Assembly: GCA_017622175.1 (NCBI GenBank)
Contig: JAGARQ010000029.1
Location: 30,002-94,001 of the forward strand
DNA: 64,000 nucleotides
Source: Bacilli bacterium
GTDB lineage: Bacteria > Bacillota_I > Bacilli_A > RF39 > UBA660
Reading direction: 5' to 3'
A program made the position numbers and the translations under genes. The notes beneath the pieces were generated by a model that made no database searches, was not told the DNA's origin, and was given only the letters and a program-made list of their open reading frames with translations. Shown here one piece after another: positions 1 to 64,000 of this stretch (position 1 is the stretch's first letter; each line of letters starts with the position of its first letter).

Positions 1-393
1 TATAATTCCTTCTTTTATTTTATAAGTAGATCCATTTTTTAATGATGTTGATAGTGCAAAATTTTGAATATTTCCTTCTTCTAAATCAAGTAGTTCTTTT
101 TGTATTCTTTTATTTACAACCTTTAATAATTTGTTTACTTCTTTTGTATCATAATCTAATAATTCTATTTCACCTCTTTGATTTTTTGTTATTTCAAATA
201 AATCATCTGCTAAGTTTGTCTCTATCGTCTCATGAATTGAATAATTTACTATATTACTAGCTAATCGTTTGGACTCATCATTTATATATGAATAAAGTTT
301 TAAATTTAATTTTTTCCCCATTCTGTCTACTAGTATTAACGATGAGATTAATGCAAAAATTAATATTATTATTAGTTTTTTTATATTAGTCAT
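1..393 (-). CDS. YunB-like sporulation membrane protein, N-terminal part (ORF runs off the left edge)
   Basis: Not in the ORF track. Hand translation of the minus strand from ATG at 393 gives MTNIKKLIIILIFALISSLILVDRMGKKLNLKLYSYINDESKRLASNIVNYSIHETIETNLADDLFEITKNQRGEIELLDYDTKEVNKLLKVVNKRIQKELLDLEEGNIQNF..., open to position 1 (131 codons). One N-terminal TM helix followed by a pattern I recall from YunB. Lies next to ylmC-like/sigG. The start overlaps the upstream stop by 8 nt. Confidence 0.45.
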   Translation of the reverse strand, partial: MTNIKKLIIILIFALISSLILVDRMGKKLNLKLYSYINDESKRLASNIVNYSIHETIETNLADDLFEITKNQRGEIELLDYDTKEVNKLLKVVNKRIQKELLDLEEGNIQNFALSTSLKNGSTYKIKEGII

Positions 394-619
394 ATTGTGA
401 TGTTTTAACAAGAATTACATCTTCTCCAATTTTTGTTATATCTTTCCAAGGTATTTTAGTGTCAGATTCTTTGGTCAAAGAAAAAAAATTTTTGTTGTGT
501 TCTAAAACTAATGATTCAATAGTACCGTTTTCATGAATATTAATATCTATAATATTACCAATGTTTTTCCCGTCATCAATATTTATTATTTTTTTTGATT
601 GTAATTCAGATAATCTCAT
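386..619 (-). CDS. YlmC/YmxH-family PRC-barrel sporulation protein
   Basis: 77 aa. MRLSELQSKKIINIDDGKNIGNIIDINIHENGTIESLVL fits the YlmC/YmxH N-terminal pattern. Sits downstream of sigG, as in the B. subtilis sigE-sigG-ylm region. Confidence 0.75.
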   Translation of the reverse strand: MRLSELQSKKIINIDDGKNIGNIIDINIHENGTIESLVLEHNKNFFSLTKESDTKIPWKDITKIGEDVILVKTSQYD

Positions 620-654
620 ATTATCACCTACTATTTTATTATATTGTTAGTTGG

Positions 655-1434
655 TTATTTTAGAACTTTTTTTAATTGTTTTATAGCTCCTTTTTCAAGT
701 CTTGATACTTGAGCTTGACTAATATTAAGTTCTTTTGCTATTTCCATTTGTGTTTTACCAATTATAAATCTTTCGTCAAGAATATATTGCTCTCGTTCAT
801 TCAATTCATTAATTGCTGCTGTCACTGCTAATTTTGTTGATAGTTCATTTGATGATGAACTTTTGTCCTCTATTTGGTCATATAAATAAATGGTATCTCC
901 ACCATCATTATATATTGGTTCAAACATACTTATTGGTTCTCTTAATGATTCTAATGCATTTACAATTTCATATGAAGTTACATTTAATTTTTCAGCAAGT
1001 TCTTCTGTTGTAAGTTCTGAACCTGTTTTTTGGTGATGCTCTTCATTTAATTTCATCGTTTTGTACGCTAGATCTTTTAAAGAACGACTTACTCTTATAC
1101 TACTAGTATTATCTCTCACATATCTTTTAACCTCTCCAAGAATCATTGGAACTGCATAAGTAGAAAATTTCACTTCATGAGATAAATCAAAATTATCAAT
1201 TGCTTTTAGTAAACCAATACAACCAATTTGAAACAAATCGTCCATATTATCAAATCTATTAACAAATTTCTTTAAAATTGAAAGTACTAATTTTAGATTT
1301 CCTTCAACCAATAAATCTCTTGCAAATTGGTCACCTGTGTGCATTTTTTTAAATAACTCATTCATTTCTTCTTGTGATAGAACAACAATATCATTTGTAT
1401 TTATACCACTTATTTCTACTTTGTATTTTGCCAT
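655..1434 (-). CDS. sigG: Sporulation sigma factor SigG (forespore sigma-70 family)
   Basis: 259 aa, colinear with B. subtilis SigG as recalled. Shared blocks: KVEISG..T, FDLSHEVKFSTYAVPMILGEVKRYVRDN, IRVSRSLKD, FEPIYNDGGDTIY, GKTQMEIAKELNISQAQVSRLEKGAIKQL. RBS AAGGGAGA lies upstream of the ATG. Confidence 0.85.
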   Translation of the reverse strand: MAKYKVEISGINTNDIVVLSQEEMNELFKKMHTGDQFARDLLVEGNLKLVLSILKKFVNRFDNMDDLFQIGCIGLLKAIDNFDLSHEVKFSTYAVPMILGEVKRYVRDNTSSIRVSRSLKDLAYKTMKLNEEHHQKTGSELTTEELAEKLNVTSYEIVNALESLREPISMFEPIYNDGGDTIYLYDQIEDKSSSSNELSTKLAVTAAINELNEREQYILDERFIIGKTQMEIAKELNISQAQVSRLEKGAIKQLKKVLK

Positions 1435-1454
1435 AAAAAATCTCCCTTCATATC

Positions 1455-1484
1455 AATAATGATTGAAGAGAGAATTTTTTATTC
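1455..1484 (-). promoter_or_regulatory. Candidate forespore (sigma-F/sigma-G type) promoter of sigG
   Basis: Minus strand reads GAATA-18 nt-CATTATT about 20 nt upstream of the sigG RBS. This resembles the recalled sigma-G/F consensus (G.ATA -35, CA..TA -10). Imperfect match. Confidence 0.3.
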
Positions 1485-1490
1485 ATCTAA

Positions 1491-2312
1491 TTATTTATTG
1501 TAATTTTCTAAAAAAGAGATTTTATTACCATTTTTTTTCGTAGCTAGTACAGTATCTATATTTACATTTTCACTTGATTTGAAAATGTTATATGCAACAT
1601 TTTTATTTTTCTTCTCAAGTTCCTTTATTAGAAGTTTAATTTCTAATCTCTTTGAATCTTTTAAACTATCTTTTTCAGTAAACTTACAGGCACAATTTAT
1701 AAACTCTAAATTATTATATTTTTTCCATGCAATAATAGCATCTTCTCTTACAAGATATAGAGGTCTAATTAATTCCATGCCTTCAAAGTTAGTACTTTTT
1801 AATTTTGGCATCATGCCCTTGTATTCTCCACCATAAAGAATAGAAAGTAGTATTGTTTCTACAACATCATCAAAATGGTGTCCTAATGCAATTTTATTGC
1901 AGCCTAAGTTTTTTGCCTTATCATATAGAAATCCTCGACGCATTCTTGCACATAAATAACATGGTGAGTCGCTTGCATGTTTATTAACCACATCAAATAT
2001 ATCAGAATTAAATACTTGAATATCTATTCCTAATATTTTGGCATTTTCTAATATTTTATTTAAATTGTTGTCGTTATATCCTGGATTCATTACAATATAT
2101 ACTAATTCGAATTTTACTTTTCCATGTTTTTTTATTTCTTCCAAGCATTTTGCTAAAAGAACAGAATCTTTTCCGCCAGAAATACAAACTGCTATTTTAT
2201 CGTTTTCTTCGATTAGTTCATAGTCACGAATAGCTTTTGTAAATGGTCTCCATATTTCTTTGCGAAATTTTGTGATTATGCTTCTTTCGATTTGATGTTG
2301 CCTTTCTAACAT
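1491..2312 (-). CDS. ttcA: TtcA-family PP-loop ATPase (tRNA 2-thiocytidine biosynthesis type)
   Basis: 273 aa. PP-loop CISGGKDS, then CYLCARMRRG and ALGHHFDDVVETILL, typical of the TtcA/TilS-like PP-loop superfamily. Confidence 0.65.
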   Translation of the reverse strand: MLERQHQIERSIITKFRKEIWRPFTKAIRDYELIEENDKIAVCISGGKDSVLLAKCLEEIKKHGKVKFELVYIVMNPGYNDNNLNKILENAKILGIDIQVFNSDIFDVVNKHASDSPCYLCARMRRGFLYDKAKNLGCNKIALGHHFDDVVETILLSILYGGEYKGMMPKLKSTNFEGMELIRPLYLVREDAIIAWKKYNNLEFINCACKFTEKDSLKDSKRLEIKLLIKELEKKNKNVAYNIFKSSENVNIDTVLATKKNGNKISFLENYNK

Positions 2313-2327
2313 ATACTTCCTTCTTTC

Positions 2328-2837
2328 TTATTGTTCTAGAAAATCTGCTCCTTTATGTGGTTCTTCTTTTAGTAAATCATTATAGTCTTGTTGACGTAGA
2401 GCTTCATATATTACTATTGCTACACTATTTGATACATTTAGTGCTCTTACCTTATCGGTCATAGGAATACGCATACAATGTTCTAAATCGTTTTGAAGTA
2501 TTTCTTTTGGAATTCCTGTCGATTCCTTGCCAAATATAAAGTATAAATTTTTCTTTTCTTTATTACTATAGTCAAAACTTGTATGTGGCTTATGACCATA
2601 TCTTGTGAAATAATAGTAAACACCTGGATTTTTTGTTTTAAAATCTTCAAAGTTTTCATATACTTCGTAGTTTAACTTGTCAATATAGTTGACACCACTT
2701 CTTTTTAAATGAGCATCATCTATTTGAAAACCAAGTGGTTTAATTAAGTGCAACTTGGTATCTGTTGCTACGCATGTTCTCATAATATTCCCTGTATTTT
2801 GTGGAATTTCTGGTTGATATAAAACAATATTATTCAT
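2328..2837 (-). CDS. trmL: tRNA (cytidine/uridine-2'-O)-methyltransferase TrmL (SpoU/TrmH family)
   Basis: 169 aa. N-terminus IVLYQPEIPQNTGNIMRTCVATDTKLHLIKPLGF and C-terminal RIPM...RALNVSNSVAIVIYEALRQ are the TrmL/SPOUT knot motifs. Confidence 0.8.
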   Translation of the reverse strand: MNNIVLYQPEIPQNTGNIMRTCVATDTKLHLIKPLGFQIDDAHLKRSGVNYIDKLNYEVYENFEDFKTKNPGVYYYFTRYGHKPHTSFDYSNKEKKNLYFIFGKESTGIPKEILQNDLEHCMRIPMTDKVRALNVSNSVAIVIYEALRQQDYNDLLKEEPHKGADFLEQ

Positions 2838-2861
2838 ATTTCCTCCTAATTTAAAAGGAGA

Positions 2862-3383
2862 TTACTCTCCTATTTTATGTAATTCCATAAATTGTTTTGT
2901 TTTAGTAATTGTTAGTTTTTCATTTTCTTTTCCTTGAAGAAGATGAGTTACTTTTCCGTCTTCAAATATTACTAGAGCAGGATATGTGCTTTTTAGCTTT
3001 AAACTAGTTGTATATTTACTGTTAAATCCTTCTGGAAAGTTAGAAGCTTCTTCTTCTGTTAAATTTAAATAAACAATTACTTCTTGAAGTTCCTCACGAA
3101 CAACATATTTTTTTAGATTTTTTTCATATTTACGACATGTTTCGTTACTTGCTGTACAAATGTACATCATAATTGTTGGATTTTCAGAAATGTAATGCTC
3201 TAATTCTTCACTTGTTATTTCTGACAAAGTACCTCTTATTACTGGGATTTGACGTTTACTGTCTTCATAAACTGTATATACGTTACATAAATAAAATGTT
3301 ATAACTATTGATACTGTAAAAATAAGGGCCAATATTAAATAGTTTTTAATTCCTACTTTTCTTTCTGTTTCTTGTTTCTTCAT
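2862..3383 (-). CDS. Membrane-anchored thioredoxin-fold-like protein (no CXXC)
   Basis: One N-terminal TM (YLILALIFTVSIVITFYL), then an alpha/beta region ending PALVIFEDGKV, like thioredoxin-fold accessory proteins. No CXXC motif. Start moved to ATG at 3383 (MKKQETERK), which is preceded by TAAGGAG at 9 nt. Confidence 0.35.
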   Translation of the reverse strand: MKKQETERKVGIKNYLILALIFTVSIVITFYLCNVYTVYEDSKRQIPVIRGTLSEITSEELEHYISENPTIMMYICTASNETCRKYEKNLKKYVVREELQEVIVYLNLTEEEASNFPEGFNSKYTTSLKLKSTYPALVIFEDGKVTHLLQGKENEKLTITKTKQFMELHKIGE

Positions 3384-3449
3384 AATAAACAACTCCTTAT
3401 CTATCAATATTTTAACACAAATATTATTTTTTTAATACTATAAAGTTAA

Positions 3450-5627
3450 TTATAAATATTGATTTACAATATTTATAATTTCAGTTGCACTCTCGTCAAA
3501 AAAGTTAAAACGAATATTTGCTTTTCTTGTTGATATTATATTGTCGTCAATTATTTTAGTTTCGTAATTTAATATGTGAGTATTTACACCATCATAATAT
3601 ACTGGGAATTTTCTTTCTTTAAAGTCTATTAGATATGTGTCATATTCATTTTCATTTAGGGATAAAATATTTCCTTTTATGATCATATTTTCTACTCTTC
3701 CATAAACAACAACTTCTATATTTGGGTTATATTTAAATGTTTCGTAGTATTTTAAAATTATGTTATTAATTTCGTAATCAGTCAGTTCAACAGATAACGT
3801 TTTTACAGAGATATTTAATTTTTCCAAAAAATATAGTGTATAAATATTTGCAATGTTCATTGGATAATCTGCTACATAATCATTTTCTGTATTTGGAATG
3901 TAATAATCTGAAATTAAGTTTTGGGATTGTTCTAATTCAGATGGTTTTCTAGAACATCTAGGCAATTTATAATATATTTTTTTGTTACTAGAGTACTTAT
4001 TATATAATTCTAAACTTTCTACGTATATTCTTTTTAAATTTAAATCAAGACATGTTTTTAATTGTTCTTCATTATAAACTTGGGCTGTAATACCATATTC
4101 TTCATTATGATTGTTATTATAATCAAAATTTACTTCTTGCTTCTTGAATTCTACTTTTTTATTACTTCTTTTTTCTATTAGTCGTTCCACTAGATTTCTT
4201 CTTAATTCATTTAATTCTTTTATAGAAATAAATATTTCTTCATCATTTGCAATATTGAAATTGTGTAGTTTAAATGGTGTGTTACCTAATTTTTCAAGTT
4301 GTTCTTTAATTCTATCAGATGATACTGGTGAACTTATTGATTTTTGTACTTCGTTTCCATATGCTGTTATTGTATTTTCTTCATCTTTTATTGTTATAAC
4401 TAATGGTTGACCAATTTTGGCAGTAACTTCAAACGATATTGCTATTTTCCTCTCTGGAATTATACTTAAACTATTCATTAATTTATAGTCTTGTGTTTTG
4501 CAGACAACATCTAACTCAGTTAAATTTACTTTATTATCTACATAACAAATGTCATCTGCACTATTAATTAAGTTGTCTTTTGTATCATACAAGAAATTTA
4601 CAATAAATCCCTTTCCACTCTTTAAGAAACGTATTCCATCTTGTTGGTTTAGCGGCTTATCTAGTTTAATTTTTATTTTTGTTGGAGTTATTTCAATTAC
4701 TTTTCCAATTTCTAAACCTATATGATTTGGTGTTTTGGAATTCATTAATTCAGATGGAGATGCATTAAATAAATTGCCACAAGTAAATTCTCTATTGAAA
4801 ATGGTTTTTAATTTATTGGTTTCTTCGTCTAGGTTCTTCATGTTATTGTCAATTAAGTTTCTATAATATCTTGTAATAAATCCTACATATTCAGGGCTTT
4901 TCATTCTACCTTCAATTTTAAAACTTGTAATGTCACTTGCTAGTAACTCTTTCATTTTTATAGAGGAATTTAGTTCCTTTGTGCTAAGCAAATATTTATT
5001 TGACTCAATAATTTTGTTGTTTCTTTCTAAAGAATATGGCAGTCTACAACTTCCAGCGCATTCTCCTCTGTTTCCACTTCTTGTTCCTAACATACTGCTC
5101 ATTAAGCAGCATCCAGAATAACTAATGCATAGTGCTCCGTGTATGAAAACCTCTTTTTCTATCGGAACATCAATACTATTAATTTCTTCTAATGACATTT
5201 CCCTAGAAAAAACTACTCGTTTTACTCCAAGATTATAAAATAGTTTAGCTGTATCTTTGGATGATGTATTGGCTTGTGTTGATGCATGAACTTCTAAATT
5301 TGGATATTTTTGTCGTACTAAACATAACATTCCAAAGTCTTGTATTAATATAGCATCAACATTATTTTTATGTAAGAATTCTACTTGCTCTAAAAATTGT
5401 TCTACTTCATTATCTTTCACAAGTGTATTCATAGTTACATATATTTTTACACCATATAAGTGAGCTAATTTTATTGCCTCCACTATTTCTTCATTGTCAA
5501 AGTTTTTAGCAAATTTTCTGGCTCCAAAACTCTTACTCCCTAAATATATTGCATCAGCTCCATTAAAAATTGCTTGATGTAAACTTTCCATATTCCCCGC
5601 CGGAACTAATAACTCGTGTTTTTTCAT
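3450..5627 (-). CDS. Peptidase U32 family protein (long form)
   Basis: 725 aa. N-terminus ELLVPAGNMESLHQAIFNGADAIYLG, then EVHASTQ, FIHGALCISYSGCCLMS, GNRGECAGSCR, EGRMKSPEYV. These are the canonical U32 motifs. Confidence 0.85.
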   Translation of the reverse strand: MKKHELLVPAGNMESLHQAIFNGADAIYLGSKSFGARKFAKNFDNEEIVEAIKLAHLYGVKIYVTMNTLVKDNEVEQFLEQVEFLHKNNVDAILIQDFGMLCLVRQKYPNLEVHASTQANTSSKDTAKLFYNLGVKRVVFSREMSLEEINSIDVPIEKEVFIHGALCISYSGCCLMSSMLGTRSGNRGECAGSCRLPYSLERNNKIIESNKYLLSTKELNSSIKMKELLASDITSFKIEGRMKSPEYVGFITRYYRNLIDNNMKNLDEETNKLKTIFNREFTCGNLFNASPSELMNSKTPNHIGLEIGKVIEITPTKIKIKLDKPLNQQDGIRFLKSGKGFIVNFLYDTKDNLINSADDICYVDNKVNLTELDVVCKTQDYKLMNSLSIIPERKIAISFEVTAKIGQPLVITIKDEENTITAYGNEVQKSISSPVSSDRIKEQLEKLGNTPFKLHNFNIANDEEIFISIKELNELRRNLVERLIEKRSNKKVEFKKQEVNFDYNNNHNEEYGITAQVYNEEQLKTCLDLNLKRIYVESLELYNKYSSNKKIYYKLPRCSRKPSELEQSQNLISDYYIPNTENDYVADYPMNIANIYTLYFLEKLNISVKTLSVELTDYEINNIILKYYETFKYNPNIEVVVYGRVENMIIKGNILSLNENEYDTYLIDFKERKFPVYYDGVNTHILNYETKIIDDNIISTRKANIRFNFFDESATEIINIVNQYL

Positions 5628-5703
5628 AAGATCACCCCGATTTGTATAATGATTATATCATAATTTACGTTAATAATAAATTATATATATCATATATTTT
5701 ACT

Positions 5704-6054
5704 ATGAAGAATGAGGATTTAATTCAACGACTTAGTTTTGAAAATTATATTTGGATTACTTTTATTATTGTGTCTATTATTGATATCTATGGTGACGAAC
5801 TAATAAAAAAAAGTGTTTATGAAAATGATAAAAACTTAGAAAGTAAAGCTCAGAGTTTATTTTTAGGTGTATCGTTAATTTCTATTTTAGTTTATATTTA
5901 TTTTTTTTATAGAAACTATACTGATTATAAAAATAGTTGTTCAAAATATAATCAAATTAGACTACTTGGTAGTAGTTTAATATTAGTTGGGACATTTTGT
6001 TTATTATACTTTCAACTTTATAATAAAAAATTAGAATTGCCATCTAATATTTAG
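5704..6054 (+). CDS. Small multi-TM membrane protein, paralog A
   Basis: 116 aa. Shares the ENYIWI...YIYFFYRNYTDYKN layout with the next ORF. Function unknown. Confidence 0.5.
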   Translation: MKNEDLIQRLSFENYIWITFIIVSIIDIYGDELIKKSVYENDKNLESKAQSLFLGVSLISILVYIYFFYRNYTDYKNSCSKYNQIRLLGSSLILVGTFCLLYFQLYNKKLELPSNI

Positions 6055-6067
6055 AATAGAATTTAAT

Positions 6068-6442
6068 ATGAATAATGACAATATTTTAAAGTCAATTGAA
6101 ACTGAGAATTTTGTTTGGATTATATATTTATTTATAATTGGAATTTCCTTTGTAGCTAATAGTTTTGAAAAAGACTATTATGTGACCGGAAATGTTGACT
6201 CTAAAAATAAGTATAGAATTATTAATATATTTGCCTTTGCTACAGCATTACTAATTTATTTGTATTTTTTTTATGATAATTATAAAAACATTAAAAATTT
6301 AAACTGTAATAGTTCGAAAGAAAAAATATTTTTTAATAATCTTAATTTTGTTGCTTCCATACTAATTGTTATTGCTGGGACTATTTTTTTGTATATCGCA
6401 TTATACGATAAGAACTTAGATACTGAGATTGCATTCAATTAA
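6068..6442 (+). CDS. Small multi-TM membrane protein, paralog B
   Basis: 124 aa. ENFVWIIYL...IYLYFFYDNYKNIKN parallels the upstream ORF. Tandem duplicate. Confidence 0.5.
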   Translation: MNNDNILKSIETENFVWIIYLFIIGISFVANSFEKDYYVTGNVDSKNKYRIINIFAFATALLIYLYFFYDNYKNIKNLNCNSSKEKIFFNNLNFVASILIVIAGTIFLYIALYDKNLDTEIAFN

Positions 6443-6470
6443 AAAAATATTCCCGAAGGAATATTTTAAT
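6441..6470. terminator. Bidirectional rho-independent terminator between convergent genes
   Basis: 10-bp stem AAAATATTCC (6444-6453) / GGAATATTTT (6458-6467), loop CGAA. An A-run lies on one side and a T-run on the other. It sits between the stop at 6442 (+) and the rubrerythrin stop at 6473 (-). Confidence 0.6.
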
Positions 6471-6472
6471 TA

Positions 6473-7015
6473 TTATTTATAGTTGTCAGCTTGAACTTCC
6501 ATATAGCTTTGTGGATGTGCGCATACTGGACATACATCAAGAGCTTTATCACCTTCATATACGTGACCACAGTTACGACATACCCAGATTTTCTTTCCGT
6601 CTTTTTTAAATACACGATCATCTTTAATATTTTGTAATAAAGTTCTATATCTATTTTCGTGTTCTTTTTCGATTTCTCCAACCATTTCAAATAATTTAGC
6701 TAAACGAGTAAATCCTTCTTCTTTTGCTGTTTCAGCAAATTCTTTATACATTTCTGTCCATTCGTAGTTTTCACCCATTGCAGCATCAAGTAGGTTTTCT
6801 TCTGTTGATGGTACTGATCCACCATGTAATTCTTTAAACCATATTTTTGCATGTTCTTTTTCATTATTTGCTGTTTCTTCGAAAATAGCAGCTAATTGTT
6901 CATAACCATCTTTTTTTGCTTTACTTGCATAGTATGTATATTTATTTCTTGCTTGTGATTCTCCTGCAAATGCAGTCATTAAGTTTTGTTCTGTTTTACT
7001 TCCTTTTAGTTCCAT
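6473..7015 (-). CDS. rbr: Rubrerythrin
   Basis: 180 aa. [30 protein letters not shown] ferritin-like diiron domain with EKEH repeats, plus a C-terminal rubredoxin-like CRNCG...CPVC. Confidence 0.9.
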
Positions 7016-7069
7016 TTTAGTACCTCTTTTCTTAATTTTATTTATATTAAGGATTTTTTCCTAATATAC

Positions 7070-7486
7070 TTATATTATATCAATATTTTGTGTATTTTTC
7101 TTTTTATTTTTACATTTTGAACAAATTCCTTCTAAAATTAGTAGGGATTTTGTTATAGAAACCGAATTACTTGTTTCTATTTTTTTTATTATGTCATTAT
7201 AATCACCATCAAATATGTCTATTATTCTTCCACAAGAATTACAAATTAAATGATTATGATCTGTCATATTAATATCGTAGTGACAGCCTTCATCTTTAGT
7301 TCCTGGAAGACGTATTATTTTACCTTCCTCAACAAGTTTATTTACATTACGATATATTGTAGCTTGACCAATAGATGGATATTTTTCTTTTGATAATGAA
7401 TATATTTCTTGCATTGTAGGATGGATTCTATTTTGATCAAGTATGTTTAAAATCAACTCTTTTTGCTTTGTATTTCTTGTGTTCAT
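7070..7486 (-). CDS. Fur-family metalloregulator (Fur or PerR)
   Basis: Winged-helix N-terminus (ILDQNRIHPTMQEIY...ATIYRNVNKL), HNHLICNSCGRI and CSKC zinc site. The track start at 7492 is a GTG inside the RBS AAGAGGTG, so the start was moved to ATG at 7486 (MNTRNTKQ). Confidence 0.8.
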   Translation of the reverse strand: MNTRNTKQKELILNILDQNRIHPTMQEIYSLSKEKYPSIGQATIYRNVNKLVEEGKIIRLPGTKDEGCHYDINMTDHNHLICNSCGRIIDIFDGDYNDIIKKIETSNSVSITKSLLILEGICSKCKNKKKNTQNIDII

Positions 7487-7499
7487 ATACACCTCTTAT

Positions 7500-7514
7500 T
7501 GATAATGATTATCA
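7500..7514. promoter_or_regulatory. Perfect 7-1-7 Fur box (TGATAATGATTATCA)
   Basis: Exact palindrome identical to the B. subtilis Fur consensus TGATAATNATTATCA. Located between the -10 element and the RBS of the Fur-family gene. Confidence 0.6.
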
Positions 7515-7519
7515 ATATT

Positions 7520-7547
7520 ATTTTATCATAGTCATTTTATATGTCAA
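7520..7547 (-). promoter_or_regulatory. Sigma-A type promoter of the Fur-family/rubrerythrin unit
   Basis: Minus strand reads TTGACA (7547-7542), 16-nt spacer, TGaTAAAAT (-10 at 7525-7520, with an extended TG). Confidence 0.5.
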
Positions 7548-7759
7548 GATTTTTTTTATTGAATAAAATATTTTAGGTGATGTATTTGAAAAATAAACAT
7601 AATTTCTTTTGTAGGTGTAATTATTGCAAACAAAAAAGAAGAACTAACATCTTTTACATTTATTTAATATTTATTTTTTTAATTATTGTTTCTTATCAGA
7701 TGCTTTTGCTTTTATTCATTACAACTAGATTAAATGCATTTATTTTATTTATAGAATTT

Positions 7760-8617
7760 TTATTTATTATTTTCTTGATTTTCTTTATCATTTTTTAAAA
7801 ATTCACTTGTTAATTCTATGTAATTTAGGTGTTGTCTTGTTTTAATTGTATTAATTAAGTGTGATTTATTAAAGATTATTTTAGGTGGAATAGATAGTAA
7901 TGATTCAAAAAGAAGTTGTTCTTCTTCAGAATATTTGTATTTTCTTTGATAATTTGAAAATAATTTTTTCATATCTAAGTTATTAAATTCTTTTTTATAT
8001 AAATTTATAAAATCATAAATTGGGAGATTTTGTTCTGAGTTATTCCAATTAATTAAGTAATAGTTTTTATCTAATAATAGATTATCTAAAGAAAGGCTGT
8101 TGTGTAATTGAACATAACGGCATTGATTTTTTTTGTTTATTTTTTCGTACCAAGAATCTATCTTAAATTCAGAATAATTTATTGCTTTATAAATATTTGA
8201 AATATTATTTAATAATAGTTGTTCTTCTGGAGATGGAAATTCTTTAGTTTCAAAATAATCTTGTATTTCAAAATAATAGTTTCTTATTGAAGATAAATTT
8301 TCTTTCTGATTTGTATATATTTTTTTAATTTGTAATTTGTTTATTTCTTTGTAGCTTGTTGTTTTATTATGTAGTTCACTCATAATATTTATTAATTCAT
8401 TTGCTCTTTCTTCTTTATCTTGTGTTCTATTTTCAATAAATGGATATAGTTTATAATCCTTTGTTTTCTCTATTGGTTTAAAAAAATTGTTAAAATTTTT
8501 ACTTGAAAGATAATCATATAATTCTTCTTTGGTATTATCGCCCTTTAATTTTATATATTTTTTATTTTCTTTTGTGACAATTTGAATATTGTTTTTATAC
8601 TCTATTTTGTTATTCAT
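7760..8617 (-). CDS. YsxE/CotS-like spore coat kinase-fold protein
   Basis: 285 aa. Overlaps the upstream SpoVID-like gene by 8 nt, the same pairing as B. subtilis spoVID-ysxE. Contains a VQLHNSLSLDNLL stretch resembling the CotS-family catalytic region. The assignment rests largely on position. Confidence 0.45.
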   Translation of the reverse strand: MNNKIEYKNNIQIVTKENKKYIKLKGDNTKEELYDYLSSKNFNNFFKPIEKTKDYKLYPFIENRTQDKEERANELINIMSELHNKTTSYKEINKLQIKKIYTNQKENLSSIRNYYFEIQDYFETKEFPSPEEQLLLNNISNIYKAINYSEFKIDSWYEKINKKNQCRYVQLHNSLSLDNLLLDKNYYLINWNNSEQNLPIYDFINLYKKEFNNLDMKKLFSNYQRKYKYSEEEQLLFESLLSIPPKIIFNKSHLINTIKTRQHLNYIELTSEFLKNDKENQENNK

Positions 8618-9323
8618 TAAGTGGAATAATTATTTTTGTACCTATTGTTAAATTAGTTAAATCATTATATTTTTCTAGTTCTTCCTTTGTTGTTTTATAT
8701 TTAGAGATTAAAGATTGAATGGTTTCTTCTTCTCTTAAAATATATACAGAATATGTTGAGTAGGTTTCTTCACTTTCATTTATATTTTCAAATATTGATG
8801 TTACTGTTGTTTCTTTTGTGTCTATCATAATTTCTTCGTTATTCTCCTCTTCTTTGATATTTTGTAATTCTCCATCACATTCTCTTATATCATTGTCGGT
8901 ACTTTGTATATCTATGTTTTCTATCTTTAAATCTAGTTCTTGAAGTTCAATTGGATTTGTTTCTATTTCGTTTGTTATAGTTTGTTCTTCTATATCGACA
9001 ACTTCTACTCCTTCTACTCTGATATCTATATAACAGATTAAATTATAATCATTTTCTATCTCATAATAAAAATCATCTATTTCTATTTTTGATGAATCTG
9101 TATCTAACCTTTCGGTTAAAATTATTTCTGTAGGTAATTCATAGCTAAATGGTTCTTCTATCATTGAAGCTTCAGTTAATTTATATGTTCCATTTACAGT
9201 TAACATTCCTTCTATGTTAGTTTCATCAATAAATTCTAAGTCATGTTCTAAAGAAATTGAAGTTACTTCGCCAATCATTGATGGAAATTCAATTTTCTTT
9301 TCAAAAGATATTATTTTTTTCAT
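8610..9323 (-). CDS. SpoVID-like morphogenetic coat protein with C-terminal LysM
   Basis: 237 aa. N-terminus ISFEKKIEFPSMIGEVTSISLEHDLEFIDETNIEGMLTVNGTYKL resembles the SpoVID N-domain. Acidic middle region. C-terminal YSVYILREEETIQSLISKYKTTKEELEKYNDLTNLTIGTKIIIP is a LysM motif. Confidence 0.6.
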   Translation of the reverse strand: MKKIISFEKKIEFPSMIGEVTSISLEHDLEFIDETNIEGMLTVNGTYKLTEASMIEEPFSYELPTEIILTERLDTDSSKIEIDDFYYEIENDYNLICYIDIRVEGVEVVDIEEQTITNEIETNPIELQELDLKIENIDIQSTDNDIRECDGELQNIKEEENNEEIMIDTKETTVTSIFENINESEETYSTYSVYILREEETIQSLISKYKTTKEELEKYNDLTNLTIGTKIIIPLNE

Positions 9324-9362
9324 ATATTCCTCCTAAAATAGAGTATGAAAAAAGAAGAATTA

Positions 9363-10013
9363 TTATTCTTCTTTTGTTTTTAGTTTTTGGATATTTTTTA
9401 TTGCATCTTTGGCAAAAGCCCTTTCTGGATAATTCCAAATCCATCTTTTCTTAGCATGTTTATCTAATTGAGCCATTGTAAGATTTATTCTTTCTTCATC
9501 ATCTTGATAAAATTCTGGTAGAACTTTAGCAAGATAGTTTGTGCTGGAGAAGAAATATATTGGATCAACTTCACCAATGTGTCCACAATATAATTTTTCC
9601 ATAAGTTGAGCATCGTAAGCTAATGCTCTTAAAAAGTCTTCTTTTCCAGAAAAAGAAGTTTCTCTTACTTTTTGTTGCCAAGCAACATACTGCCTTCTTT
9701 GAATATTTTTTATGTTTTCTGGTACAGTTCTTAATTCATTTATTCTTCCAATAATTTCATTTATTACAGTATTGAAATCAGGATGTCTATAATCAAATCT
9801 TTTTTCATGAAGAACATCTTCTGCCTTTTTTATAATGGCCTCATCTAATATAAAGAATATTGGTTCTGAGTCCAGAGCAATATTTAATGTATCTAGAAAA
9901 AATGCATAGTCTTCTTCGCTTGAATATATTTTTTTTAAACTTGATGTTTCGGCATTAATTAACTGATTTCTTAAATATATTATGTTTTTCTTATCTTCTA
10001 AATTATATGACAT
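9363..10013 (-). CDS. Hypothetical protein
   Basis: 216-aa ORF with coding-like composition. The start overlaps the lon stop by 11 nt. No motif recognised. Confidence 0.4.
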   Translation of the reverse strand: MSYNLEDKKNIIYLRNQLINAETSSLKKIYSSEEDYAFFLDTLNIALDSEPIFFILDEAIIKKAEDVLHEKRFDYRHPDFNTVINEIIGRINELRTVPENIKNIQRRQYVAWQQKVRETSFSGKEDFLRALAYDAQLMEKLYCGHIGEVDPIYFFSSTNYLAKVLPEFYQDDEERINLTMAQLDKHAKKRWIWNYPERAFAKDAIKNIQKLKTKEE

Positions 10014-12327
10014 TCTTATTACCTACTTTAAATAATTGTTTATAAATTTCTTCATATTTTTTAACGAATTTAAATTCAATACTTTCTTTTACTTCTGATG
10101 GTATTTCATCTAAATCTTTTTCATTTTCTTGTGGAAGAATAATTTTTTTAATTCCGGCTCTATGAGCTCCAATTATTTTTTCTTTTAATCCACCAATTCC
10201 AAGAACTCTTCCTCTTAGTGTAATTTCTCCTGTCATAGCAACTAATTTATCTACAGCTTTATTTGTTAATAAACTAATTAAAGCTGTTGTGATAGTTATT
10301 CCGGCTGAAGGACCATCTTTATTTACTGCACCTTCTGGTACATGGATGTGGATGTCATTTTCTGTGAATATTTTTTCATTAAGTGAAAATTCTTTCATAT
10401 TTGCTTTTATATAACTTAGAGCTATACGACAAGATTCTTGCATAACATCACCAAGTGATCCTGTTAAAATTAAATTACCTTTACCTTTATATAGTGTTGC
10501 TTCTATTGGAAGAATATCTCCTCCGAAGACAGTGTATGCCATACCATTTACTACTCCTATTTCGTTTTTTTCTGAAGTTTCTGTATATTGATATTTTTTC
10601 TTTCCTAAAAACTCTTCTAGCGAACTATTATCAATTGTATAAAATGGCATATCTTTTTCTAATAATATTTTCTTTACTATCTTTCTAAATAATGTGGCAA
10701 TAACTCTTTCTAACTCTCTGACACCAGCTTCTTTTGTATAATTTCTAATTATTGTCATTAAAGATTCATCCGTTATTTGAACTTGTAATGGAGTTAATCC
10801 ATGTTCTTCTAATTCTTTTGGAACTAAGTGTCTTTTTGCTATATCTAATTTTTCATATTCTGTATAACTTGAAACATTTATAATTTCTAATCTATCTCTT
10901 AATTCATATGGAATTTGTTCTATGTAGTTTGCTGTTGCAATAAATAGAACTTTTGATAAATCAAAATCCTCTTCAATATAGTGGTCTGAGAATTTATTAT
11001 TTTGTTCTGGATCTAGAACTTCAAGTAAACTACTTGCAGGATCTCCTTTAATATCTTTTGTCATTTTATCGATTTCATCAATTATAAATACTGGATTTGT
11101 TGTTCCCGCTTTTCTTATTCCTTGAATTATTCTTCCTGGATTGGCACCTACGTATGTTCTTCTATGTCCAATAATTTCTGCTTCATCGTTAATTCCACCT
11201 ACACTTATCTTGGCTGTCTTTCTTCCTAATGATTTCGCAATACTTAATGCAAGGGAAGTTTTACCTACTCCAGGTGGACCTACTAAACATAAAATTGGAC
11301 TACGTAAACTATTTGTATTTTGTTTAACAGCTAGGTATTCTAAGATACGATCTTTTACATCATCTAAGGCATAGTGAGATGAGTCTAGGATATCTTTAAC
11401 TTTTACTAAATCCTCATTATCTTTTGTAGTGTTATTCCATGGAAGATTTAGCATCCAATCTAAATATTCTCTTACAATTCCTAGTTCTGGAGAATTGCTG
11501 TTTATTGCTTCATAACGGGCAATTTCGCGTTTAATTCTATCTTTTACTTTTGGAGAACATTTTAATTTATTACATTTATTTTTTAGCTTTACAACTTCAT
11601 CATCTTTACTATTTACTTCACCAAGTTCTTGTTGCATTACTTTTATTTTTTCACGTAAGAAATACTCTTTTTGTGTCTCTGATAATTCTTTTTCTACTTG
11701 TTCTTCTATTTTTTGTTCTAATTCAATGAATTTTAAATCTTCATTCATATCTTCTATTAATTGTTTACATCTTTCAACAGGATTTACTATTGTTATATAT
11801 CTTTTTTTCTTTTGATAGTCTATCGTTAAGAAAGAACCTGCTAAATCACATAATTCATCAAGATTATTTACTTTACTTAATTGAGTGATTACCGCATTAC
11901 TCATATATGGAACTCTATCAATATAATGTTCTAATGATTTAACCAAAATATTGTAATAATCTTTTTCATCTTTTGATGCTTCAGGATGTAGTTCTTTATA
12001 GTTTGCATAAAAGAATTTATCTTCTTCTTGAGAATAGTTAGATATTTCGATTCTTTTTAATCCTTCTATTACTACTCTTGTTTTTCCGTTTGGAACATTC
12101 ATTTTTAACTTTAATCGTCCAAGAGTTCCATAGCTAGGTAAATTTGTTACTTCCAAATCCTCACTTTCTTCAATTGGATTGGCAATTATCATCAAATCAT
12201 TGTCTAGCTTATCTATTATATTAATCATGGCTTTATCGAATGTATTGTCATATTCGATTCTTATCTCGTTATTGGGGAAGATAACCATGTCATTTATTAT
12301 TAGAACTAGTAATTTTTCTGATTCCAT
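10003..12327 (-). CDS. lon: ATP-dependent Lon protease (LonA)
   Basis: Lon N-domain, AAA+ Walker A GPPGVGKTS, Walker B FIIDEIDK, and protease catalytic PKDGPSAGITITTAL (the recalled LonA motif). The track start at 12345 is a TTG inside GGAGGTGG, so the start was moved to ATG at 12327 (MESEKLLVL). Confidence 0.92.
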   Translation of the reverse strand: MESEKLLVLIINDMVIFPNNEIRIEYDNTFDKAMINIIDKLDNDLMIIANPIEESEDLEVTNLPSYGTLGRLKLKMNVPNGKTRVVIEGLKRIEISNYSQEEDKFFYANYKELHPEASKDEKDYYNILVKSLEHYIDRVPYMSNAVITQLSKVNNLDELCDLAGSFLTIDYQKKKRYITIVNPVERCKQLIEDMNEDLKFIELEQKIEEQVEKELSETQKEYFLREKIKVMQQELGEVNSKDDEVVKLKNKCNKLKCSPKVKDRIKREIARYEAINSNSPELGIVREYLDWMLNLPWNNTTKDNEDLVKVKDILDSSHYALDDVKDRILEYLAVKQNTNSLRSPILCLVGPPGVGKTSLALSIAKSLGRKTAKISVGGINDEAEIIGHRRTYVGANPGRIIQGIRKAGTTNPVFIIDEIDKMTKDIKGDPASSLLEVLDPEQNNKFSDHYIEEDFDLSKVLFIATANYIEQIPYELRDRLEIINVSSYTEYEKLDIAKRHLVPKELEEHGLTPLQVQITDESLMTIIRNYTKEAGVRELERVIATLFRKIVKKILLEKDMPFYTIDNSSLEEFLGKKKYQYTETSEKNEIGVVNGMAYTVFGGDILPIEATLYKGKGNLILTGSLGDVMQESCRIALSYIKANMKEFSLNEKIFTENDIHIHVPEGAVNKDGPSAGITITTALISLLTNKAVDKLVAMTGEITLRGRVLGIGGLKEKIIGAHRAGIKKIILPQENEKDLDEIPSEVKESIEFKFVKKYEEIYKQLFKVGNKNVI

Positions 12328-12364
12328 GTGACTATCCACCTCCAATTTTTAAATACTGCTTACT

Positions 12365-12392
12365 ATTATATCTTAAAAAAATATTTTTTCAA
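12365..12392 (-). promoter_or_regulatory. Candidate sigma-A promoter of lon
   Basis: Minus strand reads TTGAAA (12392-12387), 16 nt, TATAAT (12370-12365). Confidence 0.4.
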
Positions 12393-12435
12393 GGAAATAC
12401 GTCATTTTTAATCAATTTTTAGTGTTTTATTTTTG

Positions 12436-12468
12436 GAAATAAAAAGAACACTAATTTTCAGTGTTCTT
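12436..12468 (-). terminator. Rho-independent terminator of tig
   Basis: 9-bp stem AAGAACACT (12444-12452) / AGTGTTCTT (12460-12468), 7-nt loop. On the minus strand it is followed by TTTTTATTT. Lies 8 nt after the tig stop. Confidence 0.65.
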
Positions 12469-12475
12469 ATGTTTA

Positions 12476-13750
12476 TTATTTATTTAATTCTTTTAGTAAT
12501 TCCATAACTTTACGGATTTCTAAATCATATTGAATCATATCGATTCCACCAAATTGAGCTAAGAATTCTTTCTTATCCATTTGATATTTTTCTGCTAAAG
12601 CTTCAGCTTCTTTTTCAGCCTCTTCTTCAGTTACTTCAATCTTTTCTAATGTCATTATTTCTTCTAACATTAAACGATATAGAACGTTGTTATAAGCTTC
12701 TTTTTCCATATTAGCTTTAAGTTCTTTTTCACTACTTCCAGTAAATTGATAGTATAAGTCTAGTGAGATTCCTTGCATCTTCATTTGTTCTGCAAATCTT
12801 CCCATTAATCTTTCTACTTCTTCATCTACCATTTCTTGTGGAATATCTACTTCTACGTTTTTAGCAACTGCTTCTAAGATTCTATCAACGTATGCGTTTT
12901 CAGCATCCATTTCTTTTTGTGCTTTTATTGAATCCTTAATTGAATTTTTTAATGATTCTTCTGAATCAATACCTTCCATTCCTAGATCTTCAAAGAATTC
13001 TTCATCTAATTCTCTAGCAACTTTTTGTTTGATTTCATTAACTTTTACTTTGAATACTACATCTGCTCCAGCTAAGTCTTTTGCACCGTAATCTTCTGGG
13101 AATGTTAAGTTAAGATCTTTTTCTTCTCCAATAGCCATTCCTTTTACTTGTTCTTCAAAACCTGGTATAAATGTATTTGATCCGATTTCTAGTGAATAGT
13201 TTTCTCCTTTTCCACCTTCGAATGCTACACCATCTTTGAATCCTTCAAAATCGATTACTGCGATTTCTCCTTCTTCAACTTTTCCTTCTTCTTTTGTAGT
13301 TAATTCTGTATATCTTTCTAATAAATGTCCAAGTTCATGATTTATTTCTTCATCTGTTACTTTAACTTCTTCAGGTTTAATGTTTAATCCTTTGTAGTTT
13401 TTAACTGTAACCTCTGGTTTTGTAATAATATTGAAAACAAATTCAACACCATTTTCATTAATACTTTTTAAATCAACACCTGGTTGTACAGCAGGAATTA
13501 AATTTGATTCTTCAATTGCTTTTACATAAGCAACTTGTAGTAAATCATCTGCTGCATCAAAGTATAATGATTCTTTACCAAAATTCTTTTCATAAATATC
13601 TCTAGGAACTTTTCCAGCACGGAATCCATCAACTTTAGCTGTTTTTTGTTTTTTTGCAAAAACTTTGTCTAAAGCTTTATTCCATTCAGCTCCTTCAATT
13701 TTAATAACTACTTCATGAACATTTTTCTTTGTTTCTTTTTCTTTTGCCAT
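12476..13750 (-). CDS. tig: Trigger factor
   Basis: 424 aa. The GFRAGKVP ribosome-binding signature, a central FKBP-type PPIase (IDFEGFKDGVAFEGGKGENYSLEIGSNTFIPGFE), and a helical C-domain. Confidence 0.92.
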   Translation of the reverse strand: MAKEKETKKNVHEVVIKIEGAEWNKALDKVFAKKQKTAKVDGFRAGKVPRDIYEKNFGKESLYFDAADDLLQVAYVKAIEESNLIPAVQPGVDLKSINENGVEFVFNIITKPEVTVKNYKGLNIKPEEVKVTDEEINHELGHLLERYTELTTKEEGKVEEGEIAVIDFEGFKDGVAFEGGKGENYSLEIGSNTFIPGFEEQVKGMAIGEEKDLNLTFPEDYGAKDLAGADVVFKVKVNEIKQKVARELDEEFFEDLGMEGIDSEESLKNSIKDSIKAQKEMDAENAYVDRILEAVAKNVEVDIPQEMVDEEVERLMGRFAEQMKMQGISLDLYYQFTGSSEKELKANMEKEAYNNVLYRLMLEEIMTLEKIEVTEEEAEKEAEALAEKYQMDKKEFLAQFGGIDMIQYDLEIRKVMELLKELNK

Positions 13751-13811
13751 TTATATTCCCTCCAACGTCTTATATTATACAGTATATTTCTTTTGAAAAC
13801 AACAATTTTTC

Positions 13812-14297
13812 TTAATTATCTTTTTTAGTTTTTAAGACAGATACTACTCTTTGAACTAGTGATTTTTTTAATGATTTGCTATCTTCTTTTACAAGCATCT
13901 TTCCAACCATTTCTGCGTAGTTTTTTGTCTTATCTAAATATTCGTAAGCTTCTCTTTGTGAAACTTCTCTTCCTTGGAAAATACAACCTCCACCAAGTGT
14001 TTCTAGCGTTTTGCCTGTTATATATTCTTGAATAGCATCTCCATTATCTATTGCAACAATGTATTTTGGTACTCCTAGAACCATATATAATGCATCTGTT
14101 TCTTTATTATATTCTCCTACAACTTCCTCGAGGTGAGGTGTCATAACTCCAGGGTTAGTTCCGCCGTATTGTAATTCAACACGTCCTTTTTCCCTATTAT
14201 ATAAATCCGGATAGTTATCCTTTAAAATGTCGAATAATGAAGTTCCATCTACTTTTATTATTCTTTCTGTCATTGGTATTTTATAATATTTTTTCAT
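13812..14297 (-). CDS. Hypothetical protein
   Basis: 161-aa ORF, soluble, no motif recognised. Confidence 0.4.
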   Translation of the reverse strand: MKKYYKIPMTERIIKVDGTSLFDILKDNYPDLYNREKGRVELQYGGTNPGVMTPHLEEVVGEYNKETDALYMVLGVPKYIVAIDNGDAIQEYITGKTLETLGGGCIFQGREVSQREAYEYLDKTKNYAEMVGKMLVKEDSKSLKKSLVQRVVSVLKTKKDN

Positions 14298-14407
14298 TAT
14301 TTCCCTCCTCTATTAAAATTTTTTATATTATATCATATATCATTAGATGTTCCAAGTTTTTTGTGTCAAGATATATGTAAATAAAAAAAAGAGAAAATTC
14401 TTCTCTT

Positions 14408-14845
14408 TTAAATGTTTGGATGTTTTTTACTACATTCATTGGCATGTTTTACAATTACTTTAGCAACTGTCATAGGATCTCTTTTTGATGGTTTAATTCT
14501 TTCGATTGGTGTCATATCAAAGAAGTCTCTTGCCCAGCTTATTTGACTATATCCATTTTGAGTCATACCTTGTAGTTTCCATAAGTCTTCTTCTTTTATA
14601 CTTCTTAATTGAGCTAAGTTATTTATGCCGTTATCATGTAACAATTCAATATAGTCTTGATCAATGTTAAACCAGTCTACTGGAAATTTTGAGTTCATAC
14701 TTGTTGTTAAATCTGCTTCTTTCTTTTTTATAACACTATCTATTACTTCTAATAATTCTTCTTTAGAAGTTGCTTGTAATACTTTTTCTCTGAATGTTTG
14801 TAATTCTTCTATTGAAAAAGATGATAATTTACTTTTTGATACCAT
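14408..14845 (-). CDS. Hypothetical protein with possible helix-hairpin-helix segment
   Basis: 145 aa. LHDNGINNLAQLRSIKEEDLWKLQGM resembles an HhH motif (RpoA-CTD-like). Weak. Confidence 0.35.
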   Translation of the reverse strand: MVSKSKLSSFSIEELQTFREKVLQATSKEELLEVIDSVIKKKEADLTTSMNSKFPVDWFNIDQDYIELLHDNGINNLAQLRSIKEEDLWKLQGMTQNGYSQISWARDFFDMTPIERIKPSKRDPMTVAKVIVKHANECSKKHPNI

Positions 14846-14957
14846 GAAAATCCCCCTCTTTCCGATACCGCTACATTATAACATATTTTCTCTTTTTTTG
14901 CAAATATAAGGCAAATTTTATAATAATGTGATAAAATATATCCAGGAAGTGATGTTT

Positions 14958-15962
14958 ATGAAAAAAACAATATTAACTGGATTGAGACCTACTGGTAATT
15001 TACACTTAGGTCATTATTTTGGAGCAGGACAAAATTATGTAAGATTACAAGATGATTATGATTTTTATTTAGAAATTGCTGATGTTCAAGCTTTAACTGA
15101 TAATTTTGATAATCCTGAAAAAGTTAGAAAAAATGTATTTGAAATTACAAAGGATTTGCTTGCTATTGGACTTGATCCAAATAAAGTACATTTCTTTATT
15201 CAATCACAAATACCTGAAATTGCAGAACTTACTGTTTTCTATTCTAATTTAGTAACTGTTGCTAGATTACAAAGAAACCCTACTGTTAAAACTGAAATAA
15301 GTCAAAAGAAAGAATTATTTGGTAATAATGGCGAAAGTATTACTTATGGTTTCTTGGGATATCCTGTAAGTCAAGCTGCTGATATAACTGCATTTGATGG
15401 TGAGGTTGTTCCTGTTGGTGATGATCAATTACCTTTACTTGAACAATGTAGAGAAATAGTTCGTAAATTTAATTCTATTTATGGGAATGTATTAAAAGAA
15501 CCACAACAAGTATTAAGTAAAACCACTAGAGTTAAAGGATTAGATGGTAATGAAAAGATGGGTAAAAGTCTTGGAAATGCAATTTACTTAGTTGATGATG
15601 ATGAAACAATAAGAACTAAAGTTATGGGAGCTGTTACTGATCCAAGTAAGATAAAAAAAGATGATCCTGCTAATCCAGACGTATGTATGGTTTACTATTA
15701 TCACAAGTTAGTTAATAATGAAGAAAATATTAATAAAATTTGTAGTGAATGTAAACAAGGTTCTCGTGGTTGTGTTCAATGTAAAAAAGAATTAATTGAA
15801 GCAATGAAATCATTCTTAGAACCAATTCAAGAACGTAGAAAGTTCTATGAAGATAATCCTGAAGAAGTTAAAAAGGTTCTTGAAGAAGGAACAAAAGCAG
15901 CTAGAGAAAAAGCTATGGCTAAGATGTGTGAAATTAAAAAAGCAATGAAAATAGACTATTAA
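14958..15962 (+). CDS. trpS: Tryptophan--tRNA ligase
   Basis: Class I signature TGNLHLGHY (HIGH) and KMGKS (KMSKS). Start moved to ATG at 14958 (MKKTILTGLRPTG), 8 nt after AGGAAG. The track start at 14928 is GTG. Confidence 0.9.
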   Translation: MKKTILTGLRPTGNLHLGHYFGAGQNYVRLQDDYDFYLEIADVQALTDNFDNPEKVRKNVFEITKDLLAIGLDPNKVHFFIQSQIPEIAELTVFYSNLVTVARLQRNPTVKTEISQKKELFGNNGESITYGFLGYPVSQAADITAFDGEVVPVGDDQLPLLEQCREIVRKFNSIYGNVLKEPQQVLSKTTRVKGLDGNEKMGKSLGNAIYLVDDDETIRTKVMGAVTDPSKIKKDDPANPDVCMVYYYHKLVNNEENINKICSECKQGSRGCVQCKKELIEAMKSFLEPIQERRKFYEDNPEEVKKVLEEGTKAAREKAMAKMCEIKKAMKIDY

Positions 15963-15980
15963 TATATAGTCTATTTTTTT
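15951..15980 (+). terminator. Rho-independent terminator of trpS
   Basis: Stem ATAGACTAT (15951-15959) / ATAGTCTAT (15966-15974). The loop contains the TAA stop. Followed by a run of T's. Overlaps the 3' end of the convergent ORF. Confidence 0.55.
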
Positions 15981-16615
15981 ATATATGTAAGCCGAACTAT
16001 TTCAAATAGTTCATTATGTATATTTGAATAATTTTCTTTTATATCTGTTTTTAGTCTTTGATATTTTTCTTTTATAGACAATTTATCCTTGGCAAATATT
16101 TCTTCATATAAATATGATAATTTATCATATTTTTTTTCTTTATATAAATAGTCTATTTCTTTTAATAAATATCTTTGTTGTAATAATTCTTTACGAGTTA
16201 AATAATCATTATATACAATTTTACTTTTTATTGTATAGTTTATGATTTCTTCTTTTGTATCATATGATTCTTCAAGAATTTCCTCTTCCTCATCTAATAA
16301 CAAGCTACTTTTACTTATTACTGTTCCATTTTTATTTATTTCAATAGCAATTACTTTATTAGAATCTGTTAATAAACAAGAATATTCAATTTTTCTGTTT
16401 GTTTTATACATAATTGTTTGATTTTTTATTTTATCTAAAAATAATTTGTCTATTTTTATATTATAATTTATTATTTCATATAGTTGTTTTGTAGAAACTT
16501 TTATGATTGGTATTTTTTTTATATGCTCTTCTTTATCTGTTTTATTCCATTCAAAGAATTCTATAATTCTTGGATTATCTGTATAATTTAAAATTACATC
16601 ATAAATATATGTCAT
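15971..16615 (-). CDS. Hypothetical protein
   Basis: 214-aa ORF. ATGA overlap with the upstream small membrane ORF. No motif recognised. Confidence 0.4.
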   Translation of the reverse strand: MTYIYDVILNYTDNPRIIEFFEWNKTDKEEHIKKIPIIKVSTKQLYEIINYNIKIDKLFLDKIKNQTIMYKTNRKIEYSCLLTDSNKVIAIEINKNGTVISKSSLLLDEEEEILEESYDTKEEIINYTIKSKIVYNDYLTRKELLQQRYLLKEIDYLYKEKKYDKLSYLYEEIFAKDKLSIKEKYQRLKTDIKENYSNIHNELFEIVRLTYIKK

Positions 16616-16821
16616 TTGTATTTTCCCTTTCTAATATTTAATCCTATCAATTCAATAATTATACCTAGTGGTAATAAATAACCTTCTAATCTTGTGAATA
16701 AAAATATTAAATACTCTTTTATAGTATAGCCAAATGAAAATAAATTTATGTACATAATTATATATGTGATTCCATATACCATGGATATATACCCTAATAT
16801 TAAAAGAATTATTTTTATCAT
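16612..16821 (-). CDS. Small membrane protein (2 TM)
   Basis: 69 aa with two clear hydrophobic helices. Translationally coupled (4-nt overlap) to the downstream ORF. Preferred over the alternative-frame ORF 16652-16834. Confidence 0.4.
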   Translation of the reverse strand: MIKIILLILGYISMVYGITYIIMYINLFSFGYTIKEYLIFLFTRLEGYLLPLGIIIELIGLNIRKGKYK

Positions 16822-16879
16822 GTTCTTTTACCAACCTTTTTAATAAAGTTTACTATTCCTATTTATTTTTTTTCTAAAA

Positions 16880-17110
16880 TTATTCATATTTATATTCTTC
16901 AAAAATTACTTTTGTTTTTGTTCCTTCTAATACCTTGAAATAGTCTATATTAGTAATATCTCTTTTACTAAATAAGTCTAGTATTCTTATACTGTTGTTT
17001 CTATAATATATTTTCATTATATATTGTTTTGGAAATATAAATCCATTATGCATGTTTTGAACTTTCGCATCTCTAAGTAGCTCAATTTTAATAATATCTT
17101 CTTTGTTCAT
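16880..17110 (-). CDS. Hypothetical small protein
   Basis: 76-aa ORF preceded by GAGGAGG. No motif recognised. Confidence 0.35.
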   Translation of the reverse strand: MNKEDIIKIELLRDAKVQNMHNGFIFPKQYIMKIYYRNNSIRILDLFSKRDITNIDYFKVLEGTKTKVIFEEYKYE

Positions 17111-17233
17111 AATTAAACCTCCTCTGTTTGTATTACCATTGTATCAGTAATATTTTCTAAAGATACGTTTTGGAAATTTAATTTAGTTAAATTATTAATT
17201 ATATTAAAGTGTATGTATTTTTATTTTTTATAT

Positions 17234-17258
17234 ACAAAAAAAAGAAGCTATGCTTCTT
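17234..17258 (-). terminator. Rho-independent terminator of rmuC
   Basis: Stem AAGAAGC (17242-17248) / GCTTCTT (17252-17258), loop TAT. Followed on the minus strand by a run of T's. Overlaps the stop codon. Confidence 0.5.
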
Positions 17259-18336
17259 ATTCTTCGTTTAGTTCTAGTTGTTTTACTACTTCTACTTCAA
17301 CTTTATTGATAGCTTCAAATTTCTTGGTGATTTTATCTGTTGTGATAGTGACATTTTCAACATCCTTATTAACTGTTTGGATGCTTTTGGCAAGTTTATC
17401 CCAACGTTCTTTATATCTAGCAAACTCTAATCCTAGTTTATTTAATTCTTCGTGGATAATTGATGTATACTTATCTCTTTCCATATTCTTAATAATCATT
17501 TCTACTACTGTTAGTGTTGAAATTAGGGTTGTTGGAGATGTAATCCAAACACGTTTTTTATATGCATAATTAATGATATCTTGATGATATGCATTTACTT
17601 CTGCGAAGATTGCTTCTGCTGGTAAGAATAAAATTGCTTGATCTGCTGTTTCTCCAGAAATTATATATTTGCTGCTAATGGCATCAATATGTTTTTTCAT
17701 GTCTTGCTTAAACATTTTTTCATAGTTATCACGCATATCTTGTGTTAGACTCTTATCTACCATTAATTGATAGTGTTCTAATGGGAACTTAGAATCAATT
17801 GCGATAGTACCTAATGGTTCTGGGGCAAATACTACTGAATCTGCAATAACTCCGGTAGATAGTGTATGTTGTAGTCTAAAGATATTATCATTTTTCTCAC
17901 CAAATACACTAGTTAAAATATGTTTTAAATTTACTTCTCCAAATATACCTCTTGTTTTCTTATCTGTTAGAATACTTTGAAGACTTACAATATCTGTTGA
18001 TAAAGTTTCTATTTTCTTTTGTGCTTCATCTATTTTTGATAGTCTTTCTATTACATTCATAAATGTCTTGTTTGTTTTTTCGAAGTTTTCATCTAAACGA
18101 GTATTTACTTTTTCATTAATTGCTAAAAGTCGTCTTTCTAATTGTTCGTTTAAATCTTGGAAATCTTTATTCATATTACGACTTAAATCAGTTTTAAAAT
18201 CTCCCATTTCTTTCATCATACTTAATTCAAGTTTTCCAAGTCTTTCTGTAATATTGCTTTCATTTATATTTTTAAATAATGCAACTACTCCAAGTATTAA
18301 GTTTATTACTAATAAAATTATAATTATATAGTCCAT
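17257..18336 (-). CDS. rmuC: DNA recombination protein RmuC
   Basis: 359 aa. N-terminal TM, long coiled-coil, then a nuclease-like C-domain with GEVNLKHIL, IAIDSKFPLEHY and LFLPAEAIFAE, typical of RmuC. Confidence 0.8.
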   Translation of the reverse strand: MDYIIIILLVINLILGVVALFKNINESNITERLGKLELSMMKEMGDFKTDLSRNMNKDFQDLNEQLERRLLAINEKVNTRLDENFEKTNKTFMNVIERLSKIDEAQKKIETLSTDIVSLQSILTDKKTRGIFGEVNLKHILTSVFGEKNDNIFRLQHTLSTGVIADSVVFAPEPLGTIAIDSKFPLEHYQLMVDKSLTQDMRDNYEKMFKQDMKKHIDAISSKYIISGETADQAILFLPAEAIFAEVNAYHQDIINYAYKKRVWITSPTTLISTLTVVEMIIKNMERDKYTSIIHEELNKLGLEFARYKERWDKLAKSIQTVNKDVENVTITTDKITKKFEAINKVEVEVVKQLELNEE

Positions 18337-18354
18337 TGTATTCCTTCCTTCTTT

Positions 18355-18942
18355 CTATTCAATTTTGAATTTCTTTGAAATTATTTTTGAAATAATATAA
18401 GCAATTATCAAGATAATTATAATAAATATAATTGCTTTAATATTTGTGATACTTTCTATTAGACTCATACCAATATATCCCCAAAATATAACATGAAAAA
18501 CTTTTCCAATTAATAAAGATATAAAATACTTTTCTTTAGAAACATTAGATATTCCTGCTATTAGATTAACAAAACATGATGGTGTAAATGGCAACGTTAT
18601 GATTAATACTAGTGATGTTAATTTAATCTTTTTAAAGTGCTCTGTTGTATTTATTATTTTTTCTTTAGTAGTTTCTTTGATAAATTTGTATATTATTTTA
18701 TTCGATACATAGTAACATAGTAAGTACATTAGAAAGCTTCCTGTTGCTGTTGCAGTCCATGATAATAATAAACCTATAAAACTACCAAAAGCATTTATAT
18801 TTAATGTAACAAATGCTCCTAGTGGAAGAATTGGTATAAAGGCTTCTAAAACTATTAGAAGAAAACCTATTATAAGGCCTCCGTCTTGAATTAGTTGTGT
18901 TGCATAATCTATTAGTTCTGTTAGGGTATTCAAGAGCATCAC
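18355..18942 (-). CDS. DedA/TVP38-TMEM64 family membrane protein
   Basis: 195 aa, polytopic. The pattern LEAFIPILPLGAFVTLNINAFGSFIGLLLSW is as in SNARE-associated/DedA proteins. Confidence 0.65.
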   Translation of the reverse strand: MMLLNTLTELIDYATQLIQDGGLIIGFLLIVLEAFIPILPLGAFVTLNINAFGSFIGLLLSWTATATGSFLMYLLCYYVSNKIIYKFIKETTKEKIINTTEHFKKIKLTSLVLIITLPFTPSCFVNLIAGISNVSKEKYFISLLIGKVFHVIFWGYIGMSLIESITNIKAIIFIIIILIIAYIISKIISKKFKIE

Positions 18943-18966
18943 CTTCTTTTTTATTATATTATAATT

Positions 18967-19275
18967 CTATTTTCTTAACAAGTAATTATTATAGCCACCA
19001 TTTATGTTTACAGTGTCATATCCTTTTTGATTTAGTACTTCTACTACTCTATTACTTGATATTCCAGAATTACAATAAATATAATAAGTTTTTTCTTTTT
19101 TTAAATACTTTTCTGGTGTTTTTATTAAGAAGAATTTATCTATGTTTATTGCGGTTGGAATTCTTCCATATTGATATTCAAAATATGTTCTTATATCTAT
19201 TATATTTAATTGCTCTTTTTCTATTTTTTTTACTAGTGAATCTATATCTATACTTTTCATTTTTTTCACCTCCAA
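18967..19275 (-). CDS. Rhodanese-like single-domain sulfurtransferase
   Basis: 102 aa. IIDIRTYFEYQYGRIPTAINI and active-site loop YCNSGISS. Confidence 0.8.
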   Translation of the reverse strand: MEVKKMKSIDIDSLVKKIEKEQLNIIDIRTYFEYQYGRIPTAINIDKFFLIKTPEKYLKKEKTYYIYCNSGISSNRVVEVLNQKGYDTVNINGGYNNYLLRK

Positions 19276-19284
19276 TATATTAGA

Positions 19285-19316
19285 TGAAAAAAAAAGAATC
19301 TATGAGATAGATTCTT
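19285..19316 (-). terminator. Rho-independent terminator closing the Tad-T4SS cluster
   Basis: 10-bp stem AAGAATCTAT (19294-19303) / ATAGATTCTT (19307-19316), loop GAG. Followed on the minus strand by about 9 T's. Overlaps the stop of the last cluster ORF. Confidence 0.6.
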
Positions 19317-20529
19317 ATTTAACCATGTATGGATCTTCTTTTGTACCTGAACCACTCTTATATAAAACGTTAGAGTTTAGGTAAACAACGGGTCTTATTG
19401 CTGCATAGTTATATGTTTCTGTTTCTTTAATACCGTTATTTATACTAACCATATATGCTAAGTAGTTATTTGTTTTTGAAGGTGTTAATGTCCACCATTC
19501 TGTTTTTGGTCCATTTAAATAGTTATAGTTTTGACAGTTTTTGCTTCCTGCTGTTGTACAAGCTGGATCAATACTTGCATTCATATAATCTATTGCTGTT
19601 AGAAGTCCTACTTTTTGATTTTGTTCTGTTTTCTTACATTCAACAGCTTGTTCTACACCTGTTTCTTTTATTCCACGTTCTCCAGAACAAACATTGTATG
19701 TTGTAGTTTTAGCTTTATCACTAGCACTTAAGAATGAGTCTTCTTTATCATATTCTTCTAGTAATTTTTCTTTTAATCTACTTGCTGAATAGTTGTTAAT
19801 TCCAGATTTAAAATTAGACTCTGTATTAAATCTATTATCGTATGGTGATGTCATTTGAAGAGGTTCATCAAGAATTAATACTGTATTACCACTTGATGTG
19901 ATTTTTACCACTCTCCATAAAGAGTTTTCTAATTGTACATAGTTGTTAACTGTTTCACCACGGAATACGTAGTTTCCACTCTTATTATATAGTCCATAAC
20001 CTGAACTTACTGTACTGTTATCAGCTTTTATTTGATCAGATAATTCTCTTGATGTATATGATTCTCCGCAATTTAATTTTGGTGTATATGAGTAAGTACT
20101 TCCTACTTTTTGGACTCTTACTTCTCCAGTACACATTGCATTAGTGTATTTTGATAAATCTTTCATATACCCTTCTGCAACTAAAATTGATACATCAATT
20201 GGTTGTGTTCCACCATCTTTTTTTGGTAAGTTTTCTTTATGATCAGCAAAATATGATTCTGCTGCTTCTGCCATAATTGCTTCAATATCTTCATATGATT
20301 TTTTACCATTACTACAAGATGTTAATAAAAACATAACTAAGATGAAAACTATTACAACCCCTAAAAGTAGTGCTAAAAGTCTAATTAATTTTTTCTTTTC
20401 ATCATTTCCACTATTATTTGATGATGCAGTTTCTTCTAGTTCTACTTCTTCTTCATATTCTTCTTCGTCTAGTTCGTCGGTAACTACTTCTTTTTCTTTG
20501 TCACCATCTACTTTAAAATTCATTGTCAT
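19315..20529 (-). CDS. Membrane-anchored surface protein with one DUF6273-like module
   Basis: Acidic N-terminus (DELDEEEYEEEVELEE), one TM (LLALLLGVVIVFILVMFLL). The ectodomain contains NNYVQLENSLWRVVKI...WWTLTPS...AAIRPVVYLNSNVLYKSGSGTKEDPYMVK, the WRVL / WW..S / VRPA layout I recall for DUF6273. Start set at the second ATG (8 nt after GGAG). Confidence 0.55.
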   Translation of the reverse strand: MTMNFKVDGDKEKEVVTDELDEEEYEEEVELEETASSNNSGNDEKKKLIRLLALLLGVVIVFILVMFLLTSCSNGKKSYEDIEAIMAEAAESYFADHKENLPKKDGGTQPIDVSILVAEGYMKDLSKYTNAMCTGEVRVQKVGSTYSYTPKLNCGESYTSRELSDQIKADNSTVSSGYGLYNKSGNYVFRGETVNNYVQLENSLWRVVKITSSGNTVLILDEPLQMTSPYDNRFNTESNFKSGINNYSASRLKEKLLEEYDKEDSFLSASDKAKTTTYNVCSGERGIKETGVEQAVECKKTEQNQKVGLLTAIDYMNASIDPACTTAGSKNCQNYNYLNGPKTEWWTLTPSKTNNYLAYMVSINNGIKETETYNYAAIRPVVYLNSNVLYKSGSGTKEDPYMVK

Positions 20530-20546
20530 ATGCATATCTCCTTTTA

Positions 20547-22898
20547 TTAATTATCAAAAAAGTCATCAAAGAAATCATCGTCATCACTTTCTTCATCAGT
20601 TAATGTTAAACTGCTCTTTTGTGTGATAACACTATTTACTGGTTCGACTACTTTTTCTTCTAAAGGTTTAATTTTTGGTACTGGTGTTTCTTTCTCTTTT
20701 GTAGTTGTTAGGAATTCATCAAGACTTGAAACTGTACCACCATTTGGTTCTTCTGTTTCTGTTGGTTTTTCTGTCTCAAATGGTTTAGCTTTTGGAATTG
20801 CAACTGGTTTATTAATGATTGGTGTCATTGCTGGTTTTGAAGAATCAGCTCCTGCTTTATTTCTTCTTTCTTCTTCTTCAAGTTCTGCAATTTTAGCATC
20901 AATCTTTTTTACTAGTTCATCTACATCAAATCCTAAATCATCATCAACAGGAGGCTTTGCCATTGGTTCTGTAAATGAAGATTCAACAGGACCACGTGAT
21001 GCAACTCTTCCACCACCCATAACTTTTCGTTCTTCTGCTTCTATTGGATTCCTTGTTAGAAAATCTGGAATTCTTGCAGCTTCTGCTGGTTTGTCAAATG
21101 GAAGTGGTTCCTTTTTCATGAAATCTGTTGGAGGCATTTTTGCCATTATTTCTTTCTTACTGTCATCTGAACCATTCATCATTTCAAGAAGTTTCTTCTT
21201 CTTTTGATCTTTTACAAATTCTTTAATATCAAATGTATCAACTTCTTGTTTCTTTCGTAATGGATATTTTGCAATTGGATATTTTACACCCCAATCTAAT
21301 TTCCAGTTAGGTGTAAGTTTTGTTTTAAACGGTTGTTTACGCATTCTTAAAATTACTGTTTCATATTGTTTCATACGTTGTAAGTCTGATACTGTAACTA
21401 GTGGTGTTGATGCTGTTTTATCATCTTTTTTAGATTTAACTTCACCACACATCTTAGAAATTTCTTCTAAAGCTTTTAATTCTGTAGTAATTAAGTAAAT
21501 AATGTTACCACAGTTACCACGAATTGTTTCTGCATCATCTTTACCATATGTACCATCTAATTGTGCAAAGTTTTGAATAATCATTGTAAATCTGATTCTA
21601 CGAGAACGTGCTGCTGTAATCATTGTTGTTACATCTTTTAACGGCGGCATGTTAGCAAACTCATCTAGAATGAAGTTTGTTCTTACTGGAAGTTTACCAC
21701 CATTTTTTTGAGCTGTAGAAATTAATGTTTCATATATTTGTTTTAATAAAATTGTAACTAATGAGTGATATGTCTTCTTTTCATCTTGAATAACAATAAA
21801 TACTGCAGTTGGTCTTGCTCCAATACTTTCTAAATCTATATCACTATGAGATAACATTTCACTTAAGTTTTCACGTGATGCGAATAATTTAACTTTTTGT
21901 TTAAATACTGAAAGGATACTTCCTTTTGTTTCTGTTGGAGCCATGATTGTACTTGATGCATTAATTGCAGCAGCACTTGCTTGGTCTTTAGCAGCAAAGT
22001 ATTCTTTAATATATGTTGAACCACCAAATTTTTCTTCTCCAACTGTTGTTGCTAAAGAGATACTATTAATATTAATTTCTGATTCTTTAGCATCTTCAAA
22101 TAGTCCTAATGCTACTCCTGAAAAATAGTCAGCTGATGTTTTTTCCCAGAATGGGTCGGCATTTTTATTTGAATCATCATAAAGAATGTTTAATGCTAAG
22201 TCGTCTAGTAACTCAATTGCTTTATCTTGGTTTCCTGATTTATACATTTTATATGGTAATGATAGTGGATTCCATGCATTACCATTTTGTGGATCACGGA
22301 AGTTTAAAAGTAAGATTTGATATCCTCTTTTACGTAACATTAAACTTGTTTGTTCGTAAATTTCACCCTTAGGGTCAGTAATAATCATTGACTCTCTTGC
22401 TTTAGCTAAACTGTTTACTTGTGGAAAAACAATTCCTTGTGTTTTACCTGAACCAGTAGCTCCGATTACAAGTGAGTGGTATTCACTATCGTCAACCCAC
22501 ATTTCATCTTCATTTAAAATAATTGGAATTCCCGCGGCTTTAGAATTTTTTTGTTTAATTTGAACACATTTTAGTTCTTCTTTAATTTCTTTATCTTTTG
22601 CCCATCTTGAATAACCTTTATCTTTTCTATCAGCAGTTAAACCAAAGCCTTTTTCTCTTTCAAAAAAGTATGATCCAACACTGATAAATAGTCCTCCTAG
22701 TGTTAAAAAATATAATACTAGTGTTGTTGTAATATGTTCTGTGCTAAATGCAGGAAATGGATTTAATCCTGATAGTGTTCCGTCTGCTGCAAATGATGAA
22801 AGATTTACTACAGCGATAGCAATAACATATAATAAAACAACTGCAAATACTCCAAATATCATCCAATCTTCTGGGTCTGCACGAAATTTTAGTTTCAT
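20547..22898 (-). CDS. virD4: Type IV coupling protein, VirD4/TraG family, with long disordered C-terminal tail
   Basis: 783 aa. Two N-terminal TM helices, Walker A VIGATGSGKTQG, ITDPKGE, Walker B FILDEFANM, and the IIQNFAQL motif. The last ~240 aa are P/E/K-rich and end in DEESDDDDFFDDFFDN. Confidence 0.85.
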   Translation of the reverse strand: MKLKFRADPEDWMIFGVFAVVLLYVIAIAVVNLSSFAADGTLSGLNPFPAFSTEHITTTLVLYFLTLGGLFISVGSYFFEREKGFGLTADRKDKGYSRWAKDKEIKEELKCVQIKQKNSKAAGIPIILNEDEMWVDDSEYHSLVIGATGSGKTQGIVFPQVNSLAKARESMIITDPKGEIYEQTSLMLRKRGYQILLLNFRDPQNGNAWNPLSLPYKMYKSGNQDKAIELLDDLALNILYDDSNKNADPFWEKTSADYFSGVALGLFEDAKESEININSISLATTVGEEKFGGSTYIKEYFAAKDQASAAAINASSTIMAPTETKGSILSVFKQKVKLFASRENLSEMLSHSDIDLESIGARPTAVFIVIQDEKKTYHSLVTILLKQIYETLISTAQKNGGKLPVRTNFILDEFANMPPLKDVTTMITAARSRRIRFTMIIQNFAQLDGTYGKDDAETIRGNCGNIIYLITTELKALEEISKMCGEVKSKKDDKTASTPLVTVSDLQRMKQYETVILRMRKQPFKTKLTPNWKLDWGVKYPIAKYPLRKKQEVDTFDIKEFVKDQKKKKLLEMMNGSDDSKKEIMAKMPPTDFMKKEPLPFDKPAEAARIPDFLTRNPIEAEERKVMGGGRVASRGPVESSFTEPMAKPPVDDDLGFDVDELVKKIDAKIAELEEEERRNKAGADSSKPAMTPIINKPVAIPKAKPFETEKPTETEEPNGGTVSSLDEFLTTTKEKETPVPKIKPLEEKVVEPVNSVITQKSSLTLTDEESDDDDFFDDFFDN

Positions 22899-22959
22899 AT
22901 TACTACTTCCTTTCTTTTTTCCATATTATTATAACTTATCTTTTATTAAGTGTCATTAA

Positions 22960-23742
22960 TTATTGATTTGAAATTATTATTTTAAAACCTTCATCAGTTA
23001 GTTTGTATAACATATCTGCAGGTTTATCTGTTGAGTATTTTCCACAACTTACAATCATTTCATATTTATTATCTTTATCCATATCTATTACAGCACTTAA
23101 ATATGGTTTACACCCATTGTTAGATCTATTTGGTGCTATATCGGTATACATTGGATAAATTTTGCTATTTTTTACCATAAATACAAGGGAAAAAATTTTA
23201 CTTGGATTATAGTCTAATGAAAATGCATTACTTACAAAGTAGAATGTTTCATTATTACCATCATTATCTATATCAAGAGATGTTTCTGTTGCTACTGTGT
23301 ATTTTGATGATGTACTTAAATCATTTTGTTCAAGAACTTTTTCAACATGATAATAATTTCTAATATCTTTTACATTAAAATCTTTTACTTTTATATCGTA
23401 ATTTGCTTTTATTGCTAAAAGATTTCCATCTCTAGTAATAGCATTTTTTTTCTCATCAAATAGGTACCATTTATCACGATCATTCCAAAGATAATAGTTC
23501 CCTGTTTTTTTATTATCTAAATATACATCGTAATTAGTCCAACTTAATGATTCAATAGTTGAAGGATTAGTTATGTTTGTCCATCCTTCATCTTTATATA
23601 TCCAAACTGATGTATCTCCTACAATTAATGTCATTGTATCTTTGTTTTTTATAAGCATATCTTTACCTAATACTAAAAGCATTAGTATGACATAAACTGC
23701 AAGGGCTGCTAATATCACAATATATCTTTTCTTCTTTTTCAT
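22960..23742 (-). CDS. Membrane-anchored extracellular protein with two DxDxDG-like motifs
   Basis: 260 aa. N-terminal TM (IVILAALAVYVILMLLVL), beta-rich ectodomain with DIDNDGNNETFYF and DMDKDNKYEMIV (FG-GAP/calcium-loop-like). Candidate structural T4SS component (VirB8/TcpC position). The family assignment is not supported by any motif I recognise. Confidence 0.4.
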   Translation of the reverse strand: MKKKKRYIVILAALAVYVILMLLVLGKDMLIKNKDTMTLIVGDTSVWIYKDEGWTNITNPSTIESLSWTNYDVYLDNKKTGNYYLWNDRDKWYLFDEKKNAITRDGNLLAIKANYDIKVKDFNVKDIRNYYHVEKVLEQNDLSTSSKYTVATETSLDIDNDGNNETFYFVSNAFSLDYNPSKIFSLVFMVKNSKIYPMYTDIAPNRSNNGCKPYLSAVIDMDKDNKYEMIVSCGKYSTDKPADMLYKLTDEGFKIIISNQ

Positions 23743-23746
23743 TTAA

Positions 23747-26059
23747 TTACCCCGCTTTAAAGTAGGCAAATGTACTTGTGTTTCTCCAGTCATATTGTGC
23801 CCACATATCTGTACTACTACTTCCTGGGTCCATCATAATAATTGTTTGTCCAGCTATAGCATCAACGGCTACCCAGTGTTGTCCTGTATTACCTTTAACT
23901 TCTGCAACGACATAATATCCTTGATTCATTAGGTCTGTAAGTGTTTTAAGTTTTTGATTTTTTGTATATCCTGAAACATATGCTCTTCCAACGAATTGGA
24001 ATGATGGAGCTGCTTTTGATACTGATGCCCATACGTAGTTTCCTCCAGATACAAACCCACCATTATTGTTTAAGAATTGGACAAATGTTCCTGGGTTAAA
24101 ATCATTTATTACTGTTGGAACTCCACTTTTTGCAACTAACATAGAAATTGATGTAACTAAACATCCTATTTGTCTAATATTTTTACCACTGTTTCCCATT
24201 GGAACTGTTGTCCATGGTCCTTCGTATTGTTTCCAACTTGCATATGGACCAGATGATGCTGTTCCACAGTTTGCAGAACCTGCTGTATTACAAGACATTT
24301 TTTGAATATCGGCTGCTCCATAGTTTCTATTTCCAGAGTTATATACTTGTAATAACATTTGTTTATAGTTCATTCCTTGACTTGCAAGACTAGATAATAA
24401 TTTTTGTTCTGTTGACAGATATCCTGCTTGAATAATATATCCTTGGTCATTAACTAATACTTCTCCTGCTGTTGCAGCCATTGCTGTTCTTAGTTGATGT
24501 TCTGCTGCCAAGGCATCTCTTGTTCTAACTGCTCCTGGAACCTTACCGCTTCGACAGATACCACCTTGTCCATCTCCGCCACCCATAAATGAGCATCCTT
24601 CGTTGATGTTACAGAATACTTGATCAGCTACACATGAAGATATTTGTAATACCCATCTACCATTTTCTTCTTCTAACTTTTTACCTAAGGCATTTCCCAT
24701 ACCAGTAGGTCTTGCTAAAGCAAAACTTCTTGCCATAACCATTTGTGCTTTTAGCACTTCTATATGTGCACTAGGTCCAACCTCTGCATATGCAACACCG
24801 GCAACATATTCTTCAAATGGTACTAAGTCTTGATCGATAGCTTTACCATATGTTCCATTTCCATAAGGTTTACCGCATTCCATCAATCTAACCATTAAAT
24901 TTGATATCTGCATTTGTTTTGGGATGTTTCCTGCTCCTGGGATGTAAAAGCCTTTAATATCATAATTACATGCACCTGCTGCTGCACATCCGTATCCTTC
25001 TGAACCAATGAAACTAAAATATCTGTCCATATAATCAAATACTTCTTCTGTCATTTGTTCACGTTTCTTTTGTGAGGTTCTCGGAAAATATTTATAGAAA
25101 ATTACATTTGTTAGATTATATTTAAATGTTGTTTCATCATAGACGTTTCCACTAAACATGCCATTTGCTATTTCAGTTATCACAGACTCTGTCATAAATT
25201 TATAATCATAGTCGTTATTATTAACATTCATGACATGATATACTGATGCTATTTTTAATGCATCTACACTTTTTCCATTTGCTTGCATTTTTAATTTTAC
25301 AGAGTTAATTCTGTCATAAAATGCTTGAGCTTCTGGGTCTGATGCTGTGAAAACGATGTTTCCTGTTTCGCCACCTGCAGCTCCACTAGCCCCTAGTGCA
25401 TCGTCAAAGTCGGCTACTCCACCACCTACTGCTCCAGATATTGCAAAGAAAAGTAATAATATTCCTGCAAGGGGAGCAACTAAAAGCATAATTGCTTTAG
25501 TTTCTGGTTTCATTTGAAATTCAAACATTGAGTCTAATGGGTCTTGTTCTTCTCCACCCATATCATCTCCGTCATCCATCCAATTTTTGGGTTTCTTTCC
25601 TCCAAATCCTTTGCCAAATCCACCAGATGAATCTGATGATGAACTTGAAGTTGAAGATGCTTTGTCTGCAGCATTTGCCGCATCCCCTGCTTTTGAAGCA
25701 GCATCTGCACCTCCAGATCCACCATTACTCATTCCGTTTTTAATGGCTGCTGCTTGTCCAATTTTATCACTTGCTCCACTTTCACTCATTTTATTTAGTG
25801 AATTTTGAACTTGATTTCCTCCTGGAGCCATTTTATTAGCTTGATTTAGGGCTTTTCCTGCCATTTCAGTACTTTTACCACCCGTAAGTTTATCAGCTGC
25901 TTTAACAGCAGCTCCTGCAGCCATAGCATAAGGATTACCGGAAGCCATGGCTACTTCAGCTGCATTTCTTATGTTGTTAGCATTATTTTGAATATTACGT
26001 TCATCTTGCGACATTTGATTTTCTCTTTGATCGCCTTCACGATTTGCTTCGTATGCCAT
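23747..26059 (-). CDS. Bifunctional cell-wall hydrolase: SpoIID/LytB-like domain plus C-terminal Cys-peptidase (CHAP/C39-like), VirB1 analog
   Basis: 770 aa. ~190-aa G/A/S/N-rich N-region, one TM (AIMLLVAPLAGILLLFFAISGAV). SpoIID-like FEEYVAGVAYAEVGPSAHIEVLKAQMVMARSFAL...ATAGEVLVNDQGYIIQAGY. C-terminal IGCLVTSISMLVAKSG...GQHWVAVDAI (Cys/His pair). Confidence 0.65.
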   Translation of the reverse strand: MAYEANREGDQRENQMSQDERNIQNNANNIRNAAEVAMASGNPYAMAAGAAVKAADKLTGGKSTEMAGKALNQANKMAPGGNQVQNSLNKMSESGASDKIGQAAAIKNGMSNGGSGGADAASKAGDAANAADKASSTSSSSSDSSGGFGKGFGGKKPKNWMDDGDDMGGEEQDPLDSMFEFQMKPETKAIMLLVAPLAGILLLFFAISGAVGGGVADFDDALGASGAAGGETGNIVFTASDPEAQAFYDRINSVKLKMQANGKSVDALKIASVYHVMNVNNNDYDYKFMTESVITEIANGMFSGNVYDETTFKYNLTNVIFYKYFPRTSQKKREQMTEEVFDYMDRYFSFIGSEGYGCAAAGACNYDIKGFYIPGAGNIPKQMQISNLMVRLMECGKPYGNGTYGKAIDQDLVPFEEYVAGVAYAEVGPSAHIEVLKAQMVMARSFALARPTGMGNALGKKLEEENGRWVLQISSCVADQVFCNINEGCSFMGGGDGQGGICRSGKVPGAVRTRDALAAEHQLRTAMAATAGEVLVNDQGYIIQAGYLSTEQKLLSSLASQGMNYKQMLLQVYNSGNRNYGAADIQKMSCNTAGSANCGTASSGPYASWKQYEGPWTTVPMGNSGKNIRQIGCLVTSISMLVAKSGVPTVINDFNPGTFVQFLNNNGGFVSGGNYVWASVSKAAPSFQFVGRAYVSGYTKNQKLKTLTDLMNQGYYVVAEVKGNTGQHWVAVDAIAGQTIIMMDPGSSSTDMWAQYDWRNTSTFAYFKAG

Positions 26060-26085
26060 GCTTCCACCACCTTACTACTTTTATT

Positions 26086-27876
26086 TTAGAATCCTCCGCC
26101 TGAACCGAATGAATCTAACTCTTCTTTTGTTACTACTACGTTAATTCTCATACGTCTACTTCCACATACAAACAGTGCTTCTCCTTGAGAATAACGTTTA
26201 ATGCTTTCTTTTTCGTTTTCATTCAAGTCAATTAATCTTGATAAATCTTCAACAGCTTGTTTCTTTAATCCCATTACTAAGTAATAAGAAGCATTATCGA
26301 AAATAGCTTTTCCATCAGTAATTACTGCTTCATCAGCAAAGTCACTTGGTTGTTGAGTTATGATTATTGTTCCAGTATTGTATTTACGAGCTCTTCTTTG
26401 TACTTGAGCTAAGAACTCTGAACCTTGTTGATTTCTACTACTCATTAATACGTGAGCTTCATCAACTAATAATACTGTATCTACACTTGGATCTAAGCAT
26501 AATCCCCAAGCATATTTTAAAACATTGAATAATAAAGCATTTCTTATATTTGCATCACTATTCATTAATTCTTTAATATTAAATACCATGAAGTCACTAC
26601 CTCGTGGTAATGTTGTGTGTCCATCGAAATAGAATCTTAATTCTTTAACGATTGGTCTAATTTCTAGTTCTAGTCTTTCCATGATATCACGTTCTTTTGT
26701 TTGATCTGTCATAGAAAGAAGTCTTCCCTTAATTGTTGCATAAACATCTGAGAATATTGGGAAATCTTTTGATGAGAATGATGAGAAATCTGTATCAAAG
26801 TCTATACCAAAACGTTTATATGTATCTTGAACTACATCACTAAACATAGCTAAAACATCTTGTGCTATTGCTGGGTTATAGTATTTCATAAAACCTTTAA
26901 GGAAATTTAATGTTCTATTTAATACTGTATATCCCATTCCTTGTTTAATTTCTTCTTCATCCGCGTCAAAAATTACTTCTAGTGGATTGATAAGTCCAAA
27001 TTCTCCACCCTTACCAATATCTACAGTGTCTCCTCCAAAAGATCTTGTGATTTCTCTGAATTCATCTTCTGGATCGATTATAACAATTTGACAACCATTT
27101 CTAATATGTGTTCTCAATAATAGTTTTGCTGCGGTTGATTTTCCTGAACCAGATGTTCCTAGAATAATCATATTAGCATTATTTCTATTATGTTCTTTTC
27201 TTATTTTATATAAGAATTGGTTAAATAGAATTACTCCTCCAGAGAAGTCAACACCTAATAATGTTGATAATCCTGGATCTTTAATACTATCGAAAATAAA
27301 TGGATACATAGCCGCTACTGTTACTGAAGGAATTGGTGTACCAATTCTTTGTTCAATATCTTGTGATGGGAATATTGGTAGCATTGATTTCAATACTTTT
27401 TCTTGTTCAAAGCGTAGTGAAATTGCTCTTAATTCCATTGCATCTAAATAGTTTTTAACATTCATTTTCTTTAATTCTAATTCTTCTTTTGTATTTGCAG
27501 CAATCATGATATGCATTTGGAAATCAAAGTTTTTGGCTTGGCTTCCAGCAATCATTGATGTAAAGTATTCCAAACTTTCTGCATCTTGTCTTAATCTTTC
27601 ACGAATAGTTTGGTCTCTTTCATTACGATATTTTTCTTTTAAATCTGCTACTTCTTTATTTAACATCTTAACCATATCTTGATATGGAACTGGAATATGT
27701 TTAACAACAATTTTAATACCAGCCATGTTTGTAAGTGATGCTAAATAACCAGGTGTAATGTATTTTGGAAATGATACAACAGTTAAAATTGTTGCATATT
27801 TATCACTTATAAAAAAATCACTTGGTGAGAAATGTAACCCCTTCGGAGCTAATTGACTTCTTAAACCTGTACTCAT
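26086..27876 (-). CDS. virB4: VirB4-family T4SS ATPase (ATPase part)
   Basis: 596 aa. LAPKGLHFSPSDFFISDKYATILTVVSFPKYITPGYL N-region typical of Gram-positive VirB4 (TraE/PrgJ/TcpF type). Walker A ILGTSGSGKST, Walker B VLLVDEAH, IIITQQPSDF. Confidence 0.85.
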   Translation of the reverse strand: MSTGLRSQLAPKGLHFSPSDFFISDKYATILTVVSFPKYITPGYLASLTNMAGIKIVVKHIPVPYQDMVKMLNKEVADLKEKYRNERDQTIRERLRQDAESLEYFTSMIAGSQAKNFDFQMHIMIAANTKEELELKKMNVKNYLDAMELRAISLRFEQEKVLKSMLPIFPSQDIEQRIGTPIPSVTVAAMYPFIFDSIKDPGLSTLLGVDFSGGVILFNQFLYKIRKEHNRNNANMIILGTSGSGKSTAAKLLLRTHIRNGCQIVIIDPEDEFREITRSFGGDTVDIGKGGEFGLINPLEVIFDADEEEIKQGMGYTVLNRTLNFLKGFMKYYNPAIAQDVLAMFSDVVQDTYKRFGIDFDTDFSSFSSKDFPIFSDVYATIKGRLLSMTDQTKERDIMERLELEIRPIVKELRFYFDGHTTLPRGSDFMVFNIKELMNSDANIRNALLFNVLKYAWGLCLDPSVDTVLLVDEAHVLMSSRNQQGSEFLAQVQRRARKYNTGTIIITQQPSDFADEAVITDGKAIFDNASYYLVMGLKKQAVEDLSRLIDLNENEKESIKRYSQGEALFVCGSRRMRINVVVTKEELDSFGSGGGF

Positions 27877-28433
27877 ACTGGCATCACCACCCCAAATTCT
27901 GTAGTACTTCCACCATTTAGGAAGTTTTCTAAGATTATTCTTAAATCTGCATTACTTGCTTGAGCTGATGCCATTCCGCAAGATGCTAAACCATTAATCA
28001 TCATTCTTACTCTTTTTGCTAAAAGATCAGGGTCTTTTGATTTAAATAAAAAATAATATTCTGTGTCTACAATGTTGTTATTAATAAATGTTTGTCCTTT
28101 ATTAATATCTTGCATAATTAATTTTCTAATTGCTGGTGTATGTGCTTCATTAAATAGAAGTTGCATTTGAGATAGGTAAACAGAAATGTCTACTGGTCTA
28201 TCAGCTACTACTAACCAGAATTCAAAATCAATTGTATTATAAAAGTTTTTTAGACTAATAAGCATATTATCTTGTGCTATTGGGTCTAAGATAAAAATAT
28301 TTTTTGGAGATATTTTAACTCCTGTTACTTTGTAATTATCCTTTGTAATAATCATATTGTTTTGGATACCTCGCACTGGTAGCCAATCTTCTGTATAACC
28401 ACTACTTACGTTTTTTGATGACTTTTTCGCCAC
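27873..28433 (-). CDS. VirB4 N-terminal-domain-like protein, translationally coupled to VirB4
   Basis: 186 aa. The stop overlaps the VirB4 start (GTATGAGT, ATGA overlap at 27873-27876). TEDWLPVRGIQNNMIITKDNYKVTGVKISPKNIFILDPIAQDNMLISLKNFYNTIDFEFWLVV resembles the N-terminal segment of long Firmicute VirB4s as I recall them. The GTG start overlaps the upstream ORF by 32 nt. Confidence 0.5.
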   Translation of the reverse strand: MAKKSSKNVSSGYTEDWLPVRGIQNNMIITKDNYKVTGVKISPKNIFILDPIAQDNMLISLKNFYNTIDFEFWLVVADRPVDISVYLSQMQLLFNEAHTPAIRKLIMQDINKGQTFINNNIVDTEYYFLFKSKDPDLLAKRVRMMINGLASCGMASAQASNADLRIILENFLNGGSTTEFGVVMPV

Positions 28434-28728
28434 TTCTAAAACACCAACCTTTCCATCTATATGTTTGATTCGTTGTTATAAATTCATACATTTCAATTAG
28501 GATATTAAGTATGTTATGGTAATAAGGTACAGGTAAAACTAAAAATCCAGTAATAAGCGCAGGGCTCAACACTAGTATAGTTACAAATGTTGAGCTTAGC
28601 GGCATAAATGCTAGAAATATAAATGTTATTAAAATACCTGTTCCAAATAACACCAAATCAAATGGTTTAAACATTCCAAGTATTAATTTTCCCTTTTTTG
28701 TATTGGCGGGAATTAAATAGTTACGCAC
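28402..28728 (-). CDS. PrgI/TcpE/VirB3-like small 2-TM T4SS protein
   Basis: 108 aa. IPANTKKGKLILGMFKPFDLVLFGTGILI followed by a second TM. Lies immediately upstream of VirB4, as for PrgI/VirB3. GTG start 9 nt after AAAGGAGTG. Confidence 0.55.
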   Translation of the reverse strand: MRNYLIPANTKKGKLILGMFKPFDLVLFGTGILITFIFLAFMPLSSTFVTILVLSPALITGFLVLPVPYYHNILNILIEMYEFITTNQTYRWKGWCFRSGEKVIKKRK

Positions 28729-28751
28729 TATGTATCACACTCCTTTTATTT

Positions 28752-30815
28752 CTATGGTCTTGGAGGTGGTCCACCAGGTCCTCCACCAGCCCATGGATAA
28801 GCATCATCTGTAAGTCCTGTATAACCTTCTTTAGTATCTGATTCATATGTATAATGTTGTCCTGTTGTTGTTGGATTTCTGTGTGCTGAATCAATTGATG
28901 CATCTGGCGGTGTTTGAGCATCTAAAATTGGATTTCCAGCTTCATCAAGTGCAACACCTCTGTATTGTACTTCGATTGGTCCTGCATCACCAGCATCATA
29001 TGTATATGTTGTATCTGTTGAAGTTGTGTGAACTTTTCTTGCTGAACGATATGTGTCTTGACGAATGTCAATTACACGTGGTGTTGTACCAAGTACACTT
29101 CTTTGTTCTTCCATTGTTTTAACAACTTTAGCAGCTTTTCCAGCTCTAGATGAAGCATTTTGATATGCATCATATAGTTTTTCATATCTATCACGTGCAG
29201 CTGCTTTTCCTGCTGCATCAGATGTTTCGTAATCCATTTTTGCCATTTCCATTTGTTTTTGTAATGCCGCTGCTCTATCATCCCAAGTATCTTGTTCATA
29301 TTTAGCTGCAGCAAGGGCATTACGTCCAATACCAAGTTCATTGGCACGTCTTTCTCTTGTTTCATAGTTAAGTCTATCTTGCATGTATCCAGCAAGTCCA
29401 CCATGAGCATCTTTATCTCCAGTTCTAATTTTAGCCATTGTATCGCTGTTTTGTGACCAGATAGCTCCAAGTGGAACAGCTTTTCCTTGATTGTATCCTT
29501 GAGTAGCTGCTTCTGTTCCTTGCATTGCTCCGTAGGCAAATCCTTTTAGACCACCACCACCAGCAAGCATTGCTGTTCCTCCAAGTAATCCTGCAAGTCC
29601 AACATTTGAACCAGCTCCCTTGATTCCAAGAATATCTTTTATAAACTTAGGTGCTTGTTTTACGAAGAAGAATAATCCTATCCAGATAAAGATACAAGAT
29701 AATACTCCAACAAGACCTGTTCCTGTATTGATTACAATTCCATTAACAATCATATCTTGAATTAGGAATATTACAAAGTAGATTACTGCTAAATGAATAA
29801 ATAATTCTAAGTATGTTGATGTTAAGGCTTTTGTCCAAGCACCAAATGCTCCATCTTTTTCTGATTTTGGATCGATGTAACTAATAATTGGAATTGGTGC
29901 AAGTAAACGTAATACTGCTAATTTTACTGAACGAATTGCAATTGTAATAATTTCTCCTAAAAGGATATAAATAAAGATTGCTGCTACAATTGTAGATACA
30001 ATTGGTAAATATGCAAATACATATCTATCTCCAGTAAATAATCTTGTAAAGAATGCTGCCATTGTATCAAAGAAACCATCATTACCTTGATATTCACAAC
30101 TTGCATTTACTAATGATAATATTTGATTTGGACTTGCTTCTAAATCTGCATAGGCATCTAAAACATCTTGTTCAATAAAGTCACAAACTCTATCGTCTGG
30201 ATTTGTTTCATCCATACCACCAGATTCTTTCATATTAATTCTTACAAATCCTTTAAGGATTGTTGAGGTAAACATATTAGCAGATTTTTTTAGTTTTTCT
30301 GCTTGAGTTAATGCTGTATTGGTTCCTCCACTTCCACTAGAACCAGTTCCATCATTTGTTCCTAATATTAATCTACCTAAAGTGTTGTTTTCTAAAATTC
30401 TATCTTGCAACTCATATAATGTACCAAATAATAAACCGTTATTATTAAGATTAATTTCATAACTACTTCGCGCTCCTGGAATATTAATTGGAGTTAATAC
30501 TGTTAACATAATTAGAGCAAAAATAACCCTACTGATTATGCTCGAAAATCCTGACTTTTTATCTGTAAAAGTATCAGGATTGATTATACCTTGAATAATT
30601 GAAACTCCAAGTTTAAATAGCATGAATACACCTATAATCATTTGAACACGACCATAGAATTTTTGTACTGTATCATTTGCAAAAATATCTGCACTTGCTA
30701 CGTTAAACAAAATTTCATACATTCCACCTAGTAATATGTATGCTGCTTTATCTAACAACGCGAATAAACTTCTAAACAAGTCGTTTATCGTGTTGGCTGT
30801 CATATAATCTGTCAT
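28752..30815 (-). CDS. VirB6/TcpH/ConG-like polytopic T4SS channel protein with ~270-aa hydrophilic C-terminal extension
   Basis: 687 aa. At least 6 TM helices in the first ~400 aa, interrupted by a Gly/Ser loop (GTNDGTGSSGSGGTN). Position between VirB2-like and VirB3/VirB4. The C-terminal region is soluble, partly coiled-coil-like, and ends WAGGGPGGPPPRP. Confidence 0.6.
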   Translation of the reverse strand: MTDYMTANTINDLFRSLFALLDKAAYILLGGMYEILFNVASADIFANDTVQKFYGRVQMIIGVFMLFKLGVSIIQGIINPDTFTDKKSGFSSIISRVIFALIMLTVLTPINIPGARSSYEINLNNNGLLFGTLYELQDRILENNTLGRLILGTNDGTGSSGSGGTNTALTQAEKLKKSANMFTSTILKGFVRINMKESGGMDETNPDDRVCDFIEQDVLDAYADLEASPNQILSLVNASCEYQGNDGFFDTMAAFFTRLFTGDRYVFAYLPIVSTIVAAIFIYILLGEIITIAIRSVKLAVLRLLAPIPIISYIDPKSEKDGAFGAWTKALTSTYLELFIHLAVIYFVIFLIQDMIVNGIVINTGTGLVGVLSCIFIWIGLFFFVKQAPKFIKDILGIKGAGSNVGLAGLLGGTAMLAGGGGLKGFAYGAMQGTEAATQGYNQGKAVPLGAIWSQNSDTMAKIRTGDKDAHGGLAGYMQDRLNYETRERRANELGIGRNALAAAKYEQDTWDDRAAALQKQMEMAKMDYETSDAAGKAAARDRYEKLYDAYQNASSRAGKAAKVVKTMEEQRSVLGTTPRVIDIRQDTYRSARKVHTTSTDTTYTYDAGDAGPIEVQYRGVALDEAGNPILDAQTPPDASIDSAHRNPTTTGQHYTYESDTKEGYTGLTDDAYPWAGGGPGGPPPRP

Positions 30816-30843
30816 TTTTTAATCACCTCTTTTTTGCTCTAAA

Positions 30844-31911
30844 CTATTGTAATCCACAGATTCCACTTGATGTTATATTAAATAGTTCTAATAGCGCTCC
30901 AATTAAATCTGGTAAGAAGAATAAACTGGCAGCAAGAATTAATCTTATGATTAATTTACTTTGCGCTTTTTTCATACCATCATCGTCACCCATTACAACA
31001 ACTTTAGCAAAATCTATACCGCTCATTACAACTACTATAAATGGACCAATTAATTTAATCCAATTAAATATAATTTGTAAGAAATATGCTACTGAATTTG
31101 GATCATTGTAACTACCTAAGATACTGTTATCTCCAGTACAATCTTGATTTTGATTATAATCTTCTAACCATTCATCCATATCAGGGTCACCATATGCTGC
31201 GTGATATGCTCTAGCACTTGTTTCTTGACCATCTGTTAAACTATAACCACTTTCTTTTTTATTAGATAATAAATATACATAAACGTCATTTTCTTTTTTT
31301 ACATTTCTAAATATTAATTCATGATTATCTAATAATGTGTTATCTATTTTAATTTCTAATTTATTATCTTTATATACTTTAAATATTGAGTCGTTTGTTG
31401 AATCAAAGTTTAGTCCATCAACTGACCATTCTTTAGTTCCATCATCTAATACTCTTATGTATGGGATAAAATAGTTATCTTCATTATAAATTCCTACACT
31501 ACTAAGAGCAGTAGTCTCTACTGCTTTTTTTACAGAAATATTTGTGTTTGAATCAAATTCATATGCACTTATTGTAGTACATTTTCCATTACATTCATCT
31601 TTACTTTTAGGATTATTAAACACAGTTGTAAAGATTTCTGTTTCTTCAATTGTGATTGTTGGACAAACATAACTATTACTATTTTCTTTTGCTAATTTTA
31701 AATATTTTTTAGCAAAGTCTTGTTCATGATACCAATTATTTTTTCCATCTTCAAATGGCAATTCTGTTTTACCATTAATTGTATAAACTAATTCTTTATC
31801 TTGATATTGATATTTACATGTTACCTTTGCTTCTTTTGCATTAATATTATTTGGTATAAGCAGTGCTACTAATACTGCTAAAATTAAACCAAAAAGTTGC
31901 TTTTTTTTCAT
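30844..31911 (-). CDS. Secreted protein with C-terminal VirB2/TrbC-like two-TM hairpin
   Basis: 355 aa. Signal peptide MKKKQLFGLILAVLVALLIPNNINA, ~250-aa ectodomain. The C-terminus IGPFIVVVMSGIDFAKVVVMGDDDGMKKAQSKLIIRLILAASLFFLP is homologous to the 106-aa ORF upstream. Confidence 0.55.
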   Translation of the reverse strand: MKKKQLFGLILAVLVALLIPNNINAKEAKVTCKYQYQDKELVYTINGKTELPFEDGKNNWYHEQDFAKKYLKLAKENSNSYVCPTITIEETEIFTTVFNNPKSKDECNGKCTTISAYEFDSNTNISVKKAVETTALSSVGIYNEDNYFIPYIRVLDDGTKEWSVDGLNFDSTNDSIFKVYKDNKLEIKIDNTLLDNHELIFRNVKKENDVYVYLLSNKKESGYSLTDGQETSARAYHAAYGDPDMDEWLEDYNQNQDCTGDNSILGSYNDPNSVAYFLQIIFNWIKLIGPFIVVVMSGIDFAKVVVMGDDDGMKKAQSKLIIRLILAASLFFLPDLIGALLELFNITSSGICGLQ

Positions 31912-31950
31912 AAGATCACTCCAAATACATTATAACATATTAAGTATAAC

Positions 31951-31986
31951 AAAAGAAAAAAAAAATAGCAATTTATTTACTATTTT
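31951..31986 (-). terminator. Weak hairpin / possible attenuator after the VirB2-like gene
   Basis: 7-bp AT-rich stem AAAATAG (31962-31968) / CTATTTT (31980-31986), 11-nt loop. Followed on the minus strand by about 10 T's. Weak stem. Confidence 0.25.
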
Positions 31987-32003
31987 TTATTTTTTGCTTT
32001 ATA

Positions 32004-32324
32004 TTATACTGATTCCCAGCAAGACCACCAATTTCCAGTATTTCCAGTTCCACCTTTAGCAACAACATCCATTACTGCTTTTACTAGGAATACTACGAAG
32101 AAAATTAGCGCTGCATAAATAGCACGTTTGATTAATCTACTTTGTGCTGCCTTAACTTCTTTTTCATCACTTGCAATTACTGCTTTACCGAAATCGATAA
32201 CTGCATATACAAGTAATGCAATTGGAATAACAATATATACAATTGGGAATAACCCGTTTTTAACTAAACTTACTAGTGGGTCTAATCCTCCACAAGCTGA
32301 AGCTAATTGAACTAATTCTAACAT
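32004..32324 (-). CDS. VirB2/TrbC-like pilin-type T4SS protein (two-TM hairpin)
   Basis: 106 aa. Two TM helices joined by a charged loop: FPIVYIVIPIALLVYAVIDFGKAVIASDEKEVKAAQSRLIKRAIYAALIFFVVFLV. Strong RBS GAAGGAGAGG. Size and topology match VirB2/TrbC and the pilin-like conjugal transfer proteins of Firmicutes/Mollicutes. Confidence 0.55.
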   Translation of the reverse strand: MLELVQLASACGGLDPLVSLVKNGLFPIVYIVIPIALLVYAVIDFGKAVIASDEKEVKAAQSRLIKRAIYAALIFFVVFLVKAVMDVVAKGGTGNTGNWWSCWESV

Positions 32325-32379
32325 ACAAACCTCTCCTTCAATGTATATAATACATTATATCATTTTTTTTGTCAAATAT

Positions 32380-33459
32380 TTAACGTCTAAATAAACCAAA
32401 TATTTTTCCAGAACCATTACCACCTTGGGTTATTTGTAATAAACCAATTTTAGCAAGTAATTCGGTTACAATTTCATTTTTCTTTCTATCGTTTACTGGT
32501 GGTAAATTAAAGAATGATTTGATTCCTGCTTCATACTCTAATTCACTTACATCTTTACTAGTTAGTAAACTTTGATTGAAAACGATTTTTTTATCTTTTA
32601 TTTTTCCAAAAATATTTTTGTTTTTTCTAATTAATTTATTTAATTTTAATGTGCTTGGTTCTAATAGATATATTACATCATCACAAATTGAATTATCTTC
32701 ATAATCATTTAAATCTATTAGAAGTACAGATATTCCACTATATCTTTCAATTAGTGTTTTTACATCATTTGTTGTTGTTGATAACATATTTTTATCATTG
32801 TAGAATTGAAAATCATTTTTGTTTATTTCTACTGCAACAACATTGTTTTCACCAAATACTGATGCTAATTCTTTTTTAAACATATAAATTAAACTTGTTG
32901 CTCCTGCATGTTCTGTAACATTTCTAACTCCAACTTTTATAGTTCTTGCCATGTTACCTTGCTGAACTTGAACTTGATGATGAGCAGGTGCAATAAATCC
33001 TCCACCTGCTGGAGCATGTTGTTCTTCTACTTGTTCTTGAGCTGGCTCTGGTTGTTGAAGTTCTTCAATTACTCCACCACCCATTTGTTGGATATGAGCC
33101 ACATCATTATATGTATTTGAATTTTTTAGTAAATATTTAACCCCATCAATATTTGTTGTGAAATTATATATTCCTAAGGTTACTAGTTTAGCTAAGAAAG
33201 TTGGAGTACATAGACTACTACCTTCTGGAATATAGAAAATAATTTTATCAGCATCTAAACCATCTGCTAATGTCTTATATTCTAAGATATTATTATAATT
33301 TTTTATTGCTGTTACATCTAGAACCATTTTACTATAGAAGAAATTTTTAAACATTTCAACTAATTCATTAGAACTATATGCACCAGTTATGCTTTTAATA
33401 ATATCGACATCTAAGTTAGCCATTTGACTTTGTTGTTCATTTGAAACTATTACGTTCAC
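32380..33459 (-). CDS. TadZ/CpaE-like protein: receiver-like N-domain plus ParA/MinD-like domain with degenerate Walker A
   Basis: 359 aa. N-terminal ~125 aa with CheY-like beta/alpha periodicity, then a Q/P-rich linker (QQPEPAQEQVEEQHAPAGGGFIAPAHHQVQVQQG). IKVGVRNVTEHAGATSLIYMF stands in place of KGGxGK[ST]. VLLIDLN is Walker-B-like. GTG start. Confidence 0.45.
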   Translation of the reverse strand: MNVIVSNEQQSQMANLDVDIIKSITGAYSSNELVEMFKNFFYSKMVLDVTAIKNYNNILEYKTLADGLDADKIIFYIPEGSSLCTPTFLAKLVTLGIYNFTTNIDGVKYLLKNSNTYNDVAHIQQMGGGVIEELQQPEPAQEQVEEQHAPAGGGFIAPAHHQVQVQQGNMARTIKVGVRNVTEHAGATSLIYMFKKELASVFGENNVVAVEINKNDFQFYNDKNMLSTTTNDVKTLIERYSGISVLLIDLNDYEDNSICDDVIYLLEPSTLKLNKLIRKNKNIFGKIKDKKIVFNQSLLTSKDVSELEYEAGIKSFFNLPPVNDRKKNEIVTELLAKIGLLQITQGGNGSGKIFGLFRR

Positions 33460-33482
33460 TCTGTATCACTCACCCTTTACAA

Positions 33483-33953
33483 CTATTTCATAACTATAGG
33501 CTTTGTATCACCTGAAATTTGGAATATCTTTAGTCCAGGTAATATTTTATTAATGATTGGTATGTCTATATTAATTTGTGTAACTACTTTAAAATAGGCT
33601 CTATCTTTTGTATCTTGCGTACTACCAACTTGAACTGAATTCATTGGTATTTTCTTAATACAATATCCTGCTCCATCACCACAATCCCATTTTGCACCAT
33701 TTTCTTCATCTTTTAAATCTAAGTTTGGCGCATTATATCCTAGAGAATTCATATATGATTGTATTTCTAGGTGACAATCATTTGTTGGGTCTACTTCACA
33801 TTGACCTTCATATTGCTCTATTGTTGAGATAATTTTATTTTTTACTCTGAATGCTTTAGTATAGTTAACATTGAATGCTAAATATCCAGAGACTAGTGTA
33901 AGGAACACAACGATGATAGCTAAGTTTGCTACCCCACCAAAAGCATCACGCAT
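33483..33953 (-). CDS. TadE/TadF-like pseudopilin candidate
   Basis: 156 aa. MRDAFGGVANLAIIVVFLTLVSGYLAFNV is a short polar leader ending in Gly-Gly followed by a hydrophobic helix. Four Cys in the ectodomain. Lies directly downstream of the Flp-like ORF. Confidence 0.45.
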   Translation of the reverse strand: MRDAFGGVANLAIIVVFLTLVSGYLAFNVNYTKAFRVKNKIISTIEQYEGQCEVDPTNDCHLEIQSYMNSLGYNAPNLDLKDEENGAKWDCGDGAGYCIKKIPMNSVQVGSTQDTKDRAYFKVVTQINIDIPIINKILPGLKIFQISGDTKPIVMK

Positions 33954-33971
33954 TTAAACACACCTTCTTTA

Positions 33972-34139
33972 TTACTTTTCTACAATTACAGTACTAACTC
34001 CACCTGCAGTGATGTTGTCCCATTGAGCATTTAATGACTTTTGAATATTTGGCCACATAACCCAGAAGAATCCGATAACTGCAGCGATTGCTACTAATGT
34101 AATAACTGTTAAGTTTAATTCACCTGTCGCATCTTTCAT
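33972..34139 (-). CDS. Flp-like prepilin (55 aa), absent from the ORF track
   Basis: Hand translation: MKDATGELNLTVITLVAIAAVIGFFWVMWPNIQKSLNAQWDNITAGGVSTVIVEK. ATG at 34139, TAA at 33972-33974. RBS AAAGGATGG. Short charged leader ending in Gly plus a ~22-residue hydrophobic helix. Occupies the canonical flp slot between tadC and the tadE-like gene. Confidence 0.6.
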   Translation of the reverse strand: MKDATGELNLTVITLVAIAAVIGFFWVMWPNIQKSLNAQWDNITAGGVSTVIVEK

Positions 34140-34172
34140 TTACTTTTACCATCCTTTCATTATCATAATTTT

Positions 34173-34201
34173 ATTATAACAAAATAATATTTGTTAAACA
34201 A
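34173..34201 (-). promoter_or_regulatory. Internal sigma-A promoter driving the Flp-like pilin gene
   Basis: Minus strand reads TTGTTT (34201-34196), 17-nt spacer, TGtTATAAT (extended -10, hexamer 34178-34173), about 35 nt upstream of the pilin ATG. Confidence 0.5.
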
Positions 34202-34217
34202 CTTTTTTTTAGTTGGT

Positions 34218-35024
34218 TTACATACTGAACATTGATAGCATTGCTATTAAAATAATAAGCATTACACCAACACCAGTAACAACAAGCATTACCATAGTTT
34301 GTGATTCCATAAATCCTAAACGTTCTTTATATTTTGTTTCACGAGCTTTATTTTGTAATGCTGAAACTGTTTTTGAGAACATCATTAAACGTTCTTGTTT
34401 CTTTTCTTGAGAACCAAGTCCTAAACGATATAATAAACGCATCATACGCATTGAATCTCTTACTGGATATGTATTTGCAAATTCCATATAAGGATCAATT
34501 GTTGCATCACCGGCATTGATTCTATCTATTAATTTTCTAAGTCCAGGTTTGAATATTTCAGGAGCATCGTCAATTGATTTTCCTAAGGCTACTGGAACTG
34601 TATAGTGTTGAATTAATATTTCCAAACTCTTTAAATAGTATGGCAACATAATATCAATTTCATGTAAATGTTTTTTATAATAACTTTTTAATTGTGAGTA
34701 TGATGATTTAAATACTACAAAGGCAACTACTCCTGCGATTGCTAAGTATAAGAAGAATTCAGATCCTAATGTGTCTTGATTTCCACCACTTACTGCAAAT
34801 CCTAAAACGATAAAAAATGTAATGATTGCATAAGTTACTCTTTGCATATATAGTTGTTTAGTATCAACATTATCACCATATCTTGCATATACTAAGAATT
34901 CATAGTCTTTTTCTTTTAGTGCTTCTAGATATTTTTCGTTATCTGCGAAGAATTTATTCTTATCAATGGTATTATTGTAAATTAATACAAATAGTATAAT
35001 TGCACCTATAATTAATACTTCCAT
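34218..35024 (-). CDS. tadC: TadC-like platform protein (T2SSF domain)
   Basis: 268 aa. TM helices flank a cytoplasmic helical domain (LKSLEILIQHYTVPVALGKSIDDAPEIFKPGLRKLIDRINAGDATIDPYMEFANTYP), as in GspF/TadC. Second of two such genes after tadA. Confidence 0.6.
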   Translation of the reverse strand: MEVLIIGAIILFVLIYNNTIDKNKFFADNEKYLEALKEKDYEFLVYARYGDNVDTKQLYMQRVTYAIITFFIVLGFAVSGGNQDTLGSEFFLYLAIAGVVAFVVFKSSYSQLKSYYKKHLHEIDIMLPYYLKSLEILIQHYTVPVALGKSIDDAPEIFKPGLRKLIDRINAGDATIDPYMEFANTYPVRDSMRMMRLLYRLGLGSQEKKQERLMMFSKTVSALQNKARETKYKERLGFMESQTMVMLVVTGVGVMLIILIAMLSMFSM

Positions 35025-35026
35025 TA

Positions 35027-35929
35027 TTATTCAGCTCCTACATTTTCATTATAATATTTTTCTCCTTTTAGAAGGAAATATGTATTTACTATAATTACTG
35101 CATGTAATAAGAATTGAACATACCATCTTTCTAATAGAAGAATGTAACTTTCATTACCTAATAAAAGTTGTACTAACATTACTAATAGGTATAATGTAAT
35201 ACCGAATGTTAGGAAGTTCTTATGGAAGGAAGATCTTTCAATACGGTCACGATATACGCTTTCAATTAACATGTCGATATCTAATTGCATATTATCAAGT
35301 GAATCGGCTGAGTTTCTTGCTCCTTCTTTTGTAATTTGTAAGAATAATTGGTGCATATTTTTTACTATATAATAAGGATATAATTCACTCATGTACTCTA
35401 ATGCTTCATCTATTGTACCATTGTCATATGATAATTCAATCATATGATTTACATCACTTAGAACAGGGTCTTCAAGAATACCTGAGTTTCTAACTCCTTC
35501 TAATGATTTAACAAATGATTGTGTTGTTGCAAATTCCATAATAACGTTTGATGTATATACTTGGATTTGCTCAAAGATAAATTCACTATAAACTCTTTTA
35601 CATCTTAAATAAGCTAAGTAAGGAACAAATGTTACAGCAATAACTGCATACATTAAACTAATAACAATATTATAAAAATATAAATAAGTTATTCCTGCTG
35701 CACCTCCTGCAAAGATACATATTTGCATTACATATTGCTTTGTTGTATATTCTTGCCCTAATTCTTTGGCTTTTTCTCTTACTACTTTGAAGGAGAATGG
35801 TGCGTATTTTTCATAGATTGTTGTAACTTGTTCAGTAATAAATTTTCCTACGTTTTGACCTTTGTAATTTCTATATAAGAAAACACCAACAATAATCACT
35901 ATAATTATTAATAGTTCTTCTACATACAT
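35027..35929 (-). CDS. tadB: TadB-like platform protein (T2SSF domain)
   Basis: 300 aa. SFVKSLEGVRNSGILEDPVLSDVNHMIELSYDNGTIDEALEYMSELYP plus flanking TM helices. Directly downstream of tadA. Confidence 0.6.
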   Translation of the reverse strand: MYVEELLIIIVIIVGVFLYRNYKGQNVGKFITEQVTTIYEKYAPFSFKVVREKAKELGQEYTTKQYVMQICIFAGGAAGITYLYFYNIVISLMYAVIAVTFVPYLAYLRCKRVYSEFIFEQIQVYTSNVIMEFATTQSFVKSLEGVRNSGILEDPVLSDVNHMIELSYDNGTIDEALEYMSELYPYYIVKNMHQLFLQITKEGARNSADSLDNMQLDIDMLIESVYRDRIERSSFHKNFLTFGITLYLLVMLVQLLLGNESYILLLERWYVQFLLHAVIIVNTYFLLKGEKYYNENVGAE

Positions 35930-35948
35930 ACAAACACACTCCTTTCTA

Positions 35949-37244
35949 TTATAGACTATCTAGTTTTGCAACTGCAGGTTGTGAAGGAGTTGCAGAAGCA
36001 GTTGGTTGAGGAGTTGTTGTTTGTTGAACTACAGTTTGTGTTGGTAACGGTTGAACTGTAGGTTGTGCTTGTTGAATTGTATCCTTTTTATCCTCTACTT
36101 TTACTTCCTTCTTTTCTTCAGGAGTTGCCTGACTGATAGAATTATCTTCTAATTTTAAATCTTCTTGTTCTTTAAATGGCATATCATCAGGTAAATTATC
36201 AACTATAGCACTTACATCAATATTTTGATTTTCTAGGAATTGAAGCAAGTGTTCACTTGGCTTACGCATAACAGGATTTTTACCAAATATTTTTTGATAA
36301 ATAATTCTTGATTGAGGAACATTGTTATCATCTACGTAGAATTCACAAACTTCATCTAATTCACGATGGAACTTTCCTCTTTCTTTACTATAGTAAGCTT
36401 TGATATGTACACCCAATTGGATGTAGCGATATATTGTTGATAAGAATTGATTAACATCTAAGTCTGTTTCCATAAGTGAATAAAGACGATATGGAATTGC
36501 TGATGCTTTATCAGCGTGGATTGTAGATAAGATGTTGTGTCCTGATGAAATTGAGTTACGTACTGCAGAAACTGCTTCAGCACTACGAACTTCTGATAGT
36601 AGAATCCATTTTGGATTCTGACGCATACAAGTAACTAATACATCTGAGTAACTTGCAACGTTGTTGGTCTTCATTGAAACAATATCTCTTTGTGGGAAGA
36701 TTTTGTCTAAGTGAAGTTCCAATGTATCTTCAATTGTGATAATTTTTTCACTTGTTTTAGTATGACTAGCTAGATATTTAACGAACTCTGTTTTTCCGGA
36801 ACCAGTTTCTCCTGCTACCATAACATTACAGTGTCCTTGTACACAATTTATTAATAAATCATGAACATCTTTTGTAAAGTAGTCATCTTTAATTAATTTG
36901 TCTTTTTCCAAACGAATTTTTGCTGGTGTTTTACGAATAACCAAGGCAATTCCGTTTGTAGCAATTGACTGGTGTACGAAGTTCATACGCAACTCTGCGG
37001 ATTCTGCATCTAGAAAAGGCTTAGCATTATTAAATGTTGTTCCCATTACGTTAGAACATTGGAATGCTAATTTTTCTACGAATTCGGGAGTTGCACCTTC
37101 TATTTCTACACGTAGGGATCCCTGAGTTAGAGAACGTATCCATATTTGCCCTCCGTTACTGTATGAAATATCGGTAATATCATCGTTGTCTAATAATGGA
37201 CGAAATGCACCGAAGTCTAACTTGTCAAAAATATTTTCATTCAT
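35949..37244 (-). CDS. tadA: CpaF/TadA-family secretion ATPase (VirB11/T2SSE superfamily) with P/Q/T-rich C-terminal tail
   Basis: 431 aa. Walker A VAGETGSGKTEF, Asp box ITIEDTLEL, Walker B WILLSEVRSAEA, His box GHNILSTIHAD. The last ~90 aa are low complexity (QQAQPTVQPLPTQTVVQQTTTPQPTASATPSQP). Confidence 0.85.
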   Translation of the reverse strand: MNENIFDKLDFGAFRPLLDNDDITDISYSNGGQIWIRSLTQGSLRVEIEGATPEFVEKLAFQCSNVMGTTFNNAKPFLDAESAELRMNFVHQSIATNGIALVIRKTPAKIRLEKDKLIKDDYFTKDVHDLLINCVQGHCNVMVAGETGSGKTEFVKYLASHTKTSEKIITIEDTLELHLDKIFPQRDIVSMKTNNVASYSDVLVTCMRQNPKWILLSEVRSAEAVSAVRNSISSGHNILSTIHADKASAIPYRLYSLMETDLDVNQFLSTIYRYIQLGVHIKAYYSKERGKFHRELDEVCEFYVDDNNVPQSRIIYQKIFGKNPVMRKPSEHLLQFLENQNIDVSAIVDNLPDDMPFKEQEDLKLEDNSISQATPEEKKEVKVEDKKDTIQQAQPTVQPLPTQTVVQQTTTPQPTASATPSQPAVAKLDSL

Positions 37245-37292
37245 CTAACTCACATCCCTTTAATATCTTTTTGTTTTCTTTTATTCTTTATT

Positions 37293-38099
37293 TTATGTTT
37301 CTTGCCAAACTGTAACTTTATTAATCCAGTCTTTTAATGATTCACTACTGATTTCTAATTCTCCTGGTTCATCTTTTAAACTTTCGTTTGTTGGAACTGG
37401 GATTAGTGTTGAATCATATGTTCTTAAGTATTCTGCTTTCTTTAATAAGATATAGTATTCTTCTGGTAAAGCAAATACTATCATTGATGGTGTTCTTTGC
37501 TCATCTAAATTTGAGAATACTGCTTGTCCAGCTGAATCTTTAACTGCTAATACTTTTACGTTAGACATTAATTTTCCTAACATAATCTTGTTAGCATCTG
37601 CTGTCATTTCTTCTCCATCAGCAATTTTATTAACTGCTTTTAGGTAAATATCAATGTAGTTACCTGGGTAAACTGAGTTACCGTATGTTGTTTGTGTTGT
37701 AACTGACATATTATATAATACGTATCCTTTTGGATATGTAAGGATAATATTTCCTGGTAGTTGTTCTTTTTCTACTACTGTTCTTTCATAGAATAAACTA
37801 CCTGCAGGTATAACTGTATCTGCACTTGAGAATTTATCAATTACTGCACTTTGAGATGTAATAACATCTCCTTCTAACATTGATGGTGGAACTGCTCTTG
37901 TACCAACCATATTTGCGGTAATTTGTGTTCCTGGTGAAATTTGTTCTTTGGCATATGGTACATTTATTGGATTGATAGCTGATTGAACACGCATATTATA
38001 TGCAACATATAATACAATGATTGCAACTACTACTCCAAGAACAGTTACAGTGTTTTTGTTTTGTAAAAACTTTTTAATTCCTGTAGTTAGATTTCCCAT
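37293..38099 (-). CDS. CpaB/RcpC-like Flp pilus assembly protein (SAF domain)
   Basis: 268 aa. N-terminal TM, then AKEQISPGTQITANMVGTRAVPPSML (SAF-like), IPAGSLFYERTVV, PGNYIDIYL, VKVLAVKD, MIVFALPEEYYILLKKAEYL. These match the CpaB pattern. Confidence 0.65.
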   Translation of the reverse strand: MGNLTTGIKKFLQNKNTVTVLGVVVAIIVLYVAYNMRVQSAINPINVPYAKEQISPGTQITANMVGTRAVPPSMLEGDVITSQSAVIDKFSSADTVIPAGSLFYERTVVEKEQLPGNIILTYPKGYVLYNMSVTTQTTYGNSVYPGNYIDIYLKAVNKIADGEEMTADANKIMLGKLMSNVKVLAVKDSAGQAVFSNLDEQRTPSMIVFALPEEYYILLKKAEYLRTYDSTLIPVPTNESLKDEPGELEISSESLKDWINKVTVWQET

Positions 38100-38119
38100 T
38101 TTATTCCTCTCCTTCTCTC

Positions 38120-38605
38120 TTATCTTCTTTCTTTTCCATCTTCTTTAATAATTGGATTTCCAGTTGTATCAGTTGGGTCTTTTAAAGCTTTTTCTGTAAG
38201 TGGGTCTTCAGTATAATCTGCTTCTAGAATTGCATCAAGACTTGTTGAAATATTTGCTGCTTCTCCAGAGAAACTTAATACTGTATGTGAATCTACTTTT
38301 ACACTTACTTTTGGTGGCACTTCGTTAATATCATAAAAACTTACTGTATATGAACGAGTACTATCAACGCTATCAGCGAATCGACGAAGGAAACTCTCAA
38401 TGAATTTTTCCTTGTCGATTCTGATTAGCGAATTTAATCTATAATATTCTAGGTCTACTGCATCTTCCATTGCAGCTTCTGTTGTTTCTTTTACTAGGTA
38501 GTAGTCTAGTTCTCCACCTGTTGAATAGTTACTAATAACATTGATTAATAATAATGCCATTAAACTTAATAAAATAATTCCTACTGTTAACATTCCTTTA
38601 TTCAT
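38120..38605 (-). CDS. Pilin-like / minor pseudopilin candidate
   Basis: 161 aa. MNKGMLTVGIILLSLMALLLINV is a very short leader ending in Gly followed by M-L-T and a hydrophobic helix (type IV prepilin-like, but no Glu at +5). Small soluble domain. Confidence 0.35.
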   Translation of the reverse strand: MNKGMLTVGIILLSLMALLLINVISNYSTGGELDYYLVKETTEAAMEDAVDLEYYRLNSLIRIDKEKFIESFLRRFADSVDSTRSYTVSFYDINEVPPKVSVKVDSHTVLSFSGEAANISTSLDAILEADYTEDPLTEKALKDPTDTTGNPIIKEDGKERR

Positions 38606-38620
38606 ATATTATTTAGCCTC

Positions 38621-41602
38621 CTATTCTACACTTGAACGGTAGTTTTCATTGTTTACTCCAGGTTTTCCTAATTTAATAATTGAGTTAGGAACTTCTGTTA
38701 AAACTTTTGTATGACTTCCTACATTTCTAAATAAATTACTTTGATATACTTTAATTCCGTTTACTAGTTCAACTGTACCATCCCATGATGCATAATCATT
38801 ATTATTATTATAAGATTTGATTTTTGCAAGAGTTGCTGGTGTTAAGTAGAATTTGTAATCTAGGTTATTTGCATCATCACTATATAGTGTTGCTGCACCA
38901 TTTTCAATGTGGTCAATTAATGCTACAGGGTCAACTACATATTTATCATTTTTGATTGATAATGCTTTTGATGTCCAGTTGAATCCGATTTCTCGTTTAT
39001 CTGGATCTACAACTCCTTCTTCCACTGCATTAGGGAATAGGTTATTTACTGCAACTGATCTAAATGTATAATTACTTACACCATTTGATTCTTTTGCTGT
39101 TGTTCCACAACATCCATTTTCTTGAACATTACAAATTTCATTTCTTAATCCATAGAAACAATTGATATCGAAATTCCATCCGAAATATCCAAATTTCTTA
39201 GCTTTAGCTGAAATATTGTATCCATTTGATGTTCCTGTTTTTCCTGCTAATTCACTTTCAATTTCTGAACGTGTATAACATGTATTTCCAAGTTTATACC
39301 ATTCCCACCATTTTACGTTTACACTATCTGCATCTAATGGCATACAGAATTTTTTATCATCATAGTACCAACCGTCTGTAACATCTGGTCTTTGGAATGA
39401 TATTTCTCCAGTTTTGTTATGAATATAAGTTCCTGGGAAACTCCATTCAGTCATGTAATGATTTCCTACATCTTTGTTTTTATAACATCCATCGAAATCA
39501 AGAATTGATGATCTACTTCTATCAGTTATATTATTTGTTTTATTTGCGATTAATGTATCTTTCTTAGTATCGTATGGGAATGTTACTGTATTTTGTTTTT
39601 TAACTTCATTTGTTGTTGTATCGTATGTTAATGAAATTGAGAATTCTGCAGTATGTTCTGAACATGTTGCTGTTCCAATACAAGATCTTACTGCATCTTC
39701 GTATGCTGCTTGGTTAGCTTTTGCATCTTGTTCAATTGTACCTGGATTTAAGTAATCATTTCCGTCAACTGAATTAGGTGTTCTTTGACATAATCCTGTT
39801 GTCTTGTTAGCTTTATCTTCTGCATCACCTTTATATCTCCAGTGACAATTATCAGTACATAATGAATTATATCTATTTGAACGATAGATACCATCTTGGT
39901 CTGCTACATATGAATCCCAATCACCACCGGCTTCAACACTATCTTTATATGCTTCTTTTATTCCTGTAATCTTATATCCGCCATTACTACGTACGTAATT
40001 AGCATTAGCATTCCACTCATCTAAATAAGTTCCATCTGCTTGTTTATATACTCTATCAATATACCAACGTCCTAAGGCATATCTTCTATTCCATACTTGT
40101 TGTTTGAAAACAGCTTCTTCTTTTCCGTTTACTGTTTCTACTGCATAATTTGTATGAGATAACCATTTAATTTCATCACCATTATATACATAACATCCAA
40201 AATAATTAGCATTATCTTTTAGACATTGTGCTTGGCTATATAAACTAGCATCTGTTGCCATTGCTGTTTTTGCAAGAAGTGCATCTTCATAATTGATGGC
40301 AAGTTTTGGATTTGATTTTCCATACACTTCGTTATAACATTTAATACTACATTTTTCTGAGTATTTTCCACCATCACATGATTTAACACATTGATCAAAT
40401 TGTTCTTTTGGTCCAGCTTGTTCTAGATTTCTAAGTGTTCCATTTATTGAATAACAAATTGGTGCTGGATTACAATAACTTGTAAATTCTTTTGGTGGTT
40501 GTGCAATAACTTCTGCTGTACATTTTACATAACTTGTTACTTTTACTTTATATTCAAAACATAGTCCAGCTTTTGAAGCAATTGGTGGTCCATACTCTAC
40601 TTTTACTGCTTCTTCACAAGTTCTTTTACACGCTTGTTGTGTATCTGTTACTGTGTTACCAGGAGCAAAGTTATATACATATTTTACTTCTCCATCAATT
40701 GTTGTTGCTGATGAGTAATAATAATCTTTGTTTAAATAATAATCTATTGAAGATATAGAATCTCCATATTCGTTTGTATAAACTACTGGTGTGTCTGCTC
40801 CAGTTTTTACTTTATCATAAGCACATTTTAATGTAAGTGTTGTGTTTAATGGATCTAGCACAACATTTGTTGTTGGATACTTATGAGCTTTGTCCTTAAC
40901 ATCATTAAATAAAGCATTAAAATCAGCTGTACCTGAGTTATTTTGATTTTGATAAGCAGTCCATAATGAGACAATACTATCTATTTTCTTTTGTAATTCT
41001 GTTTCAGTGTAGTTAACTACTACTGATGTTTGATAACAGTATGGTAAAGCTGTTTCGAAGAACGCAACTCCGTTTTGAGCAATTGCTGTTTGTCTGAAGT
41101 TTGCACATAATCCATAATAATTTGTATTTGCCTTACCTACAGTTCCTGTACCTGCAGCTTCTCTTTCTTCAAGGTATTGAACTTCAATCTTTTCATCTGG
41201 ATTAGCTACGTTTTCTACTATAACTGACACATAATATGTGTTACCATTGATTGGTCCTAAGAAACCGGCTTTGAACACATGATTATTGTTGTCTTTTGTT
41301 AATGTTACTCCTGTTGTAACAGCAGTTCCATTTACCGAAATAATTTTAACAGATACATCTGAGTGAACTTTACCGTCTTCACATTTTATTGCTGGATCTT
41401 TAATAAGTCTGAACTCATCAGGATTTCCAGTTGCTTCTATATATAATCCGTATTTATCGACTAGTTGTTCACATGACAATGGTGTAACTGTTTCAGTAGC
41501 GGTTGGCGCTTCTTCTGCTTTAATTTGCGGAATAACCATAACCGCACAAATCATTACTAATAAAATGACAACCCCAATTATTCTACGCTTTAGATTTTGC
41601 AT
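38621..41602 (-). CDS. Large Cys-rich secreted protein (candidate fibre tip, adhesin or effector)
   Basis: 993 aa from ATG at 41602 (MQNLKRRIIGVVILLVMICAVMVIPQIKAEE, 9 nt after GGAAGGAG). The track start at 41623 is TTG. About 29 Cys in the mature part by my count, often paired (QQACKRTCEE, DQCVKSCDGGKYSEKCSIKCY, NGCCGT). No LPXTG or C-terminal TM. No family recognised. Confidence 0.6.
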   Translation of the reverse strand: MQNLKRRIIGVVILLVMICAVMVIPQIKAEEAPTATETVTPLSCEQLVDKYGLYIEATGNPDEFRLIKDPAIKCEDGKVHSDVSVKIISVNGTAVTTGVTLTKDNNNHVFKAGFLGPINGNTYYVSVIVENVANPDEKIEVQYLEEREAAGTGTVGKANTNYYGLCANFRQTAIAQNGVAFFETALPYCYQTSVVVNYTETELQKKIDSIVSLWTAYQNQNNSGTADFNALFNDVKDKAHKYPTTNVVLDPLNTTLTLKCAYDKVKTGADTPVVYTNEYGDSISSIDYYLNKDYYYSSATTIDGEVKYVYNFAPGNTVTDTQQACKRTCEEAVKVEYGPPIASKAGLCFEYKVKVTSYVKCTAEVIAQPPKEFTSYCNPAPICYSINGTLRNLEQAGPKEQFDQCVKSCDGGKYSEKCSIKCYNEVYGKSNPKLAINYEDALLAKTAMATDASLYSQAQCLKDNANYFGCYVYNGDEIKWLSHTNYAVETVNGKEEAVFKQQVWNRRYALGRWYIDRVYKQADGTYLDEWNANANYVRSNGGYKITGIKEAYKDSVEAGGDWDSYVADQDGIYRSNRYNSLCTDNCHWRYKGDAEDKANKTTGLCQRTPNSVDGNDYLNPGTIEQDAKANQAAYEDAVRSCIGTATCSEHTAEFSISLTYDTTTNEVKKQNTVTFPYDTKKDTLIANKTNNITDRSRSSILDFDGCYKNKDVGNHYMTEWSFPGTYIHNKTGEISFQRPDVTDGWYYDDKKFCMPLDADSVNVKWWEWYKLGNTCYTRSEIESELAGKTGTSNGYNISAKAKKFGYFGWNFDINCFYGLRNEICNVQENGCCGTTAKESNGVSNYTFRSVAVNNLFPNAVEEGVVDPDKREIGFNWTSKALSIKNDKYVVDPVALIDHIENGAATLYSDDANNLDYKFYLTPATLAKIKSYNNNNDYASWDGTVELVNGIKVYQSNLFRNVGSHTKVLTEVPNSIIKLGKPGVNNENYRSSVE

Positions 41603-42431
41603 TTTTTTCATCTCCTTCCACAATTTTTCTTATTTCTTCATAATTCTTGTTTGCTTTTGATTCATAATTGTTTAACTTTTCATTTTCTCTTAATTGTCTT
41701 CCTACAACAACAAGTTGTCTTTTGTCATATTGACCAAACATTCTTGTACAAGTTGTTAATGTAATTAATTTATCATTTTCATCAACTTCTATGTCAAAAT
41801 CGTAGACATTTAATTCTTTTATTTGATTTAAATATTTTTTAGTTTCTTCTTTTGTGTAGTTTTCTTCATGCCTTAAGTCAAGATTAAAACTTCTATCAAA
41901 GAATACACCAAATATTTTATAAACATAATCTTCTCCATTTATTGTATATTGAATATGTTTATTTTCAGCTACAAAGTCTTCATAGACAAAAGCCATTAAA
42001 TCATCAAATCTAGAAAAATATTCTTTACCAATTAGTGGTTGTTTAGATAAATTTAGTATATTATGTCCAGATATTGCCACTTGATTAAATAGTTTTTCTT
42101 TATTGTTACTATTCCAAGCATAATCTGCTTTTTCTACTTTATCAAGAGCAGTTACATTGTCATAACTAATTATCGGAGTATCAATATTTGTTCCTTGCAC
42201 TCTTAACCAAGCTATTGTTTCATAACCTAATTCTTTTTTATCTTTTTTCTTTTCTTTTTCGATTGTTTTTATTCTACTTTCAACTTCAAATTTCTTTGTA
42301 TCTGTATTATTTATGATTACTAATAAAGCTGATACAATACAGCAACAAATCAGAAGACCTGTTACTAAGACTAATGTCTTGATCCTCTGACTTTGTTTTA
42401 ATTTTAATTTTTTCTTTCGCAACTTCGTCAT
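41583..42431 (-). CDS. srtB: Class B sortase
   Basis: 282 aa. N-terminal TM, IAWLRVQGTNIDTPIISY, ISGHNILN (catalytic His), LITLTTCTR (TLXTC Cys), QLVVVGRQLR (Arg). The layout matches SrtB-type enzymes. Confidence 0.75.
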   Translation of the reverse strand: MTKLRKKKLKLKQSQRIKTLVLVTGLLICCCIVSALLVIINNTDTKKFEVESRIKTIEKEKKKDKKELGYETIAWLRVQGTNIDTPIISYDNVTALDKVEKADYAWNSNNKEKLFNQVAISGHNILNLSKQPLIGKEYFSRFDDLMAFVYEDFVAENKHIQYTINGEDYVYKIFGVFFDRSFNLDLRHEENYTKEETKKYLNQIKELNVYDFDIEVDENDKLITLTTCTRMFGQYDKRQLVVVGRQLRENEKLNNYESKANKNYEEIRKIVEGDEKNAKSKA

Positions 42432-42439
42432 TGTTACAC

Positions 42440-44251
42440 CTACTTACTAACTGTATATGGAAAATCAACTGTTCCATTTCCTTTTGTAATATTTACTGAT
42501 TTTTTCAAATTAGCTACAACTCTTATTCCATATTTGTCGTAGTTTCCAATTCCGTCTGTTAGAACAACGCCTGCATCGGTTACCGCTGTTTTTTGTAATT
42601 CGCTTTTTGTTGAATTGATTAGCCAATAAGAACGAGTTGAATTAACCACTGTTGATTTTGAACTAAACATTTCATACATATTTGGAGCTGATAGTTTAAC
42701 TTTATATTTTTTTGTTTCAGTTTGTTTTCCATATAGCATTCCATTTTCGTAGATAGGAACTTCGATGTTCTTATTTACAAAATATGATGTATCAATAAAC
42801 TCACTTACTTTGTTGTTTATATAATGTCCAACATTTCCTTTTTGAAGTGGATTGTAAGTTTTTTCTTCAGTTTTTACATCTTCATAATTTGTCGTTACAT
42901 TTGTTCCACTTTGTTTAACATTTTCTACGGAAATTATTCTTGTTGTCCCATCACTATTCACTTCTAAAATTCTCCATAAAATACCTCCATAACTAATGTA
43001 TTCACCAGAGTATCTTTTATTTATTGGTTCATCAGATTTACCTGTTTTAATTTCACCAAATTCATATGGGGAAATTCTAGTTCCATCACCTTTTTTAATA
43101 AGCGTATCTCCTTTTATTGTTAAAACAGGACGTACTCCATAATTTTTTTCTTTTGAATCAATGTAGAATCTACTTCCAGCAGCATTACCATAGAAAACGC
43201 TTCTTGTTGTATATGCTGTTTTATCATCCGCTACGTTTGCTAACCATGAAATTGTAGAAGGTTTCATAAATGAATTTTTATTTTCATCTAGTGTTTTATT
43301 AACATCAACAACTGATGGAATATATGCATATCTATTTTTTGTATATGCAGTACACTCTAAGGCTGATGAATTTTCAGCAGTAACTGGCATATTACAATAT
43401 TTGTTTTTTACTAATAGTTTTTTTGCTTCTTCAGCAATGTGTTTCATATAGTAATTATCTAGCCAAGAACTAATTCCTGAGTAGTTTACATTTGCAATAT
43501 CTTCTTCTGCTACAACTTTAACATTTTCTCCATCTATGCCAATAATTCTAAATAACATTCCTGATAATCTTACATAATTATTTGGCGTTGCTCCTGTATA
43601 GTATCCTTTTTTTTCTGTTGCAACATTAACTGCATTTTTAATTTTTGATACAACTTCAACAGTTCTTGTAACTGTTGTTTTATTTTTTAGAGCATCTAAA
43701 ACTGTATATGTAACTTCATATGTACCAACTTTATTAGTGTCCACCTTCTTAGAGTTAATTGTTACTTTTTTTGTATCTATTTTTCCATCTGTATTATCAA
43801 CTACGCTTTTTACTCCAAGTTCTTTATATTTTTCTCCTAAATCAACTGTGATTTTATCCGAACCATTCAATTTAATATCTGGTCCTTTATTATCTACATT
43901 TGATTTCATAGCACCACATTGTAGATATGTATAGTATTTATACTCTCCATCTACTTTTCTTACTTTCACCCATGATTCTTTTAAATCACATGGTTTATCA
44001 GTATAAGGAATATAAAAATCTTCTTCTAAATATGATTTATGATATAAAGTTTGCATATCTACAGTTGCTACACGTGTTCCTGTAGGTAGTTCTGTATGAT
44101 TAAGATTAAAATACCTTTTGGCTGCTGTTTCTAAAGTGTTTTCATATTTTTTAAAACTATACATCGGTTTAATTACTATAAACCAAGCAAATAAGGCTAT
44201 TATTACTACTACAACTAAAAGTTTTATATATTTCATTGTCTTGCTATTCAT
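42440..44251 (-). CDS. Membrane-anchored surface protein: Ig-like (DUF5011-type) domain plus two DUF6273-like modules
   Basis: 603 aa. N-terminal TM. GPDIKLNGSDKITVDLGEKYKELGVKSVVDNTDGKIDTKKV...VGTYEVTYTVLDALKNKTTVTRTVEVV fits the DUF5011 Ig pattern. Two modules follow, ending YGVRPVLTIKGDTLIKKGDGTRISPYEFG and YGIRVVANLKKSVNITKGNGTVDFPYTVSK. Confidence 0.55.
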   Translation of the reverse strand: MNSKTMKYIKLLVVVVIIALFAWFIVIKPMYSFKKYENTLETAAKRYFNLNHTELPTGTRVATVDMQTLYHKSYLEEDFYIPYTDKPCDLKESWVKVRKVDGEYKYYTYLQCGAMKSNVDNKGPDIKLNGSDKITVDLGEKYKELGVKSVVDNTDGKIDTKKVTINSKKVDTNKVGTYEVTYTVLDALKNKTTVTRTVEVVSKIKNAVNVATEKKGYYTGATPNNYVRLSGMLFRIIGIDGENVKVVAEEDIANVNYSGISSWLDNYYMKHIAEEAKKLLVKNKYCNMPVTAENSSALECTAYTKNRYAYIPSVVDVNKTLDENKNSFMKPSTISWLANVADDKTAYTTRSVFYGNAAGSRFYIDSKEKNYGVRPVLTIKGDTLIKKGDGTRISPYEFGEIKTGKSDEPINKRYSGEYISYGGILWRILEVNSDGTTRIISVENVKQSGTNVTTNYEDVKTEEKTYNPLQKGNVGHYINNKVSEFIDTSYFVNKNIEVPIYENGMLYGKQTETKKYKVKLSAPNMYEMFSSKSTVVNSTRSYWLINSTKSELQKTAVTDAGVVLTDGIGNYDKYGIRVVANLKKSVNITKGNGTVDFPYTVSK

Positions 44252-44259
44252 AATGCCTC

Positions 44260-45813
44260 CTATCTAATTTTATAAACATATCGATTATTTCTTATTGTGT
44301 ATTCCAATTCAATAGAATTTGAATTTGCAACAGCTACTGGAATCTTAATAAATAAGTACTTTCCGTAGTATGTTTTATTGAATGGATTTTTGATTGTAAG
44401 TACAGTCTTCTTATTCTTATTATCTATATAATTTATTGTACCATATTTGATTGAAAAGTCAATCATATCTTTGCCCTCAAAATTGTTTGAAGAAAAAGGA
44501 ATTTTAAGGATTTTGAACCCCTCTCCAGCACTGTAATTTGCAGTCTTTGTAGAACAGTTTGAACTAGTACAAATTCTATATGAATAATTTACTGTATCTA
44601 GTAGTTCATAATCATCAAAAATTATTTCTTCTGTTTTTTCTTTTAATTTAAATTTTAATTCTTGGCCGATTGAAAGTTTTTTATGAGTAATAATTTCTGA
44701 TACATCTGTCATTTTTAATTTAATTTTTCTTAAATGTGGCTTATCACCATTAAATTCTTGATAATATAATACAAATCTATTTTTTGATAATTTCTTATCA
44801 ACTTTAAAAATCATTATTAAATTTTGTTCTGCATCTCTTTTTAAATCTAATACTTGGTATGCTTTACCAAAATCTTGAAATTCTGTTTCGTATGTTTTTG
44901 CTGTTGTTACATAGTCTTTAATTCCGTTCATTATGTGGAATTTTTGTAAGTCTACTTCTCTTTGTTGCATATTGTTTTTAATGTTTAAATTGACTATTAC
45001 AAAGGCACTTTTATCACTTATTTCTCTTCCTGCGTAGTCTTTGTCTGTATAATAACTTTTATTTATGGTTATTGTATAACCATTTGCATTTAATGATTGA
45101 CCTTGTTTGTATGATTTATTTGTTACAAATACAAATTTATATGTACCAAAAAGGAGTAACACAAATAAAACTGATGCTACTATGTTTATTATTAATTTAT
45201 GTTCTATATAAATATAGCTTATATTTCTAAAGAAACGCTTTGTACCTCTTTTTAAGCTATCTTTATCAAAATTAATATTAATTTCTAATTCTTCTCTATC
45301 TTCATTGCTTAGTTCAAGAAATTCTTCATCTGATTGGAAATTAAATTTCTTTAGGTCTACACCTACGGAACGTACTAAGAAAATTAACATTGATGGATAT
45401 TGAAGTACTCCAGCAATAAACAAGAAGTCTCGTACCGCTCTTATACCAGCAGAGTCAACTATCCCATTATATTGATCAAAGAAACTCTTTGCTGAAAAGA
45501 ATACTATTACCATAAAAATATATGTAAAGGCTGGAATTATATATAATTTCCATGGTTTCTTTTTATGATGTAATAATATAATTAAAACTATACTTCCTAT
45601 AAACAATAATAACATTGCTAGTATTGGCAAGAATGAAACATAATTAGTTATTGGTTCATTATACATATCATATGTTTCTAGGCGCATAAATTCATTTACA
45701 AATGATGTTATTTGTAAATGTTTGTAATATATAAAAGCACTTAAAAATAATAATATGATGTGTATTTTCTTAAAATGTTTTATTAAAAAGGCATACGGTT
45801 TTCTAATTATCAT
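44260..45813 (-). CDS. Polytopic membrane protein with extracellular beta-rich (DUF4352-like) domain; first gene of the cluster
   Basis: 517 aa. About 5 TM helices in the first 230 aa. AFVIVNLNIKNNMQQREVDLQKFHIMNG...NLIMIFKVDKK resembles the DUF4352 Ig-like fold pattern. RBS AAGGGAGTG. Confidence 0.45.
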   Translation of the reverse strand: MIIRKPYAFLIKHFKKIHIILLFLSAFIYYKHLQITSFVNEFMRLETYDMYNEPITNYVSFLPILAMLLLFIGSIVLIILLHHKKKPWKLYIIPAFTYIFMVIVFFSAKSFFDQYNGIVDSAGIRAVRDFLFIAGVLQYPSMLIFLVRSVGVDLKKFNFQSDEEFLELSNEDREELEININFDKDSLKRGTKRFFRNISYIYIEHKLIINIVASVLFVLLLFGTYKFVFVTNKSYKQGQSLNANGYTITINKSYYTDKDYAGREISDKSAFVIVNLNIKNNMQQREVDLQKFHIMNGIKDYVTTAKTYETEFQDFGKAYQVLDLKRDAEQNLIMIFKVDKKLSKNRFVLYYQEFNGDKPHLRKIKLKMTDVSEIITHKKLSIGQELKFKLKEKTEEIIFDDYELLDTVNYSYRICTSSNCSTKTANYSAGEGFKILKIPFSSNNFEGKDMIDFSIKYGTINYIDNKNKKTVLTIKNPFNKTYYGKYLFIKIPVAVANSNSIELEYTIRNNRYVYKIR

Positions 45814-45929
45814 TTGTATCTACACTCCCTTACCCTATTCTTTTTTAGTATATCGTATTTTTTATAAAAATAAAAGATGGTAATGTAGAAAAAAGTCCCT
45901 ATTTATATAAGGACTTTTTAATTTTAAAT

Positions 45930-45962
45930 AATAAAAAAAGATAATCATGCTTGATTATCTTT
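45930..45962 (-). terminator. Rho-independent terminator of greA (upstream boundary of the cluster)
   Basis: 11-bp stem AAAGATAATCA (45937-45947) / TGATTATCTTT (45952-45962), loop TGCT. Followed on the minus strand by T's. Begins 3 nt after the greA stop. A second weaker hairpin (AAAGTCC/GGACTTT) follows at about 45890-45920. Confidence 0.6.
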
Positions 45963-45964
45963 AT

Positions 45965-46435
45965 TTATTTAATTTCAATGATTTCAACATCATATGAACC
46001 ATTTGGACTTTCAACTGTTACAATGTCTCCAACCTTGTGGTCAAATAATGCTTTAGCGATTGGTGATTCATTAGAAATCTTACTTTCAAATGGATCTGCT
46101 TCTTGAGAACCAACGATTTTGTATTCGTCTTCTTCATCATCGTCAACATATTTGATAGCAACAGTATTTCCAATACCAACTGTATCATTTGATACATCTG
46201 TAATGATTGAAACATTTTCTAACATTTTTTCTAATTGTTGGATTCTTGCTTCTATTTGAGCTTGTTCATTACGAGCTGCATCATATTCTGCATTTTCAGA
46301 TAAGTCTCCTAAAGATCTTGCTTCTTTAATGGCAATAATGTTTTCTGGACGTCTTACATTTATTAAGTTGTCTAATTCTTTCTTTAAATCTTCCAACCCT
46401 TGTTGTGTTAAATACACAGTGTTTTTATTTCCCAT
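45965..46435 (-). CDS. greA: Transcription elongation factor GreA
   Basis: VYLTQQGLEDLKKEL...RPENIIAIKEARSLGDLSENAEYDAARNEQAQIEARIQQLE and C-terminal ISNESPIAKALFDHKVGD. Start moved to ATG at 46435 (MGNKNT), 5 nt after GAGGTGA. The track start is GTG. Confidence 0.92.
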   Translation of the reverse strand: MGNKNTVYLTQQGLEDLKKELDNLINVRRPENIIAIKEARSLGDLSENAEYDAARNEQAQIEARIQQLEKMLENVSIITDVSNDTVGIGNTVAIKYVDDDEEDEYKIVGSQEADPFESKISNESPIAKALFDHKVGDIVTVESPNGSYDVEIIEIK

Positions 46436-46503
46436 TTCTATCACCTCATTGTAAATGTTTATCTAAATTTTTAGATAGTTGAACTCTAGACTCAACTTGC
46501 GAT

Positions 46504-46532
46504 AGTATAACATATTTAAAAAATTATTTCAA
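46504..46532 (-). promoter_or_regulatory. Candidate sigma-A promoter of greA
   Basis: Minus strand reads TTGAAA (46532-46527), 17 nt, TATACT (46509-46504). The ~60-nt leader contains two small hairpins. Confidence 0.45.
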
Positions 46533-46545
46533 TATATTATTGTGA

Positions 46546-47229
46546 TTATTTTTTCGCAGTTGCTGGTCTTTTTGAATAAGTAAATTTATAAGTTTTTTCT
46601 GTATCAATATTTTCAATGATTTGTTCTAAGTCACTTTGTGAGAATTCGTCAATTTCAGTAATGCAGAATGGATCATTTCCTTCTTCTGTCATTTCGCTAA
46701 ACCATCTTCTCTTACGTGAAGATAATCCTACTAATGAATTTTCATATTGATTAAATGTAGCTAACTCTTTTCTATGATCATCACGATATTTAATTTTTCT
46801 TAATTCACTTACTTTTCCAGCATTTTTAACTAATGAACATACTGCTGGGATTGCTGTTGCTACTGTAAGAATTCCTGCTCCAATTGCAACTGTAAATGGA
46901 TTTGGTAATAATCCAGCTGCTACCGCTCCAATAACTGGACCACCAACGATTGATGCAGCTGTCATAATTCCAGCTTTTGTTTTTCTTTTTTCGAATACAC
47001 TAATATTTCCTACACCTGCTGCTGCTTGTTTTTCTTGTTGTTCAATAATTTTCTTTAAGTTTTCTTCACTATACTCTAAATTATTAAATACACGACCGTC
47101 TGCAAATACAACTCTTAATGTTTCTGTAGTTTCTCTACTATCATCTTCTGTTACAGTTGTTTCTGTTCCTGTTTTAACATCTAAAATATATTTTGGTTCG
47201 GCTTTACGATCTAATCTAAAATCTTTCAT
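46546..47229 (-). CDS. Hypothetical membrane protein with glycine-zipper TM segments
   Basis: 227 aa. Central AGIMTAASIVGGPVIGAVAAGLLPNPFTVAIGAGILTVATAIPAV. No family recognised. Confidence 0.4.
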   Translation of the reverse strand: MKDFRLDRKAEPKYILDVKTGTETTVTEDDSRETTETLRVVFADGRVFNNLEYSEENLKKIIEQQEKQAAAGVGNISVFEKRKTKAGIMTAASIVGGPVIGAVAAGLLPNPFTVAIGAGILTVATAIPAVCSLVKNAGKVSELRKIKYRDDHRKELATFNQYENSLVGLSSRKRRWFSEMTEEGNDPFCITEIDEFSQSDLEQIIENIDTEKTYKFTYSKRPATAKK

Positions 47230-47320
47230 TCTATCATCCCTTTATAAATAAATTTGCCTACTTCCCCTTTTATCAGAAAGCAGGCTAATTATATCATATT
47301 TCTTAAAAAAATGCAAGTGT

Positions 47321-48457
47321 TTACTGCATTTTATGGTTATGATTAATTAATTCAGATATAAATAAATCGTCAGTCATACCAGCAATAAAATCTATTACCA
47401 TTCTTTTTTTAGGTGTATTTTTAAGATAATTATCATTAATATGATTTAAAAAATATTCATAAATGATATTTGTTTTATCTTGTTTCTCTATCGCATTTAG
47501 ATAATCATTAAATAGTATATTCATTCCAGTTTTATAATATTCTTTTTCCTCTAATGTCATACTTTTGCTATATATATTCTTGGAATTAAACTTTTTTAAT
47601 GCAAATAAAGCATTATATATATTTTCACTCATTCCAATATATGGTTTACCAATACTTTCTTTTATAATATCTAAAATTATAGTATTTATTATTTCTTTAT
47701 TTGTAGTACCTAAAATGTCAGATATTTCCTTTGGAATTTCTTCTCTTTTTATTTTTCCTAGACTGATGGCATCTTCGATATCTCTTCCAATATAGCCAAT
47801 TATATCGCTGATTCTAACAACACAGCCTTCTAGTGTCATTGGACTGCACTTCTTTGTTGCGGCATAATCTTTATATGAATTTTCAAATTCTTTTAAAAAT
47901 TCTTCTTTGTCCTTTTTCATTGGTATATATTTATTAGATAGCATTTCTCCATTGTGACACATTATTCCATCTAGAACTTGAATTGATAGGTTTAATCCTT
48001 CACCCTTGTTTTCAACATACATACAGTGTCTAACACTTTGAATATTATGAGCAAATTTTTCACCTAGTTCTCTTTGTGATATTTCATCTAATATGTATTC
48101 TCCTTCATGTCCTAGTGGAGTATGTCCAATATCATGACCTAAGGCAATTGCTTCTATTAAATCTTCATTTAAATTTAATGCTCTACCAATTGTTCTTGCT
48201 ACTTTACTTACTAGTTGAACATGTATCATTCTTTTAGAAATGTGATCATTTTCCTTATAAGAGAATACCTGTGTCTTGTCCGCATATCTTGTGTAGCTTA
48301 GTGAATGAATAATTCTATCAATATCTCGAAAGTAATTTGGACGAAGATCTTCCTCTAAGGGTTTAAGACGTATTGCATCTTTACTTTTTGTTGCATATTC
48401 ACTTAAGTTTTCTTCTTTTGATAGAAAGTTTTGTTTAGCTTGTTCTAAATAATTCAT
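47321..48457 (-). CDS. HD-domain dGTPase-like phosphohydrolase
   Basis: 378 aa. RMIHVQLVSKVARTIG...ALGHDIGHTPLGHEGE and DDLFISEL at the C-terminus, typical of the dGTP triphosphohydrolase-like family. Confidence 0.75.
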   Translation of the reverse strand: MNYLEQAKQNFLSKEENLSEYATKSKDAIRLKPLEEDLRPNYFRDIDRIIHSLSYTRYADKTQVFSYKENDHISKRMIHVQLVSKVARTIGRALNLNEDLIEAIALGHDIGHTPLGHEGEYILDEISQRELGEKFAHNIQSVRHCMYVENKGEGLNLSIQVLDGIMCHNGEMLSNKYIPMKKDKEEFLKEFENSYKDYAATKKCSPMTLEGCVVRISDIIGYIGRDIEDAISLGKIKREEIPKEISDILGTTNKEIINTIILDIIKESIGKPYIGMSENIYNALFALKKFNSKNIYSKSMTLEEKEYYKTGMNILFNDYLNAIEKQDKTNIIYEYFLNHINDNYLKNTPKKRMVIDFIAGMTDDLFISELINHNHKMQ

Positions 48458-48466
48458 ATTATCACC

Positions 48467-48898
48467 TTATTTTTTTGTACCTTTATAAGTTCTAACTTTT
48501 TGTTTAACTGTTGGTTCTTTTTGTGATTGAACTGGAATTCTTGTTCTAATGTTTTCATAGATTTCTTTAAATCTTACGTTATCACATTCATAATCATCTA
48601 CATAATCTTCTATCATTGTTGGTGTTACTAAATGTTCTTTATTTAGTGAACTCTTGAATACAACTAAATGATAGCCAGTTTCTTCTGCAATTCTTGTATT
48701 ATGATAACTTTCATCAATGCGACCAAATTGATTTATTTTTGCTGAATCAGGCAATACATCAATTTCATGCTCTGTTAATAGTTCACAAACGTGTCCCAAT
48801 CTTTTTTCAACAATTATGTCTGAAATATAAATTGCTTGACCTCTAAAACCATCTTTATATCTTATTTCATATAAATCAGCATAATAATATTTTGGCAT
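48467..48898 (-). CDS. Hypothetical protein
   Basis: 143-aa ORF tightly packed between the U32 and HD genes. No motif recognised. Confidence 0.4.
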   Translation of the reverse strand: MPKYYYADLYEIRYKDGFRGQAIYISDIIVEKRLGHVCELLTEHEIDVLPDSAKINQFGRIDESYHNTRIAEETGYHLVVFKSSLNKEHLVTPTMIEDYVDDYECDNVRFKEIYENIRTRIPVQSQKEPTVKQKVRTYKGTKK

Positions 48899-48900
48899 TT

Positions 48901-50094
48901 TTACACATCTCTTTTCTTAATTAGTCTAATCATAGAATATTCTGGAATATTTATGTCTGTATCTAGATATATATAATAAATATTATCTGGATGTCTTGCT
49001 ACATCTATTGATTCTTTATTTTCATCAAATAATTTTTCTACATTAAAAGATATTACTTCTCCAGATGGTGTGAATAATTCTAATGAGTCACCTACTTCAA
49101 AATAATTTCTTTCATAGAATTTTATTAGTTTTGTTTCATTATCATACTCTATTACTTGACCTAAGTAATCTTGGTTAGATATTTCTTGTCTTCCTGTATA
49201 GTATTGATCTGTTTCATCTGCTTCTTTTGTGAAATAGTGAGTTGATACTTCTCTATTTGCTACTCTGCTTAAACGATATTCTAATAATTCTAGTTTTTCT
49301 TTTGTTAAAGCGTTTGAATAAATTGAATCTATTAACTCTCTATATGTACCTATTACTGTTGCTAGATAATATAGTGAACGCATACGGCCTTCTACTTTTA
49401 ATGATTTAACACCAATTTCAATTAAATCTTTTATATGATTGGCCATATTTAAGTCTTTTGTTGCCATTGTAAATTTCTTTTCTTCATCTGTTTCGAAAGC
49501 AAAACGACATACTTGAGAACATCCTCCACGATTAGCATCTCTGTTAGTTACATAATTCGATAATGCACATCTTCCAGAAAAACATGTACACATTGCACCA
49601 TGAATAAATACTTCAATATCTACTTTTGTTTTATCAATTATTTCTTTGATTTCATTTTTTGATAATTCTCTTGCAAGGACTACTCTATCTATTCCTTCTT
49701 CTTTAAAATATTCTACTGCAGAATAATTGCTTGTTGAGTTTTGGGTTGATAAGTGAACTTCAACATTTGGATAATTTGTTTTTATATGAGAAATAATAAA
49801 TGGATCACTTACTATAAAAGCGTCTATTCCTGCATCTACTACTTCTTTAATATATTCTTCTACCCCATCCATATCTTCATTATGGAAAACAATATTTAGG
49901 GTAAGATATACTTTTTTATTTAGTTTATGAGCAAAGTCACAGCCTTCTTTTATTTCTTCAATTGAGAAATTTGTGGCATTGGCACGTAAACTATATTTTT
50001 GTCCTCCAATGTATACAGCATCTGCTCCATATGAAAGAGTTACTTTTAGTCTTTCTAAATCACCTGCTGGTGATAATAATTCTACTCTATCCAT
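48901..50094 (-). CDS. Peptidase U32 family protein, YrrO/TrhP2-like
   Basis: 397 aa. ELLSPAGDLERLKVTLSYGADAVYIGG, EVHLSTQ, FIHGAMCTCFSGRCALS, ANRGGCSQVCR, EGRMRSLYY. Sits in the yrrM-yrrN-yrrO type arrangement. Confidence 0.8.
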   Translation of the reverse strand: MDRVELLSPAGDLERLKVTLSYGADAVYIGGQKYSLRANATNFSIEEIKEGCDFAHKLNKKVYLTLNIVFHNEDMDGVEEYIKEVVDAGIDAFIVSDPFIISHIKTNYPNVEVHLSTQNSTSNYSAVEYFKEEGIDRVVLARELSKNEIKEIIDKTKVDIEVFIHGAMCTCFSGRCALSNYVTNRDANRGGCSQVCRFAFETDEEKKFTMATKDLNMANHIKDLIEIGVKSLKVEGRMRSLYYLATVIGTYRELIDSIYSNALTKEKLELLEYRLSRVANREVSTHYFTKEADETDQYYTGRQEISNQDYLGQVIEYDNETKLIKFYERNYFEVGDSLELFTPSGEVISFNVEKLFDENKESIDVARHPDNIYYIYLDTDINIPEYSMIRLIKKRDV

Positions 50095-50950
50095 TTTTCT
50101 TCACCTGATATATGGTTTTCTTGAAGAAGAAGTTTGTATTTGTACCAAGTTTTTCATATTTAGTTACATAATTACTATCTGTACATGAATCATTAATGTA
50201 GTTTCTTGTATCAGTTAATATTTCTAAGAATAAATCTTCTTCTATGCCATACCCTCTCATAATAATATACTCTAAGCCATTATCATATAAATCCTTAATT
50301 ACACTAGTACCATTAATAATATCTTTTAAGAAGAAACTTGTACCATTTTTATCTTCGGCTAAGTGATAGGTTGATGATGTAACTTTTTCTAAGACATCCA
50401 AACTACTTTTTGATTCCTTATTTAAATCTTTATAATAATTTGTAATTAATTTTCTTTTGGAAAAAGCAACACTAGGTAATCCTAGAACTTCTACCATTGA
50501 TGTAATTGTAGATTTCTTTATTATTTCAATAATTTCTTCTAAAGTTATTTCTTTTCCAAGGAGAGCATATTTCACTCCTTTGGAATGGTAATAATTACAT
50601 GTTTTGTAATTATTAACCATATGTGTTTGACTCCATACTAAATCAGTATTTAGATTTAGTTCTTTTTTTAATTTTAAAAGTGCTAAATCATAGAAGAAAA
50701 TACCATTTAAATTTAATGTGTCTAGTTCTTTTAAAATATCTTTTAATGGTTCAATGTCATTATTTAGTAAATTTTTATTGATATTTACATATATTTCTAG
50801 TTGTGGATTATTTATTTTTAGTTGTTTTATTTCATCTAGTGAATAATATATTGGACTTTGTACTGAGTAATCTTTTAATGATACTATTAGTCCATTTACG
50901 ATATCTTTATATATATTATTTTTATTGCTTGGTTCTATTAAAAGTTTCAT
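50087..50950 (-). CDS. U32-family partner protein, YrrN/TrhP1-like
   Basis: 287 aa. Overlaps the downstream U32 gene by 8 nt. TIM-barrel-like periodicity without the Cys-rich motif. Assignment is mainly by synteny with B. subtilis yrrN-yrrO. Confidence 0.5.
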   Translation of the reverse strand: MKLLIEPSNKNNIYKDIVNGLIVSLKDYSVQSPIYYSLDEIKQLKINNPQLEIYVNINKNLLNNDIEPLKDILKELDTLNLNGIFFYDLALLKLKKELNLNTDLVWSQTHMVNNYKTCNYYHSKGVKYALLGKEITLEEIIEIIKKSTITSMVEVLGLPSVAFSKRKLITNYYKDLNKESKSSLDVLEKVTSSTYHLAEDKNGTSFFLKDIINGTSVIKDLYDNGLEYIIMRGYGIEEDLFLEILTDTRNYINDSCTDSNYVTKYEKLGTNTNFFFKKTIYQVKKNG

Positions 50951-51012
50951 AAGTCACCTCGTTCATATTATATAATAAAGTCTAAAAAAATAAAACACCC
51001 AACTGTGTTTGT

Positions 51013-51822
51013 TTAGGTGTTATTTACTTCACTTGAAAGTGGTTTGTTTTCTTCTTCTGTTACTGGTGATGATGCTATTTCAAATTCAAAACTTTTATCT
51101 GAAAAATATTCTTCTTCACCAAATATAGAGTGAGCTATAAATGTTTTAAAAGCAATTAGTTTTCCATCTCTTACATAATAAGATAAGTGGTCACTATATT
51201 TACTTACTCCACGCCATTTTAGGAAACAATTAAAGTTACATTCATTGGCAGAATAATATTTTTCTTTTAATATATCTGCATAATAATTTTGGAATTGTCT
51301 TTTTATTTTGTATTCTACATTTGACTTTGTTATTCCAAAGAATTGTAGTAATGCATCATCCGCTATAACTTCTTCTCTTTCTAGGTTGATATTATATGTT
51401 CTAAAGTATGGTTCAGGAGCATATGTTGTGTCATTATTGATAACTTTTATTACTAAAGAAAGAATTATCCCGTTAATATCATATTCATATGTTATTACAC
51501 TTTTTTCTTTCATGTATTTGTCACAGAATAATAATATATCTTTATTCACTTCTTTAAATACATCTGCTTTTAAATTAACATATGGAACTTCTTTTGTATA
51601 TTTTGTACTTGTATCTGAATATTTTGTATATACTAAATACATGCCTTTATCTTGTTTAATATTGTTATAATTTACGTTGGTTGTATTATGATAAAAAACT
51701 ACCATTAAGAAAGCAATTAATATTACTGTTCCAGCGATAAGGCTGGCTTTTTTTGTACTTTGACTAACTTTGGTTGGTCTTTTTACTTTTCTAACTCTTC
51801 TTATATTTCTATTACTAGCCAT
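51013..51822 (-). CDS. Membrane-anchored hypothetical protein
   Basis: 269 aa. Basic N-terminus, one TM (LIAGTVILIAFLMVVFY), extracellular domain of unknown family. Confidence 0.4.
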   Translation of the reverse strand: MASNRNIRRVRKVKRPTKVSQSTKKASLIAGTVILIAFLMVVFYHNTTNVNYNNIKQDKGMYLVYTKYSDTSTKYTKEVPYVNLKADVFKEVNKDILLFCDKYMKEKSVITYEYDINGIILSLVIKVINNDTTYAPEPYFRTYNINLEREEVIADDALLQFFGITKSNVEYKIKRQFQNYYADILKEKYYSANECNFNCFLKWRGVSKYSDHLSYYVRDGKLIAFKTFIAHSIFGEEEYFSDKSFEFEIASSPVTEEENKPLSSEVNNT

Positions 51823-51834
51823 ATTCCCCTCCTA

Positions 51835-52713
51835 TTAATTTACACCATTTATTCTCATAATTCCTAGGATAGCGTGACTGGAACAAGTTCTATAATCTGG
51901 ATCAAGAACTACTCCCCATTTTGAGCCTTTTGCATGAACAACTTCTGTTCCAATTCCTGTTAGAATTCCTACGTGTCCATCGTACATTACTAAGTCTCCT
52001 GCTCTAATATCTGCAGGACTTACTAATTGATAAGTAGATTTTGCAGCCCATTGTGTGGAAGTTGTTCTATTTAATTGAATTCCAAAATGTCTAAAGACAC
52101 CTTGTACAAAACCACTACAGTCTGTTGGAGTGTATGGTAATTCTCCATTCCAAGTACCACCATAAACATATCTTTGTCCAACAAATCGTTTGGCATAAGC
52201 TACTATTTCTGCACCCCTCATTGAAGATTGACCATTACCAGGCTGTGGTGTTGTTCCTGTTGGATTGGATGGTGTTCCTGGTTTATATAAACTTGGATCA
52301 ATAAGAATTGATTTTCTATCATCACCTTTATTTGGATCAATATATCTAGCTTTTCCAGCTTGGGATACTTCACTAGATATTTTTGCAAGTTCCCAACAAT
52401 CAGCTATTTTGAAAGTTGATGTTTGGCTTACCATTCCTAAAACAACATCTACAATAACTGGTATAAAGAAACATATTAGTGCGGCTATAGCACGATTTGT
52501 TATTTCTTTCATACCATTTTTTCTTTCTGGATCATTCATTAATTTTATTAGTTGTATTGTTACTCCAATGATTAATAAAATTGGAACTACTATTTGAAAA
52601 ATATTAAAAAACTTGCGAACTATATCTAATACTGTTGCTAAAGCAAAATCGGTACAACAAGTTCCTAATGTATCATTACATGTTAATATTTGAAAATATT
52701 GCATTGGTTTCAC
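51835..52713 (-). CDS. NlpC/P60 (C40) peptidoglycan endopeptidase fused to an N-terminal VirB2-like two-TM hairpin
   Basis: 292 aa. N-terminal FQIVVPILLIIGVTIQLIKLMNDPERKNGMKEITNRAIAALICFFIPVIVDVV parallels ORFs 32004-32324 and 30844-31911. C-terminal YVYGG...DCSGFVQGVFRHFG...GDLVMYDGHVGI...H is the C40 catalytic pattern. Confidence 0.7.
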   Translation of the reverse strand: MKPMQYFQILTCNDTLGTCCTDFALATVLDIVRKFFNIFQIVVPILLIIGVTIQLIKLMNDPERKNGMKEITNRAIAALICFFIPVIVDVVLGMVSQTSTFKIADCWELAKISSEVSQAGKARYIDPNKGDDRKSILIDPSLYKPGTPSNPTGTTPQPGNGQSSMRGAEIVAYAKRFVGQRYVYGGTWNGELPYTPTDCSGFVQGVFRHFGIQLNRTTSTQWAAKSTYQLVSPADIRAGDLVMYDGHVGILTGIGTEVVHAKGSKWGVVLDPDYRTCSSHAILGIMRINGVN

Positions 52714-52810
52714 TTCCTTGCTTCTTAAGATTATTTTATCAAATTTATATTTTTTTGGGAATTATTTTATATTAGACTTTACAGAATAAAAAAAGATGTA
52801 TAAACATCTT

Positions 52811-53398
52811 TTATTGAGGTCTTGAAATAGCTATTCCATCACCAATTTCTAAAAATTCTGTATCATACTTTTTATTTTCTTTTAGAAATGTTGCATAGTC
52901 TTTAAGTTTTCTAACTAAAGCTCTTAGATTTCTACTTTTAATATCTTCAGGATCTTTGTTTACTAAACCATGGAAATTCATATTATCAGTAATAATTGTT
53001 CCTTTAGGATTTAGATATTTAGAGAACATTTCAAAAAATTTAATATTTTGAGCTTTAGCAGCATCAATAAAGATCAAATCATAGGTACCTTCAATTTTTA
53101 CATCAAATGCATCTTTATATATTAGATTAATTCTATCTTCTAAATGAAATTTTTTTATATTTTTTACTGCTTCAAGATATCTTTTTTCATCTCTTTCAAT
53201 TGTTGTTATTTCGATTTGTTCATCTACTAGTGCCATTTTTATTGCAGAATATCCTATAGCAGCACCTATTTCTAATATTCTTTTTACTTTATGTTTTTTT
53301 ATATATTCTGTTAAAAACTCGATTCCATCTTTTGTCATGATTGGAACATTATTTTCTTCTGCATATTCTTCAATGCGAACTAGTTCAGTTTCTACCAT
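52811..53398 (-). CDS. trmR: SAM-dependent O-methyltransferase, YrrM/TrmR-like
   Basis: 195 aa. ILEIGAAIGYSAIKMA (motif I), LIFIDAAK, family-3 O-methyltransferase layout. Adjacent to mltG, as yrrM is in B. subtilis. Confidence 0.6.
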   Translation of the reverse strand: MVETELVRIEEYAEENNVPIMTKDGIEFLTEYIKKHKVKRILEIGAAIGYSAIKMALVDEQIEITTIERDEKRYLEAVKNIKKFHLEDRINLIYKDAFDVKIEGTYDLIFIDAAKAQNIKFFEMFSKYLNPKGTIITDNMNFHGLVNKDPEDIKSRNLRALVRKLKDYATFLKENKKYDTEFLEIGDGIAISRPQ

Positions 53399-54468
53399 AT
53401 CCAGTCACCTTTTTCTTTTATTTCTTTTACTTTGGCATTGTGTTCTGCTAAAGTGCTTGTGAAATATATTTTACCATACTTATCCGCAACAAAGTATAAA
53501 TAATTTGACTTTGTTGGTGAAGTAGCGGCTTGGATTGATGATTCTGAAGGGTTACAAATTGGTCCAATTGGCATTTTTCCCATCATAGATGTTGAACGAG
53601 TGTTGTATGGGTTTACGGTTGCAAATTGAGCTGTTGTTAAATCTTGTGTCATTGGGTGTTGAAGAGCATAATAAGTTGTTACATCACTACCTAAATTCAT
53701 TCCTTTTATTAATCTATTTTCAAATACGTTTACTATTTGCTTTCTATTTTCAGTATTTGTTCCTTCTAGTTCTGCAAGGGATGCCATGGTTACATAATAA
53801 TGAACTGGTAATGTCATACTATCTTTATATTTATTTAATACTTTTTCTGTTTGATTTAACATAGTTTCAATTATTGCTTCAACTGAAACATCTTTATTTG
53901 AAAATTGATATGTATTTGGTGCAAGATATCCTTCTAATGGATAATAAATGCTTTCATTTAAAATATCTTCTGTTAAAAACCAATAATTATCAACTAATTT
54001 TTTAGCATAATTTTTATCTTTCATTATTGCTATTACTTCATCATATGTGTGATTTGTTTTATTAGAAATTGTTTTACTATAATCAGTTATCCATTCTCCT
54101 TCTTTGAAGGTAATTGTTATAACATCTGGATTATAACTATTTCCACTTTCTAGTACTTTTACTATTTCTTCTAAAGACATATCTTTTGTCATGGTATAAG
54201 TTGAAGCCTTCATAGGAGCTGGCCTTTTTACTTTAATATATATATTAAAGAATAGTTCACTTCTTATTAAGCCTTTTTGTTTTAAAATTACACCAATTTG
54301 ACGAGATGTTGTTCCATTAGGAATTATTACTTCTACTTTATTTTTGTCATTTTTATTAACTGGGCTTGTAAAAATAGACCAAGTTATTCCTAATGCAATT
54401 GCAATTATAATTAAAATTATTAAGATTATTAATAATGGTTTTGCCTTCATTTTCTTCTTAACTGTCAT
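53392..54468 (-). CDS. mltG: Endolytic murein transglycosylase MltG (YceG-like)
   Basis: N-terminal TM, LEGYLAPNTYQF, VNPYNTRSTSMMGKMPIGPICNPSESSIQAATSPTKSNYLYFVAD. The track start at 54483 is a TTG inside GAGGAGG, so the start was moved to ATG at 54468 (MTVKKKMK). Confidence 0.85.
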   Translation of the reverse strand: MTVKKKMKAKPLLIILIILIIIAIALGITWSIFTSPVNKNDKNKVEVIIPNGTTSRQIGVILKQKGLIRSELFFNIYIKVKRPAPMKASTYTMTKDMSLEEIVKVLESGNSYNPDVITITFKEGEWITDYSKTISNKTNHTYDEVIAIMKDKNYAKKLVDNYWFLTEDILNESIYYPLEGYLAPNTYQFSNKDVSVEAIIETMLNQTEKVLNKYKDSMTLPVHYYVTMASLAELEGTNTENRKQIVNVFENRLIKGMNLGSDVTTYYALQHPMTQDLTTAQFATVNPYNTRSTSMMGKMPIGPICNPSESSIQAATSPTKSNYLYFVADKYGKIYFTSTLAEHNAKVKEIKEKGDWIW

Positions 54469-54500
54469 TAAAGACCTCCTCAAGAAAAAATAAAGAGCTT

Positions 54501-54788
54501 TTATTGCTCGTTATTTTGTGATTTCTTTTTAATTTCTTCTTGTAGTGTTTCTAAAATTGTTTCAATTACTTTCCATTCTTTTTCAGTTTCAATTGCTTCT
54601 AATCTTCCATTATTATCTTCTGGATGATAGATTGATGCATAAACTTCAATATTTCCTTTTTCATCTCTAGTATTATCTGTATATACAATGTAGTTTTTCT
54701 TTGTTTCATCACTTTCAAATGTGAATAAAACATCGTATTCTACTTCTACTCCATTTTCATCTAACATTGTGAATGTATTCTTTTTCAT
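54501..54788 (-). CDS. DUF1292 protein (YrzB-like)
   Basis: 95 aa. FTMLDENGVEVEYDVLFTFESDETKKNYIVYTDN...LEAIETEKEW fits the DUF1292 pattern. Position matches yrzB. Confidence 0.7.
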   Translation of the reverse strand: MKKNTFTMLDENGVEVEYDVLFTFESDETKKNYIVYTDNTRDEKGNIEVYASIYHPEDNNGRLEAIETEKEWKVIETILETLQEEIKKKSQNNEQ

Positions 54789-54790
54789 AA

Positions 54791-55207
54791 TTAATTCCTC
54801 TTTCTATCTAAAAATGTTTGTAATATTATAGTGGCTGCTACACTATCAACTACTTTTTTTCTATCTTTTCGTGAGACATTTCCCATAATCAACATATCTG
54901 TAGCACTTTTCGTAGTTAGTCTTTCATCTTGAAGATGAATTGGTATTGTTACTAGTTTTTCTAGTTTTTCTTTAAATTCTAAACTAAGTTCGCCTTTAGG
55001 GCCAATTGTATTATTCATGTTTTTAGGAAAACCTAATACAATTTCATCGATTTTCAATTCTTCTACTAATTGTTGTACTTCTGTTAGTAGTCTATCATAT
55101 TCTTCATTATGACGAATTGTTTTATATGTGGACGCAATTAGTCCTGTTGCATCAGATGTGGCAATTCCTAAGGTTCTACTTCCTAAGTCTAATCCTAAAT
55201 ATTTCAT
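54791..55207 (-). CDS. ruvX: Pre-16S rRNA nuclease / Holliday junction resolvase-like RuvX (YqgF)
   Basis: 138 aa. LGLDLGSRTLGIATSD, VLGFPKNMNNTIGP, DERLTTKSA, AATIILQTFLD. Confidence 0.88.
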   Translation of the reverse strand: MKYLGLDLGSRTLGIATSDATGLIASTYKTIRHNEEYDRLLTEVQQLVEELKIDEIVLGFPKNMNNTIGPKGELSLEFKEKLEKLVTIPIHLQDERLTTKSATDMLIMGNVSRKDRKKVVDSVAATIILQTFLDRKRN

Positions 55208-55461
55208 TACTTATTTTTCTTTTGGAATTCTACTAGTAATATTTCTACGATTTTAGCGCGATCAATTTCTTGAATTTTATTTCTAGCATCTTTATAACTT
55301 GAAATATATCCTGGATCTCCACTGATTAAATATCCAACTATTTGGTTGATTGGATTGTATCCTCTTTCTTCTAATGCCGCATATACTTCTTTTAAAGTTA
55401 CACGTGTCATTTCTGTATCAAGTTCTTGCACGCTAAATAAGCTTGTATTTTCTTGTGACAT
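55207..55461 (-). CDS. IreB/UPF0297 family protein (YrzL-like)
   Basis: 84 aa. [41 protein letters not shown] is the UPF0297 signature. Confidence 0.8.
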
Positions 55462-55532
55462 ATGATCACCTCACTATAATATTTATATTTTAATTTTATC
55501 ATTATTTACCTGTAATTACAATAATCGTTTTA

Positions 55533-56690
55533 TTATGCGGCATAGAAAAATGCCATGTAAATTGTAAATACTAAGAATAATAAAGTTATTATACAACCAT
55601 TAAGTTCTTCAAACCAACTACTTTTATTTTTAACACCTAATGATAATGTAATTAGCGCTCCTCCAATTAGACCACCAATGTGAGCTGCATTATCTACTCC
55701 AGAAATTAAAAATCCTGAGATTAAGTTAATTACTAGTAATGGTAAAATTTGACTTTTGATAACGTTTCCTAAATATACACGATAGTGATATCCAAAGTAT
55801 AATAGCGCTCCCATCAAACCAAAGATGGCTCCACTAGCACCAACTGATGCTACATCACCATTAAAGATAATTGAGAATAAACTTCCAAATAAGGCACTAA
55901 CAAAATAGATAACAATATATTTTGCTTTTCCTAGGAAACTTTCAAGTTGACTACCTAGAACATATAATGAATAGCAGTTTACTGCTAAATGTACTATTCC
56001 AGAATGTAAAAATGTTCCTGTTAAAAGTCTATAATATTGACCATATCTGATACTTGGTCCATGAACACAAAAGTCTAGAATAATGTTATTTAATTCTCCA
56101 AATAATGCTGGTGCTATATACATAATTACATTAAAAGCAATTAATATATATGTAATCATCGGAAACTTACTTTTAAACACTTTTTCAACTTTTTTTGCAT
56201 CTTCTTGGTTGTGCTTGTTAATATCACCAGTAATCTTCATAAATAATTCAGTCCCCTTTTCAGTAAATTTTAATTTCTTTTTTAAATCTGGGAAGGCTTT
56301 TTTAGCTTCTTCATTTTTATTAAGATCACTTTCTTCTTTTAGACGAATGCAAAGATTATTTTTTGTATTAGCCTCTTCAGTATTAACATTGTCACCCATA
56401 TTTAAGAAAAATGATGCTACGTTCATATCAAATATAGATAAAGTTTTTCTTTTTATCTTTTTCATGATTCTTTTTGTTTTAAATTTATCAAAATCAAATT
56501 GTTCATCATTGTGGATATATCCAGAAACAATTCTAACAACTTGATATTCTTCTTGTAGGTTTTCTAACCAAATTTCATCTTCAACCCCTTGAAGAATAAT
56601 AGGATTATAATTTTTTTCGGTAATAAAATAATGAAGAAGTTTCATCGCCATTACATTTTTATCATCGAATAAGACATCATCATGCTTCAT
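55533..56690 (-). CDS. Rhomboid-family intramembrane serine protease with cytoplasmic N-domain
   Basis: 385 aa. C-terminal 6 TM with YRLLTGTFLHSGIVHLAVN, GASGAIFGLMGA (catalytic Ser), AHIGGLIGG (catalytic His). Confidence 0.85.
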   Translation of the reverse strand: MKHDDVLFDDKNVMAMKLLHYFITEKNYNPIILQGVEDEIWLENLQEEYQVVRIVSGYIHNDEQFDFDKFKTKRIMKKIKRKTLSIFDMNVASFFLNMGDNVNTEEANTKNNLCIRLKEESDLNKNEEAKKAFPDLKKKLKFTEKGTELFMKITGDINKHNQEDAKKVEKVFKSKFPMITYILIAFNVIMYIAPALFGELNNIILDFCVHGPSIRYGQYYRLLTGTFLHSGIVHLAVNCYSLYVLGSQLESFLGKAKYIVIYFVSALFGSLFSIIFNGDVASVGASGAIFGLMGALLYFGYHYRVYLGNVIKSQILPLLVINLISGFLISGVDNAAHIGGLIGGALITLSLGVKNKSSWFEELNGCIITLLFLVFTIYMAFFYAA

Positions 56691-56761
56691 GTTTTGTTTA
56701 CCTCCTAAAATACTAATAATATTATAATATAAAACATAAAATAATAAAAGAGGTGATTATT

Positions 56762-57220
56762 TTGTTAAGAAAGTTTTTTATATTTATTTTATGTCTTGCT
56801 CCATGGTTTTTAGCAACATTAGTTCCAGTTGATTATAATTATTATAATGATATTATTTTACCATGGTTTGCTCCTCCTACTATATTTTATAGTATTGCTT
56901 GGACAATTGTTTACATATTAATTGCATTAACAATAACTATGATAATTGATTCTTATAAGTTTAAAGAGATTCCTATGTCTTATAAAATAACATTACTTGT
57001 TAATTATTTATTTAATCAAAGTTATACTTTAGTATTTTTTGGACTTAAAAATAATTTTTTAGGTTTTGTTAGTTGTTTGGGCACTTTAATTAGTTGTTTA
57101 TTTTTAGTTAATGAGACTTATAATTTAAAAGAAAAAAGTAGAAAGTACTTTATTCCATATATTTTACTTTCTACTTTTGCTGTTATTCTTTCATTTTCAA
57201 TTTATATTTTAAACTTATAA
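56762..57220 (+). CDS. tspO: TspO/MBR family tryptophan-rich sensory protein
   Basis: 5-TM protein with LPWFAPPTIFYSIAWTIVYILIAL. The track start at 56753 is a GTG inside AAAGAGGTGA, so TTG at 56762 is proposed. The exact start is uncertain. Confidence 0.65.
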   Translation: MLRKFFIFILCLAPWFLATLVPVDYNYYNDIILPWFAPPTIFYSIAWTIVYILIALTITMIIDSYKFKEIPMSYKITLLVNYLFNQSYTLVFFGLKNNFLGFVSCLGTLISCLFLVNETYNLKEKSRKYFIPYILLSTFAVILSFSIYILNL

Positions 57221-57247
57221 AAACTTCAGTTTGACTGAAGTTTTTTT
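57219..57247. terminator. Bidirectional rho-independent terminator between tspO and the histidine kinase
   Basis: 10-bp stem AAACTTCAGT (57221-57230) / ACTGAAGTTT (57234-57243), loop TTG. T-run downstream and A-run upstream. Confidence 0.6.
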
Positions 57248-59513
57248 ACATTTCATTATAAGTTTTTGCAATATTTAATGCTTTATTATATTCAGTTTCA
57301 AGTTCAGTAAAATGTTCTTGAACGAATGTCGAATCATTTTCTTTACTTTTTAATTCATGTTGATAAGAGATATCTGCTAAAGACATAAAACCTAAGTATT
57401 TGGCATCACTTTTTAAAGAGTGAACTTCTATAGCATAGTTTTCCATATCATTGTTATCTTTATAATTAATTATGTTTTGCCATTTTTCTTCTACTTCTGA
57501 TAAGAAATCTGAAATAGTCATATTATACATTTCAATATCTCCTAGTAATTCTAGGGCTTTATCTAAATCAACTTTATTTTCTCTTAAGTATGATTCTTTT
57601 GAAGGAGCAATTGGTTCAACTAATTCTAATTCTTGTGTTGTTTCTAATAGTTCTATTTCGTCCTCTTCAGGGGGATTTGGACTAGTTTGATATTTACTGA
57701 AAATTGTATTACATACTCTAATAAGTTCATCTTTTTCTATTGGTTTTGCTAGATAATCTTCAAATCCTTCACTTAGATATTTTTCTTTCATTCCCGTAAT
57801 AGCATTTGCAGTTAGGATAACAACTGGTTGATTAAATCCATCAAGTTCTTTTAGTTTATGGAATGTTTCTACTCCACTCATCTTTGGCATCATATCATCC
57901 ATTAAGATAATATCAAATACTTTTCCTGATTTAATTAGTTCAATACAATCAAATCCATTATCTAATGATGTTATGTTGTTAGCATTAAATCTTTCTAATA
58001 TCTTATTAGCAACTTTTATATTTAATGAGTTGTCATCTACTAATAAAATCTTTTTATCTTTTAAATCTAGGGTTGTTTTTATTTCTGTTTTTTGTTCTAC
58101 AAGAACTGGAGTTTTTTCAATACTTTGATTTAAGACAACTGTGAATTTAGAACCTTCTCCGTAAACTGTATGGACAAGTATTTTTCCACCCATTAGTTCA
58201 ATTAATTGTTTAGTAATCGCAAGTCCTAGACCAGTTCCTTCAATAGTTGTATTTCTATCTTCATCAAGTCTTTGGAATTTAGTAAATAATTTATCAATAC
58301 TTTCTTGTTTAATTCCTCGGCCAGTATCTTCTACTGTGATTATTAATTTAGATATATTATTACTATTAATACAATTTACTTCATAACGTACTGAACCTTT
58401 ATCAGTATATTTATAGGCGTTACTTAAAAGGTTGGTAATAATTTTTTTAAGATTAGCATGGTCTCCAAATAATGTATCAGGAAGATCCGGAGCAATATAA
58501 TAGCTAAAATCTAAGCCTTTTTCTTGCATTTTTGGTGTTATTAACTTAGCAAGTCCTTCAAATGTTTGTTTTGCATTATATTTAGAATTTACAATTTCAA
58601 GTTTACCTGCTTCTATTTTAGAAATATCTAGAATACCATTGACTATTTCTAAAAGTGTTTTTGATGCATTTACAATATCTTGAGCATTTTCTTTAGCTTC
58701 TTCTAATGAATTAGATGACATTATGTAATCACTAAAACCAACAATGGCATTTAATGGTGTTCTAATTTCATGTGACATACTTGATAAAAAGTCAGTTTTA
58801 GCGTGATTGGCTTTGTCAGCTTGTTCTTTAGCCACATCTAATTGATGTATCATTTTAACATCAGGATTTTCTATTGTGTTATACATTAAAAAAATAAGAA
58901 AAGTTTCCATTGATGTTGCTAATGTTAATGCAGGATTCATTTGTTGAATCAGTGCAACTGCGCCACATCCAATAATATATGCAAATAATAAAAGTGTTTT
59001 TTTCCTTTTTATATTCTTAAATTTAAATATCATCATGCCAACACATAGTAATGTACAAATTGTAGATACAAAATACACTACATTGGCAGCTGGTCCAGAT
59101 GAGTACATCACACCATTATTACTATATAATTCTATGGGAACAACTAATACAACTATAGCCATTATCATTTCAAATATTGAGGCAATAAGTCGTATTTTAT
59201 TATGAACTTGTTTAGATTTGTTTTCTGTTCCATCTATAATTGTAATATATACTGCATACATTCCGAATAAAATTGCAAATGTTAACAAGTATACAAGAAA
59301 TAATTTATTAATCAATATTACTAAAATATTTTCTGTTCCTAAAAAGTATATTGAAGAAATACATCCAAACTCTAATAGTATTCCTATTAAATTGCTTACA
59401 ACCATAATACTAAACATTTTTGTTTCATATGTTTTTATATGTTTTTTGGAAAAAAATATAATATTTAAAAATATAGAATATAGCAAACTAACACATAAAA
59501 TTGCAATTCCCAT
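57246..59513 (-). CDS. Hybrid sensor histidine kinase (multi-TM sensor, HisKA, HATPase_c, REC, HPt)
   Basis: 755 aa. About 7 N-terminal TM helices, H-box SHEIRTPLNAI, N/G boxes (LLSNAYKYT, DTGRGI, GTGLGLAI), receiver LLVDDNSLN...DIILMDDMMPKMSG, and C-terminal HPt HSLKSDAKYLG. Confidence 0.88.
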   Translation of the reverse strand: MGIAILCVSLLYSIFLNIIFFSKKHIKTYETKMFSIMVVSNLIGILLEFGCISSIYFLGTENILVILINKLFLVYLLTFAILFGMYAVYITIIDGTENKSKQVHNKIRLIASIFEMIMAIVVLVVPIELYSNNGVMYSSGPAANVVYFVSTICTLLCVGMMIFKFKNIKRKKTLLLFAYIIGCGAVALIQQMNPALTLATSMETFLIFLMYNTIENPDVKMIHQLDVAKEQADKANHAKTDFLSSMSHEIRTPLNAIVGFSDYIMSSNSLEEAKENAQDIVNASKTLLEIVNGILDISKIEAGKLEIVNSKYNAKQTFEGLAKLITPKMQEKGLDFSYYIAPDLPDTLFGDHANLKKIITNLLSNAYKYTDKGSVRYEVNCINSNNISKLIITVEDTGRGIKQESIDKLFTKFQRLDEDRNTTIEGTGLGLAITKQLIELMGGKILVHTVYGEGSKFTVVLNQSIEKTPVLVEQKTEIKTTLDLKDKKILLVDDNSLNIKVANKILERFNANNITSLDNGFDCIELIKSGKVFDIILMDDMMPKMSGVETFHKLKELDGFNQPVVILTANAITGMKEKYLSEGFEDYLAKPIEKDELIRVCNTIFSKYQTSPNPPEEDEIELLETTQELELVEPIAPSKESYLRENKVDLDKALELLGDIEMYNMTISDFLSEVEEKWQNIINYKDNNDMENYAIEVHSLKSDAKYLGFMSLADISYQHELKSKENDSTFVQEHFTELETEYNKALNIAKTYNEM

Positions 59514-59551
59514 TCTATACCACCTCTATTATAAATATATCATAGTTGAAT

Positions 59552-59580
59552 AAAAAAAAATAGATTAATCAAATCTATTT
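59552..59580 (-). terminator. Rho-independent terminator after the adenylate-forming enzyme gene
   Basis: 9-bp stem AAATAGATT (59558-59566) / AATCTATTT (59572-59580). Followed on the minus strand by a T-run. Overlaps the stop codon. Confidence 0.5.
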
Positions 59581-61539
59581 TTTATATACTTTTGATGATT
59601 CTCCAATTGACACTAATTCAATCTTCGAATCATATCCTACTTCTACAGGTTTAACACACTTAGATGTTACACCTTCTTGTTTAAGTGCTTGACCATTTCT
59701 TTTTCCACAACCAGTCAATTCAAAAGATTCGTCAAAAGAATGAACTCTATATAATAATCTTGATGTAAAATCTTCTCCAAACTGTTTTTTACATCGTTGA
59801 TCTGCACTATATAGAATTTGTGGTAATTTTGTTTTTTCTGGTTGAAGTTCTACGTGAGCAACATAATAACTAGTCTCAGGATCTTCAACAACTTCACAAG
59901 ATAAAATATTTTTCGTATCTTTTAAAATTGTATCTGCTACAACAAAAGGTGGAAGTGTTTCTTTTTCTGATGGCATTCTTCCTTTCATATGAACTCCACC
60001 CATACTATCTATGTAGCTATAAACATTACAGTCTCCCCAAACTTTTCCATTTGCATCTTTAATAAAAAATCTTTCTGTTGCTTCAGGATTATTTTTGTAA
60101 CATTTCATATTACATGGCGAATTTGCAACTAAACGTCCCATTTGATATGGTTGACATTCTTTTCCTTCTTCATCTAAAACTGCTACATCTACCATTTGAA
60201 AAGGATTTAGTCCGGCAACTTGTTTTTTTAACAATCTTCCTGGAGTTTTACTTTGCAAGGCTCTAAATAAAATCCAGAATATACCACCATGTTCACAATC
60301 GCCACCTGCCACTGACATGGTAATTGGCGATACAGGTGATGGTATTTTATTTCGACCAGCCTGCAATCTTCTTAAACCTTTATTTAAGAATTTTTCTTCA
60401 TTCCTTTCTAATGGTTCACCAACTGAGAATGGTATTAGTAAAAATGGCATTTTTATATTTTTATATTTTGGATCATATAATACCTTTTTCATTGTATTAA
60501 TCCAAAAACTTCTTGTAGCAACAACATATGTTGGCTCATTGATAAGTAATGAATCAATAAAGAAATCTTTATCATAAATTGGTTCTAAAGCAAGTTTTGA
60601 ACCTTGCATTAACGAATCTGAAATACTAGATATTATGTCAGTGTTTGAGTGAGTTGGTATTTGCGCTTGAATTGTAAAATTCTTCATTGAAGCAGATTTT
60701 TGCACATCAGTATCGTGACATCGACCAATTGTAATAAAACTTCTTACAGTATGTACAATGGCTTTAGCTCGTGTTGAATTTGTAGAACCACTTGAGTATG
60801 TAATTGTAAATTCATCATCAAGATCAACATCTGAAAGTAACCATCCTTTAAATGATTCTCCAACTTTTAAAAATTCTTTTATATCACATATATTAGAGTT
60901 TGTTTGCTTATGATGCTCAACACTATTTACAAATTTTCCATGTGCCTGGTCAAATAGTTCATATGGATTACCTGTTTTAGGTAACGAATCTGTTAGGGAT
61001 GTCATAATTATTTTTGAAATATGACTATCAGCTATCGCACCTTTCAATTCATCATATTTTCCATCTTCTACAAACATTAATTCTGCATTACATCCATCAA
61101 TTATTTCAGTAATGTAATCCTTGTCAAATTCTGTAGAAAAAATATTTGCTTTTGCCCCAATCATACTAATCGCACCAAGTAAATAAACAAGTTCCGGTGT
61201 ATTCGACATACAAATTGGAATCTCTGTTCCTTTTGTTACACCTAACTGTTTTAATGACTGTGCATATTTTCGCATGTTCTCAAACATTTCTCCATAAGTC
61301 ACTTCTGTGCCTCTATAGAACAATGCAATATCATTTAAGTTATTTTTATTTCTATGATATAGTTCTTCATACCATGAGTGATTATGGTTTTGTTCTAATT
61401 CTTCAAGAACATCTTGAATAAATCTATCGTTTTTTTCTTTCTTTTTTTCTGAAAAACTTTTTCTTTTAATTTCTCCGGCTTTTGTCGATAAACTTAATTT
61501 TTCTTTTGAAATTTTTAACAATTCTTTTATATTAATCAT
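59575..61539 (-). CDS. Adenylate-forming (AMP-binding/acyl-CoA-synthetase-like) family protein, divergent
   Basis: 654 aa. YGEMFENMRKYAQSLKQLGVTKGTEIPI, ITYSSGSTNSTRAKAIVHT (degenerate T[ST]G[ST]TG.PK motif), SVAGGDCEHGG. The overall ANL superfamily layout is present. Substrate unknown. Confidence 0.5.
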   Translation of the reverse strand: MINIKELLKISKEKLSLSTKAGEIKRKSFSEKKKEKNDRFIQDVLEELEQNHNHSWYEELYHRNKNNLNDIALFYRGTEVTYGEMFENMRKYAQSLKQLGVTKGTEIPICMSNTPELVYLLGAISMIGAKANIFSTEFDKDYITEIIDGCNAELMFVEDGKYDELKGAIADSHISKIIMTSLTDSLPKTGNPYELFDQAHGKFVNSVEHHKQTNSNICDIKEFLKVGESFKGWLLSDVDLDDEFTITYSSGSTNSTRAKAIVHTVRSFITIGRCHDTDVQKSASMKNFTIQAQIPTHSNTDIISSISDSLMQGSKLALEPIYDKDFFIDSLLINEPTYVVATRSFWINTMKKVLYDPKYKNIKMPFLLIPFSVGEPLERNEEKFLNKGLRRLQAGRNKIPSPVSPITMSVAGGDCEHGGIFWILFRALQSKTPGRLLKKQVAGLNPFQMVDVAVLDEEGKECQPYQMGRLVANSPCNMKCYKNNPEATERFFIKDANGKVWGDCNVYSYIDSMGGVHMKGRMPSEKETLPPFVVADTILKDTKNILSCEVVEDPETSYYVAHVELQPEKTKLPQILYSADQRCKKQFGEDFTSRLLYRVHSFDESFELTGCGKRNGQALKQEGVTSKCVKPVEVGYDSKIELVSIGESSKVYKK

Positions 61540-61637
61540 ATTAACCTCCTGAAATGGCTATTATTCAAGTTAAGTATATCATTATGTTTTTTTAGATAAC
61601 AACAAATTTTACTTATTTAGACATAAAAAAGAGAGTT

Positions 61638-62120
61638 TTAACCTCTCTTTATTTGTTTTCTTCTTTGTTTTTGTACTTTTTTCATTTCTTTTATTGCTTC
61701 ATTTGTACTTCTTTTTTCTTGTTTTTTACGTTCTTTTCTAGCTTGTTGGTCTTTATAATACTGATTCAATCTTGAATGTTCGAAGTTTTCAACTATTGTA
61801 TCTATGTCTTCCTTACTTGCTTCTCTAATAGGATATTTTTCATTAATAAAATCATCTATTAATAATTGTGTTTCTCCATCTTCTAACTTTTGTGCAATAC
61901 TACTATCAGTTAATATATATGGAGCAGATACACAATTATATGTTCCTTCATTCTTTTTTAGATAAGTTCCTTTTTTAAAGCTTCGACCAGTCAATGTTTC
62001 TTTATAACCAAATGCTGTTTTCTTTACTAATATATCGTCTGTTATTACTTTTACTGCACCATTGCCATAGAAAAACAGTGGTTTTATCATTACCATTTTA
62101 GCTACATATAATTTTGCCAT
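61638..62120 (-). CDS. Hypothetical protein with basic C-terminal tail
   Basis: 160 aa. The last 40 aa are K/R/Q-rich. No family recognised. Confidence 0.35.
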   Translation of the reverse strand: MAKLYVAKMVMIKPLFFYGNGAVKVITDDILVKKTAFGYKETLTGRSFKKGTYLKKNEGTYNCVSAPYILTDSSIAQKLEDGETQLLIDDFINEKYPIREASKEDIDTIVENFEHSRLNQYYKDQQARKERKKQEKRSTNEAIKEMKKVQKQRRKQIKRG

Positions 62121-62121
62121 A

Positions 62122-63009
62122 TTATTCCTCTATCCTTAATTCTTCTAATTTTTCCAAGAATTCTTTTGGTGGTTCTACTTCAAAGAATATTTCTTTACCA
62201 GTTCTTGGATGATTAAATTTAATTGATTTTGAATGTAGCATTTGGCCAAAGTCAATTGCTTTACCTTTACCATAGGCTGGGTCATTTAATACTGGGTGAT
62301 TTATATAAGCAAGATGTACTCTAATTTGATGAGTTCTTCCTGTTTCTAGAATACATTCGATTAAAGTATTTTCTTTAAATTGTTCTAATACTCTAAAGTG
62401 AGTTATTGCTTCTTTGGCATTTTGATCTGTTACTGCCATTTTTTGTCTATCAGTTGTATCTCTTCCGATAGGTGCATCAATTGTTCCTGTGTCATGTTTA
62501 ATAAGGCCTGTTACAATAGCTAGATAATGACGTTCTACTTCTTTTTTAGAAATCATTTCAGATAGTTTTTCATGTGTCCATTCATTTTTAGCTACTAACA
62601 TTAATCCTGATGTATCTTTATCTAATCTATGAACAATTCCTGGTCTATGTTGTTCTCCACCAGTAATATTAAATCTATAAAGTAATGCATTTACTAATGT
62701 ACCTGTATAATGTCCTGGTGCTGGATGAACTACCATTCCACTTTTTTTATTAATAACTAATAAATCATCATCTTCATATACTACATCAATTTCAATATTT
62801 TCTGGTTCTACATTTATTTCATAATTTAAGTCATCATTTACTTCTATTTCATCATTTAATTTTACTTGGTAACTTCCATTTACATTTTTACCATTTACTG
62901 TTACTAAATTTTCTTTAATTAATTTTTGTACTTTACTACGAGACAGTTCTAATTGTTCTGATAAATAACTATCTAATCTTGAATTAACTTCTGTTTCTAC
63001 TTTTATCAT
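62122..63009 (-). CDS. rluD: RluA-family 23S rRNA pseudouridine synthase (RluD-type, with S4 domain)
   Basis: RLDSYLSEQL...SRSKVQKLI (S4), HRLDKDTSGLMLVAKN catalytic Asp motif, GRTHQIRVHL. Start moved to ATG at 63009 (MIKVETEV), 6 nt after GAAGGAGG. Confidence 0.85.
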   Translation of the reverse strand: MIKVETEVNSRLDSYLSEQLELSRSKVQKLIKENLVTVNGKNVNGSYQVKLNDEIEVNDDLNYEINVEPENIEIDVVYEDDDLLVINKKSGMVVHPAPGHYTGTLVNALLYRFNITGGEQHRPGIVHRLDKDTSGLMLVAKNEWTHEKLSEMISKKEVERHYLAIVTGLIKHDTGTIDAPIGRDTTDRQKMAVTDQNAKEAITHFRVLEQFKENTLIECILETGRTHQIRVHLAYINHPVLNDPAYGKGKAIDFGQMLHSKSIKFNHPRTGKEIFFEVEPPKEFLEKLEELRIEE

Positions 63010-63093
63010 AAGAGTTTCCTCCTTCATTTCGACTTGTATTATAACATATCTATTTTTATTTTACCATAAAAAAAGTATTGATTACTCAATACT

Positions 63094-63321
63094 TTAAATT
63101 ATATCTTTTATTTGTTCATAGAACATTGGTAATAGTTTGTTTACTAGTTCTTTATCTTCTACTTCTGTAAGTTTATCTCCATTTTTATATAGAAATTTAA
63201 CATTAGATATTTCATTAATATCTACTAAGTAATAATATATTCTATACTCATAATCAACAATACTTACTACTTGATATTCATTTTGGTCACTTAATGTGAC
63301 AATATCTTTTATTTCAATCAT
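63094..63321 (-). CDS. Hypothetical small protein
   Basis: 75-aa ORF with a 4-nt overlap with the upstream ORF. No family recognised. Confidence 0.35.
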   Translation of the reverse strand: MIEIKDIVTLSDQNEYQVVSIVDYEYRIYYYLVDINEISNVKFLYKNGDKLTEVEDKELVNKLLPMFYEQIKDII

Positions 63322-63584
63322 CTTGATTTACCTTTTAGTTCTTCTTTTGCTTTTGATTTTTCTTCGATGTTTTCTTTTAATCCTTTAATACTTGCACTTG
63401 CAATACCTACTCCACCAAAAGCAGTTAATGTATGAAGTAGTCCTCCTGTTATTACACCAAAACCTACTCCAGCAAGTATAATCCCTGCTACTGCGAATAT
63501 TGAATTTAATGCAATTTTACCATTTGTTCTTTTGATTACTTCTTCTGGTTTTTCAATTTTTTCAATTGTATAGTCTTTTGCCAT
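63318..63584 (-). CDS. Small membrane protein (2 TM, Gly-rich)
   Basis: 88 aa. IALNSIFAVAGIILAGVGFGVITGGLLHTLTAFGGVGIASA. Confidence 0.4.
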   Translation of the reverse strand: MAKDYTIEKIEKPEEVIKRTNGKIALNSIFAVAGIILAGVGFGVITGGLLHTLTAFGGVGIASASIKGLKENIEEKSKAKEELKGKSR

Positions 63585-63618
63585 AAGTTATCACCTCTAT
63601 TACTTTTATTATAACATA

Positions 63619-63975
63619 TTATTTTTTCTCATTAATAGTCTTTTGATATACTTTTGGTTTGTCGGTTGACAATTCATCCATTGTAAGGTCATAATCAATT
63701 TCTCTTACTCGTTGTTTTAAAGCTTCTCTTTCAACAATTCTTTTTACTGCACAAATAGAATTTACAATTACACTTGCACCACTTGTTACACCTACTAAAT
63801 TGTCAATAACTTCGTTATTAGTAAGTTCTCCACCTATACTAAAAATCGCAAGAGCCATGCCAAGTCCTAGAAAGGCAAACATACCATTTCTATTTATTTT
63901 AAAATATAAATCATTGATAGTAGTTTGATACTCTTCTTTTAATTTTTTTGCATATTCTCTTTGTTGTTCATTCAT
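63619..63975 (-). CDS. Small membrane protein (2 TM)
   Basis: 118 aa. GMFAFLGLGMALAIFSIGG and GVTSGASVIVNSICAV helices. RBS GGGAGG upstream. Confidence 0.4.
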   Translation of the reverse strand: MNEQQREYAKKLKEEYQTTINDLYFKINRNGMFAFLGLGMALAIFSIGGELTNNEVIDNLVGVTSGASVIVNSICAVKRIVEREALKQRVREIDYDLTMDELSTDKPKVYQKTINEKK

Positions 63976-64000
63976 AATGAACCTCCCTAAGCTTTGGAGA

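Follow-up and report, generated by a model that had tools for sequence, protein, structure and literature searches.

In this study, we asked whether an NlpC/P60 hydrolase that carries the pilin-like hairpin of a nearby T4SS/Tad-like cluster belongs to that secretion machine or serves the cell wall in another way. The window, that is, the whole stretch of DNA analysed, comprises 64,000 nucleotides from a Bacilli bacterium. The first-pass annotation had read the hydrolase, together with the ORF that follows it, as a detached component of the machine. Our results make the two genes look like a module for wall maintenance that has long been inherited; that they belong to the nearby secretion machine is not proven. 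These results add to the earlier picture the RsiV-like fold of the second product, a fixed locus, a single clade of carriers and the presence of the hairpin on other enzymes.

The hydrolase gene (hairpin-P60) and its neighbour (the partner) were both present on the minus strand (Table 1). The existence of hairpin-P60 at this locus stood, but its start, listed earlier as GTG 52713, is probably ATG 52704, which gives a protein of 289 aa. This start is favoured because of an AAGGAAG ribosome-binding site, the spacing of that site and an MQYFQIL N-terminus conserved in 38 homologues. The search for homologues returned 468 proteins at E ≤ 0.001, the named ones being 'C40 family peptidase [Bacilli bacterium]'. 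Pfam placed PF00877 (NlpC_P60) at residues 179-268 with an E-value of 1.4e-14 and 54.3 bits against a cut-off of 23. Across 39 aligned sequences, C196 (in DCSGF), H244 (in GHV) and H257 are invariant, and we take these residues, from family knowledge, to be the catalytic triad; the C-terminal domain thus appears, as first proposed, to be an intact C40 endopeptidase. The Cys-rich N-tail noted in the first-pass annotation is also real and conserved: L13, G14, C16, C17 and C103 are invariant in the same alignment and C9 is nearly so, and the tail is the best-conserved region outside the catalytic domain (top-residue frequency 0.72). A lipoprotein reading of its 'ILTC' was dropped, as inspection by eye found no signal-peptide h-region before it.

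Table 1. Features of the hairpin-P60 locus and of the related hairpins in the cluster (positions in the window)
Feature	Coordinates	Strand	Evidence
Hairpin-anchored NlpC/P60 endopeptidase gene	51835..52704	-	Pfam, homologue alignment, start-codon evidence
Cys-rich N-tail, residues 1-19 (MQYFQILTCNDTLGTCC..)	52648..52704	-	Putatively outward-facing; 39-sequence alignment
Two-helix membrane hairpin, residues about 20-95, basic loop	52420..52647	-	PF18895 T4SS_pilin-like; AF2; BLASTP
Juxtamembrane helix, invariant C103-W104 ('CWE' motif common with small pilin)	52345..52419	-	Alignment, BLASTP, AF2
Low-complexity linker, poorly conserved, residues about 121-159	52228..52344	-	pLDDT <50; top-residue frequency 0.44
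NlpC/P60 (C40) catalytic domain, invariant C196, H244, H257	51838..52227	-	PF00877; pLDDT 86-96
Partner gene; product with about 24 residues in the cytoplasm, a single TM helix and an RsiV/DUF4163-DUF3298-fold ectodomain	51013..51822	-	AF2, structure comparison
Terminator-like stem-loop and T-run directly after trmR stop	52786..52812	-	-7.9 kcal/mol, z -3.1
Promoter-like site before the pair, extended -10 (TGaTAAAAT)	52733..52761	-	Promoter scan
trmR/yrrM-like O-methyltransferase, upstream flank	52811..53398	-	PF01596 E 3.6e-21
mltG (endolytic transglycosylase), same gene block	53392..54483	-	PF02618 E 1.8e-66; TIGR00247 218.9 bits vs cut-off 103.4
yrrN-like U32 peptidase, downstream flank	50087..50950	-	PF01136
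yrrO-like gene, after yrrN-like gene	48901-50094	-	Position in block
Small pilin of the cluster, stand-alone homologous hairpin, 106 aa	32004..32324	-	PF18895 sub-cut-off; BLASTP
Homologous hairpin, C-terminus of 355-aa cluster protein (30844-31911)	30865..31083	-	PF18895 sub-cut-off; BLASTP

The N-terminus had been described as a third copy of a hairpin module found in the cluster, and our searches bear this out. In the protein scan, PF18895 (T4SS_pilin) matched residues 30-91 of hairpin-P60 with an E-value of 1.6e-7 and 31.7 bits against a cut-off of 26.6, and the same hairpin reached 34.9 bits in the genome-wide scan. PF18895 was also the top Pfam match for both cluster hairpins, yet it stayed below the cut-off: the small pilin scored 15.1 bits and the C-terminal hairpin of the 355-aa protein 17.2 bits. 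BLASTP matched hairpin-P60 to the small pilin at E 5e-8 (30% over 80 aa, terminal CWE included) and the small pilin to the 355-aa protein at E 3e-12; the direct match between hairpin-P60 and the 355-aa protein was weak (E 0.021). Since these pairwise results chain through the small pilin, the three copies are homologous by transitivity. The AF2 model places the two helices at residues 20-57 and 64-95 (pLDDT 67-83), with a short, charged loop (NDPERKNGMKEITNR) between them. Elsewhere in the genome, PF18895 gave weak matches on contigs C17 (13.3 bits) and C27 (11.4 bits); both lie within unrelated membrane proteins, and we attributed them to chance.

The hairpin was not confined to the P60 enzyme. 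On another contig of the same genome (C49), we found two further fusions, one of the hairpin with a C39_2-like domain and one with a GDSL domain, whose hairpins are 43% and 38% identical to the P60-fused one. Next to them lie a NAGPA glycosidase gene and a gene that, judged by eye, probably encodes a glycosyltransferase; the partner profile search detected no partner-like neighbour there. At a further locus (L040), the hairpin is fused to Amidase_3 (E 2.9e-12). The P60-fused hairpin is 35-43% identical to the other enzyme-fused hairpins encoded away from the cluster and 20-28% identical to the cluster pilins. Wall enzymes of several kinds in this lineage (P60, C39-like, GDSL, Amidase_3) have come to use the hairpin as a general anchor. 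Its conservation is high: the top-residue frequency is 0.60-0.72 in the anchor part of hairpin-P60 and 0.80 in the P60 domain, compared with 0.38 in the plain TM helix of the partner and 0.62 in the partner's ectodomain. The hairpin is therefore more constrained than a passive anchor needs, and specific contacts are likely, possibly with pilin or machine parts. A literature search on PF18895/T4SS_pilin and on VirB2-NlpC fusions returned no description of a pilin hairpin fused to a hydrolase; the supplements of PMC12102498, outside the scope of that search, could list some.

We then considered the position of the two genes. trmR (yrrM) and yrrN are presumably adjacent in B. subtilis, and the earlier statement that the pair interrupts this otherwise conserved adjacency agrees with the relatives: among 29 with both genes on one contig, the two lie less than 450 bp apart in 19, flank the pair in 7 and another insert in 1, and are ambiguous in 2. 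The terminator-like stem after trmR occurs at the same place in five same-genus genomes, with differing sequences, and was missed by the consensus scan because it has too few G-C pairs. Before the pair, TGnTAAAAT is invariant in 5/5 same-genus genomes; as a class, such promoter-like sites are not enriched in the window (32 against 30.9 expected from shuffles). Judged from these motifs, the pair seems to have terminator-like and promoter-like signals of its own within the genus. A promoter motif common to the pair and the cluster, ATAATGNTAAAAT, was considered and rejected. When one mismatch is allowed, it matches the window 6 times, the expectation being 5.47, its sole exact match lies upstream of the housekeeping gene yrzL, and it is an ordinary extended -10 with no regulon signature.

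The partner ORF begins 12 nt past the stop codon of the P60 gene. Its AF2 model (pLDDT 83.8) was compared with known structures, and VIA-align ranked RsiV bound to lysozyme first (5jen_C; Z 12.6, rmsd 3.6, 171 residues, 15% identity), followed by 3cyg (Z 11.1), 4e72 (8.8) and 3s5t (8.3), with the next row at 5.4. Foldseek gave an E-value of about 1e-5 (1.3e-5). The matches after RsiV are the structural neighbours given in the RsiV paper, which lists 3CYG, 3S5T, 4E72/PA4972 and 2HHI (PMC5014341). That paper also reports that RsiV binds lysozyme's active site and inhibits the enzyme at a 1:1 ratio, and that not all proteins of the RsiV fold bind lysozyme (PMC5014341). In the Atlas, the nearest named clusters were DUF3298, at 0.89 and 0.87. 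None of 36 family members matched Pfam at E ≤ 1 (PF11738 or PF13739), none of the 90 homologues carries a Pfam domain, and the family had no sequence match among PDB sequences; the modelled likeness to DUF3298/DUF4163 is one of fold and language-model features only. The partner has no cytoplasmic anti-sigma domain and no adjacent sigma factor gene, its neighbours being the P60 gene and yrrN. Searches of the literature on RF39 T4SS/pili and on DUF3298/DUF4163/peptidoglycan hydrolase returned no description of the pair.

To trace the pair, we compared the loci of fusion-carrying species genomes. The order ruvX-yrzB-mltG-trmR-pair was found in 48/48 loci, and yrrN-yrrO follow in 43/48, which is wherever the contig continues. 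The partner adjoins the fusion in 47/48 loci, the contig of the 48th ending 230 bp past the P60 gene. Three loci have an inverted gene order and retain the pair, and a second partner-like gene plus a second hairpin gene occur at L040, L045 and L067; of these three, L040 was the one examined for the fused enzyme. Three loci from Lachnospiraceae and Limivivens MAGs (L077-L079) match the P60 domain only, at residues 163-285, and neither the synteny count nor the tree includes them. The partner profile, searched against 41 genomes, found exactly one copy in each of the 8 carriers among them and none in G003; the only other match was weak (65 positions, E 9e-4, in G017).

The tree was built from six flanking proteins (59 tips, 1,546 columns), and a carrier of another genus (G011) was left out because its module is split over two contigs (C68 and C62). 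The results showed that the carriers form one clade, with a support of 0.999 for their common ancestor. G003, a member of the same genus in which both genes are missing, falls inside this clade, where it pairs with G002 as sister (support 1.0), and the lack of the genes at its trmR-yrrN junction is therefore a loss. The pair has a single origin and one loss, and its two genes strictly co-occur. PF00877 had no match in three non-carrier genera (G017, G020 and G016), of which two are neighbours of the carrier clade in the tree. Because these genera do without PF00877 and G003 does without the pair, the role of the pair is not one of universal housekeeping. The record titles name gut samples.

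The reading that we favour, with about even confidence, is that the pair consists of an autolysin tethered to the membrane by a pilin-derived anchor and of a cognate keeper. As judged from its domains, the product of the first gene would be an active peptidoglycan endopeptidase of the NlpC/P60 type, which the N-terminal hairpin would hold at the membrane's outer face. Both ends of the hairpin would face outward, leaving the basic loop in the cytoplasm, and a flexible linker of about 40 residues would join hairpin and enzyme. With such a tether and linker, the enzyme could reach only membrane-near wall material. By analogy with RsiV, the product of the second gene, a single-pass membrane protein, may bind its cognate hairpin-hydrolase and gate its activity, so that the two would bind each other, the keeper would inhibit the enzyme, and both would act in wall growth or turnover. 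The module was inserted once at the trmR-yrrN junction of the mltG block, at the root of a clade comprising at least 49 species of small-genome gut Bacilli, and has been passed on vertically since then. The present genome is, we assume, a member of one of the orders RFN20, RF39 and ML615J-28. The common ancestor of these orders is predicted to have lost most lyt/cwl endopeptidases (PMC10868615), which would leave room for a replacement autolysin. A complex prediction for P60 residues 98-289 with ectodomain residues 52-256, run without controls, gave scores of 0.23 and 0.12 against a mark of 0.32. In one genome (G004), a normal start is absent from the partner gene, which also has stop codons at its 5' end, and the P60 gene is intact; if real, this broken copy means that the keeper is dispensable. 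In the contigs of one bovine-gut metatranscriptome run (contigs only, 0.06 of sampled words), two contigs of 151 nt with 1 mismatch each fall inside the partner gene (51384-51534 and 51675-51825) and none of like quality on the P60 gene, assembled contigs being such that they cannot show transcription, strand or co-expression and an RNA library such that it may contain DNA.

The main rival, which we consider rather unlikely, is that hairpin-P60 acts in the Tad/T4SS-like machine as an accessory subunit. Here the hairpin would pack with VirB2-like pilins in a membrane pool, filament or conduit, a second wall-cutting enzyme would thereby be placed where the machine crosses the thick monoderm wall, and the RsiV-like partner would silence the enzyme until assembly. 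Several observations speak for it. The hairpin homology extends to the N-terminal Cys and the post-TM2 'CW' motif, and the hairpin is conserved above the level of a plain anchor. We found VirB4 in 13/13 carrier genomes tested, with no genome among those tested having the pair without VirB4. It lies about 25 kb from the pair, on the same contig, in 6/7 carriers of the genus, our own genome included, and in non-carrier genera VirB4 and trmR are on separate contigs. A type-IV-prepilin-like gene stands directly beside the pair in 9/48 carrier loci. A published survey places VirB2-like arrays of Patescibacteria close to VirB4, in T4SS that lack a relaxase and are probably co-opted (PMC12102498).

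However, the machine persists where the pair does not. VirB4 of the cluster was found in 23/24 family genomes at 65-98% identity, and 16 of these 23 lack the pair by the queries used here, which is why we read the pair as a tethered autolysin with its keeper. One of the 16 is G003, which keeps VirB4 (92%) about 25 kb away though the pair is lost. Since nearly the whole family has the cluster, co-occurrence with it carries no statistical power: the expected company of VirB4 was found in every carrier tested, but it does not set carriers apart. The fusion is encoded outside the cluster, as first noted, about 6 kb past the last cluster ORF and about 25.7 kb from VirB4; it is neither a small stand-alone pilin by VirB4 nor part of the T4SS operon. 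The cluster moreover encodes a hydrolase of its own, with a SpoIID domain in Pfam (ORF 23747-26059). The closer identity of the hairpin to other enzyme-fused hairpins than to cluster pilins and the position in the mltG-trmR-yrrN-yrrO block at every locus also argue against a subunit, and the idea of a detached machine component is not supported in the form in which it was put forward. Counterpoints to the reading as autolysin and keeper are the constrained hairpin, VirB4 in all tested carriers, the prepilin-like neighbours, the genomes that do without PF00877 or the pair, the likeness of the partner to DUF3298/DUF4163 by fold and language-model features only, and the G004 partner. It is unlikely, in our estimate, that enzyme-bearing hairpins (P60, amidase, C39-like, esterase) co-assemble with the VirB2-like conduit or filament of the family-wide chromosomal machine as a wall-cutting pilus base, each silenced until assembly by an RsiV-fold keeper of its own.

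It is very unlikely that the partner works by itself, as an RsiV-type receptor or inhibitor for lysozyme-like enzymes of the host or of foreign origin in the gut, and is merely co-transcribed with an autolysin. Its closest fold match is lysozyme-bound RsiV, a lysozyme inhibitor (PMC5014341), and gut samples appear in the record titles. However, its cytoplasmic part is only about 24 residues long, with no anti-sigma N-domain and no sigma factor gene beside it, and its similarity to RsiV at the residue level is 15%. It also strictly co-occurs with the hairpin-hydrolase and was lost together with it, and at L040 the second partner-like copy lies beside the second hairpin gene, the amidase fusion. 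Least probable of all is an antibacterial effector with its immunity protein, in which P60 would be sent to competitors, perhaps via the machine, and the partner would shield the producer's wall: a hydrolase gene beside a small membrane protein gene, the joint loss in G003 and hairpin-fused enzyme types (amidase or peptidase, GDSL esterase) that by analogy may resemble the effector repertoires of killing secretion systems would fit, but two membrane-spanning helices make export hard, no gene like the partner lies beside the hairpin enzymes of C49, conservation within the protein is highest in the P60 domain, contrary to the expectation for an arms race, and the module is single-copy, vertical and syntenic over 49 species, without the turnover and orphan immunity genes that effector-immunity pairs typically show.

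Autolysins need tight control, and to our knowledge the known controls are few, namely FtsEX, LysM or teichoic-acid targeting, and IseA. The tethered autolysin and keeper that we favour suggest another leash, a reusable pilin-derived double-helix anchor with a dedicated partner of RsiV fold, fixed in the mltG block of about 50 uncultured small-genome gut Bacilli species, where it may serve wall growth. By the usual account, pilins are absent from Gram-positive T4SS. Our results bear on the function of the PF18895 'pilin' in monoderms, as the fold is abundant here, partly detached from the machine and enzyme-bearing. A wall-cutting pilus base, if true, would give secretion machines a novel means of crossing or attacking a thick wall and would explain what the puzzling Patescibacteria pilin arrays do.

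Among known systems, membrane-anchored wall hydrolases of monoderm conjugative T4SS include PrgK (pCF10), TraG (pIP501), CwlT (ICEBs1) and TcpG (pCW3), and CwlT and PrgK contain NlpC/P60 or CHAP-type endopeptidase domains. Hairpin-P60 resembles them as a membrane-anchored peptidoglycan hydrolase in a genome with an MPF-FATA-like VirB4. However, they are encoded inside the transfer operon and needed for transfer, and what anchors them is a single TM helix or a lipid, whereas our fusion has a pilin hairpin; we know of no RsiV-fold partner for any of them, and the cluster studied here encodes a hydrolase already. The Bacillus systems CwlO-FtsEX, LytE and IseA are similar in combining an NlpC/P60 autolysin, membrane-proximal action and a dedicated protein partner, but tethering and control are wholly different, with no LysM or coiled-coil domain here.

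RsiV, which in B. subtilis is both the anti-sigma-V factor and a lysozyme receptor and inhibitor (PDB 5JEN), shares with the partner the single-pass topology and the extracytoplasmic DUF4163-DUF3298 fold, a fold shown to bind and block a peptidoglycan hydrolase (PMC5014341). The partner differs in having no anti-sigma domain, no sigV neighbour, 15% identity and no Pfam match, and by analogy its ligand may be a P60 or amidase of the cell itself instead of lysozyme from the host. PF18895 VirB2-like pilins are described mainly as arrays beside VirB4 in Patescibacteria (PMC12102498). The hairpin described here is like them in its two helices, short charged loop and passed family gathering score, and in occurring as divergent paralogues in one genome (20-43% here against an average of 25% within Patescibacteria arrays; PMC12102498); the host T4SS-like system likewise appears co-opted, being chromosomal and vertically inherited. 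Unlike a small free pilin, however, the fusion bears a 130-residue enzyme behind a linker, has no evident signal peptide, occurs in Bacilli and not Patescibacteria, and is encoded about 25 kb from VirB4, in a housekeeping block, where it is paired with a gene for a protein of RsiV fold.

The P60 gene and its partner, the two adjacent genes between trmR and yrrN (hereafter the pair), were both genuine minus-strand ORFs in the ORF listing of the window. ORF calling started the P60 gene at GTG 52713. An AAGGAAG ribosome-binding site lies 8 nt upstream of ATG 52704, and the N-terminus MQYFQIL is shared by 38 homologues and recurs in five same-genus spacers, indicating that the gene most likely starts at this ATG and encodes a 289-aa product. 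This protein matched PF18895 (T4SS_pilin; 31.7 bits against a cut-off of 26.6) and PF00877 (NlpC_P60; 54.3 bits). An AlphaFold2 model built from 39 sequences (mean pLDDT 74) revealed a helical hairpin, a juxtamembrane helix, a disordered linker and a confident P60 domain. The catalytic residues C196, H244 and H257 were invariant, as were C16, C17 and the C103-W104 pair directly after the second helix. Given that the inter-helix loop carries basic residues and that the enzyme has to be on the wall side, we infer a VirB2-like topology with both ends of the hairpin outward and the loop inward.

The first-pass annotation had regarded this hairpin as the same module as two hairpins of the Tad/T4SS-like cluster, and their homology was borne out. 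BLASTP aligned the P60 protein with the small cluster pilin (E 5e-8, 30% identity over 80 residues, the alignment ending in a common CWE) and the small pilin with the C-terminus of the 355-aa cluster protein (E 3e-12), while the direct match between the P60 protein and the 355-aa protein was weak (E 0.021). For both cluster hairpins PF18895 was the best Pfam match, yet it stayed under the cut-off. The cluster copies are not the nearest relatives of the P60 hairpin: they share 28% and 20% identity with it, whereas the hairpins of two further fusions, to a Peptidase_C39_2-like and a GDSL/SGNH domain, on contig C49 of the window's genome (66 contigs totalling 1.43 Mb) reach 43% and 38%, and that of a hairpin-Amidase_3 protein from a different species reaches 35%. 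The two C49 fusions stand in tandem and adjoin an NAGPA phosphodiester glycosidase gene and a putative glycosyltransferase gene, the latter named by eye; a partner profile search of the genomes found no RsiV-like neighbour beside either. A picture of the hairpin as a carrier plus exchangeable enzyme is suggested by C49 and by locus L040. The literature searched contained no description of pilin-hairpin/wall-hydrolase fusions or of the pair.

The partner gene starts 12 nt past the P60 stop codon. Its 90 homologues all came from uncultured Bacilli, and none had a Pfam domain. The partner model (36 sequences, pLDDT 83.8) consisted of a cytoplasmic stretch of about 24 residues, a single membrane helix and an α/β ectodomain. 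VIA-align matched it to the RsiV-lysozyme complex (5jen; Z 12.6, rmsd 3.6, 171 residues), followed by 3cyg (Z 11.1), 4e72 (8.8) and 3s5t (8.3), after which Z fell to 5.4. Foldseek was concordant, returning these entries with E between 1e-5 and 5e-5, and the RsiV paper names exactly these proteins as structural neighbours of RsiV (PMC5014341). Sequence kinship with RsiV was undetectable, as 0 of 36 members matched in Pfam and a PDB sequence search gave no hits; the nearest named clusters in the language-model Atlas were DUF3298, at 0.89 and 0.87, and serve only as a lead. Invariant cysteines lie on the predicted outer side of both proteins (C16, C17 and C103 in the enzyme; the partner's C195 and C199, which form a CxxxC motif), and extracytoplasmic disulfides seem common in this lineage. 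In one same-genus MAG (L025) the P60 gene is intact, whereas the 5' end of its partner shows stop codons and lacks an ordinary start, which could be a genuine defect or an assembly error. The best-supported reading, which we give an even chance of being right, is that the pair comprises a membrane-tethered NlpC/P60 autolysin and its cognate RsiV-fold keeper.

We then surveyed synteny in 41 genomes (the window's own and 40 relatives), 29 of which had trmR and yrrN on one contig. The two genes were less than 450 bp apart in 19 and flanked the pair in seven (the window's genome and six of its seven same-genus relatives); one (G008) had an unrelated 3-kb insert, and two were ambiguous. The claim that the pair interrupts a conserved trmR-yrrN synteny was therefore correct. 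The G008 insert, from another genus, contains ORFs of 402 and 506 aa at the same junction, which seems permissive for insertions.

A species-level scan of the GTDB collection (one genome per species) with the fusion alignment gave 51 loci, of which 48 were full-length fusions (37-85% identity). The order ruvX-yrzB-mltG-trmR-[fusion] held in 48/48. An RsiV-like gene adjoined the fusion in 47, the contig of the remaining locus stopping 230 bp past the P60 gene, and yrrN-yrrO came next in 43, namely every locus extending that far. The pair was inverted in three loci. A second partner-like gene and a second hairpin gene were present in three loci, between trmR and the P60 gene in L040 (Amidase_3 E 2.9e-12) and, by tblastn only, at the same place in L045 and L067. 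In a FastTree phylogeny (LG+gamma) of six flanking proteins (59 tips, 1,546 columns), for which a genome from a different family served as root, every carrier fell into one clade (support 0.999). The same-genus genome G003, whose junction is empty (108-118 bp), was nested within it as sister of G002 (support 1.0). These results indicate that the pair was gained once, descended vertically and was lost once, both genes together. Among the 41 genomes, the partner profile found one copy in each of the eight carriers and no copy in G003; outside these genomes its sole match was weak and spanned 65 positions (G017, E 9e-4).

Table. Coordinates of the features discussed (window positions unless a contig, locus or residue range is given).
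Feature	Location	Details
P60 gene	51835-52704 (-)	
Partner gene	51013-51822 (-)	RsiV-like
VirB4-like ATPase	26086-27876	
355-aa cluster protein	30844-31911	
Small cluster pilin	32004-32324	106 aa
Extended -10 ATAATGATAAAAT	55493-55505 (-)	upstream of yrzL-like gene
PF18895 match, P60 protein	residues 30-91	
Helical hairpin, P60 protein	residues 20-57 and 64-95	
Juxtamembrane helix, P60 protein	residues 100-117	
Disordered linker, P60 protein		~40 residues
PF00877 match, P60 protein	residues 179-268	P60 domain, pLDDT 86-96
C49 fusions (L002, L003)	C49:6224-9416	328 aa, hairpin + GDSL/SGNH; 326 aa, hairpin + Peptidase_C39_2-like
Second pair-like genes	L040:3134-4961	RsiV-like (247 aa), then hairpin-Amidase_3 fusion (365 aa)
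Partner 5' end with stop codons	L025 (G004:C4), 2100-2900	
3-kb insert	L021 (G008:C27:22000-29000), 2297-5139	
Prepilin-like genes	L048:6721-8859; L063:6708-7379; L045, L050, L053, L059, L068, L071, L072	
Separate NlpC/P60 protein	G003:C5:4415-4696; like places in G001, G002, G004	335-340 aa

The pair had also been proposed as a detached component of the Tad-T4SS machine. Of 24 same-family genomes, 23 had the VirB4-like ATPase, at 65-98% identity; two genomes from other families had it too (60% and 69%). Identity of the housekeeping TrmR was lower (51-85%), and the machine apparently behaves as a vertically inherited core system rather than a mobile element. All 13 carriers tested had VirB4, but with the queries used the pair was absent from 16 VirB4-positive family genomes, including G003, in which a VirB4 of 92% identity remains, roughly 25 kb away from the emptied junction. 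A SpoIID-domain hydrolase is moreover encoded within the cluster itself. The proposal was thus not supported as stated, and the pair is not an obligatory machine part; since VirB4 is present in almost the whole family, co-occurrence neither proves nor disproves a facultative link. A role as machine accessory is unlikely, at about one chance in four, although three observations speak for it. The hairpin and N-tail are conserved beyond a plain anchor (top-residue frequency 0.60-0.72, against 0.80 in the enzyme domain; the partner's simple TM helix reaches 0.38 and its ectodomain 0.62). In the carrier clade some 25 kb separate the pair from the cluster, whereas VirB4 and trmR are on separate contigs in non-carrier genera. 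Next to the pair, 9/48 loci, eight from one sub-clade, have a type-IV-prepilin-like gene that separates the RsiV-like gene from yrrN. These genes share the N-terminus G|F[ST]L[VI]E; their frames span 122-788 aa, and some are very rich in Cys. The eight prepilin-like ORFs of the window's genome are spread over C35, C48, C53 and C54, and the window's contig has none.

The spacer between trmR and the P60 gene contained, in the window and in four genomes of the same genus, a stem-loop and T-run at the same position with differing stem sequences (-7.9 kcal/mol, z -3.1 in the window) and an invariant extended -10, TGnTAAAAT, so the pair looks like a separate transcription unit in this genus. This -10 pattern is an ordinary motif in the window (6 matches vs 5.5 expected). 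Many other carriers have a spacer of just ~25-50 nt, judged from tblastn ends. The -10 pattern has a single exact match elsewhere, in front of yrzL, which probably serves the yrzL-ruvX-yrzB-mltG-trmR unit as its promoter.

Judged from gene content, the role of the pair cannot be universal housekeeping, because three non-carrier genera, two of them branching next to the carrier clade, had no PF00877 match whatever and G003 had only a different 335-aa P60 protein. This separate protein occurs in four same-genus genomes and was not found in the window's genome (95% complete), which presumably belongs to one of the orders RFN20, RF39 and ML615J-28. According to a published reconstruction, the ancestor of these orders lost most lyt/cwl endopeptidases (PMC10868615). 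Such a loss would fit the pair as a lineage-specific replacement. Under the autolysin-keeper reading, the anchor would have descended from the T4SS pilin family, several wall enzymes of this lineage would have come to share it, and the module would be embedded in the mltG block and inherited along with it. New in this analysis are the partner with its RsiV fold, a position in the mltG block that is fixed and of single origin, the loss that occurred naturally in G003, and the comparison with how the cluster is distributed.

According to the RsiV paper, RsiV places loops in the lysozyme active site and inhibits the enzyme at a 1:1 ratio, and another protein of this fold does not bind lysozyme (PMC5014341). 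That the partner is a stand-alone lysozyme receptor merely sharing an operon with the P60 gene is improbable, and an effector with its immunity protein is more improbable still. With neither an anti-sigma domain nor a sigma gene in its vicinity, the partner is unlike RsiV in these two respects and resembles it in fold.
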